DNA from: Candidatus Poribacteria bacterium
Lineage (GTDB): Bacteria > Poribacteria > WGA-4E > WGA-3G
Assembly: GCA_965215265.1 (NCBI GenBank)
Contig: OZ244048.1
Span: 1,183,121-1,247,120 of the forward strand
DNA: 64,000 nucleotides
Direction: 5' to 3'
The notes beneath the pieces are model-generated. The model was not told the origin of the DNA. It made no database searches and worked only from the letters and a program-made list of their open reading frames with translations. Made by a program: the position numbers and the translations under genes. Below, piece by piece: positions 1 to 64,000 of the stretch (position 1 is its first letter; every line of letters starts with the position of its first letter).

Positions 1-712
1 ATATCAATCCTTCTCAAACCCGGCACCAATGTTTGTTCAATATTCCTTAAAAAATCTTCCGACATCTGATCCACGTGTCGAAAACGCTTAGTTTCCAATC
101 TGTCGCGTAGTCCACGTAGTTCAATTGTTTGGTTCCTAATCTGTTCAAGTTCGTATATAGCTCTCCAAGGTTGCTGGCGTTGAGCGGCAATAATAGCGTG
201 TCTGATATAGTGCAAGATTACGCTGAGTCTGGAACGATAGACTTCTTCCAGATTTGGCCCTGGTCTGTTCTTCCAGCTTGCCTGCATAATGCTCTCAATC
301 CTTCCTGAACGATCGAATACAGTTTTCCAACGTTTTCTTTTCGCGTGGAGCTCATCTAAAGAGAGGAAACAGAGATCAATTTCCAGAAAGTTCTCAAGGA
401 GAAAAACCCAAAGATAGACGTTAACTGCTCTGACAGACTCAAGCGAATGAAATATGGGTAGCATTTCACGAATCTTTACACCCCATTCTTGGAAAGCAGG
501 TCTGACATCGTCAGCCAAGGTTGTAACTGCACATAAATCTATATCGGAGTAAACATCCTCAAAACCTTCTGCACCAGATCCGACAACCACGAGCCCCGCG
601 ACACGATTATCATTTCGTAGGGCAGCTACGAGACGATTAAGGATTTCATCGCGTTCGATAGGTGAAAAATGAGGGAAGTGCTCGATGCCTGCTTGATACG
701 TACGTTCTGTCA
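1..712 (-). CDS. Nucleotidyltransferase-domain protein (ANT/AadA-like adenylyltransferase fold), truncated by the window edge
   Basis: Minus-strand translation from ATG (complement of 710-712) gives MTERTYQAGIEHF...LVVVGSGAEGFEDVYSDIDLCAV, a pol-beta-type NTase motif (GS...D.D) like aminoglycoside adenylyltransferases. The ORF runs off the window start. Confidence 0.5.
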
Positions 713-799
713 TAGTATTCCTGAATTTGCGAATTTTGGTTAAAGAATAGCGCGAGAACTGGTTGAATCCTCATCCTCTTCCAGCTGTACCGTCAAAAA

Positions 800-2932
800 T
801 TAAAACAGAGTTGTTTTCAATAGATGCGCGACTTTGATGAACACAATTCGTTCAGTCTCTCCGTCCACGTATCTATTATCGTTGTAAACGATGAAGAAGT
901 TGCTCTCAGGTAGGTACTCGTAAGCGAAAAGCACAAAGACTCGACGCTCCTTTTTTAGTGTGAATTCTGCGCTTCCCCTCGCAAACATCCGCTGCGCGAA
1001 TTGATAATTCACGATAAATCGGCGCGTCCATTCCGAGAGTCCCCATTCGGTATCAGCCGGTTCCCTCTCATGTAGACGTTGTAGAATGAATTCGAAACTG
1101 AGTTTCGGGGTTGGACGAATCGTAATTTCGGGACGAAGAAAGAACGTGTCTCTATTATCTCGCACACCGAAAGTCCCTGTGTTGCGAATTTGGACATATT
1201 TTGGGGGAAACCACCCAGCGAAGAAGCGGACGGTTCTGTCCGTAAACGGTTGATTTTCATCGTCGACGTGATAATACCATTCCGGGCCGAGTAAAAAAAA
1301 GAAGTTTTTAACGCCGAGGAGTCCGCTAAACCCGGCGCGATGGTTCGTCAACTCCCCTGCATGGTTTTCAAGCCGTTCATACTTTACCTCGCCGCGCAGC
1401 CTTTCAACTGCTCCTTCATATTGCTTATTATAACGCGTTTCCAAGACAAACCCACGCCGATCTATGCGGGGGATAAACCCTGTTTCTGGATTAAAGTCTT
1501 CACCGATGTCCGCGTAAATCGCATCAAATGAAAACACATTTGTCCGCCGGGCGAGTTGGACAAAAACAAGGTCGTCTGCAACGTTTTCTGGTCTGTTATA
1601 GGCACCTGCTTTCCATTCCCTAGCGTACTCCAGATTAAGATTCATCGCGGCGGGCAGCTGAACCCGGGCATCCACGCCGCCGGCTCTGTCGTAGGTTGTG
1701 CCCCGCTGCTTGTTAACGCCTAACATCCCAATAGATGAGGTTTTTCCGAGCTCCCGTTGCAAGCGCAGCACAGTATAGTTATAGTTATTCAGAGGTAGTT
1801 CGCCTTCCTCAATTTCTTGCTCTTCATCCTCAGGTCCGGCGATGGCACTCATCAAGGCAATATTGTACCGGTTCATCTTTCCGATGACCTTTCCACCAGC
1901 GATTAGATCTTCAACCTGGCGACTGTAAAACAGATCGAGAGGCATTTGAAAGAGTTCATTACCTTCCAAGAAGAAAGGTCTTTTTTCTGGGAATCGGAGC
2001 GGAATGTCGCTTAAATTGACTAGGTCTGGATCTGCTTCAATTTGCGCGAAGTCTGGGTTTAGCGTCACATCCACCGTGAAATCGGCAATAGGATACCTGA
2101 TGTCTAATCCTGTATCTGCCTTCATTTCCACGGCTTGATTTCCGATTTTTTGGGGTTTCAAAGTGCTATACGGTTTGAATTTGAGAGGTCGCTTCGTGTC
2201 CAATTCGGTGAGTGGAAGATTGGTAAGATGCCCAAATTTTGAGACAGCGTACTGGCGTTCACCCAGATCTGCCCATGTCTGTTCTTCGCCGCGTGCCTCA
2301 TCGTTTCGCCAAAAGTTAATCCCCCAGGTTGCGACTGCTTTCTCCTTTGAAAATCGGAGTTCTGCGAACGGTATCGCAAATTCTGCGATCCATCTGTCAT
2401 CTTGCTTTCCAGCTTGTCCCTTCCAGTTGCAGTCCCACGAGATCGCAGTCCCAATCTGAGATGAGCCGGTGCGCCTATTTGTGCCCTCATTAGTGAGGCG
2501 CCGATCGGTTTGCGTACCGAGTGGATTTAAGGCGAAAGCATAGCAGTTCCGGTTATCCAAGAATGTATCGATTAAAACCTCTACGTGATCATCAGAAAAG
2601 AAGAAGGAATCACGCCGCGTCTGATTCGCAGCAAGCACATTCATATCTACCTTAAAACATTCAAAAGCAACGTACAGGTTGTGGGTATCATAAGCAACGT
2701 AAACATTGGTTGGCTGACTTGCTGGTTCACCCCGCTGCGGCTCAAATTGAATAAATTCTCCCGTGCGAGCGCAGCTTCCTTGTTCGTCTTGCCAACAAGC
2801 ATCGTCTAATTTCCCATCAATTTGAGGTGGCGTTTTTATTAGAACCGCTTTAATCTGTCGAATAGCGTCGGCTTTTTCTGGCACTATCGCACAGCAACAG
2901 AGGATTCCGAAAAATATTAGCAAAATTCTCAT
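800..2932 (-). CDS. Secreted CBM9-like/DUF5916-type protein (710 aa)
   Basis: Signal peptide MRILLIFFGILCCCAIVP. The N-terminal IKTPPQIDGKLDDACWQ motif is typical of CBM9-like domains that precede DUF5916. Confidence 0.45.
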   Translation of the reverse strand: MRILLIFFGILCCCAIVPEKADAIRQIKAVLIKTPPQIDGKLDDACWQDEQGSCARTGEFIQFEPQRGEPASQPTNVYVAYDTHNLYVAFECFKVDMNVLAANQTRRDSFFFSDDHVEVLIDTFLDNRNCYAFALNPLGTQTDRRLTNEGTNRRTGSSQIGTAISWDCNWKGQAGKQDDRWIAEFAIPFAELRFSKEKAVATWGINFWRNDEARGEEQTWADLGERQYAVSKFGHLTNLPLTELDTKRPLKFKPYSTLKPQKIGNQAVEMKADTGLDIRYPIADFTVDVTLNPDFAQIEADPDLVNLSDIPLRFPEKRPFFLEGNELFQMPLDLFYSRQVEDLIAGGKVIGKMNRYNIALMSAIAGPEDEEQEIEEGELPLNNYNYTVLRLQRELGKTSSIGMLGVNKQRGTTYDRAGGVDARVQLPAAMNLNLEYAREWKAGAYNRPENVADDLVFVQLARRTNVFSFDAIYADIGEDFNPETGFIPRIDRRGFVLETRYNKQYEGAVERLRGEVKYERLENHAGELTNHRAGFSGLLGVKNFFFLLGPEWYYHVDDENQPFTDRTVRFFAGWFPPKYVQIRNTGTFGVRDNRDTFFLRPEITIRPTPKLSFEFILQRLHEREPADTEWGLSEWTRRFIVNYQFAQRMFARGSAEFTLKKERRVFVLFAYEYLPESNFFIVYNDNRYVDGETERIVFIKVAHLLKTTLF

Positions 2933-3289
2933 GGATTTTTGGTGGGTCGCTCCTTTTATTGGCGCAGTGTAAAAGGTTATCTCATACCAACTGAACGGAT
3001 TTGCGTTGTTTCGCCCCGGTACTCTTTACCTACAGCAAAAACTCGTAATCCGGTCGAGATGTTTGCGCCACGAACATCTTTTGTATAACTGATTTCATCA
3101 TATCGCATATTCTGTTTTTTGTCAATGACGTTGAAAAATGAGAGCGGATATGTTAAACTTTAATGCATGCTTATCATACCTAACAAAGCAATTTAGTCTA
3201 TGTAAACCGATCAGAAGGATTGACGTTAAAAGATACGTTAAAATTGTATTCAAAAAGGAGGGCGCGCGGCAAATTAGCCATCAGCGCGC

Positions 3290-4408
3290 TTGTTCATGAC
3301 AAAATTTTTCGTTTCGCTCTGCTTTTTAGCAACACTTTTCCCATCTACACTTTGGGCTGGCCCAGGGCGAACAGGTGCACAAATCCTGAGTTTGGGCGGT
3401 GGCGCACGTGCAAGAGCGTTAGGAGACGCATTTTCCGCAATGTCCGGGGATGTCACGATGTCGCTTTGGAATCCCAGTGGATTGGCGAATATGCCGGAGA
3501 GTAAAGTACGTTCTGGCAAAAAAGCATCGCAAGCATCCATGTTTTATACCGATTATAGCAGCCTATTCGGTGAGGCCGGTGAGGGGTTGTACTACACCTT
3601 TGTCTCTGGCGCGATGCCTATGGGGGATATCGGAACCATTGGAGCAACCCTCCAAATGCAGGGGCAAGGCACGATTGCTGTAACCACGGATTCCCCAGAT
3701 GTCGTTCGCGAGGAGAGCCTCGGCACAAACTGGGCACTCACATTCTCCTATGCTGACCGGGTTACCGAAAATTTGGCGGCAGGTGTCAACGGCAAAATGA
3801 TCCGAATGGTCCTCGGGAGGGAAAGTGGCAGCTCTTATGCCGTTGATCTCGGCATGCAATACCTATTTCCGTTAGAGTTTGTTCCGATAACCCTTGGCAC
3901 GACGATTCAGAACATTGGGCCGGGGATCTCTTTTATTGATGAAAACCAGACAGACCCCTTGCCTCGACTGATGCGGATTGGCACGGCAATAAGCCTTTAC
4001 CGGGATCGATATAACCACTTCCGTTTTGTAAGCGGTATCACCGCCTATATCGACAAACTAAGAGAAAATCAAGCCGAATTAGAAGCAGACTTGGAACGGC
4101 TTAACGCGGAAAGAGAAGAGAAACTGACACGCGAACAACTTCTCTCCGATCGAGGAGTCGGGCTCCGCGCGTTTGAGTGGAGGCACCTCCAAAAGAACCT
4201 TGGCTTAGAATATTGGCTCGGAAAAATATTGGCACTCCGTGTCGGCTACAAATCGGAACCCGGCATTAACCTACCTGAGCTGGCGGATCACTTTACCTAC
4301 GGCATAGGTGTCCAAGTATACCTATTTAATCTCGATTTGACGTTTGGACCGCGGTTTGGACCTAGCCGGGAGCGGCTCCTTGAAGCTACTGGCATAGTCA
4401 TTTTCTAA
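3290..4408 (+). CDS. Outer-membrane beta-barrel protein, UPF0164/PorV-like (possibly T9SS-associated)
   Basis: Signal peptide, GGGARARALGDAFSA...WNPSGLA N-terminal signature and beta-strand-rich C-terminus. An internal coiled-coil insert is present. Confidence 0.4.
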   Translation: MFMTKFFVSLCFLATLFPSTLWAGPGRTGAQILSLGGGARARALGDAFSAMSGDVTMSLWNPSGLANMPESKVRSGKKASQASMFYTDYSSLFGEAGEGLYYTFVSGAMPMGDIGTIGATLQMQGQGTIAVTTDSPDVVREESLGTNWALTFSYADRVTENLAAGVNGKMIRMVLGRESGSSYAVDLGMQYLFPLEFVPITLGTTIQNIGPGISFIDENQTDPLPRLMRIGTAISLYRDRYNHFRFVSGITAYIDKLRENQAELEADLERLNAEREEKLTREQLLSDRGVGLRAFEWRHLQKNLGLEYWLGKILALRVGYKSEPGINLPELADHFTYGIGVQVYLFNLDLTFGPRFGPSRERLLEATGIVIF

Positions 4409-4423
4409 GGGAGTACGCTAAAA

Positions 4424-5317
4424 ATGAGCATCCAAAATTTTTCCAGCACACTGTTGAATCGCTTAGCACTCCCGATATTAGTGGCCATTATCAGTCTCTA
4501 TACGGGTTTATGCATCGCATCTGAAAACATAGAGGCAGCGCCGTTTTCCATCAAGCGTATACAGCAGGATCCTCTGGGTGTGGAGCCGGAAGGCTTATCT
4601 CGTCAGAACGAGCTTAGCGATTATCTACCTACAGCATTCTATCTGGAATCCGCCCTCGGAAATAGAACATTGGAAACAGTCCCAGAAATGCCGGTTATGA
4701 AATCCCCCAATGAGGCGTTCCTCTATTCCCTCGTAATTCCCGGAGCAGGACAGTTCTATACCGGTATGAAACGTGGATACCTCTATGCAGCCGCGGAGGT
4801 CGGATTTCTCGCTACTTACTTTATTCTTCGCAACAGTGCGGTCAACACTCGCGACGAATATCGCGATGTGGTAAGGGAAAACGTTATCTTTGACGGTCCC
4901 GGCTCTTTTGAAAATTGGGACCCTATTGAGGACTTTGAGCACGCTACGCAATACGAAACCTGGAATCACGTCTATGATTCTGAAGAGACCCGGGCCCGTA
5001 CCGGAAAATGGTACTGGAAAGACCTTGACCCAACAAGAAAGGATGAAGAAGATATCAATATTGAGTTTGATTCAAAACACCGGCTCCAGGCGTTCGAATT
5101 GAGACAAGAAGCGAATGACACCTTTGAACGTGCCAAGACCGTCTTAGGTTTAGTGATTTTGAACCATGTTATCAGTGCAATCGATGCACGCCTCTCGGCG
5201 AAAGCCTGGAATCGCGTAACACAAGCGCGTGCTTCCAACACGTTTGAATTTGACATGCAAACGAGCCTTTCACCCGGCAACGTCGGAGGTCTGTTGGTTG
5301 TAAGAAAAAGGTTCTAA
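4424..5317 (+). CDS. Hypothetical secreted/membrane protein
   Basis: 297-aa ORF with N-terminal hydrophobic segment and an IPGAGQFYTG motif. Tightly spaced after the preceding gene. Confidence 0.35.
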   Translation: MSIQNFSSTLLNRLALPILVAIISLYTGLCIASENIEAAPFSIKRIQQDPLGVEPEGLSRQNELSDYLPTAFYLESALGNRTLETVPEMPVMKSPNEAFLYSLVIPGAGQFYTGMKRGYLYAAAEVGFLATYFILRNSAVNTRDEYRDVVRENVIFDGPGSFENWDPIEDFEHATQYETWNHVYDSEETRARTGKWYWKDLDPTRKDEEDINIEFDSKHRLQAFELRQEANDTFERAKTVLGLVILNHVISAIDARLSAKAWNRVTQARASNTFEFDMQTSLSPGNVGGLLVVRKRF

Positions 5318-5338
5318 AGCCGGAAAACGGAGAAATCT

Positions 5339-6277
5339 ATGCCGATTGAGACACAAACACTCTTAGACGTTTTAAATTCAGTCACAGCCATCCCCGTCAT
5401 CCCTTTCAATGGAGAGAAAATCGATTACATTGGGCACGCCAAGAACGTTGACTATTTAATGCGGAACAACTATCTCGAAAATGGACGGAAGCGGGTTATC
5501 GCAATTGCCGGAACAAGCCTCATCCACCATATCAGCGAAACGGAGCAACTCCGGCTGATAGACAAAACTGGAAGACAAATCGCAGATGATGGCGTGCTGA
5601 TATCCGGAATTGTCCCGAATCCGATTAAACAAGCCGGGCAGCTCATTGAAGCACAAGCAGAACTCCAGCGTCCACCAGATGCATACCTACTGATGCCTTT
5701 AACCGGAATCTCCAGTCCACAAGGTGTTTATGAACAGTACATGAAATTTGGGGAAGTATATGGCACTGCATGTGATGCCCGGTTTATCTACTATTTTCGT
5801 CAAAAGCGGGAGAGGGCGGCGGTGATTCGTCTGCTGAACGATTCTCCGCACTTTATCGGTGTAAAAATCGGCACAGATGAACAAGACGTGAAACCTCTGG
5901 TTGAAGGCATCGGCGATAACGGCTTAGTCATGTGGGGCATCGGCGATCGATGCACACGTCCCGCGCAGCGCGGAACAAAAGGACATACCTCCGGAATTGC
6001 GGTTGCGTTTGCCCGGGCTTCAGATGAAATCAATAACGCCCAACGCAGCGGTGATTACAAGACATCTGCACAAATTGAGTCTGATATTGCTGCCTTTGAA
6101 GAAATCCGGTTTAGGAACGAACGGATTTATAATTATGCAGCCGTTGTCGAGGCGATGATTCTGAGCGGCTTTAACGATATTGAAGGCGGCACCGGAGGCC
6201 CCTTCAACCCACGTGTGCCAACAGACATTCAAGAACAGGTTCGCACAGCAACTCAAAAACTAAAAAAATATCATTAA
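5339..6277 (+). CDS. Dihydrodipicolinate synthase/N-acetylneuraminate lyase family aldolase
   Basis: Matches the DHDPS family pattern: TAIPVIPF..GEKIDY, AGTS..SETEQL, and a putative Schiff-base Lys in IGVKIG. Confidence 0.55.
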   Translation: MPIETQTLLDVLNSVTAIPVIPFNGEKIDYIGHAKNVDYLMRNNYLENGRKRVIAIAGTSLIHHISETEQLRLIDKTGRQIADDGVLISGIVPNPIKQAGQLIEAQAELQRPPDAYLLMPLTGISSPQGVYEQYMKFGEVYGTACDARFIYYFRQKRERAAVIRLLNDSPHFIGVKIGTDEQDVKPLVEGIGDNGLVMWGIGDRCTRPAQRGTKGHTSGIAVAFARASDEINNAQRSGDYKTSAQIESDIAAFEEIRFRNERIYNYAAVVEAMILSGFNDIEGGTGGPFNPRVPTDIQEQVRTATQKLKKYH

Positions 6278-6426
6278 TTTGTCTCCAGAATCAATAAGGT
6301 TCATTTGCCTAGAATACCCGTGGCTCCATCGCCCATCAGCAGCTAATAAACATATTGCAGCGTTGGCATGGAAGGAGAGGAGTAGCACTTCAAATTTCGT
6401 CTCGGATTTGACTTCTTCGGAACATT

Positions 6427-7653
6427 TTGTGTATAATTCATGTTAAGGAGATTTCGTCTTTACAATATGCAAAACGGCGAAGCGAAAGCAAGGTGGCAGG
6501 CGGCACCCCAGCACAAACGAACCGAACAATGACAAAAGAAACCGAGTTTTTTACAGCTTTCAATATACCTATCGGACAGTTTCCCGACCGGAGTGCCCGG
6601 TTCTTGCTGGAGAACAAGCACAATGTCCGGGGACTTTTAGAAATTATTGCCGCACCTCTCGTACCGCAGCTAGATTTCGATAGACTTGTACAACTTAACC
6701 GCAGCTTCCTCCCTGCCAATTTACGCGAGCAGGAGTCAGACCTCGTCTATCGCGTGCCGTTTCAGAACGCAACCAAACAGGAAGAGCTGCTCATCTATAT
6801 CCTCATTGAACATCAATCCACCGTGGATGTAAGCATGGCATTTCGGATACTGTTTTATATGATGCAGATTTGGGATGGCCAGCGCCGCCAATGGGAAGCA
6901 GAAAACGTGCCGAAAGGCCAGTGGAAATTCCGCCCAATTCTGCCTATTGTATTTTACACCGGGGACCGGCACTGGAAGCAACCTTTAACTCTGCAGTCCT
7001 TGATGGATGTTCCCGAAGAACTTAAGCGGTTCGTGCCACAATTCGATACCTTGTTTCTTAGTGTGAAAGAGAGCGACGCGGCAAGGTTGACTGAAACAAA
7101 CCATCCGTTCGGGTGGCTACTGAGCGTGCTGCAAAAGGAACACGCACCCAAAGAGGAGTTGCGGACGGTGTTGCTTGCTGCACTGCGCTCTCTGAATACT
7201 TTGGATAACACGGCACACTCGCAGTGGCGGCAAGCAATTTGGTATTTACAGTTATTAATATTCCATCGTCGTCAACCGGATGAACAAGAAGAGTTAATAA
7301 AGTTACTCTCAGAAAATATAGAAGATTTTACCCGTAAAGAGGAGGAAAAAATCATGGCACAGACTATAGCAGAATATCTTAGGGACCAAGGCATTGCAAT
7401 TGGAGAGTCGCGTGGCAGGGAAGAAGGGGAAGCACGTGGCAGAGAAGAAGGGGAAGCGCACGGCAAAACGCAAGCGAAACAAGAGGCTATCCTCAAACTG
7501 CTCGAACTCCGATTTCAGCAGGTGCCCGAAACGGTGAACCGGACCATCACCGAAATCCAGGAACTTTCGCACTTGGACGTGTTATTTGAGAAGGTAGCGA
7601 CTGCACAATCCCTTGACGAAATACAATGGAATGGCAACCCTAATGTAGAATAG
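6427..7653 (+). CDS. Rpn-family (YhgA-like) recombination-promoting nuclease/putative transposase
   Basis: PD-(D/E)XK-type core (LIYILIEHQS). The C-terminal region with REEGEARGREEGEAHG repeats and DUF4351-like tail is typical of Rpn/Transposase_31 proteins. Confidence 0.7.
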   Translation: MCIIHVKEISSLQYAKRRSESKVAGGTPAQTNRTMTKETEFFTAFNIPIGQFPDRSARFLLENKHNVRGLLEIIAAPLVPQLDFDRLVQLNRSFLPANLREQESDLVYRVPFQNATKQEELLIYILIEHQSTVDVSMAFRILFYMMQIWDGQRRQWEAENVPKGQWKFRPILPIVFYTGDRHWKQPLTLQSLMDVPEELKRFVPQFDTLFLSVKESDAARLTETNHPFGWLLSVLQKEHAPKEELRTVLLAALRSLNTLDNTAHSQWRQAIWYLQLLIFHRRQPDEQEELIKLLSENIEDFTRKEEEKIMAQTIAEYLRDQGIAIGESRGREEGEARGREEGEAHGKTQAKQEAILKLLELRFQQVPETVNRTITEIQELSHLDVLFEKVATAQSLDEIQWNGNPNVE

Positions 7654-7728
7654 TGGCGGTGCAATTGTCTAAATCAGGATTTTAAGATTTTCAATTCAAG
7701 AACTGCGTGGTATACCCCCGACAAAAAT

Positions 7729-9444
7729 ATGTCCTATGACAGTTTAACTCTCTTTCTCGTTACAAATGAATTGCGTCAGACCCTTTTGGGCGGCACCATT
7801 CGACACATTGAACAAGCGAATCCGACGACCTTTTTGTTCAAGGCTGTACACGCCGGCAAAACGGACTGGTTCACTCTCTCAGCACATTCTGTGCATGCCC
7901 GCACGCATCTCATTCCGAAGCCTCCACCAGGACAGAAACAGTCATACTTCGCAGACTTTCTGACAACGCATCTCAAAGGCGGAAGGATCACAGCAGTCGA
8001 GCAGCTCGGATGGGACCGTATCTTAAAAATAACGATCCAGCCTATATCTGATGAGCAGATCCAGCCGACACCCAAAGCAGTGATTGCCGAATTAATGGGG
8101 AAACATAGCAACATTATCTTAATTGACGCAACCACCGATCGGATTTTGGAATGTCTCAAACATATTGACGAAAGTGTGAGCCGGCACCGAGAGGTTTTGC
8201 CCGGTGAATCCTACTGTTTGCCACCACAACAAGAGAAAGCAGATCCATTGGAACTGAATGAAGCAGGTTTTAAAGCTCTGCTTGAAAGCGAACCCCGTGT
8301 GACATGGCGTTCGCTGTTTAGCAAAATCGATGGACTCAGTCCAACCCTTTCAAAGGAAATCGTCGCACGGGCGGAGGAGGTACCCTTATGGGAAGCGTAT
8401 CGGCAGGTTATCGCTTATTTTCAATCTAAGCCTGCCGCACCGCACATCCGCTTTGATGGCAAAAATCCCGTGGCTGTATCTCCGATGCCGTTGCGACATC
8501 TTTCGGCTGCGGGCCAACGAGAAACATTTGATACTATGAGTCAGGCACTTAGTGCCTACTACGATGCAATTACTCTGAAGGAAACCGTCGCATCAGAACA
8601 ACGGGCCCTTACGCAAGCATTGGACAAACAGCGGAAGCTACTCAACCGAAAAATGAACGGACTTCGCGAAGATTTAGCACGTGCCGAAAAAGCCGAGGAT
8701 TATCGGATTCTGGGAGAACTGCTGCTCGCCAATCTGCACAATATCAAACGCGGGCAAAAACAGGTCGAATTGCAAAACTACTATACTCCAGACTTGGAGA
8801 ACTTGACGATTTCGCTTAATCCTGAACAGAGTCCCTCTGATAACGCGCAAGCGTATTTCAAGAAGTACACCAAAGCGAAGCGCGGACGTTCACGTATCCA
8901 GCAGCAACTCGCAAATACAGACGCGGAGCAAGAGGTACTACAACTGTATATCTCCAAACTCACATCAGCAGATACGCCGGACATGCTCCAACGGCTTCGT
9001 GCAGAATGCATTGAAAACGGATATATAAAAGCGCAGCGGCGTAAAAATCAGAAACGAAACGTCAGCGAAGGGCTCTTCCGAAAGTATACCTCTACCAACG
9101 GGTTTCAGATCTACGTTGGCAAAAACAGCCAATCCAACGATCTGCTCCTGCGTCAGATTGCGAAACCGCGCGATATGTGGCTACACGCCAAACAGATTCA
9201 CGGATCCCACGTCATCATCCGTAATCCCGAAAACCGGCCCGACATTCCGATGCCCACGTTGTTGCAAGCAGCGCAGCTCGCTGCCTATTTCAGCAAGGCA
9301 CACCACGCTAGCCATGTCCCTGTTGACTATACCTGGGCACGTTATGTAGTTAAACGCAAAGGCAACGTCGCCGGGTACGTCCACTACACGCATGAAAAGA
9401 CGTTATATGTGGAGCCTGCCTTGCCGTCATCAAACGGAGATTAG
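7729..9444 (+). CDS. rqcH: RqcH/NFACT-family ribosome quality control protein (FbpA-like)
   Basis: N-terminal NFACT-N, central coiled coil, C-terminal NFACT-R/DUF814 (GFQIYVGKNSQSNDLL...HGSHVII). Confidence 0.8.
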   Translation: MSYDSLTLFLVTNELRQTLLGGTIRHIEQANPTTFLFKAVHAGKTDWFTLSAHSVHARTHLIPKPPPGQKQSYFADFLTTHLKGGRITAVEQLGWDRILKITIQPISDEQIQPTPKAVIAELMGKHSNIILIDATTDRILECLKHIDESVSRHREVLPGESYCLPPQQEKADPLELNEAGFKALLESEPRVTWRSLFSKIDGLSPTLSKEIVARAEEVPLWEAYRQVIAYFQSKPAAPHIRFDGKNPVAVSPMPLRHLSAAGQRETFDTMSQALSAYYDAITLKETVASEQRALTQALDKQRKLLNRKMNGLREDLARAEKAEDYRILGELLLANLHNIKRGQKQVELQNYYTPDLENLTISLNPEQSPSDNAQAYFKKYTKAKRGRSRIQQQLANTDAEQEVLQLYISKLTSADTPDMLQRLRAECIENGYIKAQRRKNQKRNVSEGLFRKYTSTNGFQIYVGKNSQSNDLLLRQIAKPRDMWLHAKQIHGSHVIIRNPENRPDIPMPTLLQAAQLAAYFSKAHHASHVPVDYTWARYVVKRKGNVAGYVHYTHEKTLYVEPALPSSNGD

Positions 9445-9479
9445 AAAATGCCATTTTCGAAAACAATAGAGGAAAATTA

Positions 9480-12179
9480 ATGAAATACCTGTTTGAAAAT
9501 TTACGCGACGATACACAAAAGTGGCGCAGCACCGGATACCCGTGTACAGATTACCCACTCATCGCGGAAATCCTACGTTGGCAATTTGAAGGTGAACCGC
9601 AAGAGCAAATCGCCCTCAAATACCTCCGAGAACCGCAATTCCAAGCACTAGAAATCTATTGGTTCCTCAGATTGGTGCGAAAGACACCGCATATTGTCGA
9701 TCTTTACAAGCACTATTACAGCGACGATAAACGCGACTTCTTTAAAGCGTTCGGGATTCCAATCGATCCAACCGAGCTCCAATGGATTCCTAATGTTGAC
9801 ACTGTCATTGACCGGGTAAGAACTGACCCTGAATTCGTTAAACAGAAGCGAATCGAGCCCGTTCATGAGGCTGTGACGCTCCCATACCCTAGCTATATCT
9901 TCGCGCTCGCGATGGGCACCGGCAAGACGGTACTCATCGCCACTATTATTGCCACCGAATTCGCCATGGCACTTCGATATCCTGAAGGTAGCTTTATGAA
10001 AAATGCACTCGTCTTTGCACCCGGTACAACCATCATAGAGAGTTTACGCGAGATTAGCGCAGTTCCTTTCGAGAAAATCCTGCCCGCAAGCCTACACCGT
10101 GACTTCCTCGCGAATCTCAAGATGACCTATCCACAGACCGGCGCAAAAGAAATTCAAGTCCAACAAGGCAGCACTTACAATGTCATCGTCACGAATACCG
10201 AGAAAATTAGCCTCAGGGCGAACCTGACGCGACGCACGAATCAGACAGAAATGGAGTTCGAGGAAAAAGAGAAAAAAGCGAAATTAGAGGCAAACCTCCG
10301 ACTGCAAAAAATCGCAAGCCTACCCAATTTAGGGGTTTTTTCCGACGAAGCACACCATACTTACGGCAATAGAATGGATAAAGAACTCAAGCGAGTCCGT
10401 GAAACCGTCAACTACATCAATGAGGAAACGCGCCTCATCGCGGTTGTCAACACCACCGGTACGCCTTACTACAAACGGCAGATGCTCCGCGAAGTTGTCG
10501 CGTGGTACAGCCTCGGTGAAGGTATTGAGGATAATATCCTAAAAAGCCTCAATAACGGGATTATCCATTACGACATTGGTGAACGTTCTGATGAAGATGT
10601 AATCCGAGATGTGATTGTTGAATTTTTCAAGAACTACGATGGCGTTACGCTGTCCAACGGTGCAAAAGCGAAAATCGCTTTCTACTTCAAAACGCAAGAC
10701 CATCTCGGTACCTCACGTCTCCACATTGAAAGAACATTGGCTGAACTCGGCAAGAGCCCAACTCTGATACTTGTTAATACGCAGCGTTCAACTCAAACCG
10801 AGATTGACGAATTCAACCGACTTAACGATCCGGATAGTCAGAAGCGCATCCTACTCCTCATCGGTAAAGGTGTAGAAGGCTGGAATTGCCCGAGTCTATT
10901 TGCCTGTGCCTTAATTAAGGAACAGACAACAAGCAGCAACTTTGTCTTGCAAGCCTCAACGCGATGCCTCCGTCAAGTGCCCGGAAATACGCAGCCCGCC
11001 AAAATCTTTTTGGATACGAAGAACCGAAGCATTTTAGACAAGGAATTGCAGGACAACTTCGGAACTACCTTGCAAAATCTCGGTGGACACACCGCAGCTA
11101 CAGAAGAAATTGAGCTCCGTATTCGCAAGCCAGAACTACCGGAACTGCAAATCTCACGGCTAATTTCTCGTGTTGTTCGGAAGGAACAGACCTCCGGCCC
11201 CTTGCAGTTGACAATTCCGGCTGAAGGAGTAGATGTCCCACCTATTCACCGGGCGACGCTAACACCGAATTTCACAAGCAGGACATCCCGACTCATAGGT
11301 AGAACGGAAATTGACGAGATTCCTTTGATGAACAGATCCACGGATTGCTATACGCTCTCGCGGCGCATCGCAGCAAATTATCACCTCCCTTATATGCAAA
11401 CGCTCAAAAGCCTCAAACTGCTCTATCCAGAAGGTGAGGTCCCCAATACGCACCTCCACCCGCTCTACCAACAAGTGGAAAACCAGTTGCAGAATTACGA
11501 CGTAATTAACGAAGAGGTAACCGAAACCCTGGCACTCATTCGTACCCTTGATAAGGAGGGTAAGCCTGTTTTTGACGAGGAAGAAGATGGATACTACATT
11601 CACCGCTTACGTTTGCTCAAACGCACCGTAGAGCGAATGAAAGAGGGCGGCCTGTTGTTTGAAGCAGGAAACCTATTGGACGAACACGATGTCACTTTCC
11701 ACTATGCACCCTACAACTTTGATACCGTGCCAGAACGCCGCTTTTTTGAGGAAATTCTGAACACGGTCAACGCATCCGGGGACGACATCGACATCTTTCT
11801 ATTTACCGGCGGATTAACGGATCCCAACAAAACGGATTTCCACTTTGAATACAAGGGTGTCGATGGCAATTATCACCGCTATTTTCCCGACTTTGTCATT
11901 GTCAAGAAAACCGGTGCAGTTTTCATCGTCGAAATTAAGGCTGAAAGCGAACGGAACGATGAAACCGTCCAAGCCAAAAGCAAAGCAGTCGAACGTTTGC
12001 CGAAGTTGCAAGCCGCCGGTAGCGAATTGAAGTCGGTTCCACCTTTCAAATATCACGTTGTTTATACCACGACGAATCGACTCCAAGAGAATCTCGACAC
12101 GATTAGACCCGTCATAAATTGGATTCGTCCGACTGAAGACTCAGAAACAGGAGGAGCTTATGAAAATTACGCCGGTTAA
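9480..12179 (+). CDS. res: Type III restriction enzyme Res subunit (helicase + PD-(D/E)XK nuclease)
   Basis: Walker A (AMGTGKT) and DEAH box (FSDEAHHTYG). The C-terminal YFPDFVIV...VFIVEIKAE is a PD-ExK motif. The gene overlaps the downstream mod start by 20 nt. Confidence 0.8.
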   Translation: MKYLFENLRDDTQKWRSTGYPCTDYPLIAEILRWQFEGEPQEQIALKYLREPQFQALEIYWFLRLVRKTPHIVDLYKHYYSDDKRDFFKAFGIPIDPTELQWIPNVDTVIDRVRTDPEFVKQKRIEPVHEAVTLPYPSYIFALAMGTGKTVLIATIIATEFAMALRYPEGSFMKNALVFAPGTTIIESLREISAVPFEKILPASLHRDFLANLKMTYPQTGAKEIQVQQGSTYNVIVTNTEKISLRANLTRRTNQTEMEFEEKEKKAKLEANLRLQKIASLPNLGVFSDEAHHTYGNRMDKELKRVRETVNYINEETRLIAVVNTTGTPYYKRQMLREVVAWYSLGEGIEDNILKSLNNGIIHYDIGERSDEDVIRDVIVEFFKNYDGVTLSNGAKAKIAFYFKTQDHLGTSRLHIERTLAELGKSPTLILVNTQRSTQTEIDEFNRLNDPDSQKRILLLIGKGVEGWNCPSLFACALIKEQTTSSNFVLQASTRCLRQVPGNTQPAKIFLDTKNRSILDKELQDNFGTTLQNLGGHTAATEEIELRIRKPELPELQISRLISRVVRKEQTSGPLQLTIPAEGVDVPPIHRATLTPNFTSRTSRLIGRTEIDEIPLMNRSTDCYTLSRRIAANYHLPYMQTLKSLKLLYPEGEVPNTHLHPLYQQVENQLQNYDVINEEVTETLALIRTLDKEGKPVFDEEEDGYYIHRLRLLKRTVERMKEGGLLFEAGNLLDEHDVTFHYAPYNFDTVPERRFFEEILNTVNASGDDIDIFLFTGGLTDPNKTDFHFEYKGVDGNYHRYFPDFVIVKKTGAVFIVEIKAESERNDETVQAKSKAVERLPKLQAAGSELKSVPPFKYHVVYTTTNRLQENLDTIRPVINWIRPTEDSETGGAYENYAG

Positions 12180-13925
12180 AGGGAGAGCGATGCTGCACTG
12201 GGTGGGCAAACGCCCCATCGGCACGGTGAGCAACTATCCCGCCCAATTGGTGGAAACTTGTAACGTTGAAAACCCAGAGAAAGAGCCGCTATATGATGGA
12301 TTTTTGGAGGGGCCGAACCTCGTTTTTCACGGCGACAACAAGGAGATCCTCTCCACCTTACTCGTCAACGGTTTCCGCAGTAAGATAGACCTCATCTACA
12401 TTGACCCGCCCTTTGCCAGCGGTGCAGACTACGTTCGAAAGGTAAAACTCCGCGGCATTAGCAGGTCAACCTTGGATGAAGGTGCTGGGAACCCAGGTGG
12501 GAGTAGGGGGGGGGTAAACCTGCTTCTTTAACAGGCGAAGGTCACTCCATTATTGAACAGACACAATACACCGACATCTGGGCGAATGATAATTATCTCC
12601 AGTTCATGTTTGAGCGGCTTATCTTAATGCGCGAACTGCTTTCGGATGCCGGCTCTATTTACCTGCACTGTGACCCAACGATGAGTCATTATCTGAAGTT
12701 GCTCATGGATGAAATTTTTAGTGGAATGTTTCGGAGAGAATTAATTTGGGCAATGCCGCGTCCTAGTGGATTTAAAACGCAAGCTCAGAATTGGATCCGA
12801 AATCATGATGTTATTCTCTATTACGCCACAGAAAATGCCATGTTTCATAAGCAATACGAACCTTATGAGGAGTCTTACCTCGCAAATTTCGATAAATCGG
12901 ACGAAAAAGGACGATATTGGCTGCGCAATGGGCAAAAGAGAAGATTAGGGAAAGGCTATACACTCGGAGATGTCTGGACTGACATCGACTCTATGCAAAC
13001 GCAATCCGTGAGTCTGAGTGAAGGGCTTGGCTACCCTACCCAGAAACCGGAGGCTCTAATAGCCCGCATCATCAAAGCGTCAAGCAATGAAGACTCCATC
13101 GTGCTTGATTGCTTCGTGGGCAGTGGCACCACCGCAGTCGTGGCTGAAAAACTCCGCAGACGCTGGATTGCCGCAGATCTGAACAGAGGCGCGATACAGA
13201 CGACAATGAAACGCATCCAGACAACCATTGCCGAACACCGCGGAATCGCTCACTATCGCATCAATAACTATCACTTTGGCAAAGAACAGGAACTCCATCG
13301 GCTTGTCATAGAAAAGTATGGTGTCGAAACGGACAAGAAAGACCGCTTCTTTGACGGCACCGTAGAGGGGACGCTTGTCAAAATCGTTGAGCTGACAAAA
13401 CCGCTCACCCGATTAGATATTCAACTTATCAAAGACGAACTTCAGCACCGCCCTGATGAGGCACGCGCTGTTACAGTCCTCTGCAACGGCAGCGAGTTGG
13501 GAATACAAGCCGAACTTGACGCAGAAAACAAGCGGCACCCGATTAATCAACTCATCGTGCGGGACATCCAACGCGACGGTGTCACTACCTTCGCCCCTGC
13601 TGAAGCAGAAGTTGACTTCAAAAGAGACGGGCAACACGTTACCATCACCCTCGTAGATTATATCAGTCCGAGCCTCTTAGGGCGTTTGGAGATAGCCCGC
13701 ACCCTCTTTGACGAACAAGTTGATGATTTCCGTGCGCAGATTGATTGCGTGCTGATAGATACGGACTACAACGGCACGCATTTCAGAATCGTTGAGAGTG
13801 ATGTGCCGGAGCAGAGAACCGATTTTATCAGGGGCCAATACACGGTAGTGCTGCCGCGCCGTGATGCCCGTGTTGCCGTCAAGATTATTGATATGCTTGG
13901 CGAGGAAACTCTCATCACAGAATAA
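12160..13925 (+). CDS. mod: Type III Mod DNA methyltransferase, allele 1 (frameshifted at a G9 tract, i.e. phase-OFF as sequenced)
   Basis: The N-terminal ORF (12160-12531) carries IYIDPPF (motif IV). The downstream ORF (12606-13925) carries FVGSGTT (motif I). The two frames are split at a homopolymeric G9 run. The order IV-TRD-I is typical of type III beta-class Mod. Confidence 0.75.
12506..12514 (+). repeat. Homopolymeric G9 tract inside mod allele 1
   Basis: Counted directly in the sequence: gagta-GGGGGGGGG-taaacc. 7 or 10 G would give an in-frame fusion of the two mod ORFs. Confidence 0.9.
13035..13925 (+). repeat. Conserved 3' module of mod (891 nt), directly repeated at 14839-15729
   Basis: Near-identical nucleotide sequence between the two mod alleles. 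A similar 5' module is repeated at about 12160-12615 and 13968-14415. Confidence 0.8.
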
Positions 13926-13967
13926 CATCAGAAAAAGGACCTGAAGCCCTATGCGAGAGGAGAACTC

Positions 13968-15729
13968 ATGAAAATTACGCCGGTTAAAGGGAGAGCAATG
14001 CTGCACTGGGTGGGCAAACGCCCCATCGGCACGGTGAGCAACTATCCCGCCCAATTGGTGGAAACTTATAACGTTGAAAACCCAGAGAAAGAGCCGCTAT
14101 ATGATGGATTTTTGGAGGGGCCGAACCTCGTTTTTCACGGCGACAACAAGGAGATCCTCTCCACCTTACTCGTCAACGGTTTCCGCAGTAAGATAGACCT
14201 CATCTACATTGACCCGCCCTTTGCCAGCGGTGCAGACTACGTTCGAAAGGTAAAACTCCGCGGCATTAGCAGGTCAACCTTGGATGAAGGTGCTGGGAAC
14301 CCAGGTGGGAGTAGGGGGGGGTAAACCTGCTTCTTTAACAGGCGAAGGCCCCTCCATTATTGAACAGACACAATACACCGACATCTGGGCGAATGATAAC
14401 TATCTCCAATTCATGTTTGAACGCCTGATCTTGATGCGAGAGCTGCTGAGTGAAAAAGGGAGCATCTACCTGCACTGCGACTGGCATAAGAGCCATCATC
14501 TCCGTATGCTCCTCGATGAAGTGTTCGGCGAACAGAACTTCGTCAATGAGATTGTCTGGAAATATAACTGGGCGAGCACAGTAAAAAAGAAGTTCTCCCA
14601 AAAACATGACACGATTTTCTGGTACGCCAAAAGTGCTGAAGAGTGGATTTTCAATTTAGACGAGATGCGGGAACTGTATACAGAAACACAATTGAAGGGC
14701 TATAAACAGGATGAAGATGGGTATTATACATTGGACTCTTCGGGGAAAAAATGGTACGCACATTCAAAAGGACAATTGCCCGCAGACCTGTTTGAAATTG
14801 GTATTATCAGCAGAAGCGCAAAAGAACGGCAAAAATTTCCTACCCAGAAACCGGAGGCTCTAATAGCCCGCATCATCAAAGCGTCAAGCAAGGAAGACTC
14901 CATCGTGCTTGATTGCTTCGTGGGAAGCGGCACCACCGCAGTCGTGGCTGAAAAACTCCGCAGACGCTGGATTGCCGCAGATCTGAACAGAGGGGCCATA
15001 CAGACGACAATGAAACGCATCCAGACAACTATTGCCGAACACCGCGGAATCGCTCACTATCGCATCAATAACTATCACTTTGGCAAAGAACAGGAACTCC
15101 ATCGGCTTGTCATAGAAAAGTATGGTGTCGAAACGGACAAGAAAGACCGCTTCTTTGACGGCACCGTAGACGGAACCCTCGTCAAAATCGTTGAGCTGAC
15201 GAAACCGCTCACCCGATTAGATATTCAACTTATCAAAGACGAACTGCAGCACCGCCCTGATGAGACGCGCTCGGTGACGGTGCTCTGCAACGGCAGCGAG
15301 CTGGGAATACAAGCTGAACTTGACGCAGAAAACAAGCGGCACCCGATTAATAAACTCATCGTGCGGGACATCCAACGCGACGGGGTTACAACCTTCGCCC
15401 CTGCCGAAGCAGAAGTTGCCTTCAAAAGAGATGGGCAACACGTCACCATTACCCTCGTAGATTATATCAGTCCGAGCCTCTTAGGGCGTTTGGAGATAGC
15501 CCGCACCCTCTTTGACGAACAAGTTGATGATTTCCGTGCGCAGATTGATTGCGTGCTGATAGATACGGACTACAACGGCACGCATTTCAGAATCGTTGAG
15601 AGTGATTTGCCGGAGAAGCAGAGCGATTTTATCAAAGGCCAATACACGGTAGTGCTGCCGCGCCGTGATGCCCGTGTTGCCGTCAAGATTATTGATATGC
15701 TTGGCGAGGAAACGGTAGTAACGGGATAA
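13968..15729 (+). CDS. mod: Type III Mod DNA methyltransferase, allele 2 (different central TRD; frameshifted at a G8 tract)
   Basis: The first 118 codons are near-identical to allele 1. The last ~890 nt (from PTQKPEALIARIIKAS onward) are near-identical to allele 1. The central ~385 nt are unrelated. ORFs 13968-14324 and 14284-15729 overlap at a G8 tract. Confidence 0.75.
14314..14321 (+). repeat. Homopolymeric G8 tract inside mod allele 2
   Basis: gagta-GGGGGGGG-taaacc. This is one G shorter than allele 1 and also out of frame. Confidence 0.9.
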
Positions 15730-15869
15730 ACACTCTCTTTCAGAATCTCCAGCTGCCGGACTTCCAACCGTGTGAACGATATCCCCATTGCACTGTCAAC
15801 AAATTTTTGTTGACAATAGCTGCAACCGTGTTATGGTACGTTTTAATTTAACAGAGGAGGAATTCTTTC

Positions 15870-16259
15870 ATGAAACTGATTAAGTTTTTGGCATTGACGT
15901 TATTCTTGTCTGCTTTCAGTCTGCTTTGGACTGGCGTAACCTCAGCATTAGATGAATGGGTTTTTGTTGACATTGAATCTTACTCTAACACGAAACTGGT
16001 CGAGCACGAGTGGTGGACGTTGAATCCGGGCGACAGCACGCTGTCCCGCTTGCCTATTGGTGAGATTGGTGAATTTGAAGGACCTGACAAAAAAGTGGAG
16101 TTCCAGATTATAGACGGTGCCATCGTCCTGTTCGGTACCAATGCTGTGAAGTGGCCGAAGGCGGTTGAAGACATTGCTGTTGAAGGTAAGGCGACATTCA
16201 TCTATTTTCTTACGCAACCGGTTGGGAACAGAACGGGGTGCCGAGTTACAAATTTGTGA
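15870..16259 (+). CDS. Hypothetical small secreted protein
   Basis: Signal peptide MKLIKFLALTLFLSAFSLLW. Overlaps the next ORF (16238-16594) in another frame near a GGGG run, so a frameshift is possible. Confidence 0.3.
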   Translation: MKLIKFLALTLFLSAFSLLWTGVTSALDEWVFVDIESYSNTKLVEHEWWTLNPGDSTLSRLPIGEIGEFEGPDKKVEFQIIDGAIVLFGTNAVKWPKAVEDIAVEGKATFIYFLTQPVGNRTGCRVTNL

Positions 16260-16594
16260 TGAACTATCAAAATGGCAAGAAGGAAGAATTTGAAATGATT
16301 TCCGGGCATAACTCAGATGATTGGTTCCACGATGGTACACCGCTTGCCGATGATAACTCTGTGTGGGGATGGATTCTGAAAGAAGGAGGTCCTTGTGGGC
16401 ATGCAGGGTTGGTGAATACCAAATGGGAAAATCCGCATCCAGAGGTCTGGATTGATACAATAGATGCAATCTCTTTAGAGTTGGGCTCAGTGCCGATTAT
16501 CCCCGCCATTACATTGGGCGAAGCGACGCTTGCAGTCGAACCTATGTCGAAATTGACAGTGAGATGGGGCAGTCTAAAAGACTCTCGTGATTAA
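16238..16594 (+). CDS. Hypothetical protein (possibly the 3' part of the preceding gene)
   Basis: 118-aa ORF overlapping the 3' end of 15870-16259. Confidence 0.25.
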   Translation: MPSYKFVMNYQNGKKEEFEMISGHNSDDWFHDGTPLADDNSVWGWILKEGGPCGHAGLVNTKWENPHPEVWIDTIDAISLELGSVPIIPAITLGEATLAVEPMSKLTVRWGSLKDSRD

Positions 16595-16691
16595 GATTGA
16601 CTTTCTGCTCTATGCATGCTATAATTAAGCATATTACCAAAAACAATTAGGTGCGATCTCCCGATCGCGATGCTTCTATAGGAGGAATGTA

Positions 16692-18326
16692 ATGCCAGCA
16701 AAGCAGATTATCTTTGACGAAGAGGCGAGGGTCTCTCTCAAGCGCGGGGCAGACACACTCGCCAATGCCGTCAAGGTTACACTCGGCCCACAGGGGAAAA
16801 ACGTGGTGATTCAAAAATCTTTCGGTGCACCGCTGGTAACCTGTGACGGCGTGACCGTGGCAAAAGAAATTGAACTCGAAGACCCCTACGAAAATATGGG
16901 TGCCCAGCTGCTGGAATCCATCGCAACTAAAACAAACGATATCGCCGGCGACGGCACCACCACCGCCACTCTGTTAGGACAAGAAATCCTTCATGAAGGG
17001 CTCAAGAACGTTACCGCCGGCGCAGATCCGATGCAGTTGAAAATCGGCATTGATAAAGCAGTCATCGCAGCCGTTGAGGCTATTAGCACGCAAAGCCGAG
17101 AAGTCAGAAGCCATGAGGAAATCTTGCAGGTTGCTTCCATCGCCGCAAACGACCCGGCAAACGCCAGCGATATTGGGACTATCATCGCAGAAGCAATAGA
17201 AAGAGTTGGAAATGACGGAGCAATCACGATTGAAGAAGGGAAAACTTCTGAGACGACTGTTGATATCGTTGAAGGAATGCAGTTTGACCGCGGTTTCTTA
17301 TCTGCCAATTTCGTCACAGATCCGCAATCACAAGTCGTTGAATTTGAGAACCCTTTCATTCTCATTAATACTGAGAAAATTTCAAATGTGACAGACCTCG
17401 TTCCGATTATGGAAAAAGTCATGCAGCTCGGGCGGCCCTTGCTGATTATCGCCGAGGATGTTGAAGGCGAAGCATTATCCACATTAGTAGTGAACAAACT
17501 CCGTGGCACGCTTCAGGTTGCTGCTGTCAAGGCACCGGGCTTCGGTGACCGGCGCAAAGAAATGCTTGAGGACATTGCAACATTAGCCGGGGGCCAGGTC
17601 ATCGCCGCAGACACCGGAATCCGATTAGAAAACATCGTCGTCGGTATGTTAGGCACGGCACGACGGGTTGTGATTGACAAGGACAATACCACGATTGTCG
17701 GCGGCAGCGGAGCCAAGGACGACGTTGAGGGGAGAGTCACCCAGATTCGGACCCAGATTGAAGAGACTACCTCCGATTATGACCGGGAAAAATTGGAAGA
17801 ACGGCTCGCGAAACTTGCTGGTGGTGTTGCTGTTATCGACGTGGGGGCTGCAACCGAAGTCGAAATGAAGGAGAAAAAGGCACGGTTTGAAGATGCACTC
17901 GCAGCAACGCGCGCCGCAATTGAGGAAGGCATCGTTCCGGGCGGCGGGGTTGCACTCCTACGGGCCGCAAACGGACTTGATACACTCCAATTAGATGGAG
18001 ACCAAGCCACCGGGCTCAACATTGTCAAACGGGGCTTGCTTTCTCCTATCCGAGCTATCGCTGAAAACGCAGGAGAAGAAGGTTCTATTGTCGTTGCCAA
18101 AGTCCAAGAGGGAGAAGGCAATTACGGATTCAACGCCGCGACTGCGCAGTACAGTGATATGATTGAAGACGGAATTGTAGACCCCACAAAGGTTGTACGC
18201 TCTGCCCTGCAGAATGCATCCAGCATTGCCGGATTGCTGTTGACAACGGAAAGCTTGATCACTGAGATTGAGGAACCGCCTGAAGCCGCACCCGCAGCTG
18301 ATCCGCATGCCGGTCACTTCCACTAA
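16692..18326 (+). CDS. groEL: Chaperonin GroEL (60 kDa)
   Basis: Strong full-length similarity to GroEL ([11 protein letters not shown]...[10 protein letters not shown]...). No groES upstream. Confidence 0.95.
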
Positions 18327-18338
18327 AACTTTTATTCA

Positions 18339-18366
18339 TGTCCGGGCGGGTCTTCTGGCCCGCCCA
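18339..18366. terminator. GC-rich hairpin between convergent genes (putative bidirectional terminator)
   Basis: gggcggg-tcttctgg-cccgccc stem-loop lying between the groEL stop and the stop of the minus-strand gene. Confidence 0.35.
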
Positions 18367-18382
18367 CCTTGGCAATTTAGAA

Positions 18383-18931
18383 CTACCGGATGTCATAACG
18401 CGGCTCCAGCCCACTATCCCAATCACAGTCGAGACAAAACATCTCTGCCGGGGCAAAATAATGAATGTTTTTGCTTCGACACTCGGGGCAAATTTCCACC
18501 GGCTTTTCCATTTTATCTCCTTCTTCCTGAATATTGATATGATACACTTTGATCTGCCCAGGATAACGGTGCCCCATCGGACAACGAATAAGGGGGCGAC
18601 TATCGTTCTCAAAACGTTCAATCCGCTCCCGAAGGAACGTGAGCTGCTGGTAGCAGATCGGACACAAGTTTGGGACCAACTCCTTCACGATGAGCAGATC
18701 TGTATTCTCAGCACGAATAGAAACGGCCACAGCGAAGTGATACTCAAGCTGCAATCGGTAAGTACTTTTCACCTGGCTTGATTTTACGGCTGGGTTTATC
18801 AATTCTGAGATAAGTTTTTCGTAACTTCCCGGGCTCAAGACTAACTCTGTCGGAATGAGGCTACCACCTCTTAAACTAGAGAGAAGTTGATAGATACGTT
18901 CTAAAATTGCCGGTCCCTCCTGAGCGTTCAA
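18383..18931 (-). CDS. Hypothetical protein with zinc-ribbon Cys pairs
   Basis: 182 aa with CPIC, CPMGH, CPEC and CLDC motifs. Confidence 0.4.
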   Translation of the reverse strand: MNAQEGPAILERIYQLLSSLRGGSLIPTELVLSPGSYEKLISELINPAVKSSQVKSTYRLQLEYHFAVAVSIRAENTDLLIVKELVPNLCPICYQQLTFLRERIERFENDSRPLIRCPMGHRYPGQIKVYHINIQEEGDKMEKPVEICPECRSKNIHYFAPAEMFCLDCDWDSGLEPRYDIR

Positions 18932-18979
18932 AAGCGATTTATAGACAAAACGCGTCTACCCGGCTTGACGAGATAGATA

Positions 18980-19354
18980 CTATACAGTCCTGTCATCAGG
19001 TGGTTTAGAGACAAGTGAGCGTTCAGAGGGTTGGGCTAATGGAGACTTTCCAAGTTGCGGACGATACACTTCTGCCGGCTGATTGCGCAGAATAATCAGG
19101 TCATCGCCATCGCGCTCAATGATATCGTCCGGCATTAACGTGGTTTCAAATTTCCTCATGCTGGTCATAAAATTAATAGTAATGCGCGCGGCTTCACTCA
19201 TCCGGATACGCCAGCCCCCTTCCGTTTTGACACGAGTAAACCGCTTCCCGATATCAATAGACTGCATCTGAGCAGCATTGATGATAACACCACTTTCCGC
19301 CTCCACCATAAATGTTGTTTCTGTTGTATTACTTTTGCCGTTTTCTTCAACCAT
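18980..19354 (-). CDS. Hypothetical protein
   Basis: 124-aa ORF in an operon-like arrangement with 18383-18931. Confidence 0.3.
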   Translation of the reverse strand: MVEENGKSNTTETTFMVEAESGVIINAAQMQSIDIGKRFTRVKTEGGWRIRMSEAARITINFMTSMRKFETTLMPDDIIERDGDDLIILRNQPAEVYRPQLGKSPLAQPSERSLVSKPPDDRTV

Positions 19355-19578
19355 CTTATACTCCGTAGATATTACCGCAATATCGGAACCGTTGACGGGT
19401 CCGGTGATGTGAAAAATAGAATGTAAAATTTATTAAATTTTATCATAGCGGGGAACGCATTGTCAACCTATTTTTTTTATTGGAATTGAAAAAATGGATA
19501 ACCTCTGATAAAATAGATTGTATTGAAAGAATAGGCTGCTCATGTTGACTGTCCAGTCGTAAAAAAGGAGAAACATAG

Positions 19579-20125
19579 TGAAATCTATAGTTGTAGTTAC
19601 GATGCTCTTTCTGCTCACCTTCTCTGCCTGCGGAACTACCTTCTTGCAAACTTTTGACGATCGGAACCTTAAAAATTTGCAGGAACTAAACCAACATAAC
19701 GTCTCGGGGTTTTGGAAGACTATCAATGGTGAACTCAAGGCGATAAGTTGTTAAGAGGTACCCCATCTAATTACCATTGGGGATGAGACGTGTCAAAATT
19801 ACAACACTGAAATAGATGTCAAGCCGCTTAAAAAACATGGTCTTGGAAATATTGCAATTGCCGTGCAGATTCAAGGTGCCTGGTTGGTTTACTGCACAAT
19901 TGATGATTTGCCTTTTCGCAGAGAAGCAGCTAGCGCTGCGGAGCTCGCAGGCAATTTTTATGATCATAGCTCGGTTATCTTCCATTTTGAAACGAGCCTA
20001 TTTTTGAGATTAAACGAATAGTCAACTCTAAAGTTAGGTTTTCAGGATCATATCATTAGTTTTTGGATTAACGGTGAGCAAGTTTTCAAAACGCTAGACA
20101 TTCCGGGGGCTAAGGAAAAATCAGA
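19579..20125 (+). pseudogene. Degenerate DUF1080 (LamG-like / 3-keto-disaccharide hydrolase family) gene fragment
   Basis: A signal peptide ORF (VKSIVVVTMLFLLTFSAC...FWKTINGELKA) is followed by two further frames with DUF1080-like motifs (GNIAIAVQ; FWINGEQVF). These are interrupted by stops and frameshifts. Confidence 0.3.
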
Positions 20126-20824
20126 ATGCAAGCCATTATTCTCTGCGGGGGTCTTGCTACCCGATTAGGGGAGACGACGAAATATATCCCCAAGATTTTG
20201 CTCGACATCGCCGGAAAAACGGTGTTGGAGTGGCAGATTCGCCTGCTGCAAGAGGCGAATGTTGAGGAGATTGTCCTTGCCTCGGGGCACCTGCACGATG
20301 TCCTCTATGAATACGTTGGGGACTGCTATACGGGGACGTGCATTTGCTATGCCAAAGAGGAGAAAAGACTTGGCACTGGGGGCGCGATTGCTAACGCGAT
20401 GCAACAAATTCGCACTTCTCCATTTTTTGTTCTGAACGGCGACATCCTCCTTGCGAATTTCTCACTCCGAGAGATGTTAGAGCGCTTTCATCGGAAAATG
20501 GCAGGACTACTACTGAGCGTGCAAGTTGATGATATTCGGCCTTATGGCGAGATTGCATTCGATAGCACGGGTAAAATCACCGCGTTTCGTGAGAAGCAGC
20601 CTAACCACCAAGCCGGTTACATCAACAGTGGCATATACCTTTTTAGTCAAACCATCGCAGACGCGTTTCCTAAAGATCAAGAGAATTTCTCCATAGAACG
20701 TGACGTTTTTCCCTATCTCTCCAATCTCTATACGTTGAAAACTGCTGCAGATTGGATAGATATCGGTGTTCCAGAGCGGCTGGCGTACGCCCGAGAACAT
20801 TTCGGCGCGAAAACCGTCCCGTGA
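20126..20824 (+). CDS. Sugar-phosphate nucleotidyltransferase (NDP-sugar pyrophosphorylase family)
   Basis: N-terminal ILCGGLATRLG...KILLDIAGK (the G-x-G-T-R-L signature of this family). Confidence 0.75.
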   Translation: MQAIILCGGLATRLGETTKYIPKILLDIAGKTVLEWQIRLLQEANVEEIVLASGHLHDVLYEYVGDCYTGTCICYAKEEKRLGTGGAIANAMQQIRTSPFFVLNGDILLANFSLREMLERFHRKMAGLLLSVQVDDIRPYGEIAFDSTGKITAFREKQPNHQAGYINSGIYLFSQTIADAFPKDQENFSIERDVFPYLSNLYTLKTAADWIDIGVPERLAYAREHFGAKTVP

Positions 20825-20946
20825 ACCCCCTGAGAACTATAGCGAACAGATGCTCAGGCCCACCTAGTGAAAAAATCGTCTTGACATTAAAACGACAATC
20901 ATGTTATTATATTTTCTGAAAGAGACTATAGGAATCATAACAAAAT

Positions 20947-23370
20947 ATGCGATTTACCTATTTTTGGCCCGGATGGGCAATTGCTCTCGGCATCGCTATC
21001 GCGATTGGCGTAACTGTGTTTATCTATCTGCGGCTCAACCATCCAGTGCAGCCGACTCACCGATTTTTACTGATCGCCCTGCGGAGCACAGCCGTCACTC
21101 TGTTGCTCGGTTGTCTGTTGGCGCCCGTGGTCATCGAAAAAAAAGACATCACACCTCCAACACATCTCTCTGTCTTAGTGGATACCTCACAAAGTATGAA
21201 ACTTGTCGATGGAGGTACCACGTCACGACTCAGTCAAGTAAATCACCTCTTGTTTGGTGAGATGAACACGTTTCTACAAGCCCTGAGCAAAAGGTTTAAG
21301 GTTCATGTCTACCCTTTTGACACCGAACTGCATCAACCTTTAACGGGTACGGAGCCGTTTGCACTAAATCCGACGGGCGCGTTGACAGATATTGGAACGG
21401 CTGTCCGTCAAGCTGCCGCCGAATGGAAAGGACAACAACATGCAGGAATAGTCCTGATCACGGATGGCGTACAGAATGCGAACCCATTGTCGCTGGAGTC
21501 CGTAGATGCATTGCAAACGCCTATCTACCCAATCGGTGTCGGAGCCGTCGAACCTCCCAAGGATATCCAGATTCAGCGGATTGAAGTTTCACCTATGGCT
21601 TACACCGGACATGAACATGCCATCCGGGTGACAGTCGTGCAAACCGGCTACACCGGACAGACAACTCGCTTATCCCTACGGTCCGAAAATGGCGAGATGG
21701 ACACAAAATCCATCACTCCAGAGAATTCCGAACGAAAAACAGTTAATAGCAATACCCTCGTTGATGCCGTAACATTAACACTCGCGGGCGAACCGCCGGC
21801 ACCTGATGAGATGAGGACAAGCACAAAACAGGTGATTGAACTGAAGTTGACACCCGAAATAGCTGGATGTTTTCAATATACCGTCACGCTGCCGGCGTTT
21901 GATGGCGAACTCACTGCTGAAAATAATCAAAAAACGTTCGCTCTAAAAGTGGTTAAAGCAACACTGAACGTTTTCTATTTAGAAGGGACACCGAGGTGGG
22001 AGCATACGTTTCTCAAGCGTGCCTTAATGCGGGACCCTGACATTGAGCTCACCACTGCCCTTTTCTCGAAGAAACCGCCTGCCGACTCAGCGCTTAAACG
22101 TTTAGACGGGTATTACCCAGGGAGCTCACGATTTCCTGATACCCGCGAAGAACTCTTCAAGTATGATGCATTAATCTTAGGTGACATCGGAGCAGAACAT
22201 CTAACTGCCGCGCAACAAGGGTTCATTGTCGATTTTGTTGAAGCTGCCGGAAAAGCGATTTTCTTTTTACCCTCGCGAACAGCACTCGGTAGGGACGGAC
22301 TCATAAACACGGCACTCGCGCGCCTCTTGCCGATTGAGATTCCCGTCACGGGATGTCGTGTGTGGGACAAAGAGTTTCGCGTGCAATTGACGCGCGCTGG
22401 CGCGTTCCACCCGATGCTACAACTCGGAAACACACCTGACCGGAACGTGGCACTATGGCACGGTTTGCCTGCACTCTCGCGCCTTTTTCGCCAATTCAGA
22501 CTTAGAAGCGGTGCAACTGTACTTCTGGAGAAAGGCATAAGCCGGGTCTCTCCATATAGCCCTTCAAGCCATCCGCTAAGGGCAGATGGCGCACGCCAAG
22601 AGTTTAACGTGGGGAGGACACCCAATAGGGATGCGGTGCTAATTTTTCAGCGGGCGGGGCTGGGTAAAAGCCTCCTCATTGCAGCAGAAGGCTTATGGAA
22701 TTGGGATTTTGGTGAAACAGACCTCCGCATCTATCCACAGTTCTGGGCACAAGCAATCCGGTGGATGGCAACCACCACCCCAACAGATGCACAGCGGCTA
22801 TACCTCACCACGGATGCTTCCACGTACGCAATTGGAGATACGGTTTCCGTTACCGCACAGGTTTATTCGGAAACAGGCTCCAATCTCGGTACAGCGCAAA
22901 ATGCGCTTCAAGCAGGTACAACGGTTCAAATAGAGGTAGTACCGCCAGAAGGTGCACCGTTCCCACTACGGGTTGGACACGCCACAACGGATGCGACAAC
23001 CGCAGACAACCGTTATACCGCACAATTTGAGGCACAACACAAGGGGACATACCGTATCCGTGCCACAAGCACAGCGAGCCATAGTGTGTCTACCGGCGAT
23101 GAAACCGCCATCTACGTTCAGCCGCAGCTGGTGGAATTGGAGGCACCACAACGGAACGACTCGCTGCTCAATCAGTTAGCCGCTCAAACCGGAGGCTCCT
23201 ACGTTGCTATCGCGGAGGCCGATCAGCTCCCCGAAAAGATTGTAGATGTCCAAGTGCCGGTTTTCGTTAATGAAGCGCGTGACATCTGGGCGCATCCACT
23301 CCTGCTTATCGGCATTGTTGCCATGCTGGGGACGGAATGGTTTTTACGCAAACGCATCGGGTTGACTTAG
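20947..23370 (+). CDS. vWA-domain membrane protein with two N-terminal TM helices (BatA-like)
   Basis: Two N-terminal TM helices. MIDAS-like LVDTSQSM (DxSxS). 807 aa. Confidence 0.55.
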   Translation: MRFTYFWPGWAIALGIAIAIGVTVFIYLRLNHPVQPTHRFLLIALRSTAVTLLLGCLLAPVVIEKKDITPPTHLSVLVDTSQSMKLVDGGTTSRLSQVNHLLFGEMNTFLQALSKRFKVHVYPFDTELHQPLTGTEPFALNPTGALTDIGTAVRQAAAEWKGQQHAGIVLITDGVQNANPLSLESVDALQTPIYPIGVGAVEPPKDIQIQRIEVSPMAYTGHEHAIRVTVVQTGYTGQTTRLSLRSENGEMDTKSITPENSERKTVNSNTLVDAVTLTLAGEPPAPDEMRTSTKQVIELKLTPEIAGCFQYTVTLPAFDGELTAENNQKTFALKVVKATLNVFYLEGTPRWEHTFLKRALMRDPDIELTTALFSKKPPADSALKRLDGYYPGSSRFPDTREELFKYDALILGDIGAEHLTAAQQGFIVDFVEAAGKAIFFLPSRTALGRDGLINTALARLLPIEIPVTGCRVWDKEFRVQLTRAGAFHPMLQLGNTPDRNVALWHGLPALSRLFRQFRLRSGATVLLEKGISRVSPYSPSSHPLRADGARQEFNVGRTPNRDAVLIFQRAGLGKSLLIAAEGLWNWDFGETDLRIYPQFWAQAIRWMATTTPTDAQRLYLTTDASTYAIGDTVSVTAQVYSETGSNLGTAQNALQAGTTVQIEVVPPEGAPFPLRVGHATTDATTADNRYTAQFEAQHKGTYRIRATSTASHSVSTGDETAIYVQPQLVELEAPQRNDSLLNQLAAQTGGSYVAIAEADQLPEKIVDVQVPVFVNEARDIWAHPLLLIGIVAMLGTEWFLRKRIGLT

Positions 23371-23397
23371 CGGAGGATTTTTGTATCTTTAAGCCCT

Positions 23398-23777
23398 ATA
23401 CTGCTCTATGTTTTGTTAATTACCGTGAAAATCTCGTCTGAGCCTTTCTAGGTTATGTATCTATACATCAAAGGATTTGGGTGGACGGGCGGCGAGTGGC
23501 AGGATAGGTAAGTTTACGAAACGAAGTTGAGGGTGGCGGGGTAGAGGGTAGCAAAGTGGCGAGATAGGTAGTTTACGCGTGTCCTTCAGGATACGCTTAC
23601 TACCTATTCTGCCAACACACGAGTTATTATTACATAACCTTTGATGGTACGGAGATTCTTTCGTCTACAGGAGCCCAATAAAGGCTGCCCAGTGGGTGTC
23701 AGGTAAAAGGTTATCTTCTCTCATGGACAGAGAAAGATACCTATCCTGCCAACACATGACTCATCAAAACACAGACG
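23398..23777. repeat. Cluster of mosaic palindromic intergenic repeats
   Basis: ggcaggataggta...tacctat(t/c)ctgccaacaca palindromes, a cccagtggg motif, two tandem ...tgatggtacggagat modules and gtgaaaatctcgtctgagc. Copies occur at 24588-24760, 28437-28611, 31478-31618, 32395-32470, 55740-56090 and 58618-58720. Confidence 0.7.
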
Positions 23778-24533
23778 TTGATGGTACGGAGATATACGAA
23801 AATGCGTAAGAGATATAGATACCTAACGGATCTTATCCGTGACAGAGATAGAAAAATAAAATCCTTGAAAACGGGGCTTTTCACCGGGTGCCTTCTAGTT
23901 CTCCTCTTTCCGCTTCAACAGCAAGGTATTTCTCTCGGAGAGCAATTTACCATCGCACAGGTCCAATATGGAGGCGGTGGGGATTGGTATGGGGATGCGA
24001 CGGTTATTCCTAATTGGCTTCAGCTTCTTCGCGCACGCACAGACATTGAAACGGCTGAAGACCGGGTGATTCTTAACTTAACAGATCACACACTTTATCA
24101 ATACCCGATGCTCTACTTGGTCGGGCACGGGAATATCCTTTTCACAGAGAGCGAAGTTGAGGTACTGCGTGACTACCTGACACATGGCGGCTTCCTTTTT
24201 GTTAACGATGACTACGGCTTAGACGCGAGTTTTCGCCGCGAAATGCTGCGTGTGTTTCCAGAACAGCCACTGCAACCGATACCGAACAGCCATGAACTTT
24301 ATAGTTGTTTTTATGAATTGCCGGGGCTCCCAAAAATTCATGAACACGATTCGGAACCGGCACAAGGGTTTGGGCTCTTCCATGAAGGACGGATGATAGT
24401 TTACTACGCTTACAGTTCAGACATCGGAGACGGACTTGAAGACGCAGATGTGCATCCAGGGGATACACCTGTTGTTCGCGAACTCGCCGCAAAGATGGCA
24501 GTGAATATCGCCGTCTATGTGCTAACTCATTAA
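23778..24533 (+). CDS. DUF4159-domain protein
   Basis: YGGGGDWYGD...YPMLYLVGHGN...GGFLFVNDDYG resembles DUF4159. The true start is probably ATG at 23802, preceded by GGAG. Confidence 0.55.
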   Translation: MMVRRYTKMRKRYRYLTDLIRDRDRKIKSLKTGLFTGCLLVLLFPLQQQGISLGEQFTIAQVQYGGGGDWYGDATVIPNWLQLLRARTDIETAEDRVILNLTDHTLYQYPMLYLVGHGNILFTESEVEVLRDYLTHGGFLFVNDDYGLDASFRREMLRVFPEQPLQPIPNSHELYSCFYELPGLPKIHEHDSEPAQGFGLFHEGRMIVYYAYSSDIGDGLEDADVHPGDTPVVRELAAKMAVNIAVYVLTH

Positions 24534-24760
24534 ATAAATCTAAACCTAAGGAATCTCCGATCTATAGATGGCAGTTAAAAGGGAAGGACAGAAAAAGAAC
24601 CTATCCTGCCACGAGATTTGTAAAGATTTTAGAAAAACATAAGGCTTGATGTGCTACACTATAGAAAAAAAGGCTCTGACGAGATTTCTAAGGGGCTTAT
24701 CAAAGCAGCAGCCTTTAACGGGCTGAAATATACAAGAAAACGGAGATATACAAAAAAAAC

Positions 24761-27700
24761 ATGCAAACGCAAAATGTCAATCGAGCCTACGAGACTATTA
24801 TTGCCACGCTTCGCGCCACCCGGAAAAAGTGGCGATGGCTGATTTTTACCGAAGGCGTGCTGCTCAGCATTAGTATCCTTTCACTCGTCATGATGGTTGC
24901 CCTCCTAGGGTTTCAGATGCCGCTACCCCGTTGGATACGTCCGACGATTGTACTGTGTGCCATCGGTGTCGGCATCTATACACTGACCCGGACCCTTCTT
25001 CTACCACTGTTCCGCAAACTGACAGATGCCCAGGTGGCAGTGCGTCTCGAGCACGATAACGCAAGAAAAAACCGGATGCTGAGTGCTGTACAGCTGAAAG
25101 ACACATTAACGAACAACCGGTTCGGGTACGCAACCGATTTTATCGAACAGTTGATCGTTAAGGCCGAGGGCGATATCCAGCATATCCAACTGAAACAAGT
25201 ATTTCAGCGCGAGTTTCAAAAGATCAAGCGGAATGCGGGGCTTGCCGTTGCAGCCTTGTCACTTTCCATCCTGGCGGTATTTTGGTTACCGGCTGCTTTC
25301 ACGAATCTCGTTCAAACCTTCCAAGGTTTGCCACAGACACCGCAGGAGATGCTGAACGTCCAAATTGACGATATTCAGCCTGGCAACGTCGAGATTGAGC
25401 GCGGAACAGATGTAGAGATTACCGCAAACGTGCGCGGGCACCTCGGTGCACCGGTCGCTCTTTACTATCAGGTTGGAGAACTGGATGAAAAGGTTAGCAC
25501 AACGGAATGGCAAGTACTCAGCATGCATCAAAGACCGGCAGAAATACTGTATCAAGGAATGATCAAAAACGTCAACCGGCCTCTACAATACTTTATTCAG
25601 GTAAAGGATGCCGCCTCGGAAACGTACCAGATTACCGTGCATCATGAGCCGATAGTCAAACAGTTCCAACTGCAACTCAATGCCCCGGCTTATACAAAAC
25701 TTCCGCCACAAACGTTAGCAGCGAACATAGGTGATATCCAGACGCTCTTTGGGACAGAAGTCGTATTCACCGGTACAAGCAATCAAACGCTTGCTGAAGC
25801 TTATATAGATTTTGACGAGAGTCCAGACGTTTCTTTACAAGTGACAAATACAGATGATAGAGGGGCAACGCTGCGTGGAACTTTCCTCTCACAACGAAGC
25901 GAAAACTATCACATCCGTTTACTCGCACAGGATGGCAGCACTACAAATCGCGCACCGATCCAGTGGACAGTTCAAGTTCTCAAAGATCGCGCACCGACCG
26001 TGGACATCGTTGAACCCTCGCGAGACACCGTTCTGGATGATACAATGTTAGTACCCCTAAAAGTTGAGGCTGATGATGACTATGGGATCCAGAAGTTACA
26101 ACTCGTTTATCGCGTTGAAAAAGAAGGACAAGAATCGGTAAAGCTGCCCTTAAAGATTTGGAACCCTACGCAGCACGCTGTCTTTCTAACGTACACGTGG
26201 GATGTAGAACCGGTAGGGCTATTTCCGGGTGAAACGCTCGCTTATTACGTCCAAGCCTTTGACTCCGATAACGTCTCCGGGCCCAATATCGGTACATCGC
26301 AAACGTATACGCTTCGTTTCCCCTCTCTATCTGAATTATACGACACGATTGCAGAGGAACAGCAGTTAGAACAACAAGGATTTGAATCCTTGTTTGATGA
26401 GCAAGAGAGCGCGACCGGGTTAGTAGATACGCTCTTAAATAAAATCCGTAAAAGCCACGAACTTACCTTCAAGGATGAAAATCTGATGCAACAGGTCATG
26501 GACACCCAGAAACGGATAGAGGAAAGAGCGACACAACTTCTTGAAGAAATGAAGCAGACAGCGGCAGAGATGGAAAATAACGAACTCTTTGATCAGAAAA
26601 CGCTCCAGAAATACCAAGAACTGCAGGCGTTGATGGAGGAGGCACTCTCTGAAGAACACAAAGAACTTTTGCGAAAGTTATCAGAGGCGTTGGCAAAACA
26701 GGAGTTCACCGCGCAGGAAAAGGCTCTGATGGAGGCGAATCTCAATCAAGAGCAGTTTTTGCAGCAGCTGGAACGGGCCAAATCGCTCTATGAGCAACTC
26801 CTCCTTCAACAAGAACTTGAAGCGGCCGTCAAACAGGCAGAAGCCCTGGCTGAACAGCAGAAGCAGTTGATGACGACGTTAGAGGAGATAGAGATAATGC
26901 GTCTCAATGAAGAAGGTGTCGCTACTCTCGACAAAGATTTCGGACAGACTGATGAAGGCCTACGTGAAGGTAATGATGAGAAAAACACGCCAGCGGAACA
27001 TGCCGACACGGGTAATGCTGACAAAAGCACGTCGTCGGAGACAGCCAACGACTTAGCGCAAAAAGAGGACAGAATCGGGGCGGAAGTGGAACATCTCCAA
27101 GAAAAATTGGAGAAACTCGGCACAGATATGCACAAACTCGCCGAAAACCAAGAGAATCCGCCACCACAAATCGAGAAACTCGCAGACGAAATGATACGAC
27201 TCAACCAGTTTGCATCAGAGCACAAACTCGCCGAAACGCTCCAAACTACCAGTGAGCGCCTGCGTCAAGCGCAAACCCAACAAGCGCTTGAGTCCGGACG
27301 GGAGGCGGAACAGACGTTGTCAGAACTCGCACAAGGTTTAGATAACGCTTTGGAATTCATGGAAGGGGCGAACGCTGATGAGACACAAACCGCCATGCGT
27401 CAAGCTGTTTCAAGCGCACTGCAACTCTCACACTTACATGAGAAGGTTATCAATCAGACCGATGCGCTGCTTGCTGTGGGCGATTCCGCTTATATTCCCA
27501 GTGAAATCCAGCGTATGCAACAACTTGCCGCCGACGAACTCAGTACGGCGGCCGGTGTATCGCAGCTCGCGACGCAGCTCTGGGAGCTCGGCATGCGGCA
27601 GATGGAGGTACCGCCGGAAATTGTATGGCAGCTTAACGCTTCAAACGACGCACTCTCTCGCGCAGCACGTGCCCTTGAAGACCGGCAACCGCAACTCGCT

Positions 27701-28354
27701 TTGCCTATCCAACGCACCGCTCTTGCCGAACTCAATCAGGCTATCTTTCAACTGCTCAATGCGATGGGACAAATGAACCAGCAGATGGGGGCAAGCGGAT
27801 TAGAAAACATGCTCGAGCAGCTGCAACAACTCGCCCAAAATCAAGAGCAGCTGAACCAGATGACACAACAACTGAACCAACAAATGCGGCAGCAGGGACA
27901 GACCCCAGGGCTACAAGAACTTCTCAGACAACTTGCTGGACAACAGCAACTTCTCCGTGAGGCAACGGAACGCCTCGCTGAAATGGCAGAGAAAATGGCG
28001 GAAATGCTGGGGAGCCTTGAACAGGTCGCAGACGAGATGACAGAGGTTGAGCAACGTCTCCAGCAAGGCACACTTGACGAACCCGTCATCGAAAAACAGC
28101 AACAGATTCTAACACGGATGCTTGATAGCTTAAAGTCACTACAAAAACGCGATGTCGGAAAGCGACGCAAAGCGGAGGTTGCTAAAGACCCGGCCGCCAG
28201 CGCGCAGGAAGTGCCGCCACTGCACCCCCAGCTGCTTGAAATCGTCCGAAAATTAGAAAACGCCCCTAGTGCAGCCGAAGTGGAAAGTCTGCCTTTTCAA
28301 TATCGGGAACAACTCCGGCTGTACTTCAGGGCACTCTCACGGAAAACACAGTGA
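24761..28354 (+). CDS. Large membrane-anchored coiled-coil protein (1197 aa)
   Basis: N-terminal TM helices, beta-rich middle region, C-terminal ~600 aa of Q/E/L-rich coiled coil. Confidence 0.55.
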   Translation: MQTQNVNRAYETIIATLRATRKKWRWLIFTEGVLLSISILSLVMMVALLGFQMPLPRWIRPTIVLCAIGVGIYTLTRTLLLPLFRKLTDAQVAVRLEHDNARKNRMLSAVQLKDTLTNNRFGYATDFIEQLIVKAEGDIQHIQLKQVFQREFQKIKRNAGLAVAALSLSILAVFWLPAAFTNLVQTFQGLPQTPQEMLNVQIDDIQPGNVEIERGTDVEITANVRGHLGAPVALYYQVGELDEKVSTTEWQVLSMHQRPAEILYQGMIKNVNRPLQYFIQVKDAASETYQITVHHEPIVKQFQLQLNAPAYTKLPPQTLAANIGDIQTLFGTEVVFTGTSNQTLAEAYIDFDESPDVSLQVTNTDDRGATLRGTFLSQRSENYHIRLLAQDGSTTNRAPIQWTVQVLKDRAPTVDIVEPSRDTVLDDTMLVPLKVEADDDYGIQKLQLVYRVEKEGQESVKLPLKIWNPTQHAVFLTYTWDVEPVGLFPGETLAYYVQAFDSDNVSGPNIGTSQTYTLRFPSLSELYDTIAEEQQLEQQGFESLFDEQESATGLVDTLLNKIRKSHELTFKDENLMQQVMDTQKRIEERATQLLEEMKQTAAEMENNELFDQKTLQKYQELQALMEEALSEEHKELLRKLSEALAKQEFTAQEKALMEANLNQEQFLQQLERAKSLYEQLLLQQELEAAVKQAEALAEQQKQLMTTLEEIEIMRLNEEGVATLDKDFGQTDEGLREGNDEKNTPAEHADTGNADKSTSSETANDLAQKEDRIGAEVEHLQEKLEKLGTDMHKLAENQENPPPQIEKLADEMIRLNQFASEHKLAETLQTTSERLRQAQTQQALESGREAEQTLSELAQGLDNALEFMEGANADETQTAMRQAVSSALQLSHLHEKVINQTDALLAVGDSAYIPSEIQRMQQLAADELSTAAGVSQLATQLWELGMRQMEVPPEIVWQLNASNDALSRAARALEDRQPQLALPIQRTALAELNQAIFQLLNAMGQMNQQMGASGLENMLEQLQQLAQNQEQLNQMTQQLNQQMRQQGQTPGLQELLRQLAGQQQLLREATERLAEMAEKMAEMLGSLEQVADEMTEVEQRLQQGTLDEPVIEKQQQILTRMLDSLKSLQKRDVGKRRKAEVAKDPAASAQEVPPLHPQLLEIVRKLENAPSAAEVESLPFQYREQLRLYFRALSRKTQ

Positions 28355-28611
28355 TGTCATAAACTCATTCTGGCAATAGTGTCTCTGGTGAAATGGGCAC
28401 GGGTACTTTCACACTCATTTGCCTGAACGCTTTTTTGTATATCTCAGCCCCATCAAGGGTTATGTATTGTTAAATCCGATCTAAGTCTCGTCGAAGATGA
28501 CTTAGGTATAGTCTTTAAAGTCAAAACACCAGACGGCTCAGACGAGATTTTCACAGATTTTTACAAAACATAGAGCGTCATTGGGCTCCTGTAGACGAAA
28601 AGAGGTAAAAG

Positions 28612-30279
28612 ATGCGTCTCAATTACATATTATATTTATCTGCGTGTTTCATTCTTTGCATTGCAATTCCGACGAACGCCTTCACCGAATCGGAGATAGA
28701 CACCGTCATTCAGAAAATGTCTATTGAGGAAAAAGTTGGGCAGCTGCTGATGGTAGGCTTTGGTGGTAAAAAAGTGAGTGCCGTTGTCAAAGCACATATC
28801 ACCAAACGTTTCGCTGGCGGAATCATCCTCTACGGTAGAAACATTGAAACGCCGGAGCAAGTAGCAAAACTCACAAGGGGCATCCAACAAATCGCTCAGC
28901 AAACCCCGAGTCGCATCCCGCTGTTTATCGCTACAGACCAGGAGGGGGGCATCGTCACGCGACTGAAAAAGGGCGCGACTGTGCTACCCGGAAACATGGC
29001 ATTAGGTGCAACCCGTAATGAGATGTTGGCAGAACAGGCTGGGGAATTGACTGGAGTTGAATTGGCAGCCGTTGGAATTAACCTCAATTTTGCACCTGTC
29101 ATGGATGTTAATAACAACCCGCGCAACCCGGTCATTTCGGTGCGTTCCTACGGTGAATCTCCCCACCTTGTTTCTCAACTCGGCACCGCTTACATCCGCG
29201 GTTTGCAGCGTCAAAACGTACTTGCTGTTGCTAAACATTTCCCAGGACACGGCGATACCCACGTGGATTCCCACAAAAAACTGCCGACTGTCAGACATGA
29301 TACAGAACGATTTTCCGCAGTGGAACTTGTCCCTTTTCGCGCAGCAATTGACGCGCGAGTCAATGCCATCATGTCCGCCCATATCCTCTATCCAGCATTG
29401 GATGAAGATGTGCCGGCGACACTGTCACATCGCATTCTCACCGGAGTCCTACGCGAGCAGCTCGGATTTGAAGGGCTCATCATCACCGATGATCTTGAGA
29501 TGAAAGCGATTGATACCCACTATCAGACAGAGCGAGCAGCTGTCATGGCGATTCAAGCTGGGGCTGACATTATTCTCGTCCCGTGGACGCTCAAAAAACA
29601 ACAGCAGGCTTACAACGCGCTTCGGAAAGCAGTGCAACGAGGTGACATTCCCATCGCCCGTCTTGACAAATCGGTACGGCGTATCTTAGCGGCGAAGAGT
29701 GCGCTTAGGCAAACGGTTCGGAACCTTGAAGATGTCGGCAGTTCAAAACATCGCGATATTGCCCAAACCATCGCTGCACGTGCAATAACCCTAGTCAAAA
29801 ACCACGGACGCGCTCTCCCGTTAAAAACAGAAACTTCGCAGGTGCCCACCCTCCTGATTAGTCCTTCGCGTCTGTTTGCAAATACATTCCGCAAGGCACA
29901 CACGGATATTTCCCATATCACATCCGTGCCGATTCCGAAACAATTTAACGCCGAATCACTGTTACGCCTATTGATTCAGGAATCACAAGGTACGTCCGTT
30001 ATTGTCGCCGGAATTGCATCCGGGCAGCAAGCCGAACTGATTCACCAGCTCAGCCAACGTACATCGATACCCATCGTCGTTATCTCATTCGCATCGCCTT
30101 ATCTGCTCGCAAAATGCCCCGACGTTGCTGCTGCAATCGCTGCTTACGATGAAAATTACGTTTCTATGCTCGCAGCAGTGGAAGTGTTATTAGGGAAAAA
30201 ACAAGCAACGGGGACACTGCCCGTTACAATTCCGACTACGGATGCAGCCGGTGCAAGTAAAAAAACATTACCTAAGTAA
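28612..30279 (+). CDS. Glycoside hydrolase family 3 (beta-N-acetylhexosaminidase/beta-glucosidase, NagZ-like), secreted
   Basis: Signal peptide plus GH3 N-terminal motifs (KVGQLLMVGF, ATDQEGG, HFPGHGDTHVDSH). Confidence 0.85.
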   Translation: MRLNYILYLSACFILCIAIPTNAFTESEIDTVIQKMSIEEKVGQLLMVGFGGKKVSAVVKAHITKRFAGGIILYGRNIETPEQVAKLTRGIQQIAQQTPSRIPLFIATDQEGGIVTRLKKGATVLPGNMALGATRNEMLAEQAGELTGVELAAVGINLNFAPVMDVNNNPRNPVISVRSYGESPHLVSQLGTAYIRGLQRQNVLAVAKHFPGHGDTHVDSHKKLPTVRHDTERFSAVELVPFRAAIDARVNAIMSAHILYPALDEDVPATLSHRILTGVLREQLGFEGLIITDDLEMKAIDTHYQTERAAVMAIQAGADIILVPWTLKKQQQAYNALRKAVQRGDIPIARLDKSVRRILAAKSALRQTVRNLEDVGSSKHRDIAQTIAARAITLVKNHGRALPLKTETSQVPTLLISPSRLFANTFRKAHTDISHITSVPIPKQFNAESLLRLLIQESQGTSVIVAGIASGQQAELIHQLSQRTSIPIVVISFASPYLLAKCPDVAAAIAAYDENYVSMLAAVEVLLGKKQATGTLPVTIPTTDAAGASKKTLPK

Positions 30280-30345
30280 TCTCTGACGAGAGCTACATCG
30301 GATTTACACACAACATAACCGTTTAGGGTTAAGAATTCACCCCGC

Positions 30346-31419
30346 GTGCGGGGACAATTCTTAACGGAGAGATACGAAAACATGACACGCTACACAACCG
30401 TCAGCATCGTTGATGATGCATTTTATATCAACGGAGAAATTACCTATAAAGGACGCTCCTACCAAGGGCATAAGATTGAAGGCTTACTCCTCAATAGCCG
30501 CATGGTGCAAGGGCTCTTTGACGATAGGAATCCGGAGACTGTCCATCGGTGGGAATACCCCGACACCGGCGAATGGGATGCCGAACGAAATACCCGAGAA
30601 TTCCTTGATGCTATGCCGGAATGGCGTTCTTATGGGCTCCTCGCCTTTACTATCAATATTCAAGGCGGAAGCCCGGAGGGCTACTCTAAAGCGCAGCCCT
30701 GGCACAACTCAGGCTTTGAAGTCGATGGGAGTCTCAACCCGGAATACTTGTCTCGACTAGAGCGCATCATCGACCGTGCGGATGAACTCGGCATGGTGGT
30801 AATGCTCGGCTACTTCTACTTCGGGCAGGACCACCGTCTCGCGGATGAGACTGCCGTTATACGCGCCACCGACAACGCAACTCACTGGCTTTTTGACAAA
30901 GGGTATACTAACGTTATCGTTGAGGTTAACAACGAATGCAACGTCCGGTATTCACATGAAATTCTGAGGCCTGAGCGCGTGCATGAGCTCATTGAACGCG
31001 TCAAAGCGACAACACGTGACGACAGAAGATTCCTCACAGGCACGAGTTACGGGGGAGGCAGAGTCCCGTTTGAAAACGTCGTCAGAGCTTCTGATTTTCT
31101 TCTTATCCACGGCAACGGTGTCAGCGATGCGAACCGCATTGTTGAAATGGTACAGCAGACGCGGAACGTGTCCGGATACCGCCCAATGCCCATTCTCTTC
31201 AACGAGGATGACCATTTTGATTTTGACAAACCGTTTAACAACTTTATCGCCGCCGTCAGCCAATACGCTTCGTGGGGGTACTTTGATCCCGGCGAAAATG
31301 ACTATCATCACGGCTATCAGTCCGTACCCGTCCAATGGAAAATCAACACGCCGCGAAAACGCGCTTTTTTCCAGAAGGTACGCGAGATGACTACTGCCCC
31401 ATCATCGCGACTCGGATGA
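30346..31419 (+). CDS. Putative TIM-barrel glycoside hydrolase (clan GH-A-like)
   Basis: VIVEVNNECN (NE acid/base-like) and later NED motifs. Adjacent to the GH3 gene. The start may be the internal Met (MTRYTTV). Confidence 0.4.
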   Translation: MRGQFLTERYENMTRYTTVSIVDDAFYINGEITYKGRSYQGHKIEGLLLNSRMVQGLFDDRNPETVHRWEYPDTGEWDAERNTREFLDAMPEWRSYGLLAFTINIQGGSPEGYSKAQPWHNSGFEVDGSLNPEYLSRLERIIDRADELGMVVMLGYFYFGQDHRLADETAVIRATDNATHWLFDKGYTNVIVEVNNECNVRYSHEILRPERVHELIERVKATTRDDRRFLTGTSYGGGRVPFENVVRASDFLLIHGNGVSDANRIVEMVQQTRNVSGYRPMPILFNEDDHFDFDKPFNNFIAAVSQYASWGYFDPGENDYHHGYQSVPVQWKINTPRKRAFFQKVREMTTAPSSRLG

Positions 31420-31618
31420 ACCGTTACTTTCACACTCGCCGAATGCCATGCGGTATTCGTAGCGTTGACTCAGAATTTTCGTATATTTCAGCCCGATACA
31501 AGGCTGCCCAGTGGGTAGCAGGTAAAAGGTAATTCGAACCTGCCAACACACGAACCATCAAAAGCATAAACGTTGACGGTACGGAGATATACAAAAAAAC
31601 AAAAAAAGGAATCAAGAT

Positions 31619-32383
31619 ATGCCACAAATTTCTCCACTCTATGCCGCTATCGGTATCGGTGTTATCATCATGCTGGCCACGAGCGTTCGTATCCTCAAAG
31701 AGTATGAGCGTGCCGTTATCTTTCGCCTCGGCCGCTTAACAGGGACCCGCGGTCCCGGCCTCGTCCTCATGATCCCATTCTGGATTGAACGCATGCAGCG
31801 CGTCAGTCTTCGCGTCGTCGTCAACGATGTCACGCCGCAAGATGTCATTACCAAAGACAACGTCTCAGTCAGTGTTAACGCAGTGCTTACCTTTCGAGTA
31901 ACGCATCCAGATAAAGCGGTCATTGAGGTAGAAGACTTCGGTTTCGCGATATCTCAAGTAGCACAAACGACTCTCCGGAGCGCGCTCGGCCGCGCTGAAC
32001 TCGACGATCTGCTCTCCGAACGTCAAAAACTCAATCAAGACCTGGAGGACATCATTAAAAGACAGTGCGAACCGTGGGGTATTGAAGTCAGCTCCATGGA
32101 AATTAAGCATGTTGACCTGCCCGCCGAAATGCAACGCGCCATGGCGAAACAGGCAGAAGCAGAGCGCGAACGTCGTGCCAAAATTACGCACGCCCAAGGT
32201 GAATTGGAATCCGCGCACGCTTTAACTGATGCCGCGCAGGTCCTGAGCGAGACACCGACCGCCGTACAGCTCCGATTCCTTCAGGCGTTAGTAGAAGTGA
32301 GTGCAGAGAAAAACTCAACCGTAGTCTTTCCGATTCCGATTGACCTGCTGAGTCCATTTCTTAAGAAAGAGAAGGAGAAATAG
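31619..32383 (+). CDS. SPFH/band-7 (stomatin-like) protein
   Basis: N-terminal TM plus the stomatin core ([10 protein letters not shown]...; [11 protein letters not shown]). Confidence 0.85.
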
Positions 32384-32569
32384 TAGCCTCCTCGTTAAAA
32401 ACGGCAGTGGCGAGATAGGTATTCTTTGTCTCATGGCAAGATTACCTTTTACTCGCCAGTCACTGGGGCGGCTTTTCCTCATAAGAGAGGAAGGGGCTCC
32501 CCAGCAAAACAAGATGCCTCCAAATTATTTAGTTATGTTGAAGACGATGGAGGCATAAAGAGGTCTGTT

Positions 32570-33754
32570 TTGAAAAAACTCAGTGAAATCCAAGCAGCCC
32601 TGACAGAATTAGGGCTTGATGCGTGGCTCTTATATGATTTTCGGGGGATTAACCCGATTGCACAGAATGTGGCTGGGCTTGCTGAATCGCATATTACCCG
32701 CCGGTGGTTCTGTCTTATTCCTGTGCATGGAGAACCGAGGTGGTTAATTCATCGGATCGAAAAGTCAAATTTCGTTGATGTTCCAGGGCACGTTGCTCTC
32801 TACGCCACTTGGCAGGAACTTCATATAAACATGACATCTTTGCTCTCTGATGTTACAAAGATAGCAATGGAATACTCCCCGAATGCGTCAATCCCTTATA
32901 TCTCTCGGGTTGATGGTGGCACCTTGGAGTGGCTCCGCTCGTTTGGTGTATCAGTTTGCACATCTGCAGAATTAGCACAGCGGGTTGAGGCACGGTTGAG
33001 CAAAGCACAGGTTTTAAGTCATGAATCCGCAGCACGGTTGGTTTTGTCTGCGAAAGATAAGGCGTTTGAATGCATCGGCACGCAGCTACGTGCCGGTAAA
33101 CAAATTAGCGAATATGACGTTCAACAGTTCCTTCTTCAAAGGTTTGATGAATCGGAACTTATCACCGACCACCCGCCGATTGTCGCTGTCAATGCGAACA
33201 GCAGCAATCCGCATTATGCCCCCACATCATCCCATACCACCCCGATTAAAACCGGTGATTTTATTTTAATAGATCTGTGGGCGAAACAGAAGCAGCCAGA
33301 TGCTATTTTCGCAGACACAACATGGGTAGCTTATGCAGGAACAAACGTCCCACAGCAATATTTTGAGATTTTTGAGATTGTGAAGGAAGCACGTGATCGG
33401 GGGGTGGCGTTCATTCGTCAAAAATGGGAAGGGACAGAACCCGTTTACGGTTACGCTGTAGATGACTGCGTTCGGGGGTATATTAACGAAAAAGGATATG
33501 GGCAGTTCTTCATTCACCGTACAGGCCATAACATCGGCACGGTTATCCACGGGAACGGTGTGAATTTAGATAATTTGGAGACGCGTGACGAGCGCGAGTT
33601 GATACCGGGTGTCTGCTTTTCGATAGAGCCCGGTATCTACCTTACTGAATTCGGTGTCCGGACTGAGATTGACGTTTTCTTAGGCGATCGAGGGAAAGAC
33701 GGCGTAAGAGTGACAACCTCTCCCGTTCAAAATCAGGTATTACCGTTGCTGTAA
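32570..33754 (+). CDS. M24-family metallopeptidase (Xaa-Pro aminopeptidase-like)
   Basis: Creatinase-N-like N-terminus and M24 C-terminus (HRTGHNIGTVIHG). The ORF is open from 32426, but its 5' end overlaps an intergenic repeat. Proposed start is TTG 32570 after AAGAGG. Confidence 0.7.
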   Translation: MKKLSEIQAALTELGLDAWLLYDFRGINPIAQNVAGLAESHITRRWFCLIPVHGEPRWLIHRIEKSNFVDVPGHVALYATWQELHINMTSLLSDVTKIAMEYSPNASIPYISRVDGGTLEWLRSFGVSVCTSAELAQRVEARLSKAQVLSHESAARLVLSAKDKAFECIGTQLRAGKQISEYDVQQFLLQRFDESELITDHPPIVAVNANSSNPHYAPTSSHTTPIKTGDFILIDLWAKQKQPDAIFADTTWVAYAGTNVPQQYFEIFEIVKEARDRGVAFIRQKWEGTEPVYGYAVDDCVRGYINEKGYGQFFIHRTGHNIGTVIHGNGVNLDNLETRDERELIPGVCFSIEPGIYLTEFGVRTEIDVFLGDRGKDGVRVTTSPVQNQVLPLL

Positions 33755-34490
33755 CCTGATAATTGCGTTTCTTAAGTTCATTGAGTATGTGTCCGAGATA
33801 AATTCTGGCGTTGATTATCCATTGCTCGGCATAACTCCGGGCAAGGATAGGGAGTGCTGTTGCAAGCCGTGGGGCGCTAAGCAACCACTGCTCTGCATAA
33901 GCAGCGTATTCCATATCCACAAGTCCAACGCTTCCGATTGAAAATCGGACATACTGTTTATCGTCTCGTGTTTCCAGATTCAGTTCCAGTGGTGTTTCAA
34001 GCGTCAGCCGTTTTGTTCCATCAATTTCAAGTATCCAGAAAAAGTAATCTTCATTATGTGCGAGGTATCCGATTTCGACCTGAAGCCGGTGGTTTACTTC
34101 TGTTGAGATTGGAATAGCTGCCATGTCGCGTTTGACCAAGAACGGATAGATAGCAGCGAAAAAGATTTGCTCAAATCCGCGCGGTAGGTTTGCATGGTTG
34201 AGGGTGTTGAGGAGAATCTGTTGTTCTTCAGGCTTCTGAAGTTCTAAGCAACTGGTTGCAAAAATCTCGTCCCGAAGGGCGCGCATCTCAACTGTGGCAT
34301 TTGTGTCAAGCGGTATGAGTTGTTCACGCATTTTTAGGATGCGGCGGCGTTTTGGCGAGATCCGCCAAAGTACCCAGTGTACCCACATTTGCCAAGTTTC
34401 TTTCGCGAGAATTTGCCACAATACGGCTTTCATGATGAGAAATCCGCGTTGAAAGAGATTTTCGTGAGTGAGGTTCGGTTGTTGGTTCAT
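33642..34490 (-). CDS. Hypothetical protein
   Basis: 282-aa ORF. Its 3' end overlaps the convergent M24 gene by ~110 nt. Confidence 0.35.
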   Translation of the reverse strand: MNQQPNLTHENLFQRGFLIMKAVLWQILAKETWQMWVHWVLWRISPKRRRILKMREQLIPLDTNATVEMRALRDEIFATSCLELQKPEEQQILLNTLNHANLPRGFEQIFFAAIYPFLVKRDMAAIPISTEVNHRLQVEIGYLAHNEDYFFWILEIDGTKRLTLETPLELNLETRDDKQYVRFSIGSVGLVDMEYAAYAEQWLLSAPRLATALPILARSYAEQWIINARIYLGHILNELKKRNYQVTATVIPDFERERLSLLRRLSLDRLRKRQSQSGHRIQ

Positions 34491-34508
34491 GGTGTACTGT
34501 AATTTTTT

Positions 34509-34537
34509 TTGACTTTTAGCTGAAAATGTGTTAGTAT
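34509..34537 (+). promoter_or_regulatory. Sigma70-like promoter for tRNA-Leu
   Basis: TTGACT-17 nt-TAGTAT, about 14 nt upstream of the tRNA 5' end. Confidence 0.5.
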
Positions 34538-34550
34538 ATTATAGATTGAA

Positions 34551-34635
34551 AAATGCCGGAGTGGTGAAATCGGTAGACGCACTGGACTCAAAATCCAGCG
34601 GGCCCTAGGTCCATGTCGGTTCGAGTCCGACCTCC
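34551..34635 (+). tRNA. tRNA-Leu (anticodon CAA), class II with long variable arm, no encoded CCA
   Basis: Acceptor gccggag/ctccggc, anticodon loop ctCAAaa, long variable arm, T-arm gtcggttcgagtccgac. Confidence 0.9.
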
Positions 34636-34644
34636 GGCATCCGG

Positions 34645-34672
34645 CATCAAAGGGACAGTGCTTGTACTGTCC
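34645..34672. terminator. Hairpin terminator after the tRNA (also 3' of the convergent isomerase gene)
   Basis: aaagggacag-tgcttgta-ctgtcccttt followed by a T-rich stretch. Confidence 0.45.
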
Positions 34673-34681
34673 CTTTCGTCT

Positions 34682-35473
34682 TTACATTTGGGTGATTTTG
34701 TGCATCCGCCGGGCCATATCAATTTGCACCTCGCGAGCCCCACTGACTTCATGAATGACATAACCGTCGTATCCGATGGTTCTAAACGCTTGCATCACAA
34801 CAGGCCAATCTGTGTCGCCTTCTAACAATTTGACGAACTGATGCCCCCCTCTCGAAAAGTCCTTGAAGTGGACGCATTTGATGCGCTCACCGAGCTCTAG
34901 GATCCAATGTTCAGTGTAACCGTAAGCCATCATGTTTGCGGTGTCCAGATAGGTGCCGACCCAATCGCTGTCAACTTCGTCCACAATTTCACGCATCTCC
35001 TTGGGGCTGAGTAGAAATTTGTTCCAGACGTTTTCCAATCCAATGGCAACTTGATGGGCTTCAGCTTCCGGTGCGAGCTCCCTTAAAACTCCTACGAGGT
35101 TATCCCAAACCGCTTGATATGTGCCTTCAGGGGTGAGTTGTCCGGGGGCCAACAAAATTGTGCCGACTTTGAGTACACCTGCTACCGCGATGCCACGGGC
35201 AAGGGAACGTTTTCCTTTTTCGCGGACTGTCGAATCGAGACTGAGCAGATTGCCGCCGTTGGCGTATCCGGCAGTAATACTGCTGATTTCAATACCAGCC
35301 GCACCGCAGGTATCGGCGATGCCTTGAAGTTCTGCCTCGCTCATGTTGATGTCAGTATCTTTGCCTTCCCTGAAAGTCAGTTCAACAGCATCATAACCTG
35401 CTTCCCGACAGAGGTCCAGTGTATCAGTTAACGACATATTTCCGAGAATAATCTGTGTAACCCCTATCTTCAT
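34682..35473 (-). CDS. Sugar phosphate isomerase/epimerase (xylose isomerase-like TIM barrel)
   Basis: Family-typical layout and motifs. Start chosen at MKIGVTQ with AAGGAG RBS (the ORF track extends to 35545). Confidence 0.7.
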   Translation of the reverse strand: MKIGVTQIILGNMSLTDTLDLCREAGYDAVELTFREGKDTDINMSEAELQGIADTCGAAGIEISSITAGYANGGNLLSLDSTVREKGKRSLARGIAVAGVLKVGTILLAPGQLTPEGTYQAVWDNLVGVLRELAPEAEAHQVAIGLENVWNKFLLSPKEMREIVDEVDSDWVGTYLDTANMMAYGYTEHWILELGERIKCVHFKDFSRGGHQFVKLLEGDTDWPVVMQAFRTIGYDGYVIHEVSGAREVQIDMARRMHKITQM

Positions 35474-35709
35474 TTTTTCTCCTTTTCGGTGTAGAATTGA
35501 TTGGCTGTCAATGCCTGGAGGTAGAGGTATCGGGTTTCGAGACATTGTGGACAGCGCAATTCGACGTAATATTTATCGTTAACGACAGCATCAATCCAGG
35601 TATCCGCTGTTGTACTGCCTAAAAACTGGTCAAGTACCTGATATTCTTGCTGACAATCGGGGCAGATTTGCAAATCGTGCCCGATATCAATTTTGTCCAA
35701 CCAACTCAT
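35470..35709 (-). CDS. Small zinc-ribbon protein
   Basis: CPDC...CPQC pairs. ATGA overlap with the downstream isomerase gene. Confidence 0.35.
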   Translation of the reverse strand: MSWLDKIDIGHDLQICPDCQQEYQVLDQFLGSTTADTWIDAVVNDKYYVELRCPQCLETRYLYLQALTANQFYTEKEKK

Positions 35710-35719
35710 TTTTATCGAA

Positions 35720-37000
35720 TTAGATGAGAAATTGCTCAACCGCCTTGAGATATCTACTAGGCATACGTGCTTGGACGTGAACGGATTCGGTTGTGTACTC
35801 GGTTTGAATCACTGTACCGTGCTTGTAGAGCAGATCCAAGGTTTTTCCATCTGTATAAGGGATACCAAGGTGTATAGTGATTAAGTGTGCTGCAAAACGT
35901 TCTGCCAATGCTTCGGTTAGTTTCTCAATACCGTCCCCTCGTTGTGCGGAAATAGGGATTGCGTCCGGATAGCGGCTTCGAATGACTTGGATTTTCTCTA
36001 CGGTTTTGAGCCTGTCAATTTTATTCAGTGCCATCACGGTAGGGAGCTCGGTTGCCTCCAATTCGGCGAGGACTTGGTTGACAGCATCAATCTGTGCCTC
36101 TGCTTCCGGATGACTCACATCGATGACGTGTATTAACAGATCTGCTTCTGCGACTTCTTCCAATGTTGCCTTGAATGCGGCGACGAGTTGGTGTGGCAGC
36201 TTCTTGATAAATCCGACGGTATCGCTCAAAAGCATCTGCTGGTTTTGTGGGAGATTTACTTTCCGCGTGGTTGAGTCAAGTGTTGCAAACAATTTGTTCT
36301 CAGCAAGGACGTTTTCGCCGGTAAGTGTATTGAAGAGGGTTGACTTTCCTGCATTGGTGTATCCGACGAGTGAAACGTTGATTTTTTCGTCACGATTGCG
36401 CCGCTGTACGCATCGCCGCTTTTCAACCTTGTCAAGTGCTTTTCTGACTTGCGAGATGTCCCGGCGTATCCAACGTCTGTCAATTTCGAGTTGGGTTTCC
36501 CCGGGTCCGCGCAGGTATCCACCGCCGCTGCCACCTGTTCCGAGTCGGGAGAGGTGCTTCCACATACGGGTTAGCCGCGGAAGTGCATATTCCAACTGTG
36601 CCAAAGCGACCTGGAGACTAGCTGCCTTTGTCTGCGCGCGTTGCGCGAAGACCTGGAGGATGAGCCCCGTTCTGTCAATGACAGTAGTATCAAGCGCGAT
36701 TTCTACATTTCGCGTTTGCGCCGGTGACATTTCTTCGTCAAAAATAATTGCATCGGCTTCAAGTTCAGTAACTAACGTCTTAAGTTCCTCAACCTTGCCT
36801 GCTCCAATAAAGTAGGTAGGATTCGGCAGATTACGGGACTGAATTGTTTCACAAACCGCTTGGATGCCAGCGGTTTCAGTGAGTTGGCGCAATTCAGATA
36901 AGGATTCCTCGGTTTCGTGCATCAAGGTATCGCGAAGCTTTACACCTACTAAGATTGCGCGTGACGGAGGATTTGGAGCCCGGGTATCGTAAAGTTGCAT
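35720..37000 (-). CDS. hflX: GTPase HflX
   Basis: G1 GYTNAGKST, G3 DTVGF, G4 NKID plus the HflX N-terminal domain. Start at MQLYDTR with AAGGAGG RBS. Confidence 0.9.
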   Translation of the reverse strand: MQLYDTRAPNPPSRAILVGVKLRDTLMHETEESLSELRQLTETAGIQAVCETIQSRNLPNPTYFIGAGKVEELKTLVTELEADAIIFDEEMSPAQTRNVEIALDTTVIDRTGLILQVFAQRAQTKAASLQVALAQLEYALPRLTRMWKHLSRLGTGGSGGGYLRGPGETQLEIDRRWIRRDISQVRKALDKVEKRRCVQRRNRDEKINVSLVGYTNAGKSTLFNTLTGENVLAENKLFATLDSTTRKVNLPQNQQMLLSDTVGFIKKLPHQLVAAFKATLEEVAEADLLIHVIDVSHPEAEAQIDAVNQVLAELEATELPTVMALNKIDRLKTVEKIQVIRSRYPDAIPISAQRGDGIEKLTEALAERFAAHLITIHLGIPYTDGKTLDLLYKHGTVIQTEYTTESVHVQARMPSRYLKAVEQFLI

Positions 37001-37132
37001 AGAGACCTCCTTGTAAATATTAGATATATAGTTTATCATGTGCATGTTCTGTTTTCAACTAAAATCCGTTTCGTAAAAAAATCGTAAATTCCGACGTTTT
37101 TTGTTGCATACTACTTAATATCTATGTTATAA

Positions 37133-37606
37133 TTGAAATATATTGTGAAAACTGTTAAAAAAACCACTCAGAATTCTGTGATAACTGTTAATCGTAAGGC
37201 GCGTTTTGACTACCATTTGCAAGAACGGTATGAAGTAGGTATTGTTTTGCAAGGCACAGAGGTGAAGGCGATTCGTGCGGGGCAGTTCAATCTTACTGAT
37301 AGTTACGCTCGAATTAGCGAAGGCGAGATATTTCTTATAGATGCGCATATCGGGTTGTATAAACACGGCAACCGTGCAAATCATGAACCGAAACGTCCGA
37401 GGAAGCTGCTGCTGCACCGGCGGGAAATCAAGAAGCTTGACCGCTCGATCCGTTCAAAAGGGACGACTCTCGTGCCAACACGTGCTTATTTTAGTAATGG
37501 AAAGGTTAAGGTGGAATTAGCAGTAGCAATCGGTAGGAGGCTGTACGATAAGCGAGATCAGCTCCAGAACGAAGCAGCCGCGCAACAGATTCGGGAATAC
37601 CGTTAA
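37133..37606 (+). CDS. smpB: SsrA-binding protein SmpB
   Basis: Full-length SmpB similarity (NRKARFDY...LQGTEVKA...KLLLHRREI). An alternative GTG start lies at 37145. Confidence 0.9.
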   Translation: MKYIVKTVKKTTQNSVITVNRKARFDYHLQERYEVGIVLQGTEVKAIRAGQFNLTDSYARISEGEIFLIDAHIGLYKHGNRANHEPKRPRKLLLHRREIKKLDRSIRSKGTTLVPTRAYFSNGKVKVELAVAIGRRLYDKRDQLQNEAAAQQIREYR

Positions 37607-37795
37607 GGGGTATTGGCTTGTCAGTGCAAAAACGGTTTTACTAGAAAACGATTTCTGTCCGGGTATGCCTAAGGTGCTGCGTTCTTTAATTTTATGGGCA
37701 CAGTGTTCCTAAGACGGTTTTTCAAAAATTCAGTATGGATGCTAAAAGTCTCGCAAAGTGAACGCGTTTTCAGCGTAAGGTAAGACTGAAAAATC

Positions 37796-38145
37796 GGGGG
37801 TGAAAAGGTTTCGACGAAGGTAGATGAGATATAGGTTGCATGCCGAGGACTCCGCAGGCCTCGTTAAATTGGCGGAACAACTATAATTGCTGATGAAGAA
37901 TTAGCACTAGCTGCTTAATGCGGCTACGCTTTGCCGACTTGCTGCCCGTCAGGGAAGCAAAAGCGTCGCAATACGGGCTAGTAGTTCGTCTTTTCTCAAG
38001 GAACGAGCTGCGAACCATAACTTGAGATAGCCTATTGTGAGACGTGCACAAGCGTGTCTGATAGGTGAATTTTAAACTTGTGATAAGCATGTAGTAGCCT
38101 CTATTGAAATGCTTTCGGACGCGGGTTCGACTCCCGCCACCTCCA
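37796..38145 (+). ncRNA. ssrA: tmRNA (ssrA), ~350 nt
   Basis: 5' gggggtgaaaaggtttcgacg. tRNA-like 3' end ggacgcgggttcgactcccgccacctcca. Internal tag ORF ...ADEELALAA-taa. Lies immediately downstream of smpB. Confidence 0.85.
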
Positions 38146-38170
38146 CTTCCTACTCGGGGCATGGATAGAA

Positions 38171-38578
38171 ATGGCTGAGTTTGAGAACTTACCAGAGCGT
38201 GTCCAAAAACTAATTAACACCGAATTGATATCGGATGAACGGTTCTGTTTTTGCACACTGGGCCGTTCCACACTCTTAAGTCCTGATTTTGTTGTGCTGA
38301 CGACCCACCGTCTGCTGGTAGTCGATGAGCGGCAGATAGGCATTCTCAGCATTTCCTACGCGAATATTCGATGTAACGTTCTGTTTACAGAGATAAAAGC
38401 GGTGCGCCTTGTTTTTGACCTGAGACACCGGCTCCTGGGGCAAGCGTGTCTTGAAATTGAAGTTGCACGTCAACTCTATCTATTAGATAATCTCAATGTA
38501 CGGGAAGCGAAGCGGGTTCAAGCGTTCATCGCTGCCCGTACCTATGTTACTGAAACCGGGAGTTCTTCTATTCAATAG
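38171..38578 (+). CDS. Hypothetical protein, bacterial PH-domain-like
   Basis: 135 aa, LTTHRLLVVDERQ-type pattern. First gene after ssrA. Confidence 0.35.
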   Translation: MAEFENLPERVQKLINTELISDERFCFCTLGRSTLLSPDFVVLTTHRLLVVDERQIGILSISYANIRCNVLFTEIKAVRLVFDLRHRLLGQACLEIEVARQLYLLDNLNVREAKRVQAFIAARTYVTETGSSSIQ

Positions 38579-38678
38579 GGGTACGGCAGCACTACTATGC
38601 TTCCTTGTAGTACACTTTACCAAGTGTCAAGCATGCTTGAAAAGCAACGCCTGATTTCATAGAAGGGCATTTAAAACC

Positions 38679-39401
38679 ATGCTTTCGTATCTGGAATATT
38701 TCCTTGCTTCTTATAATGTTTGGTTCACAGCCCCTCTTTTTATTGTCTTCTTATTTGCGCTCTTTCGGTTATTTATGGGTGGGTTAGATTTTGGTAGCGC
38801 GGAGGGGGATGCTGACGTAGACGCGGATATAGACATAGATGCGGATGTTGACGTAGACGCAGATATAGACATAGATGCGGATGTGGATGCGGATATGGAT
38901 GCGGATGCGGATGCAAATGGGGAGCCTGGTAGTGCCTGGGTTGATGTATTGGGATTTTTGAACGTTGGCCGGGCTCCAGTGATGGTTGTACTCATGTCTA
39001 TTTTTGCAATATGGGGCATTTCCGGCTTGATTGCAAATGGGTTGTTTAATGTTACGGCAAATCCGCAGTGGTTTTGGGCTTCGTGTGTGGTTGCCTTTCT
39101 ATGTAGTTTTGTAGGCACGCGCTACCTCACCTTGGGGGTTTCCAAACTCTTTCCGGAAAGCGAACCGGCCGTTAGGGATATTCAATTGCTCGGTTTAAGC
39201 GGGCGTGTAATTAGCGGTCAAATAACAACGACTTTTGGAACAGTGCGTGTGCATGTTCCAGGTGGGCCAGTATTAACAGTCAATTGCCATATGAAAACGG
39301 GCGAAGAGATGCCGGTGAAAGGGGATACTGTGATACTTGTCAACTATAACAGTGAAAAACGGATTTTTGAGGTAAAAAAAACTGAAGCAGAAATAGGGTA
39401 A
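38679..39401 (+). CDS. NfeD/YqiJ-like membrane protein with acidic D-A-D-[VI] repeat tract
   Basis: N-terminal TM, Asp-rich tandem repeat, further TM helices and C-terminal OB-like domain. Paired with a flotillin-like gene as in yqiJ-yqiK. Confidence 0.55.
   Translation: MLSYLEYFLASYNVWFTAPLFIVFLFALFRLFMGGLDFGSAEGDADVDADIDIDADVDVDADIDIDADVDADMDADADANGEPGSAWVDVLGFLNVGRAPVMVVLMSIFAIWGISGLIANGLFNVTANPQWFWASCVVAFLCSFVGTRYLTLGVSKLFPESEPAVRDIQLLGLSGRVISGQITTTFGTVRVHVPGGPVLTVNCHMKTGEEMPVKGDTVILVNYNSEKRIFEVKKTEAEIG
38812..38925 (+). repeat. In-frame tandem repeat (36-nt units plus 6-nt sub-repeats) encoding (DADV/DIDI)n
   Basis: gacgtagacgcRgatatagacatagatgcggatgt appears twice, followed by gatgcggat iterations. 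Confidence 0.7.
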
Positions 39402-39477
39402 CGTCTGAAGTATTTTTCTTTTATTGATTATATAAAGATCGTTTAGGATTTTTGATGCAGCTTCACTATTTTCATAG

Positions 39478-41382
39478 ATGCACTTTATTAGTGCAGAACC
39501 GATGTATGGAGGAAGTTTTATGTCTCCCAATTTATTTATAACAATTGTCGGAGGATTCGGAGCACTGTTCGCCGTTTTCGTGCTCATTTACAAATCCTTC
39601 TATAGAAAGGCCCCTCCGGATTCCGCGTTAGTGATTTCAGGAGGCAGAAAAAAGCGGGTTGTGTTTGGAGGTAGTCTTGTCAATCCAATTACGAATACAA
39701 CGCAATTGATTTCGTTGAACACAATGCAACTGCCTGTTGAACGCACAGGACAGGCGGCGTTGATTACCAAAGATAGCTTGCGCGTCGATTTGGAAGCGCA
39801 ATTCTACGTAAAAATTGAGCCGAATGAACAGGATGTTCTCAAAGCGGTTGAGAGCCTTGGGGATAAAACGTTGACACCGGCACAGGTTAATTTGCTGCTT
39901 GAAGGTAAACTCGTGGGCGTTTTGCGGAGTGTGGCCGCCACGATGGATCTGCAAGAATTACACGAAAAACGCCAAGAATTCTCAGACCAGGTTCAAGAAG
40001 CGTGCCGGGACGACCTGGAGCAAAACGGGTTTAAGTTGGAAAGCGTCGCTGTGACAAACTTGGATCAGACACCGCTTGAGGCACTTGACGAGAACAACCG
40101 GTTTGATGTCGTCGCAATTCAGACGATTAAACAAGAAGTCGAAGATCGGCAGACGCAGACAGCACGAATTGAGCATGAAAATGCTGTTAAACGTGAAGAA
40201 GACCGGCTCAAATCCGAGCTTGAGATTAAGCAGCGTGAAGAAGAGACAGAGACGCAAGCGTTAGAGGTAGCACGGCGACTTGACTTTGCACAAGAAGAGC
40301 AACAGCGTGAAATCGCTACCAATAAAGCAGAACAAGGACGCACTGTTGAATCGCATAAACTGGAGCAGCTCCAAGCAATTGAAGAAGCGCGTCTACGGCA
40401 AGAGGAAGCGGTAAAGTCCACAGAGATTGCACAGAAGCAGAAACTTGAGTTGGCACGGATTGAACAAGAACGCAAGGTTCAAGAGATGGAGATCAGCCAA
40501 AAGCAGACGGTCGAAATTGCACGTGTACAGCAACAACAGCTGGTCGAAGAGGCTGAAATTCAGCGGAACCTCACGATTGAAAGTGCAAAGATTGAGCAGC
40601 AGCGGGCCGTTGAAGAGGCAGGGATTGCAAGCCGAATAGTACTTATAGAAAAACAGCGCGAAGAAAAAGAGGCAGAGGCACAAAATGCGATCCAGGTTTC
40701 GATAAAAGAGAAGGAACTTGAGGCTGCACTCATTGAACTGTTGGGTGTTTCCGCAGAAAAGGCGAAAGCAGAAGCGAACGTCTTAACTGCTGAGGCGATT
40801 GAAGAAGCAGAGCGGCAAAGCAAAATCGCACTAATTCGTGCCGAGCAAGAAGCAGACGAAGAACGAATTGCCAAGGAACGGGCCGCTGATGCTGAGGCGT
40901 ATGCAGTTGTTGAAGCAGCAAAGGCAGAATTAAGTGCCGCTGAAGTCAAAGCAGAAGCACAACGCATCCTGGCTGAGGCCCTTCTTGTCGAGGCAAAAGC
41001 GAAAGCTGATGGAGAAGAGGCATCTATTGCAGCAAGAAATCAGGCTGAGCCTCAAGTCCTTATTAGTGATGCGGTGTTAGCTCTTATTGAATCGCTGCCG
41101 CAGGTTACGAACGAATTGATGAAACCGGCAGAGCGAATTGAAAGTATCCGGGTGCTGGATCTTGGCGGCAGCAACGGCAGTAATGGGAATGCTGGCGGGA
41201 TGAATCGCATCCTCAGCTCAATTGTGAATGCTGGGGCCGCGATGCCGTTGCTAAAGGAGCTGGTCGGATTCAGCGGACTGGATACAGAAAAAATTGCTGA
41301 AACTGTTAAGGTTTACGCTTCAGGATTGGCACAAAATACCAAAGTAACGGCAGATCCGACTGAAGCGTCGGATTCCAATTAA
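39478..41382 (+). CDS. Flotillin-like SPFH-domain protein (YqiK-like) with long E/A-rich coiled coil
   Basis: N-terminal TM plus SPFH core, then ~300 aa of EEAxxxQ repeats. Confidence 0.8.
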   Translation: MHFISAEPMYGGSFMSPNLFITIVGGFGALFAVFVLIYKSFYRKAPPDSALVISGGRKKRVVFGGSLVNPITNTTQLISLNTMQLPVERTGQAALITKDSLRVDLEAQFYVKIEPNEQDVLKAVESLGDKTLTPAQVNLLLEGKLVGVLRSVAATMDLQELHEKRQEFSDQVQEACRDDLEQNGFKLESVAVTNLDQTPLEALDENNRFDVVAIQTIKQEVEDRQTQTARIEHENAVKREEDRLKSELEIKQREEETETQALEVARRLDFAQEEQQREIATNKAEQGRTVESHKLEQLQAIEEARLRQEEAVKSTEIAQKQKLELARIEQERKVQEMEISQKQTVEIARVQQQQLVEEAEIQRNLTIESAKIEQQRAVEEAGIASRIVLIEKQREEKEAEAQNAIQVSIKEKELEAALIELLGVSAEKAKAEANVLTAEAIEEAERQSKIALIRAEQEADEERIAKERAADAEAYAVVEAAKAELSAAEVKAEAQRILAEALLVEAKAKADGEEASIAARNQAEPQVLISDAVLALIESLPQVTNELMKPAERIESIRVLDLGGSNGSNGNAGGMNRILSSIVNAGAAMPLLKELVGFSGLDTEKIAETVKVYASGLAQNTKVTADPTEASDSN

Positions 41383-41479
41383 CCAGTGGGCGTGCTGATA
41401 AAGCGTGCCCTACAAAGCACTGCTCTCAGCGAAAATTAATTAAATTCTAAACCTTCAGGAATTCAGAGAGGAGCTACAA

Positions 41480-41989
41480 ATGGCTAAGCAGAAACATACT
41501 ATGATTGAATTTAACGTTAACTTTCTCTCTATTGATCAGAGTACCGGTGCTCCGATAGTTGTTCTAAAAGAGAAAGACGGAGACCCCAAGCGGATATTGT
41601 TATTCTTGATTGGCGAATCCGAAGCAAGTTCTATCCATATGCGATTGGAAAAGATGGAACTCCCACGCCCTATGACGCACGATCTGCTCAAGACTGTAAT
41701 TGAAAGGTTGGATGCAGCAGTAAGTTTTGTCTGCGTAACCGCATTTGAGGAGCGGACTTTTTATGCCCAGATAAAACTGCTGGCGAACGGTAATGAGTTT
41801 GATATAGATTCGCGTCCGAGTGATGCAATTGCACTCGCGCTCCGTTGTGACGCTCCCATCTATGTCGCAGAAGACGTGGTAGAAGAACACGGGTTCTCTG
41901 AAAAGAATCTTGAGAAGCCACGGAAACGCGACACCAAAGATCTGTTAGAGAACTTAGATGATGACACCTTAAAACAGTATACAGTTTAG
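41480..41989 (+). CDS. DUF151 bifunctional-nuclease-domain protein
   Basis: PRPMTHDL...RPSDAIALALRCDAPIYV matches the BFN/DUF151 core. Confidence 0.7.
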   Translation: MAKQKHTMIEFNVNFLSIDQSTGAPIVVLKEKDGDPKRILLFLIGESEASSIHMRLEKMELPRPMTHDLLKTVIERLDAAVSFVCVTAFEERTFYAQIKLLANGNEFDIDSRPSDAIALALRCDAPIYVAEDVVEEHGFSEKNLEKPRKRDTKDLLENLDDDTLKQYTV

Positions 41990-42107
41990 AACGGAATGGA
42001 ACGGCGACACGCTCTTCCATTCCGTTTTCCCGATACCCCCTAATAGGCGGCTTTCTTCGCGACAAGGTTGCGTGATATCGCCCAGAGCCGCCTGATTTCG
42101 AGATAGA

Positions 42108-43025
42108 ATGAGATTCAAAACCACGAATTCACTTAACCCCAATTTTACGGTGCTACATCAAGATTGCACGGAAATGTTAAATAGCAAGATACTTGCATCG
42201 AGTATTGACACGACTTTCCTTGATCCGCCGTTTAATCAGGACAAAGCATACAAGACATGGGATGATAATATGCCAGCGGAAATGTATTGGGCCTGGATGC
42301 AGGAAATATGCACCAAGATTTACGCGTTGACTTCCCATGGCGGTGCCATCTATTTCATGCAACGCGAGAAAAATACGGAATTCGTCTTGCAGTGTTTGCG
42401 CGAGTCCGGATGGAACTTCCAAAACCTGATTGTCTGGAAAAAGAAGACCTCGGCTGTTCCTGGAATGAAGCGTTTTGGCAAGCACTATCAGATTATCGCC
42501 TTTGCAACCAAAGGCACCTCGCCGCGCGTTTTTCATCGGCTGCGAATTGATCCACCGCTGCCTTCTAGCTACAAGCACCCCCGGAAAAACGGAATGTTTG
42601 TCACAGATGTTTGGGATGATATTCGTGAGTTAACATCAGGCTATTTTGCAGGCGATGAAGCATTGCGAGACGCAGAAGGGAATCGGTTACACAAGCAACA
42701 GGCACCGGTTCAACTCTTGCTGCGGATCCTCCTCTCTTCAACAAACCCCGGCGATGTCGTACTAGATCCGTTCGCTGGTTCCGGAACGACATTGGTTGTT
42801 GCTGAACAGTTAGGACGGAAGTCAATAGGGATTGAACTAGACCCGTTTAACGTTGCGTTAATTCAAAAACGGATTGCTGAACAGAGAACAGCGGACGATG
42901 TGTCGCGATTTTTCAAAGATTACGCGTGTACTCCGGATTTGGAAACAATTTGGGGAACACCTGAAGCGACCTCCACGGATCCGCTGGTTTCCAAACAGAT
43001 AACACTTTTTGAGTCAAATCGATAG
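42108..43025 (+). CDS. Beta-class DNA methyltransferase (N6-adenine or N4-cytosine), type II
   Basis: Motif IV FLDPPF near the N-terminus and motif I FAGSGTT near the C-terminus. Confidence 0.8.
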   Translation: MRFKTTNSLNPNFTVLHQDCTEMLNSKILASSIDTTFLDPPFNQDKAYKTWDDNMPAEMYWAWMQEICTKIYALTSHGGAIYFMQREKNTEFVLQCLRESGWNFQNLIVWKKKTSAVPGMKRFGKHYQIIAFATKGTSPRVFHRLRIDPPLPSSYKHPRKNGMFVTDVWDDIRELTSGYFAGDEALRDAEGNRLHKQQAPVQLLLRILLSSTNPGDVVLDPFAGSGTTLVVAEQLGRKSIGIELDPFNVALIQKRIAEQRTADDVSRFFKDYACTPDLETIWGTPEATSTDPLVSKQITLFESNR

Positions 43026-43859
43026 ATGGTTAACTCAATTTATCATTTCTTCGCACATTTATGCCTCAAAAGAGAAAAACTTCTTTCAGGAACTCCTCTA
43101 GAGAACTTTCCATTTGATAAGCGAATGCTATCTTGCGAAAATAAAGGGCGTTTTCCAGATTTAGCTATCAGACTCAATCAAGCAGATCGACTATTTAGTG
43201 GTGGCGAATTAATTGAACTCAAGGATAGTAAAACCTATTCGGTGGCTTCTTTTAATTCTACGATTCCGACAGGCGAAAAGGATATTCGCAGGCTAATCAA
43301 AGGGACAGAAAACACCATTCGGACACAGATGCAAAAAGCAGGTAATGATATACTTTCCTTACCCATGCGCCAAGTTTTCTATCTCATTCGTGGCAGGAAG
43401 AAGTCAAATGTGAAAATTTGCTTGACTCATGGGAAGTTTTTTGAGACCGTTCCTGTTTCAACTTTGATTTCAGAGTCATTTGCCCAAGCTTTAGAAGAGC
43501 GGTTAAACGAACTTGGAGAATCGTTATCTACATCAATCAGACAAAAATTATTAGACATATTCAGCGAACAGCAAACTTTTAGTAGAACTAGAAATGTAGA
43601 AGATGCCTCAGTGCGGCTCCGTTTTCGTATTATGACTGAAGTTAAAGCCGGAGGAAATATTTTAAATCCAAATCAGTACCCACAAATTGGCGACAATACG
43701 TTGAACTTTGCTGTTCCATGTCACAGAAATATAAATATAGAAAAGCATCGACAGAACAACCAGATGAAAATCGCTTTTGACTCAATGGAATGCTCACAGC
43801 TATTTTCGCAGATGAAAGTTTTTATCCTTTTGGAGATGAACGTCAGTGCGGCACTCTGA
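43026..43859 (+). CDS. Putative type II restriction endonuclease (PD-ExK), cognate to the upstream MTase
   Basis: ATG immediately follows the MTase TAG stop. FPDLAI...(19 aa)...ELIELKDSK fits PD-(D/E)XK. Markedly AT-rich relative to its neighbours. Confidence 0.5.
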   Translation: MVNSIYHFFAHLCLKREKLLSGTPLENFPFDKRMLSCENKGRFPDLAIRLNQADRLFSGGELIELKDSKTYSVASFNSTIPTGEKDIRRLIKGTENTIRTQMQKAGNDILSLPMRQVFYLIRGRKKSNVKICLTHGKFFETVPVSTLISESFAQALEERLNELGESLSTSIRQKLLDIFSEQQTFSRTRNVEDASVRLRFRIMTEVKAGGNILNPNQYPQIGDNTLNFAVPCHRNINIEKHRQNNQMKIAFDSMECSQLFSQMKVFILLEMNVSAAL

Positions 43860-43979
43860 AATGATTTCAGTATCGCAGGAGGGTGTTTTTCAGAAGTATG
43901 GGATGAAAAAACAGGCACCTTTGCCGTAACTAAGGTGCCTGTTTTGTGAGTGTTTGGCTCTGTCGATGCACCGATCGGA

Positions 43980-45215
43980 CTATTCACTATGCCAAGTATA
44001 GGAGTTACCGTTGCTGGTGCATCCGCCGTTGCCGTTGGTGCATTTGGTGAACGTGGCACCGCATCCTGACCGGGAACAAGTATAGGTTGTTGCGTGCCGA
44101 GCGACAGCTGTAGCGTTGCAGCTCCAGTAAGTGTGTCCCGCACTGCAAGTCGTCTGGTGTGCGGTTGTGCTGGATGCGACACGGTTGTAAGTACAGCGTC
44201 CGTCCCCGCTGTAGGAATTTCCATAGCGGACGGTGCTGCCACTACCACTGCTCGAACCGCTGCCCAAACCGCTGCCACTACCACTGCCCGAACCACTGCC
44301 AGAGCCGCCGTTGCCCGAACCACTGCCGCTGCCGCTGCTACTGCCCGAACCACTACCACTGCTGCCGTCGTTGTAATAGGGAGCATCATAACCGGCACAC
44401 ACGCAATATCGATGTCCGCAGGGGCCGTTTGTTGTGGAGGTGCCCCGGGTGGTGCATGTCCCTGTATCTGTGCACCAATTGAAGGTGGGGTTATTGGCAC
44501 AGCCGGAACTACTAGAACCTGATCCGCTAGAAATAGAGTCAGAAACGTTAACCGAAAAGGACGAAGTTAGAGAGTCATTGGATACAGGATGCAAAATGCC
44601 TGCAGACCAACGCCAATTTTGCATGATCCCAACGACAATAGCGGAATTAGGTCCTGTCGAATTGAAGCCAATACTTAGACCCCTTGTGCTGCCACCGTAG
44701 TTCTCAACAGTCCGAGATCTTGCCGTTGCAGAGCCGCTGGCTGTCCTGTTAAAGGTACCCGTGTTTATCTCGTTGGCGTACCCCCCGCTAAGGATAGGCA
44801 GGGGCCCACCAGTAACACCTATCGCGGCAAAGTTGTAAGCAGGACAGAGTGTTTCTACTCTGAAAGAGAACTTATCGTTGCTAGCCGCTTTCAGTCGAGG
44901 CCCACTTCGCCAATCTCCAATATCAGCATCCTGCGATTGCCCAAACAGCGAAAACACGACCTCACCGTACCCGGATGCGATGATACTTATCTCAAACGTC
45001 CAACTCTCAGGAGGTTTGCCGGGTGACCAGGATTCCGAGAGAATGCGATTTGTGCCACTCTCTATCGTCCGAGTCCCGCTGTATGCCCTACTGCTAGGTA
45101 TTGATGAGGTGATGGTAGCCCCTTGGTGTATGGTGAGTCCTCGAGCGTTGTTGATGTGTAAACCACAGACAGCTAGAGTAACAATTAAAACAATCAGACT
45201 TAATTTTGGCATCAT
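43980..45215 (-). CDS. Secreted protein with Gly/Ser linker and Cys-rich C-terminal modules
   Basis: Signal peptide MMPKLSLIVLIVTLAVCG, ~250-aa N-domain, long (GS)n linker encoded by repetitive DNA, and two Cys-rich segments. Confidence 0.5.
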   Translation of the reverse strand: MMPKLSLIVLIVTLAVCGLHINNARGLTIHQGATITSSIPSSRAYSGTRTIESGTNRILSESWSPGKPPESWTFEISIIASGYGEVVFSLFGQSQDADIGDWRSGPRLKAASNDKFSFRVETLCPAYNFAAIGVTGGPLPILSGGYANEINTGTFNRTASGSATARSRTVENYGGSTRGLSIGFNSTGPNSAIVVGIMQNWRWSAGILHPVSNDSLTSSFSVNVSDSISSGSGSSSSGCANNPTFNWCTDTGTCTTRGTSTTNGPCGHRYCVCAGYDAPYYNDGSSGSGSGSSSGSGSGSGNGGSGSGSGSGSGSGLGSGSSSGSGSTVRYGNSYSGDGRCTYNRVASSTTAHQTTCSAGHTYWSCNATAVARHATTYTCSRSGCGATFTKCTNGNGGCTSNGNSYTWHSE

Positions 45216-45226
45216 TTTTATCTCCT

Positions 45227-45988
45227 TTAATCGTAAAACCTTTCTTCATAAAATTCAAATAGGTGTCCTATACCCATTAACTCGTAGAGTTCTCGGGTTG
45301 CTTCCTCATCACGCAGCCGGGCCTCTTCTTGAGGAATCTCGTCACCGTAACCAATAAAACCATAAGGGCGTGCTGGAAGTTCGCCTTGGTTTGCGTCAAC
45401 CAATTCCTGCATGTCCACCAAAATGTTTTGCATGGCAAAGGAATTGCCCGCTGCTTCTGCACGGTGGTACGCATCCATCAATGCCTTGTAACGTTCAAGG
45501 TCTGCCGGATTTGGAGCAAAGTCTATCCGGAGACTATAATTGACAAGAACGGGCCTATTTCGATACAGCCTGCGAGCGTTGCCCATGCAATCTCGAATGT
45601 GTCGGTATTCGCTTGTCCATGGGGGTTCGTCTCCCCATTCTTCTCGGTATGCTTGGGCCCATTGTTCCCACTGCTTGTCGCGTCTGGCTTGTTCCTCTGG
45701 AAAGAGTTTGGGCGCGGTAGGTATTTCGGGAATGGATACTAGCTCCGCGCCTCCGGTCTCTGTGTCGGTGTTTGCTACATCAGTGTTCACGATGGGAACT
45801 CTCGCATCACTTGAAGTGCTTTCGTCGGCCTGTACAGCTTGTGTAGTAGCAGGCAGCTTGGGTAACGATTCCTCAAACCTTTTCTTTTGCCACTCCGCCC
45901 AGAAGTGCACGCCGAAGACCAAAAGAAGGCAGCCCAGAAGAGTCAGCATCACAACTCGATTCGTCAAGACTTCTTTTACGAGTTTCAT
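45227..45988 (-). CDS. TM-anchored protein, paralog 1 (conserved N-terminal ~55 aa, unique C-terminal domain)
   Basis: Start at MKLVKEV with GGAGGA RBS (the ORF track extends to 46021). The N-terminus is near-identical to 46493-47308. Confidence 0.5.
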   Translation of the reverse strand: MKLVKEVLTNRVVMLTLLGCLLLVFGVHFWAEWQKKRFEESLPKLPATTQAVQADESTSSDARVPIVNTDVANTDTETGGAELVSIPEIPTAPKLFPEEQARRDKQWEQWAQAYREEWGDEPPWTSEYRHIRDCMGNARRLYRNRPVLVNYSLRIDFAPNPADLERYKALMDAYHRAEAAGNSFAMQNILVDMQELVDANQGELPARPYGFIGYGDEIPQEEARLRDEEATRELYELMGIGHLFEFYEERFYD

Positions 45989-46140
45989 GGAGTTTCCTCC
46001 GGTGTTGGAGCACAGCCGCATCCACGGTTGCGGGGTATGGGCACGATATCTTTATCAGTAGAAGATGCTGCTGCAGCGGCTGTCACGGCGGTAGGCGCGG
46101 CACCGCAACATCCGCTTGTCGGCTCAAGCCTCGCAGGGGT
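45890..46140. repeat. ~250-bp direct repeat (second copy 47210-47460, ~95% identical)
   Basis: Spans the 3' end of the small Cys-rich gene, the ATGA junction and the 5' end of the TM-protein gene in both cassettes. Confidence 0.85.
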
Positions 46141-46488
46141 GGATTTCGTCGCTGTCGGTGGGAAAAATATTAAGAAACTCACCTTTTCAACAACTATACC
46201 TGGGTTGAGCTGCAGTCCGGTGTCAAGAGATCCTTCCGCCCGGACACATACCCATCCGATCCCGTACGCCTCGGTTTCAGCTTTGACAAGTAGATCATAA
46301 CTTGCTTGTCTTGTGTCTGTCCGTTTAAGTCTATTGTTTACAAACTCATAGACATCAACAACATCGGCTTTCCCCGGATCCGGTGTCGCCGTCGGTGTTA
46401 CAACGGGCCCCGACATCCGTATATCTGCGTGCACGAAGTGGACAAGCCCTGCCAAAAATACGAAAAACAGAAAATATCTATATTTCAT
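45985..46488 (-). CDS. Small secreted Cys-rich protein, paralog B
   Basis: Signal peptide MKYRYFLFFVFLAGLVHFVHA. The C-terminal 45 aa (...SGCCGAAPTAVTAAAAASSTDKDIVPIPRNRGCGCAPTPEETP) are shared with 47305-47641. Its TGA overlaps the next gene's ATG (ATGA). Confidence 0.45.
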   Translation of the reverse strand: MKYRYFLFFVFLAGLVHFVHADIRMSGPVVTPTATPDPGKADVVDVYEFVNNRLKRTDTRQASYDLLVKAETEAYGIGWVCVRAEGSLDTGLQLNPGIVVEKVSFLIFFPPTATKSTPARLEPTSGCCGAAPTAVTAAAAASSTDKDIVPIPRNRGCGCAPTPEETP

Positions 46489-46492
46489 CACA

Positions 46493-47308
46493 TTATCTCC
46501 TTTCAAGTGTAGCACGGATTTCCGCAATGAGTTGGTCAAAAACATTGTAATCGATACGGAACGATTCGGGGGATGGCGGAAGTAAATCTGCTGCGACATC
46601 ATCCATGCGCTGTATTAATGCCCTTTCATCTTCTGGGGTCATCGGATCACTCGCCCTACGACTGACAGCCGCAGTTATCGTGGGTCTCGGGCCATTCGTC
46701 TTTTCGTAGAGTTCGCGCTTCCATGCTAACCCCAATTCAACCTCTTCCGGCGAGAGATTGTAGAGTTTGATGACAAGCGGATTGTCTATTGCTCGTAAAC
46801 AACTATACCTTGCGAGCTCGTCGTCGGTAAGTTGGTGATAGTTCCCGTATCCTTCCCCCCAGGCGACCTGGATAATTGGATCTTTGTATTTTACAAGTTG
46901 GGCATCGCCGTCCCCGATTTTTGCATACCGATAGCCGGGGGGTGGAGGTTGGAGTCCGAATGACTCATAAAAGGCGAGTCGTGCTTTTTCTTGGGAGGCG
47001 ATCTCTTCCTCTGAAAGCAGGCCCATATCGATGGCGATCTGCTCCTGTTGCGATTTGGGTGTCGCCGAGGCACCCGGGGGAGGGGCCCTGTGGAAGTATC
47101 CTGCTTGTGTGGTGTTGCCGGTGTCGGGTTGTGCGGTAGGTAGATCGGCTTGTGCCTCCTGTATGGACGCTGGCAGCTTGGGTAACGATTCCTCAAACCT
47201 TTTCTTTTGCCGCTCCGCCCAGAAGTGCACGCCGAAGACTAAAAGAAGGCAGCCCAGAAGGGTTAGTATCACAACTCGATTCGTCAAGACTTCTTTTACG
47301 AGTTTCAT
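46493..47308 (-). CDS. TM-anchored protein, paralog 2
   Basis: Same N-terminal 55 aa as paralog 1, then unrelated sequence. The ORF track extends to 47341. Confidence 0.5.
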   Translation of the reverse strand: MKLVKEVLTNRVVILTLLGCLLLVFGVHFWAERQKKRFEESLPKLPASIQEAQADLPTAQPDTGNTTQAGYFHRAPPPGASATPKSQQEQIAIDMGLLSEEEIASQEKARLAFYESFGLQPPPPGYRYAKIGDGDAQLVKYKDPIIQVAWGEGYGNYHQLTDDELARYSCLRAIDNPLVIKLYNLSPEEVELGLAWKRELYEKTNGPRPTITAAVSRRASDPMTPEDERALIQRMDDVAADLLPPSPESFRIDYNVFDQLIAEIRATLERR

Positions 47309-47641
47309 GGGGTTTCCTCCGGTGTTGGAGCACAGCCGCATCCACGGTTGCGGGGTATGGGCACGATATCTTTATCAGTAGGAGGTGCTGCTGCAGCGGC
47401 TGTCACGGCGGTAGGCGCGGCACCGCAACATCCGCTTGTCGGCCCAAGCCTCGCAGGGGCGGGGCCGCAGCCGCCACAGCGGGTAGCAGGGTCTACGCCG
47501 TCACGTGCCGCAGGGGTGATGGCCGCGTCGGCGGTAGCTCGGACTCTAGGGCTCTGGGCAACGATGAAGCCGCTCCAGAGTGCCGTTGCGAAGACAATTA
47601 TCGCGAGGGCAACTTTCACGGGTTTTGTAAGTGTCGGCATT
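47305..47641 (-). CDS. Small secreted Cys-rich protein, paralog A
   Basis: TM/signal segment (KPVKVALAIIVFATALWSGFIVAQSP), then CGGCG..., then the conserved Cys-rich tail. ATGA overlap with paralog 2. The start coordinate is approximate. Confidence 0.4.
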
Positions 47642-48508
47642 TGTGGCCTCCTATAAGTTATCAACTGTTATGACTTGGGGAAAGGGGTATTGCATCAGAA
47701 AGCAACAAGCGTTTATCGGTTCTCGAACAGAAGCTGCCTTCCATTCTATAAAGCGGCAAATACCCCGGTAGACGCAGTCTGTGACTTTGGCAAATATGGT
47801 GGTGCCCGTCCGGTAGGGACGCAGTAGAAGCGTGCACAGCACAAAAGGAATCGTGCGTGGAGAAAAATGGAGCCTCGTGCCCAAACAAGCAGAGCCCGGT
47901 ATTGTGACTTAAGAGTAATTTTTGAGAAGGGGGGTTAACCAGGTGTTAACCAATAGTAAATTGCATTCGATAGCATGCACAGGCAGAAGATGCCTATGCG
48001 CCCACCTCGTGTAGTAGCCGTTGAGGGAACTCACGTTTCTAACGGATGAAGTTAGTAGAAGTTTCTCTGTCACTCGTGTTCCTTGTTCCATGCTGAGATC
48101 GGACTTATAAGAATTATACTACATTTTCATACAAAATGCAAATTTGTTTTACACTTTATGAATATTAGACGATATTTCCTGAAAAATGCAAATTTTTTTA
48201 TAGTAGATTTTAGAATGACTGATACCTTGCTTATTGGCGGGCTGCCAGCGGTGGCGAGAGGTCTTCACTAGACTCACGGCGAGGGGGTTCCACAGCAGAG
48301 CGTTGTCTTGAAAAGGGGTTCTCATAATTTTGGGCGGCACCCGTTTGGAGGTCTATCTCCTTTTCATAATAATTCCTTCTTCTTATGAAGTCTGTATGTC
48401 AGGAGGGATTCTACTACAATACTTCAAACTTTCCTTCGCTTTTTCCACAAGAACCTGCTTATCACAAGCCTGCTACAAAAAATAGGAGTAAATGAGAGAG
48501 GATGTTGC

Positions 48509-48537
48509 TTGACATTTTCAGATTTACGTGGTATTAT
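48509..48537 (+). promoter_or_regulatory. Near-consensus sigma70 promoter upstream of the ABC operon
   Basis: TTGACA-17 nt-TATTAT, about 60 nt upstream of the 48598 ATG. Confidence 0.55.
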
Positions 48538-48597
48538 TTAAATATATTTTATCCCTTTGCGGTCAGGTGACCGCACCTATATGGTTAGATAACGTTT

Positions 48598-49524
48598 ATG
48601 ATTGAAGTTAGAGAACTTACAAAATCCTACGGCCCGACGGTCGCGGTTAACCGTGTCTCTTTCGAGGCGAATGCGGGGGAGGTCCTTGGGTTCCTCGGTC
48701 CGAACGGTGCTGGGAAGACGACAACGATGCGCCTCCTCACCTGCTATCTGTCAGCAGATTCAGGAAGTGCAACGGTTTCTGGTTACGATGTGTTTGAGGA
48801 ATCGGTTGAGGTTCGAAAGCGAATCGGCTACCTACCTGAAAGTGCTCCACTCTATACAGATATGGGTGTAATTGAATATCTGGATTTTATGACGCAGGTC
48901 CGTAATCTTCCGAAGAACGTCCGGAAAGTGCGTATTCGGGAAGTGGTTGAAATCTGTGGATTGGAGGACGTTATCCAAAAGGACATTGGGGAGCTCTCCA
49001 AGGGCTATCGGCAGCGTGTGGGATTAGCACAAAGTCTCATCCATGATCCGCCCATTCTGATTTTAGATGAACCCACCTCAGGGCTTGATCCGAGCCAAAT
49101 TATTGAAATTCGCAATCTGATAAAGAATATTGGACAAGAGAAGCTGGTTCTCTTCAGCACACACATTTTGCCAGAGGTGTCTGCGACATGTAGCCGCATT
49201 CTGATCATCAACGATGGCACGATTGTTGCGAACGGGACACCGGCTGAGTTAGCCAGTCAAGCGGAGGGCGAAGAGATAGTATATCTTCGCATCCGTGGTT
49301 CTAAAGCGGCGATCGACACGAAATTAGACGAATTGGATTTTGTTTCACAGTGGGAGCATCTCGAAACCGAGGACGGGGTAGTCAGTTATCAAGTGACTGC
49401 ACCACAGGGCTGTCAAGCCTCTGAGACCTTATTTCACGTTGTTGTAGATAACCAATGGAGTTTGACGGAGCTCCGTCAAGAGTCGGTTGATTTAGAGGAT
49501 GTATTCCTGAATTTGACAAAGTGA
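48598..49524 (+). CDS. ABC transporter ATP-binding protein (GldA-like, ABC-2 type)
   Basis: Walker A GPNGAGKTT, signature LSKGYRQR, Walker B ILILDEP. Confidence 0.85.
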   Translation: MIEVRELTKSYGPTVAVNRVSFEANAGEVLGFLGPNGAGKTTTMRLLTCYLSADSGSATVSGYDVFEESVEVRKRIGYLPESAPLYTDMGVIEYLDFMTQVRNLPKNVRKVRIREVVEICGLEDVIQKDIGELSKGYRQRVGLAQSLIHDPPILILDEPTSGLDPSQIIEIRNLIKNIGQEKLVLFSTHILPEVSATCSRILIINDGTIVANGTPAELASQAEGEEIVYLRIRGSKAAIDTKLDELDFVSQWEHLETEDGVVSYQVTAPQGCQASETLFHVVVDNQWSLTELRQESVDLEDVFLNLTK

Positions 49525-49598
49525 GGGAGTAGTGTGCTAGATTAGCATTGCGATGCGAAAATTGCGCGATGCTTAGAACAGACAACAAAAAACAGATC

Positions 49599-50315
49599 AT
49601 GACCAATATTATAGCGATCTTTAAGAAGGAATTTAGAAGTTATTTCAATTCGCCCATTGCGTATATTTTTATTACCTTTTTCTTGGGCATTTCTTCATGG
49701 CTCTTTTTTCGTGGTTTTTTCCTGATTAACCAGGCGGAAATGCGTGGGTTTTTCGGGTTAATGCCGTGGCTTTTCTTATTTTTCATTCCTGCTGTTACAA
49801 TGAAACTCTGGGCAGAAGAAAATAAACTTGGTACAGTCGAGATCTTGATGACGTTACCCATTCGGGATTACGAGGTGGTTCTCGGCAAATACTTAGCGAG
49901 TTTTGGGCTGCTTTTGGTGACGACGTTGCTCTCGCTGGGACTTCCTCTATCAGTGATTCATCTGGGGGATCCAGATGGGGGGACGCTAATAAGCGGTTAC
50001 ATCGGGCTTTTATTGATGGGCGGTGCGTACCTCGCGATAGGGTTGTTCACGTCAACGTTGACAGAGAATCAGATTGTCGCCTTTATCTTCGGGATTACTA
50101 CCTGTTTTGTACTATTGATTATCGGGGAGGACATTGTGCTTTTCAATGCACCGAATTGGCTTTTCCCGATTTTTAGTTATCTCGGTTTAGGGGCACATTA
50201 CAGTAGCATTCTGCGGGGTGTACTGGACTCCCGCGATATTATCTATTATCTATCGGTTATCGGATTCTTTCTCTATATGAGTTCGGTGTCCGTTGAGAGT
50301 CGAAAATGGAGGTAA
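49599..50315 (+). CDS. ABC-2 family permease (GldF-like)
   Basis: Six predicted TM helices. Start at MTNIIAIFKKEF (ORF open from 49548). Confidence 0.65.
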   Translation: MTNIIAIFKKEFRSYFNSPIAYIFITFFLGISSWLFFRGFFLINQAEMRGFFGLMPWLFLFFIPAVTMKLWAEENKLGTVEILMTLPIRDYEVVLGKYLASFGLLLVTTLLSLGLPLSVIHLGDPDGGTLISGYIGLLLMGGAYLAIGLFTSTLTENQIVAFIFGITTCFVLLIIGEDIVLFNAPNWLFPIFSYLGLGAHYSSILRGVLDSRDIIYYLSVIGFFLYMSSVSVESRKWR

Positions 50316-51978
50316 AGTTTTGACATCGGAAGGACTCAAATCGGCTTCATCGAAACACCTCAAATACGGTGGCAACGCGGCCGTATTTGTTTTGCTTTTG
50401 TTTGGCATCCTTGTGCTGTTAAATTTCTTGTCCACGCGCCGCTTCATTCGCGCAGATCTGACTGAGGACAAACGGTATACTATCTCGGATGCTACTAAAA
50501 ATGTGCTTGGCACTTTAGACGATATTGTAACGATTACTGCCTATTTTTCAACGGAACCCGCAGAAGTTGCACAAATCCGCCTGAGTGTAAGGGATGTACT
50601 CGACGAATATAATGCATTCTCTCAGAAACTTCAGATTGATTTTGTGAATCCTGCAAGATTGGATGAAGGACAGAAACAGGAGCTCCGGTTCAAGGGGGTG
50701 CCAGAAGTCCAAATCAATGTCTTTAAGGAAGATAAAGCAGAAATCGCGAATGTTTACTTGGGCATCAGCATCGGTTACAGCGGCAAGGAGGAAATCTTGC
50801 CTATTATACAATCTACCGACAACTTGGAGTATGAGTTAACCTCAACCATTCTGAAGGTTACGACGAAAGAGGCGAAAACGGTCGGATTCTTGACGGGGCA
50901 TGACGAGTTAGATATCCAAGCACAAACGTCTCAGGGATTGCGCGAACGGTTAGATAAAAACGCGAAAGGGCAATATAACCTGACTACCGTGGATCTTCAA
51001 GGAGGTCAACCGGTGTCTGACACCGTCACGACCTTAGTCGTCGCAGGCCCAAAACGGGCGTTGGCGGAACGTGAAAAATATGAACTCGATCAGTTTATTA
51101 TGCACGGCGGGAGAGCAATCTTCTTAGTAGATCCGCTGCAGCTTCCTGCCGGAGGTTTACAAGGGACTCCGCTTAGCACTGGCTTGAACGATCTGCTTAC
51201 GCATTACGGTGTTAAATTGGGAAATAATGTGTTAGTCGACCGGCGGTTCCACGATAACGCGCGGTTCCAGCAAGGATTCATGACTGTTTTTCAGCCGTAT
51301 CCGTTTTTTGTTAAAATTATTAAGCCGAATTTCTCTACAGAGAGCACCGTGACGAATCAGTTAGAGGGGTTAACGTTACCATGGACGAGTTCGCTGGAAG
51401 TAGTTGCAGTGGAAGGTGTCACTGGGACAGTTTTGGCAAAAACGAGTGAGTTTGGACAGAGCATCGAAGGGTTTTATAACCTCGCACCCAATTTTCCGAT
51501 ACCGCAGGCCGAATTACAAGCGTATCCGGTTGCGGTGGCTTTAGAAGGAAATTTTAAAAGTTTCTACGCAGATAAAGAAATTCCGCCGGTGGAAACTGGA
51601 ACGGATACCCCGGATGAGACTGCAGAAACGGAGATTGCACCTTCGCAAGACGCACTCGCAAGCAGCCGACTTACTGAAAGTGAACCGACGCAAATTGTTG
51701 TGGTTGGCACAGCGCAATCATTGGCACAGATGCGGCCCGATGGAACCGATTTTTTCTTAAATACGGTTGACTGGTTGACGCTCGGAGATGCTTTAATCGG
51801 CATCCGGTCGCGGGTGGTTACTGAACGTCCACTACGGGCAGCCACTGAGGTTGAGAAAAACTTAATAAAATACATTTGTATCGTTGGCATCCCACTGATT
51901 GTGGTTATCTTTGGGTTGCTCCGTTATTTCTTGAAAAGGAGGGCAAAACGGTTGGTTGAGACCTACGGTTCCTTGTAA
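50293..51978 (+). CDS. GldG-like ABC-transporter auxiliary protein
   Basis: N-terminal TM, large periplasmic domain, C-terminal TM. Family-typical context after GldA/GldF. The start is uncertain (TTG 50320 after GGAGG is plausible). Confidence 0.7.
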   Translation: MRVENGGKVLTSEGLKSASSKHLKYGGNAAVFVLLLFGILVLLNFLSTRRFIRADLTEDKRYTISDATKNVLGTLDDIVTITAYFSTEPAEVAQIRLSVRDVLDEYNAFSQKLQIDFVNPARLDEGQKQELRFKGVPEVQINVFKEDKAEIANVYLGISIGYSGKEEILPIIQSTDNLEYELTSTILKVTTKEAKTVGFLTGHDELDIQAQTSQGLRERLDKNAKGQYNLTTVDLQGGQPVSDTVTTLVVAGPKRALAEREKYELDQFIMHGGRAIFLVDPLQLPAGGLQGTPLSTGLNDLLTHYGVKLGNNVLVDRRFHDNARFQQGFMTVFQPYPFFVKIIKPNFSTESTVTNQLEGLTLPWTSSLEVVAVEGVTGTVLAKTSEFGQSIEGFYNLAPNFPIPQAELQAYPVAVALEGNFKSFYADKEIPPVETGTDTPDETAETEIAPSQDALASSRLTESEPTQIVVVGTAQSLAQMRPDGTDFFLNTVDWLTLGDALIGIRSRVVTERPLRAATEVEKNLIKYICIVGIPLIVVIFGLLRYFLKRRAKRLVETYGSL

Positions 51979-52076
51979 GTTTCGCTGCGTTCTGGCTTAG
52001 TTATACACGGGGCTGTATTTTTCTGTGTTTATCCAGGGCGCTATATTATTCTTGCCAACCGTATCCACTACGAAAA

Positions 52077-53054
52077 ATGAAAACGAGACAACTTCTGATT
52101 TTTGCAGGGGTTTTTGTTGTTTTGGCACTCGTTGTCCTGATTTTTGAGAACCCTTTCGGACAGACTGAGTATCAAAAGAAGATTCAGACAGCAGGGCCCC
52201 TCTTTCCAAAATTTAATAAAGCGCAGGTGGAAAAAGTAGAAATTCTTTCGGACAGTACCACAACAACGCTTAAAAAGGAAAATGACGCATGGCTTGTTGC
52301 TTCCATGGATAATTACCCGGCGGATGCCGAAGGCGTGGAAGAGTTATTGAACAAAGTGACTGAATTCAAGAATACGCAGCGCGTCTCTAACAACCCAGAC
52401 AAGCAAGCTGAGTTCGAGGTAGATAGCACCGGGGTAGAGGTGAAGTTGATGGACGCAAGCGATAAGATATTAGTGCATCTGTTCATTGGAAAAACCACAC
52501 CTGGGTTCCTGAGTAGTTATGTACGTGCTGCGGATTCCAATGATGTTTACGTTGCACAAGGTGCTTTACAAGCTGTGTTTGATAAAGGTTCGCGGACCTG
52601 GAAAGACCGCACGCTCTTTGACTTTAACAAAGGAATTGTAACGCAGGTTAACATCACGTCTCCGGAAGAGACGGTTGAGCTGCGGTTGGATGCTGATGCA
52701 AAATGGCAGATGCTGCAACCGATAGCGTCGGCTGTTAAACAGAGTGAGGTTGACAACCTTCTAACTACGTTCAGCCAATTAGATACAGATGATTTTGCTG
52801 AAGTGAAGGTGTCACTTGCTAACTACGGGTTAGAGTCGCCGGAGTCTTCAATATCTGCAGTTTTGAATGATGGTACCACAGCGACATTGCACATCGGCAA
52901 AGAAGAGGAGGGGAAACGTTACGTCAAACGTGAAGACAAAGCGACCGTCTTCCGGCTCTTCACATCCAATGTGAATCGTTTAATCAAGAAGTCTGAAACG
53001 CTGCGGGAGGAGATACCGGCTTCGGAAACAGAGGAAGCGATGCAGACTGAGTAG
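52077..53054 (+). CDS. DUF4340-domain protein
   Basis: N-terminal TM plus DUF4340-like repeats. This family canonically follows gldG-like genes. Confidence 0.5.
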   Translation: MKTRQLLIFAGVFVVLALVVLIFENPFGQTEYQKKIQTAGPLFPKFNKAQVEKVEILSDSTTTTLKKENDAWLVASMDNYPADAEGVEELLNKVTEFKNTQRVSNNPDKQAEFEVDSTGVEVKLMDASDKILVHLFIGKTTPGFLSSYVRAADSNDVYVAQGALQAVFDKGSRTWKDRTLFDFNKGIVTQVNITSPEETVELRLDADAKWQMLQPIASAVKQSEVDNLLTTFSQLDTDDFAEVKVSLANYGLESPESSISAVLNDGTTATLHIGKEEEGKRYVKREDKATVFRLFTSNVNRLIKKSETLREEIPASETEEAMQTE

Positions 53055-53171
53055 GGCCAGTGTGCCTTCTGTCGATCTCGTAATTAACGGTAGAAGGCAC
53101 TCCCTCACTTATCAGACTTTAAAAACACGTCAAATGGTGCCTTAGAACTGGTTGAAATAGTTCATCCGAAG

Positions 53172-53384
53172 TTGGTTCAAGACAGCATGTTCCTATTCAG
53201 ATTGGATATTGTGGGAGATAAGTTCATGGAAATTAAGGGATTCAGCCTCAGCGGGCTAGGCAGCGCGCAACGGTTTGAGAAGGTGAATTTCAATGCAGGT
53301 GTTATTGAATCGCTGGGACAGAAAGTACAATACATGAAGTACTACTGCCGAAATTTTGACAATGTGGAATTGGCAACGTTGTAG
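53172..53384 (+). CDS. Small hypothetical protein
   Basis: 70-aa ORF in an otherwise empty 400-bp gap. No similarity recognised. Confidence 0.15.
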   Translation: MVQDSMFLFRLDIVGDKFMEIKGFSLSGLGSAQRFEKVNFNAGVIESLGQKVQYMKYYCRNFDNVELATL

Positions 53385-53454
53385 TTTGTGTTCACATTTA
53401 GGATTATGAAATTTCAGTTTCAACAAAGACGTTTCGACTCTTGGAGAATTTACA

Positions 53455-55713
53455 ATGCTTTCAAATCCATTTGAACAAGACAACACTGCCACTTCTTCAG
53501 AACAAGGGCACGGCTTCGGTACTGCCCCAGTCTTCCTTGCTTCTGCTAGTACAATTCTCGGTGCGATTCTTTTCTTACGTTTCGGCTACGCTGTGGCGCA
53601 CGTTGGGCTGTGGGGGACGCTCGCGATAATTGTTTTAGGGCATTTGGTGACGATTCCAACCGTTTTGGCTGTATCAGAGATTGCGACGAACCGGCGTGTT
53701 GCAGGAGGTGGAGCGTACTATATTGTGAGCCGGTCGTTCGGCCCGAGCATTGGTGGTGCGATTGGGGTTGCCCTCTATATTTCGCAAGCGATTTCGGTTG
53801 CGTTCTATATAGTGGCATTCGCGGAGGCATTTGGACCTGTCTATGAGTGGATTAATACTACGTATGGCGTGAACGTTGGTTTGCGATGGGTAAGTCTACC
53901 TTGCACGATTTTGCTGCTTGTGCTGATGCTGACAAAAGGTGCTAATCTTGGCGTGTCGGTTCTGTGGGCTGTGAGTGCGATGCTCGCGGCATCGATTGCC
54001 GCATTCTTGTTGGGCGATGGCCCTACAGAGATAAAACCGGAAGGTCTGAACCTGACTTCAACTATCGAAGGTGCTGATAGTTTCGGCACGGTTTTTGCCA
54101 CCTGTTTTCCTGCATTCACGGGCATGATCGCCGGGCTGGGGCTATCAGGTGACTTGAAGAATCCGCGGAGGAGCATTCCGCTTGGGACAATCGCGGCAAC
54201 ATTAGTGGGAATGGCGATCTATGTCCTCGTTGCAATTAAGTTAGCTCAGCACGCAACACCGGAAGTACTGAATAAAAACCAGTTTGTGATGGCAAAAATC
54301 GCACTGTGGCCCTCTGTCATCTACATTGGGTTGGCTGCGGCCGCACTCTCTTCTGCAGTCGGTTCTATCTTGGTAGCACCTCGGACGCTGCAAGCACTTG
54401 CACGAGATGACGTGCTACCGATTCCGCAGCTGAACCGTCTAATGGAGAAAGGGATAAGAAACACGCAGGAGCCGGTGTATGCGACGTGCGTATCGGGTGT
54501 GATAGCCATTGTATTCGTGGTAGTCGGCAGTTTAGACTTTATTGCTCAAATTCTGAGTATGTTCTTCATGGTAACATACGGGGCCCTCTGCGTGGTGTCG
54601 TTTCTTGAGTATTTCGCGGGTAATCCTTCGTATCGTCCCACGTTCCGTTCTCGTTGGTATTTGTCGCTGTTGGGCACGGTGATGTGCAGCCTGATGATGA
54701 TACAGATTAATGTGTTGTCGGCATTCATCGCACTCTTTCTGATGGTGGCGATTTATTTATGGCTCCGCCGGGGCCACCGGGGTGAACGTGATTTGGCAGC
54801 GATTTTCCAAGGGACGATGTTCCAGTTAACGCGATGGCTGCAGATTATCCTCCAGAAGAGCCGGGTGATTTCATCGCAACGCGAGTGGCGCCCTTCAATC
54901 ATTGCAGTGACTCGTTTTGGTAGAAAACGTTTGGGGCATTTTGACCTGCTCCGCTGGATCTGTCATCGGCATGGTTTTGGACACTTTATCCAGTTTTTCC
55001 AAGGAGATTACTCGTTTCGCGGGGAGGTCAAGGCACGTACCCACGTTAATCGATTGATTGAACGGAGTGAGGTTAGCCGTGCAGGCATCTTTGTAGATTC
55101 GCTGATTTGTCCCACGTTCCAGATGGCACTTGTGCATGTTCTGCAAATGCCGGGGATTTCTGGTTTGCAGAACAACTGTATTCTGCTTGAGTTTGACCGG
55201 GAAATCCCAGATGAGATTCAGGAAGTCGTTACTGGCGCACGCCTCGCAGCGGATTCAGGATTTAATGTTCTTATTCTGCGATCAACGAAATACCGTTTTG
55301 GTTATCGTTCTTCGATCCATCTATGGGTGACAGAGGAGACACTTGCGAATGCACCGTTGATGTTGTTGCTTGCTTATATCATTGTAGGCCATCCGGAGTG
55401 GCGCAGAGGAGAACTCCGGCTATTTGCGTGTTTTGACTCGATTGATGGGGCACGTGAGACAGACAGACTGTCGGCATTGATGAAGGAAGGACGACTGCCG
55501 ATATCCATGCAAAACGTGACATCGCTATTGTGCAGTAGCATAGAGGCATTAGAGCAGGAAGTATCTCATCGATCAGCACAGGCTGATTTGGTTATCGCCG
55601 GATTAACTACGGACGACCTAAAATCCGATCAATTGGCAGAAGTCCTGCGGCATTATGATGGCGCAAATGACGTGCTGTTCGTTCATGCAACCGAGCAAAT
55701 TCTGATTGAGTAA
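53455..55713 (+). CDS. APC-superfamily transporter, SLC12 cation-chloride-cotransporter-like, with cytoplasmic C-terminal domain
   Basis: The N-terminal GTAPVFLASASTILGAILFLRFGYAV resembles the SLC12 signature. About 12 TM helices plus a ~300-aa soluble tail. Confidence 0.55.
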   Translation: MLSNPFEQDNTATSSEQGHGFGTAPVFLASASTILGAILFLRFGYAVAHVGLWGTLAIIVLGHLVTIPTVLAVSEIATNRRVAGGGAYYIVSRSFGPSIGGAIGVALYISQAISVAFYIVAFAEAFGPVYEWINTTYGVNVGLRWVSLPCTILLLVLMLTKGANLGVSVLWAVSAMLAASIAAFLLGDGPTEIKPEGLNLTSTIEGADSFGTVFATCFPAFTGMIAGLGLSGDLKNPRRSIPLGTIAATLVGMAIYVLVAIKLAQHATPEVLNKNQFVMAKIALWPSVIYIGLAAAALSSAVGSILVAPRTLQALARDDVLPIPQLNRLMEKGIRNTQEPVYATCVSGVIAIVFVVVGSLDFIAQILSMFFMVTYGALCVVSFLEYFAGNPSYRPTFRSRWYLSLLGTVMCSLMMIQINVLSAFIALFLMVAIYLWLRRGHRGERDLAAIFQGTMFQLTRWLQIILQKSRVISSQREWRPSIIAVTRFGRKRLGHFDLLRWICHRHGFGHFIQFFQGDYSFRGEVKARTHVNRLIERSEVSRAGIFVDSLICPTFQMALVHVLQMPGISGLQNNCILLEFDREIPDEIQEVVTGARLAADSGFNVLILRSTKYRFGYRSSIHLWVTEETLANAPLMLLLAYIIVGHPEWRRGELRLFACFDSIDGARETDRLSALMKEGRLPISMQNVTSLLCSSIEALEQEVSHRSAQADLVIAGLTTDDLKSDQLAEVLRHYDGANDVLFVHATEQILIE

Positions 55714-56153
55714 TAGACGTTTCAAAAGATTTGATTTTTAAAGACATTACCTAGAGCGGCTCCGACGAGATTTACACACGAGCCATCAAAAGCATAAGCG
55801 TTGATCGTACGGAGATATACGAAAAATTGTAAGATTTACGGGTTTTGTCGCGGCGCATGCTTACAAAGGTGCTAACGTTCAAAGTTTCTTTTTTATTTGC
55901 GTTATGTTTTTATGTTCACCACGGCTCTCGGCTCCATCTTCCTATTTTCAGAAACCAGTGGCAGGAGAGGTATTCCCAGTGGGTGGCGAGTAAAAGGTAG
56001 CAAAGCGAGTCCTCGAGGACTCGCGATACTACCTATCTCGCCACTTTATCTCTCCTTTCAGGAGAGACAAGATAACCTTTTATCTATAGATTTTGTAGTT
56101 TCATAAAGGATTGTTCACGCCAAATTATTCTCAGCAATACCAGATAAAACAGA

Positions 56154-57374
56154 ATGAATGAATGGTTTCAAAATCTCATCCGGATACTTACTGAAACCGA
56201 GGTGCTGCCGTCGGAAGCATTAAATGGAAACCCTCTGACGCTTCTAGAAGTTGGTGTTTTTGTGTTCACATTTGGGGTTTTTCTTACGGGTGCGGGCTTT
56301 TTGCGCCGATGGCTCGCACGTCTGTTTAACCGGCTCCGGATGCCCCAAAATACCCAAAACCGATTGCTTGCCGTTTCATTTCTAATCGTTATGGTGGTGG
56401 GGCTGGTTTTAGCGTTTAGTTTTGCGGGCATCAAAACGAATCTGCTGCAGCGGGTCCTTCACTATCCTCTGACGGAGCTTTTTCAACCGGCCCCGGTTCC
56501 TGAGCTAGATGATGAGACTGCCTCCGGTGAAATCCAATTACCAGATGCCAATGAAAAAAAATTGACATTAGCAGCCCTTTTTTATGCCTTTGTTATTGTT
56601 TTCGGTGTGTTTGTGCTCTCTAAATACGTGCAATTGGTGCTGCGGAGACAGGTTCTACAGGCGTTTCAAATTGCAGAACATACGCAATTTATCTTACTCC
56701 GTTTTTTTCACATCACTGCGATTATTATTGGCATCCTCATCAGTCTCAGCACTATCGGTGTGAGTTTGACGAACTTAGTGTTGATTTTTGGTGGTTTGAG
56801 CATAGGTATCGGTTTTGGATTGCAGAATATCGCCTCGAATCTGATTTCTGGGTTTATTCTGATTTTTGAACGGCCGATCAAGATTGGCGATTTGGTAGAA
56901 ATCATGGATGTGAATATATTCGGCAGAGTCAGTTCGATTAATCTGCGCTCTACCGTCATTGTCTCACTTGATGAGAAAGAAATTATTGTTCCGAATTCGC
57001 AACTCATTACTGAGGCGGTGCACAATCTAACACACTGTAACAGTTTCTATCGGATTCGCGTTTCGGTGGGCGTATCGTACAGTTCAGATATAGAGCTTGT
57101 GAAAAAAACACTGCTTGAGACGGCACATTCGCATCCAGTAGTGATTAAGGATGCCAAACCTGATCAGAAGCAGGTCACGGCACCTATCGTTCGGTTTGTG
57201 AATTTCGGGGAGTCGTCCTTAGATTTTGAATTATTGGCATGGATACCGGATTCTTTTCAGCGATTTGACATTGCTAGTGACTTGCATTTCAGGATCTGGC
57301 ACAACTTTCAAGAATATGGGATTAAGATACCGTTTCCACAGCGGGATGTCCATTTTTATCCAACAACCGATTGA
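56154..57374 (+). CDS. Mechanosensitive ion channel, MscS family
   Basis: TM helices plus the MscS core (FGGLSIGIGFGLQNIASNLISGFILIFERPIKIGDLVEI). Confidence 0.85.
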   Translation: MNEWFQNLIRILTETEVLPSEALNGNPLTLLEVGVFVFTFGVFLTGAGFLRRWLARLFNRLRMPQNTQNRLLAVSFLIVMVVGLVLAFSFAGIKTNLLQRVLHYPLTELFQPAPVPELDDETASGEIQLPDANEKKLTLAALFYAFVIVFGVFVLSKYVQLVLRRQVLQAFQIAEHTQFILLRFFHITAIIIGILISLSTIGVSLTNLVLIFGGLSIGIGFGLQNIASNLISGFILIFERPIKIGDLVEIMDVNIFGRVSSINLRSTVIVSLDEKEIIVPNSQLITEAVHNLTHCNSFYRIRVSVGVSYSSDIELVKKTLLETAHSHPVVIKDAKPDQKQVTAPIVRFVNFGESSLDFELLAWIPDSFQRFDIASDLHFRIWHNFQEYGIKIPFPQRDVHFYPTTD

Positions 57375-57388
57375 ATTGAGAATAGGTG

Positions 57389-58600
57389 CTAAACGTCTGT
57401 GTTTCGGTATGTGACGAGAATTGCGATGCAGATGAGCGTGCCGACAATGCCGATAGGGGAGAAGTTACCGACACCATCAACGAGCAAACCGAGCAGCGGC
57501 GCGAGGATAATTGTCGCAAGCGATTTGGATTGTGCTTCAATAGAGAGGATGGTTGCGCTCATCTCTGGTGTGGACTGTGCATTGAATCGGCTAATTAGGA
57601 CAGGGCGCCAGAAATTTTGGAGGATTGCCAATCCGATAAACAGGACTATCATGGCAGGGTGCAAGTTGCGTATCAATGCAGGAATTAAAAGAGCGAAGAG
57701 GGCGAGTGCTATCCACCACATCAATCTTGCTGCATTTTCATCGCCATCCTGCCAATCGGTAATTTTATGTGAGTTACGTGAGGCGAGTGAGGATAAGAAG
57801 TAGAGGATAAAGTAAACGCCTGCTACCAGCAGGGCGGTCCGCTTTGATTCGCCTAATGTTAACAGTAAAGGCAATGCGATGGCGGTTTGTTCAAGAATAG
57901 GCTGGAGATAATCCTTGCTGGCTTTGTACATCCCCTCAAATCCCATGCCCTCAAAAACCAGTCGGCGTAAGGGCGGAAATTGTACGGACTGTTTCAATGC
58001 CTTACTGAGCAGTGCTGCAACGGCTTTGAGAGAAAATTGGCTCTGCTTGTCACCATCTAATACAGCTGGATAGCCAAGGAAGTTGACGATGTTGACTGCG
58101 TATGGGATAATTGAAAACCAAAAGATGTCTGTGAAATTGCCACGGTAAAATACCAGTACACCTGCAATGAGGACTGAGAGGGCGGAACCCATCTGAGACC
58201 AGGAGCGCGTGTACCCGTAGATTTTCGTTTTTTCATCGGACCTTCCCTGCAACCTGAGCCAATCGAAGATCATCGCTTTATGGGTCCCGCTGCGAAACGC
58301 ATCACCTATGCCGAAGAAGAACATGCCGCCAAACAGGAGAAGAAGGGATTCACTGAGAGCGAATGTGGCAAAGGAGGCAATGTAAGCGAGAAACGAAAGT
58401 ATCATGGCGCGCCGGCGACCGTAGAGGTCGGCTACCGCGCCAGATGGAATTTCAAAGAGGTTGGTGCAGACCTCCCGGAAGCCGATGAGGATACCGATTT
58501 GGAAGAAGGAGAGCCCTTTTTCCAGAAACGCCAAATACAGAAACGAGTCGTAGTAGCGTTGATTCTTTAGAAATCCGTAGATGGAGAATCGAAATAGCAT
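57389..58600 (-). CDS. MFS transporter
   Basis: 12-TM MFS topology. Start moved to MLFRFSIYGF (58600) because the upstream part of the ORF runs through an intergenic repeat. Confidence 0.7.
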   Translation of the reverse strand: MLFRFSIYGFLKNQRYYDSFLYLAFLEKGLSFFQIGILIGFREVCTNLFEIPSGAVADLYGRRRAMILSFLAYIASFATFALSESLLLLFGGMFFFGIGDAFRSGTHKAMIFDWLRLQGRSDEKTKIYGYTRSWSQMGSALSVLIAGVLVFYRGNFTDIFWFSIIPYAVNIVNFLGYPAVLDGDKQSQFSLKAVAALLSKALKQSVQFPPLRRLVFEGMGFEGMYKASKDYLQPILEQTAIALPLLLTLGESKRTALLVAGVYFILYFLSSLASRNSHKITDWQDGDENAARLMWWIALALFALLIPALIRNLHPAMIVLFIGLAILQNFWRPVLISRFNAQSTPEMSATILSIEAQSKSLATIILAPLLGLLVDGVGNFSPIGIVGTLICIAILVTYRNTDV

Positions 58601-58724
58601 CGGTATTTGCCTATTTGGTATACCTTTCTGATGAAGTGGCAGGATAGGTATTCTTTGTCTCTCCTGAAAGGAGAGACAAGAGTACCTTTTACCTGCCACC
58701 CACTGGGAGGTAGGGGAACCTATC

Positions 58725-59729
58725 TTATCCTGCAATCAATTCTTGATGGTAGGCGAACAGTGCAGGGGTGCCACCTGTGTGTAGAAAAATGACGGTTTCG
58801 TCGAGACCGATTTTGCCTTGTTGGATATGCTCAATTAGGCCTGCCATCGCTTTTGAAGTGTAAACCGGATCAAGAAAGATACCTTCGGTGTTTGCAACGA
58901 GTTTAAGTGCTGTGATGGACTCTGGTGTAGGATAGCCGTAAGCTTTGCCGATGTAATCGTCTGTATTTTGGATATCGGCATCGCTGATGTAGGTGTCCAA
59001 TTCTAAGAGTTGGGAGGCTGTATTGGCAGCCTCGCGCATTCGTTGAATCTTGCCTTCCCAATGGATGGGTGCACAGCCAAAAGGTTTCAATTTCATTCCG
59101 AGTGCTTTAGTCCCGAGTACAAGGCCCGCTTGAGTGCCTCCAACGGATGCAGTATAAATCCAATCTGCCTCAATTCCCAATTGGTCCTGCTGTTGTTGAA
59201 TTTCAGTGGTACACCAAGTGAAGGCGACCGCTGCGAGTGCAGTGGAGCGGGGTGAAGCGATGACATAAGGGTGGAACCCGTCACCCCGGAGTTTTTCGGC
59301 GAGTTGGTGTTTTACATCGTCAAGTTCGGGGCCGAACGGGACATCAACAACTTCGACATCGGCACCGGCGATGTGATTCAATAAGAGGTTGCCTTGGGGA
59401 ATGCTCTTATCGTCGCGTGCGAGGCGGAGGTAGCATTTGAGCCCGAGTTTTCCGCATGCAGCTGCGGTTTGTCTGCAGTGATTGGATTGCGATGCAGCAC
59501 CGTGGACAATGGTATCAGCGTTTTGATGGACTGCTTCACCAATAGTGAAGGTGAGTTGTCGGACTTTATTTCCGCCAAATGCTAGTCCTGAGCAATCCTC
59601 TCGCTTGATGAAAATTCTGGGCCCGCCTAATGTTTCGGAAAGGCGTGGGCATTCTTCCAAGGGGGTAGGGAAATGCCCTATGTCTACTTGTGGGATCCGT
59701 TTAATAGCTTGTGTAAGTTGTTGCAGCAT
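58725..59729 (-). CDS. PLP-dependent ACC deaminase/D-cysteine desulfhydrase family enzyme
   Basis: HFPTPLEECPRLSETLGGPRIFIKREDCSGLAFGGNKVRQL matches the family N-terminus including the PLP lysine. Confidence 0.75.
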   Translation of the reverse strand: MLQQLTQAIKRIPQVDIGHFPTPLEECPRLSETLGGPRIFIKREDCSGLAFGGNKVRQLTFTIGEAVHQNADTIVHGAASQSNHCRQTAAACGKLGLKCYLRLARDDKSIPQGNLLLNHIAGADVEVVDVPFGPELDDVKHQLAEKLRGDGFHPYVIASPRSTALAAVAFTWCTTEIQQQQDQLGIEADWIYTASVGGTQAGLVLGTKALGMKLKPFGCAPIHWEGKIQRMREAANTASQLLELDTYISDADIQNTDDYIGKAYGYPTPESITALKLVANTEGIFLDPVYTSKAMAGLIEHIQQGKIGLDETVIFLHTGGTPALFAYHQELIAG

Positions 59730-60281
59730 CAGAGACCTCAGAAGAGATTAATAGCATGTTAAGGTAATGAGCCGCCTCGCACGCCGTGGGTGTAGAACGA
59801 TCTAATGTCCTGAGAAGGCTGACTCTTAACTATAAGTTTCAGGTGTTGCTCCCAATTATAAAAAATTTGGTAAGAATTGTCAATAAAAAATCATTATGAA
59901 GGATTAAAAAATTAAGTGGGTAATAATCGGACATAGTGTAGGAATACCTTGTAGCCATCTTCAAACAGCGTAGTCATGAAATCTCGTCTACCGGGTCTGG
60001 AAAGAAGAAAAAAAAGCGGGCCTGCAAGATGCGCCTCCAAGCATCCGGATAGGAGCCCGCGCTTCCATGTAGGTGGCCCCCGAATCAGCGGCGAACACGC
60101 GTAGGGCATTCATTGGGTATGTATCGTGATAAGGAAAGCGCTCCTACAATCACCGTCCAACAATTTGTGGTAACAGGAGGCCTAGTCCAAATCAGTGGTG
60201 AATGCACGCATGGCATTCACTAGGGCAAAGGGAGATGGAGTGAAAAAACAAGACGAATTTGAGAGCCAATTAGGAAAATTA

Positions 60282-61835
60282 CTATTGACTTTGAATGACA
60301 ACAGCGGTTTGAATGACTTGTTTGCTGTCTTTGGATTGCAGGCCTGGGCGGAGGATTTCAATAATAGTGCCGGATTCAAACTCGCTCTTTTTTATGCCGC
60401 TGAGTTTATGATGTCGGGTAGAGACTTGGGTTTCTCCAATCTCAATGGGCATCAATTCATAGTCGAGGATTTCAAGGAACCAGTTAAGTCGATTCGGCAT
60501 CGGATCTGGATGAACGCATTTGGCGACATTAAGGAACAGTATGTCCCGGATGAATTCAACAAGGAACTTTTTAAAAGTAAGGAGCTCGATTTTTTGCGCG
60601 TGGCTTTTGTCAAGTTCCGCCAGTTTCATTGAGAATTCCTGGATCTCGGTATTACATTCTGACCTAATTTTCTCTAAGTCGTGTTCATTCTCAGCGATTC
60701 TATTTACGGCAGAGAGCGTTGGCGAAGGAACAGACACACCTCTTGTCTGTTTAAGGGTCTGTCTGAGAGCATCTTCTATATCAGTGAGAATTTCCGGAAG
60801 TTCAGCGTTTTTAACAGTTTCTTTTTCGGCTTCTTTCCGCCACGCGCTGAGTTCGTTCACCATGAGATTAAGTAGGAAAACGACGGTCTCCTCTTGGGTG
60901 AGAGTGTCAGAATCCCAATTTTCAAGAGTGAGACCGTATCCGTCTGCGTAATCCTTTTCGAGTTTGGCAACCCGGTCTTGAAATTCGTTTTGGATGCGCT
61001 CGCCTTCTTCTCGATAGTAAACTTTGTTACGTTTGCTACCGCCGACAAGCCCGAGTTTTCCTAAAATGCCTTTTTGCGTATTTCTGGGTTTGGAGGCAGT
61101 TCCAACGTATCGCTGCACTTTTGCCTTGTGCCGTGCTGCAATGGCACTTTTCGGTAGCGTCGGAATACTGATTTTAAATCCGAAGTTGGATTCCGGTAAT
61201 TGCCTGAATGGTTTGACTGGCACGTTTGCAGATGTGCCCGGTTCCATTCTATTTAAGTCTGTCTGTTGCGGTACTTCTTTTTCTGCGGCGGGTGTGTCTT
61301 CGTCGTCGGACGCTTCTTCCGCTGATATTGTGGGTGGTGCGGTTTCTCCGAGTTGTGTGGTTGATTCTGGAGTGATCTCACTTTCTGTTGCAATAGCTGC
61401 GTTTTCTGTGACTACTGCGTCTTGTTGGTTTGGCGTGGTATCTGTGCGCGCTTCGTCTAATAGTTTTTCTGCCTTTGATTCCATTGGCGTAAAGGGTTCA
61501 GGGCTGCGTTCCTCGAGCACGAATTCGTCTTTAAGTCGTTCTAATTCTTCAAGGATTTTTTCAATGGGCGTTGAAATCGGATTGTACTTGTCGACGAAAA
61601 AAGTTAAGCGGTATGCTTCCATGACATCTCTGGGCATCACAGCGGACTGTTTCTCATCGGAGAGTTGAAAATCTGTCCAATTGGCACGCCCGCTAATCGG
61701 TCTGCGTTGATACATGACGCGTACTTGTCTTTCTGCCGCAGCGAGATTTTCGAGGCTCATAATGATCCGTGGGCCCCTGTAGGCAAAGGAGACTTCAATG
61801 TCTCGAAAACGCCCGGTTATGCTATTTGCTGCCAT
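60282..61835 (-). CDS. Protein with C-terminal GrpE-like nucleotide-exchange domain and long N-terminal extension
   Basis: The C-terminal ~150 aa follow the GrpE helix plus beta-sandwich pattern (LVEFIRDILFLNVA...GTIIEILRPGL...). The N-terminal ~350 aa are acidic and low-complexity with no match. Confidence 0.45.
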   Translation of the reverse strand: MAANSITGRFRDIEVSFAYRGPRIIMSLENLAAAERQVRVMYQRRPISGRANWTDFQLSDEKQSAVMPRDVMEAYRLTFFVDKYNPISTPIEKILEELERLKDEFVLEERSPEPFTPMESKAEKLLDEARTDTTPNQQDAVVTENAAIATESEITPESTTQLGETAPPTISAEEASDDEDTPAAEKEVPQQTDLNRMEPGTSANVPVKPFRQLPESNFGFKISIPTLPKSAIAARHKAKVQRYVGTASKPRNTQKGILGKLGLVGGSKRNKVYYREEGERIQNEFQDRVAKLEKDYADGYGLTLENWDSDTLTQEETVVFLLNLMVNELSAWRKEAEKETVKNAELPEILTDIEDALRQTLKQTRGVSVPSPTLSAVNRIAENEHDLEKIRSECNTEIQEFSMKLAELDKSHAQKIELLTFKKFLVEFIRDILFLNVAKCVHPDPMPNRLNWFLEILDYELMPIEIGETQVSTRHHKLSGIKKSEFESGTIIEILRPGLQSKDSKQVIQTAVVIQSQ

Positions 61836-62281
61836 CTTCAGTTTTCTCCTTAGCGCGTTAACTTATACTTACAATTCGGGAGTTTGCTCCCACAAAATTT
61901 CATACTGATATATTGTCTAATTTAACGTTTTTCGTCGGATTGGGTTACAAAAATGGAGTGAATACTAAATTTATTTGATGTAGTATATACTACTGTGCTT
62001 TAGTGGATGAGAGGCTGCCGTGTGCTATATACAGTCTTCGTCGTATCACAATTTATTGTGTGTCTTTATAAACGGCGGAGTCCGATGGTGAAGAAGGCAC
62101 TTATGATTGGGAGCTCGCTCCACGAAAGGGATAGTTGACATAGATACCGCGTTACGGGCCAGTAGACAGGTGATAACTCGTCCTCCTACAATGCCTTTTT
62201 TATCTCTGTGGTGTCTTTTATCAGATGGAAGGTAGATGGGTGAATAAATTTCCGTTTCTACCGGGACAGAACGCTTGCTAT

Positions 62282-64000
62282 TCACCTCTGGATGAACATT
62301 TTCCGTGTTGCGCTGTAACCGCCGGCTTCAATGGAGTAGAAGTAGACTCCGCTTGCGACGGGTTCGCCTATGGTGTTTCGTCCGTCCCAGTAGGCAGTAT
62401 GTGCCCCCGGTCGTTGATTGCTAATTATCTCAAGATGGACGCGTCTGCCTTGTGCATCATAAATTGAGAGAGTGACGTGTGCCGCTGTGGCGAGCTGGTA
62501 CGGAATCCACGTCTCAGGATTGAAAGGGTTCGGGAAATTCTGTCCGAGGTGGTTAATTTTGTTGTAAGTGCGGTCTTGCCAATCGATTTCCGTGTCAATG
62601 CTCGTCTCCTCCGTAAATTCTACAGAGAGGGCGAAACGGTGTGGATGCACCTGGAAAATGCGGAGTTGATACAGATCAGCGACGTAGAGCGTGTTTTCTA
62701 TCAGTTTGAATTCATACGGGAATCGGAGTTGGTTAAACTGGGAGATAGCGGTAAGGGTGCGGGTATCAACAACCTGCAGGCTCTCTTTATCTAATAGATA
62801 GAGGTGTTCTCCTTGTATCTGTGCCTGAATTGGGAGGGCGTTAGTTGCGTATTGGTTTATTTGCTTGAGTTTGCGCGGTTCCGTGACATCGAGCACAATA
62901 ACGCCGACGCGGCTATCTAAAAGGTAGGCGCGTTCCGGAGCAACGGAGACCCCGATGGCATTGCCTTGGGTGGTGTAAGTGGCGATGTGCTGTGGTGTTG
63001 GGGGGCGAGTCGTGTCGAAGATGTGCATGCCGCCTTCCAATGCAGCGACGTATGCCTGATTTTCAGCGTTAAGGGTGATGCGGTAGGCGCTTCCTCGCGC
63101 GGTGTGCTGAGACACAAGGCGGCTCTGCTGTGGAACTCGGATGTCCACGACTGTGAGGGTGCCAGTGCAGAGGTAGGCGTATCCGTCGACAAGTGCGATA
63201 TCAGTAACGGGATTGGCAGTCGGAATGTAGCTCAGAATTTTGTTTTCGAGAATATCAACGATGAACATGCCGTTATCGGCGGCAACGTATCCGAGTCCGT
63301 TCCGGACGCGAATGGTGGCAGCCGTGGCAGGGATGAGCAGTGTACGCGTTACGATGCCTTCATAAGGAGTTGTGAATTCGACGGTTTTTATACCGCCTGC
63401 CCCGATTGCGATGTGGGCGGTGCGCTGTTGTGCTTGAACGACATCGAGTCCGTATGCTATGCCGCTTGATGCGTATCTGTTCATCCAGATTGGGGCATGA
63501 GGTATCCGAGTATCAATTGTCTGGATGCCGCCCTTTCCATCAGCGATGTAAGTGAAGTCATTCCAACGTGCTACGTCATTTGCATTTCCAGAGGTAGGTT
63601 GTGAGGAGATGCGCCTAGGTTGTTGTGCATCCCGCACGTCAATGATCTGAAGTCCTGCGTGCTGGTCAGTGAGGTAAACTGTCTGGTTATGCAACTGAAT
63701 TCCGGTTGCAATGCCGGGGGTGTTTAAGTGTGAAAGGATTCTGGGTTGTTGTGGATTGGCGATGTTGAGAATGCGTAGATTCCCACCTGCGATGTAACCG
63801 TAAAACGCGTCCACCTTAAAATCGTGTACGAAAACGGGAGTAATGCTTCGGGTGACGAAGTTGCCAAATGGGCTTGGATCTAAGATGTGCAGTCCTTGGG
63901 CGAGATCGCTGATGTAGACAGTGTTGTCTTTGATAGCAACGTTGATAGGGGTTCCGGCTGTTTTAAAGAAACGTCGGGGGCGAGGGGTTCCGATGTTCTC
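62282..64000 (-). CDS. LVIVD-repeat beta-propeller protein with T9SS C-terminal sorting domain (5' partial)
   Basis: C-terminal NFPNPFNPETWIPYQL...SGVYFYSIEAGG...KMFIQR matches the Por_Secre_tail signature. Multiple G(L/M)xIxD(V/T)xxPxxP repeats. The reading frame stays open to the window end. Confidence 0.8.
   Translation of the reverse strand, partial: ENIGTPRPRRFFKTAGTPINVAIKDNTVYISDLAQGLHILDPSPFGNFVTRSITPVFVHDFKVDAFYGYIAGGNLRILNIANPQQPRILSHLNTPGIATGIQLHNQTVYLTDQHAGLQIIDVRDAQQPRRISSQPTSGNANDVARWNDFTYIADGKGGIQTIDTRIPHAPIWMNRYASSGIAYGLDVVQAQQRTAHIAIGAGGIKTVEFTTPYEGIVTRTLLIPATAATIRVRNGLGYVAADNGMFIVDILENKILSYIPTANPVTDIALVDGYAYLCTGTLTVVDIRVPQQSRLVSQHTARGSAYRITLNAENQAYVAALEGGMHIFDTTRPPTPQHIATYTTQGNAIGVSVAPERAYLLDSRVGVIVLDVTEPRKLKQINQYATNALPIQAQIQGEHLYLLDKESLQVVDTRTLTAISQFNQLRFPYEFKLIENTLYVADLYQLRIFQVHPHRFALSVEFTEETSIDTEIDWQDRTYNKINHLGQNFPNPFNPETWIPYQLATAAHVTLSIYDAQGRRVHLEIISNQRPGAHTAYWDGRNTIGEPVASGVYFYSIEAGGYSATRKMFIQR

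What the first reader, a model, noticed from the sequence alone, without database searches (positions are those of the whole stretch)
45227..47664. Tandemly duplicated two-gene cassette (small Cys-rich secreted protein + TM-anchored protein) with a conserved ~250-bp junction and divergent flanks
On the minus strand there are two consecutive copies of a translationally coupled pair (ATGA overlap). 45890-46140 and 47210-47460 are ~95% identical. These stretches encode the last 45 aa of the small protein and the first ~55 aa (TM anchor) of the partner. Everything else, the small protein's N-terminal domain and the partner's ~200-aa C-terminal domain, is unrelated between copies. Constant junction plus variable ends is the architecture of polymorphic or cassette-type systems (for example toxin/immunity or variable surface modules). 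It also provides a built-in recombination site for shuffling the two variable halves. None of the four proteins has a recognisable family.
Basis: seen in the sequence. Interest (0 to 1): 0.7.

Follow-up and report, generated by a model that had tools for sequence, protein, structure and literature searches.

The report
Poribacteria variable surface-protein gene cassettes
The repeat is real, but it marks two neighbouring copies of an undescribed three-to-four-gene cassette found only in Poribacteria (sponge-associated bacteria), in which a membrane-anchored protein and a secreted protein carry matched variable domains between constant, recombining ends.

Summary
A 291-nt block (45852-46142 and 47172-47462) is 96.6% identical. 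It spans the last ~50 codons of a small gene (A) and the first ~46 codons of a membrane-anchored gene (B). Both pairs have an ATGA stop/start overlap.

The interpretation needs three corrections.
1. The "unrelated" C-terminal domains of B1 and B2 are homologous. Both belong to a family of at least 232 proteins with no Pfam match, and every named member is from Candidatus Poribacteria.
2. The unit is not a two-gene cassette. It is A-B-C, with a fourth gene D in other genomes. C (43980-45215) is a secreted protein with a variable beta-sandwich head and constant Cys-rich tail modules. B type and C-head type co-vary across genomes.
3. "A1" is a chimera, not a second small protein with its own domain. 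It joins the first 110 aa of a truncated C'-type gene in frame to the A tail. Near-identical strains (99.8% flanks) carry only A2-B2-C' with C' intact.

The junction is therefore a recently recombined or converted constant segment between two old paralogous cassettes. Other Poribacteria show the same constant-flank/variable-core layout, including arrays of five B-C units.

Function is unknown. My best inference is variable exported proteins, each with a cognate membrane-tethered partner.

The parts
47305..47640 (-). A2: a 111-aa small protein. It has an N-terminal hydrophobic anchor or signal (aa 10-28) and a Cys/Pro/Ala-rich tail with CGGCGP, GCCGAAP and GCGCAP motifs. Its stop overlaps the B2 start (ATGA).
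   Evidence: Sequence reading; hydropathy. Its only homolog among 5.8 billion clusters is A1. It is present in 3 contigs.
46493..47308 (-). B2: a 271-aa bitopic protein with a TM anchor (aa 12-30), a low-complexity linker and a C-terminal alpha/beta domain. It is the 'type-2' member of the Poribacteria B family.
   Evidence: E 7e-29 to a profile built without it. Best relatives are the B genes of L040, L023 and L033.
45985..46488 (-). 'A1': a 167-aa chimeric ORF. Positions 46160-46488 are the signal peptide plus the first ~110 aa of a C'-type head domain. Positions 46143-46159 are a unique 17 nt. Positions 45985-46142 are the conserved A tail, ending in an ATGA overlap with B1.
   Evidence: L001/L002 are 99.8% identical to the window down to 46160 and then continue as an intact 371-aa C'. 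The C' head domain has full-length homologs in L040, L023 and L033.
45227..45988 (-). B1: a 253-aa bitopic protein with the same anchor as B2 and a 'type-1' C-terminal domain.
   Evidence: E 7e-34. AlphaFold2 model has pLDDT 83 overall and 87-98 in the domain. No PDB fold match. Best relatives are the B genes of L003, L008, L006a and L009.
43980..45215 (-). C: a 411-aa secreted protein. It has a signal peptide, a variable all-beta head (aa ~28-229), a Cys module (CANNPxxNWC...GPCGHxYC), a Gly/Ser linker and a C-terminal Cys/His module.
   Evidence: 117 representative homologs, with three separable modules. AlphaFold2 head pLDDT is above 95, with only generic Ig/FN3-like matches. It follows B directly, as in other genomes.
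45852..46142 (-). Constant junction, copy 1: A tail plus B anchor.
   Evidence: 291 nt, 96.6% identical to copy 2.
47172..47462 (-). Constant junction, copy 2.
44200..44512 (-). Cys module plus Gly/Ser-linker region of C. It is homologous to the corresponding part of C' in strain L001 but diverged from it. Near-identity to L001 resumes below ~44200, which marks the right-hand recombination boundary.
   Evidence: Alignment and mismatch counts per 100 nt. The 12-nt repeat family lies at 44233-44368.
43906..43941 (-). Intrinsic-terminator-like hairpin (10-bp GC-rich stem, 10-nt loop, T6) 39 nt after the C stop. It is the likely end of the A2-B2-A1-B1-C operon.
   Evidence: Read from sequence and located by script. 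The consensus scan missed it because the loop exceeds 8 nt.

Best explanation
The window is from a Candidatus Poribacteria chromosome. It holds two adjacent members of a Poribacteria-specific gene cassette that has not been described.

A full cassette has up to four genes:
- A: a small protein with an N-terminal anchor and a Cys-rich tail.
- B: a bitopic protein with a strongly conserved N-terminal TM anchor, a disordered linker and a variable alpha/beta periplasmic domain.
- C: a Sec-exported protein with a variable beta-sandwich head, then constant Cys-rich modules, a Gly/Ser linker and a Cys/His tail module.
- D: in many genomes, a bitopic GspC/PilP-like protein.

The window carries a 'type-2' cassette (A2-B2-C') followed by a 'type-1' cassette (A-B1-C). 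These are old paralogs, and each has orthologs in other Poribacteria.

In this genome, C' is cut after codon ~110 and fused in frame to the last ~51 codons of the second cassette's A gene. That fusion is the ORF called A1. Its stop still overlaps the B1 start, so translational coupling could be preserved.

The 291-nt junction (A tail plus B anchor) is a constant segment that was recently homogenised or recombined between the two cassettes. Purifying selection alone does not explain it, because third-codon positions are almost identical.

Constant segments (A tail/B anchor, and C tail/D) act as homologous-recombination substrates that duplicate, delete and reshuffle the variable core (B domain plus C head). 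The sister strains, which have a single A2-B2-C' cassette, are best explained by a deletion between the homologous tails of C' and C.

Shown: the anatomy, the homologies, co-variation of B and C types, recurrence of the layout, and the strain polymorphism.

Inferred: each B periplasmic domain binds or handles the head of its own C protein, as a tethered chaperone, receptor or anchor. C is displayed or exported through its constant tail modules. The paralogous cassettes give the cell a variable repertoire of exported proteins.
For: Repeat and gene anatomy
- The repeat and the gene anatomy are confirmed.

Strain comparison
- L001/L002 have 99.8%-identical flanks but only A2-B2 plus an intact 371-aa C'. 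The first 110 aa of that C' equal the window's A1 N-terminus.
- The C' head has full-length homologs elsewhere.
- Divergence between window C and L001 C' persists through the Cys module and linker. Near-identity resumes only below ~44200.

The B family
- It has at least 232 members of 245-280 aa, with no Pfam match. All named members are Poribacteria.
- 36 loci were found in Poribacteria MAGs, several per genome.
- B1 and B2 domains hit a profile built without them, at 7e-34 and 7e-29.

Cassette order and arrays
- The B-C-D order recurs, and one array holds five B-C units.
- A small Cys-rich ORF lies upstream of B in most loci.
- An ATGA-type 4-nt overlap of an 86-aa gene with the 262-aa B occurs in L003.

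Co-variation
- B type and C-head type co-vary. Mean B score is 188 bits when the C heads are related and 12 bits otherwise. Spearman 0.55, p 3e-29.

Constant segments
- High-identity junction segments occur between tandem cassettes in other genomes: 81-99.7% in L006, L011, L020, L026, L028/L034 and L035.
- The B anchor is ~70% aa-identical between any two family members. Third-codon identity averages 0.65 within genomes. In the window's junction, 4 of the 5 differences in the B part fall at third codon positions, so about 42 of ~46 third positions are identical.

Other modules
- The C tail module is a C-terminal module on LRR, Big_1 and Peptidase_M15 proteins; another C homolog (P0010) carries an fn3 domain.
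- D gives weak T2SSC hits in 6 of 11 members.

Operon signals
- A terminator follows C, and no terminator-like site was found on the minus strand within the operon.
Against: - No experimental or structural evidence links B to C. Co-variation is also expected from simple co-inheritance of neighbouring genes.
- The window's cassettes lack D.
- The two-cassette arrangement with A1 and B1 is on record in only one contig, and I could not inspect reads.
- The direction of the structural change is not settled. It could be deletions from a two-cassette ancestor, or insertion of a foreign B1-C fragment into an L001-like locus.
- A proteins fall into at least four classes with no detectable mutual similarity, so A may not be one family.
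Confidence: 0.75

Rival explanations
1. It is a polymorphic toxin-immunity system. C would be a secreted toxin with a variable domain. B would be the cognate membrane-tethered immunity protein. The constant junction would allow module swapping.
For: - The variable parts of B and C are adjacent and co-vary.
- Constant flanks and a truncated, fused gene fragment (A1) resemble orphan modules.
- Some proteins sharing the C tail module carry a Peptidase_M15 domain.
- Cassettes are multi-copy and vary between strains.
Against: - No toxin, delivery (Rhs, FHA, PAAR, LXG, MafB) or known immunity domain appears in A, B or C.
- The variable part of C is an N-terminal Ig/FN3-like beta-sandwich, not a C-terminal enzymatic domain.
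- The putative immunity gene lies upstream of the toxin gene, not downstream.
- Every B has the same anchor regardless of type.
- No T5SS, T6SS or T7SS genes occur among the ORFs scanned within about 3.5 kb on either side of the cassettes in about 30 loci.
Confidence: 0.12
2. It is an assembly artefact. The second junction copy and the A1 fusion would come from mis-joining two strain haplotypes, or from a duplicated collapse in the assembly.
For: - The arrangement with A1 and B1 is recorded in a single contig only.
- Two other assemblies of near-identical strains show a different structure.
- I could not examine reads.
Against: - The two copies differ at 10 positions and sit in different, in-frame coding contexts.
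- The source is one 4.83-Mb contig.
- L001 has 243 nt that are absent from the window, so neither structure is a collapse of the other.
- The C'/A fusion point shares no long k-mer between the partners.
- B1 and its C have orthologs with the same gene order in other Poribacteria.
- Tandem cassettes with conserved junctions are seen in many independent assemblies.
Confidence: 0.05
3. These are plain ancient tandem paralogs. The junction is conserved only by purifying selection on the A tail and B anchor, with no recent recombination or conversion.
For: - The B anchor is under strong purifying selection across the whole family, at ~70% aa identity between any two members.
- The B domains are old paralogs.
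Against: - Selection on protein sequence does not keep synonymous sites identical. The 291 nt differ at only 10 sites, and about 42 of ~46 third-codon positions in the B part are identical. The average third-position identity for within-genome paralogs elsewhere is 0.65.
- In the A part, 4 of 5 differences are non-synonymous, which is the opposite of strong purifying selection.
- Identity ends abruptly on both sides.
- There is no RNA structure signal (z 0.26) and no Rfam match to explain nucleotide-level conservation.
Confidence: 0.06

Closest known systems
Polymorphic toxin / immunity cassettes (CdiA-CT/CdiI, Rhs-CT/RhsI, MafB/MafI with orphan modules)
   Same: - Constant segments flank a variable two-protein core whose halves are adjacent and co-vary.
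- Copies are tandem.
- A truncated, fused gene fragment is present.
- The locus varies between strains through homologous recombination at the constant parts.
   Different: - No delivery domain, toxin domain or demarcation motif is present.
- The variable domain of the exported protein is N-terminal and Ig-like.
- The partner gene lies upstream and is membrane-anchored by a family-wide constant helix.
- All families are Poribacteria-specific and unannotated.
Multigene variable surface-protein families homogenised by gene conversion (e.g. Neisseria pilE/pilS and opa, Mycoplasma vsp/vlp, Borrelia vls)
   Same: - Paralog repertoires have conserved ends and variable cores.
- There is evidence of recent sequence exchange between copies.
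- Cassettes are gained and lost between close strains.
   Different: - Here each unit is a complete, co-transcribed multi-gene cassette, not one expression site plus silent partial copies.
- No invertible promoter, recombinase or phase-variable repeat was seen.
- The variable unit spans two proteins.
Type II secretion GspC / type IV pilus PilP adaptor proteins (for gene D of the family, absent from this window)
   Same: - D has a single N-terminal TM helix followed by a short beta domain.
- It gives weak similarity to the HR domain of T2SSC in 6 of 11 members.
   Different: - Scores are below Pfam's cut-off.
- No secretin or other T2SS/T4P genes lie nearby.
- There is no PDB sequence match.

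Membership tests
Poribacteria 'B' family (uncharacterised, defined here; at least 232 members, no Pfam entry) | A C-terminal ~160-aa alpha/beta domain with the conserved pattern [WFHY]G-x2-PP ... Y ... G ... P ... FAPT-x-EE-x-RY ... L. | tested here: met
   A profile of the C-terminal domain built without B1 or B2 hits B1 (E 7e-34) and B2 (E 7e-29).
Poribacteria 'B' family (uncharacterised, defined here; at least 232 members, no Pfam entry) | A single N-terminal TM anchor starting within the first ~10 residues, then a low-complexity linker, with a total length of 245-280 aa. | tested here: met
   Hydropathy peak at aa 12-30 in both proteins. The model shows helix 2-41 and a disordered stretch 42-95. 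Lengths are 253 and 271 aa.
Poribacteria 'B' family (uncharacterised, defined here; at least 232 members, no Pfam entry) | The gene is followed directly by a gene for a secreted Cys-module protein (C) whose head type matches the B type. | tested here: met
   B1 is followed by C at 43980-45215. B2 is followed by the C' remnant here and by intact C' in L001.
Polymorphic toxin-immunity systems (CDI, Rhs, MafB, LXG and similar) | A large conserved N-terminal delivery or trafficking region (FHA, Rhs/YD, PAAR, LXG, MafB-N) on the toxin. | tested here: not met
   Pfam, NCBIfam and PADLOC give no such domains on A, B or C. C is 411 aa with a plain Sec signal.
Polymorphic toxin-immunity systems (CDI, Rhs, MafB, LXG and similar) | A variable C-terminal toxin domain, followed immediately downstream by a small cognate immunity gene. 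| tested here: not met
   The variable part of C is N-terminal and its C-terminus is the constant part. The co-varying partner B lies upstream. A terminator follows C.
Polymorphic toxin-immunity systems (CDI, Rhs, MafB, LXG and similar) | Toxic activity of the variable domain and specific neutralisation by the partner. | not testable with these tools
   This needs expression and competition assays. The fold search shows only Ig/FN3-like similarity for the C head.
Gene-conversion antigenic-variation loci (pilE/pilS type) | One expressed locus plus promoter-less, partial silent cassettes that donate sequence. | tested here: not met
   Both cassettes lie in one apparent operon with complete B genes and ribosome-binding sites. 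No partial silent copies occur in the 64-kb window. The rest of the genome was not available.
ECF sigma / anti-sigma pairs (B as anti-sigma factor) | An N-terminal cytoplasmic anti-sigma domain (~50-90 aa) before the TM helix, and an adjacent sigma factor gene. | tested here: not met
   The TM helix of B starts at about residue 10. No sigma gene lies next to the window's cassettes. Sigma-70 r2/r4 genes occur upstream in only a minority of other loci.
T2SS GspC / PilP (gene D of the family) | An HR-type beta domain scoring above the Pfam T2SSC threshold, with genomic association to a secretin. | tested here: inconclusive
   6 of 11 D proteins hit T2SSC at E 3e-5 to 1e-2. The one score reported (20.9 bits, L006 D) is below the 27-bit cut-off. 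No secretin lies in the flanks. No D gene is in the window.

The most novel reading that the evidence does not exclude
The A-B-C(-D) cassettes could be a previously unrecognised, phylum-specific export and display system. Each membrane-tethered B domain would be a dedicated, type-specific partner (chaperone or receptor) for the head of its own secreted C protein. The constant A tail/B anchor and C tail/GspC-like D would plug every pair into shared machinery. Recombination at these constant parts would generate strain-level repertoires of surface or host-interaction proteins in sponge symbionts.
Probability: 0.3. Interest if true: 0.75.

Novelty: new variant of a known kind. Interest (0 to 1): 0.55.

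Why it matters
Poribacteria are abundant, uncultured sponge symbionts, and little is known about how they interact with host cells, phages or neighbours.

This locus leads to a large gene family that is specific to the phylum, multi-copy and completely unannotated. It has at least 232 B proteins, over 100 C relatives, and arrays of up to five units. Its features point to a surface or export role:
- exported Ig-like heads;
- Cys-rich tail modules shared with LRR, Big_1 and peptidase proteins;
- a GspC-like companion gene;
- matched variable domains;
- recombining constant flanks;
- differences between strains that are otherwise 99.8% identical.

If the B-C pairing is physical, it defines a new specificity-pair system and a source of surface diversity in symbionts. 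It also gives testable protein pairs for co-folding and binding studies.

There is a practical point as well. The locus shows how a gene fragment fused in frame can pass for a novel small protein.

Tried and rejected
Searches that found nothing useful
- Single-sequence homology searches with B1 and A2 found only each other. The family appeared only after a neighbour-guided profile search.
- The first genome-contig scan, with the B1/B2 alignment, found nothing. The source genome is not a GTDB representative, or its anchor class is rare.
- The 5-sequence alignment was too divergent to scan with.
- A JGI metagenome scan with B1 found nothing.
- Exact look-ups of B1, A1 and C found no other encoding contig, so no donor or ancestral two-cassette strain was identified.
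- PDB sequence searches for B, C and D were empty, apart from linker noise.
- PADLOC and PHROGs gave nothing for the cassette proteins.
- Two literature searches found no description of the family.

Ideas considered and rejected
- A cis-acting RNA in the junction. The fold z-score is 0.26 and there is no Rfam hit.
- B as an anti-sigma factor. It has no cytoplasmic domain.
- One A class as an HMA metal-binding domain. The sequence looked similar by eye, but Pfam gave no support.
- A conserved genomic neighbourhood. The flanks are unrelated housekeeping genes.
Full report
**1. The observation**

The minus strand of 43.9-47.7 kb carries five consecutive ORFs with good ribosome-binding sites:

| Gene | Coordinates | Length |
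|---|---|---|
| A2 | 47305-47640 | 111 aa |
| B2 | 46493-47308 | 271 aa |
| A1 | 45985-46488 | 167 aa |
| B1 | 45227-45988 | 253 aa |
| C | 43980-45215 | 411 aa |

- Both A/B pairs overlap by ATGA.
- The repeat finder reports 300 nt at 94%.
- blastn gives a clean 291-nt block, 45852-46142 vs 47172-47462, at 96.6% with 10 mismatches and E 6e-140. Nothing else between the two halves exceeds chance.
- The block covers the last ~50 aa of A and the first ~46 aa of B.
- Each protein has one N-terminal hydrophobic segment.
- Pfam, NCBIfam, PADLOC and PHROGs give no credible hit for any of them.

**2. Sister strains show that A1 is a chimera**

B2 is encoded on two further metagenome contigs, L001 and L002 (ENA ERZ21849000 and ERZ21848999).

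- They match window 57306-46160 at 99.8%. This covers A2, B2 and the first 329 nt of A1. They match again from 44512 downwards.
- Between these points they have 243 nt where the window has 1648 nt.
- In L001 the ORF that starts like A1 continues as an intact 371-aa secreted protein, C'. It has a ~195-aa head, then the same Cys module, Gly/Ser linker and Cys/His tail as window C.
- The C' head has strong full-length homologs in other genomes (L040, L023, L033).

So the window's A1 consists of the signal peptide plus the first 110 aa of a truncated C', then 17 unique nt, then the conserved A tail, all in frame. It ends in the ATGA overlap with B1. It is not a second small protein with its own variable domain.

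**3. The real unit and its family**

Single-sequence searches with B1 and A2 found only each other among 5.8 billion clusters. The source is one 4.83-Mb contig.

C has 117 representative homologs and three separable modules:
- a head (aa ~6-235);
- a Cys module (aa ~225-300);
- a C-terminal Cys/His module (aa ~328-410). This module also ends LRR, Big_1 and Peptidase_M15 proteins, and another C homolog (P0010) carries an fn3 domain.

Genome context of two C homologs:
- In L003-L005, C is preceded by an 86-aa gene that overlaps a 262-aa gene by 4 nt.
- L006 has two tandem sets: B-C-D and A-B-C-D.
- The 262-aa and 272-aa proteins are plainly B1-like. The 254-aa protein is B2-like.

A profile of these five B proteins retrieves at least 232 proteins of 245-280 aa. 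None has a Pfam domain, and every named one is "hypothetical protein, Candidatus Poribacteria". A genome scan returned 36 loci, all in Poribacteria MAGs and several per genome.

HMMs built from these sequences show the following:
- B is followed by a Cys-module protein C and then a ~237-aa protein D in most loci.
- Tandem arrays exist. OZ253447.1 has at least five B-C units in about 15 kb.
- A small ORF with an N-terminal hydrophobic segment and a Cys/Pro-rich tail sits upstream of B in most loci. These ORFs fall into at least four classes with no detectable similarity to each other.
- D has a conserved NNLFRPLGW...beta domain, with sub-threshold T2SSC (GspC) hits in 6 of 11 members.

**4. Are the divergent parts unrelated?**

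No, at least not for B. A profile of the B C-terminal domain built without B1 or B2 hits B1 at 7e-34 and B2 at 7e-29. Direct BLASTP had given only E 0.026. They are old paralogs.

Each has orthologs, and these pair with matching C heads:

| Window gene | Closest B relatives | C head in those loci |
|---|---|---|
| B1 | L003, L008, L006a, L009 | closest to window C |
| B2 | L040, L023, L033 | C'-type |

Across 27 cassettes, B-domain and C-head similarity are tightly linked. Mean B score is 188 bits when the C heads are related and 12 bits otherwise (Spearman 0.55, p 3e-29). This fits a physical B-C pairing. It would also arise from simple co-inheritance of neighbouring genes.

**5. Why the junction is nearly identical**

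The B anchor is conserved family-wide, at ~70% aa identity between any two members. Third-codon identity averages only 0.65 within genomes and 0.57 between genomes.

In the window's junction, 4 of the 5 differences in the B part are at third codon positions, so about 42 of the ~46 third positions are identical. The identity also runs 155 nt into A, where 4 of 5 differences are non-synonymous. It stops abruptly on both sides.

This indicates recent shared ancestry of the DNA segment, by gene conversion or recombination, on top of long-term selection on the anchor. There is no RNA-structure signal (z 0.26) and no Rfam match.

The same design recurs elsewhere:
- L011, L020, L026 and L035 share 81-87% identical "A plus B 5' end" segments between tandem cassettes.
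- The L028/L034 array shares 94-99% identical "C 3' end plus spacer plus B 5' end" segments.
- L006 shares 1056 nt at 99.7% covering the C tail plus D.

The constant parts are therefore the A tail/B anchor and the C tail/D. The variable core is the B domain plus the C head.

**6. History of this locus**

Window C and L001 C' remain diverged through the Cys module and linker, with about 110 differences between 44560 and 44200. They become near-identical only below ~44200. The right-hand boundary therefore lies in the linker or tail module.

The simplest history:
- The ancestor had two full cassettes: A2-B2-C'-A1-B1-C.
- L001-type strains lost C'-tail...C-head by recombination between the homologous tails.
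- The window strain lost the rest of C' and the A1 head in an in-frame deletion.

The alternative is insertion of a foreign [A tail-B1-C head] fragment into an L001-like C'. I cannot exclude this, because no donor or intact ancestor was found.

An assembly artefact is unlikely but untested, because I could not examine reads:
- The two copies differ at 10 sites.
- L001 has 243 nt that are absent from the window.
- The source is a single 4.83-Mb contig.

**7. Function**

- Flanking genes of about 30 loci are unrelated housekeeping genes. A sigma-70 r2/r4 gene lies upstream in a minority.
- A terminator follows C, so A2-B2-A1-B1-C is probably one operon.

My best inference is that C proteins are exported or displayed proteins with variable heads and constant anchoring or sorting tails. 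Each B would be a membrane-tethered, type-specific partner. Recombination at the constant parts would vary the repertoire. The toxin-immunity reading is not excluded, but it fails the testable membership criteria: there is no delivery or toxin domain, the variable domain is N-terminal and Ig-like, and the partner gene is upstream.

**8. Verdict**

The finding is real, and the locus is more interesting than a simple duplication.

This is a new, unannotated, Poribacteria-specific cassette family. It resembles known constant-flank/variable-core systems in logic, but it is not a member of any of them.

- Confidence in the anatomical and evolutionary account: about 0.75.
- Confidence in the functional inference: about 0.3-0.4.

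Noticed in passing
window 37796-38148 (+), with 37133-37606 (+): A tmRNA gene (Rfam RF00023, 194 bits) lies next to an ORF that corresponds to the SmpB gene annotated in L001. A tRNA sits at 34555-34639. The cassette locus is ~6 kb beyond the tmRNA 3' end, which is a classic island integration site. No integrase was looked for.
   Followed up: partly
window 42108-43859 (+): A type II N6/N4 DNA methyltransferase (PADLOC MTase_II, E 3e-40) is followed by a 277-aa ORF with no family, a probable restriction enzyme. The second ORF lies in a low-GC stretch (0.37-0.41, against ~0.47-0.5 around it). Both are convergent with gene C, and both are also present in the sister strain L001.
   Followed up: partly
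window 44233-44368 (-), inside gene C: The Gly/Ser linker is encoded by imperfect 12-nt repeats. It differs in length and sequence between the window and L001/L002. The short-read contig L002 ends inside it. This is a likely hotspot for slippage and recombination.
   Followed up: partly
L006 2054-3109 vs 6983-8038: In a TARA Oceans scaffold, two tandem cassettes of different B and C-head types share a 1056-nt segment at 99.7% identity. It covers the C tail and the entire D gene, so the two D proteins are identical. This is an independent case of constant-segment homogenisation.
   Followed up: yes
L028/L034 (OZ253447.1, ~1435-1451 kb): An array of at least five B and five C genes spans ~15 kb. 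It contains repeated 320-620-nt junction segments at 94-99% identity, one B-like ORF without the anchor, and a sigma-70 gene inside the array just upstream of the last cassette.
   Followed up: partly
L009 5560-6351; L034 6850-7704; L007 1-79: Sigma-70 family genes (regions 2 and 4) lie directly upstream of the A-B-C cassette in some loci. Sigma-70 was the most frequent Pfam family among upstream neighbours, at 5 of 72 ORFs. It may indicate dedicated regulation of a subset of cassettes, or simply a high density of sigma genes.
   Followed up: partly
proteins P0012, P0017, P0020, P0023, P0027, P0030 (homologs of the C tail): The ~80-aa Cys/His module at the C-terminus of C (CGNSWSG..C..GR...S..EHQ.TC..GHTYWSCN...H....C.R.GCG.T.T.C) has no Pfam model. 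It is a mobile C-terminal module on LRR plus Big_1 proteins and on Peptidase_M15 proteins, sometimes in several copies (14 stretches in P0006). It is a candidate anchoring or sorting domain.
   Followed up: partly
window 48598-53054 (+): A four-gene set lies divergent from the cassette operon: an ABC ATPase, an ABC-2 permease, a protein with the ABC_transp_aux domain and a DUF4340 protein (Pfam labels from L001). A ~950-nt gene-free spacer (47641-48597) separates the two, with promoter-like sites on both strands.
   Followed up: no
L003 7506-10965: In the locus with the closest B1/C orthologs, the cassette is followed by a PMT_2-type glycosyltransferase, a GT2 and an LPG_synthase_TM gene. This raises the possibility that the Ser/Gly-rich linkers of C proteins are glycosylated. 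The arrangement was seen only in this lineage.
   Followed up: no
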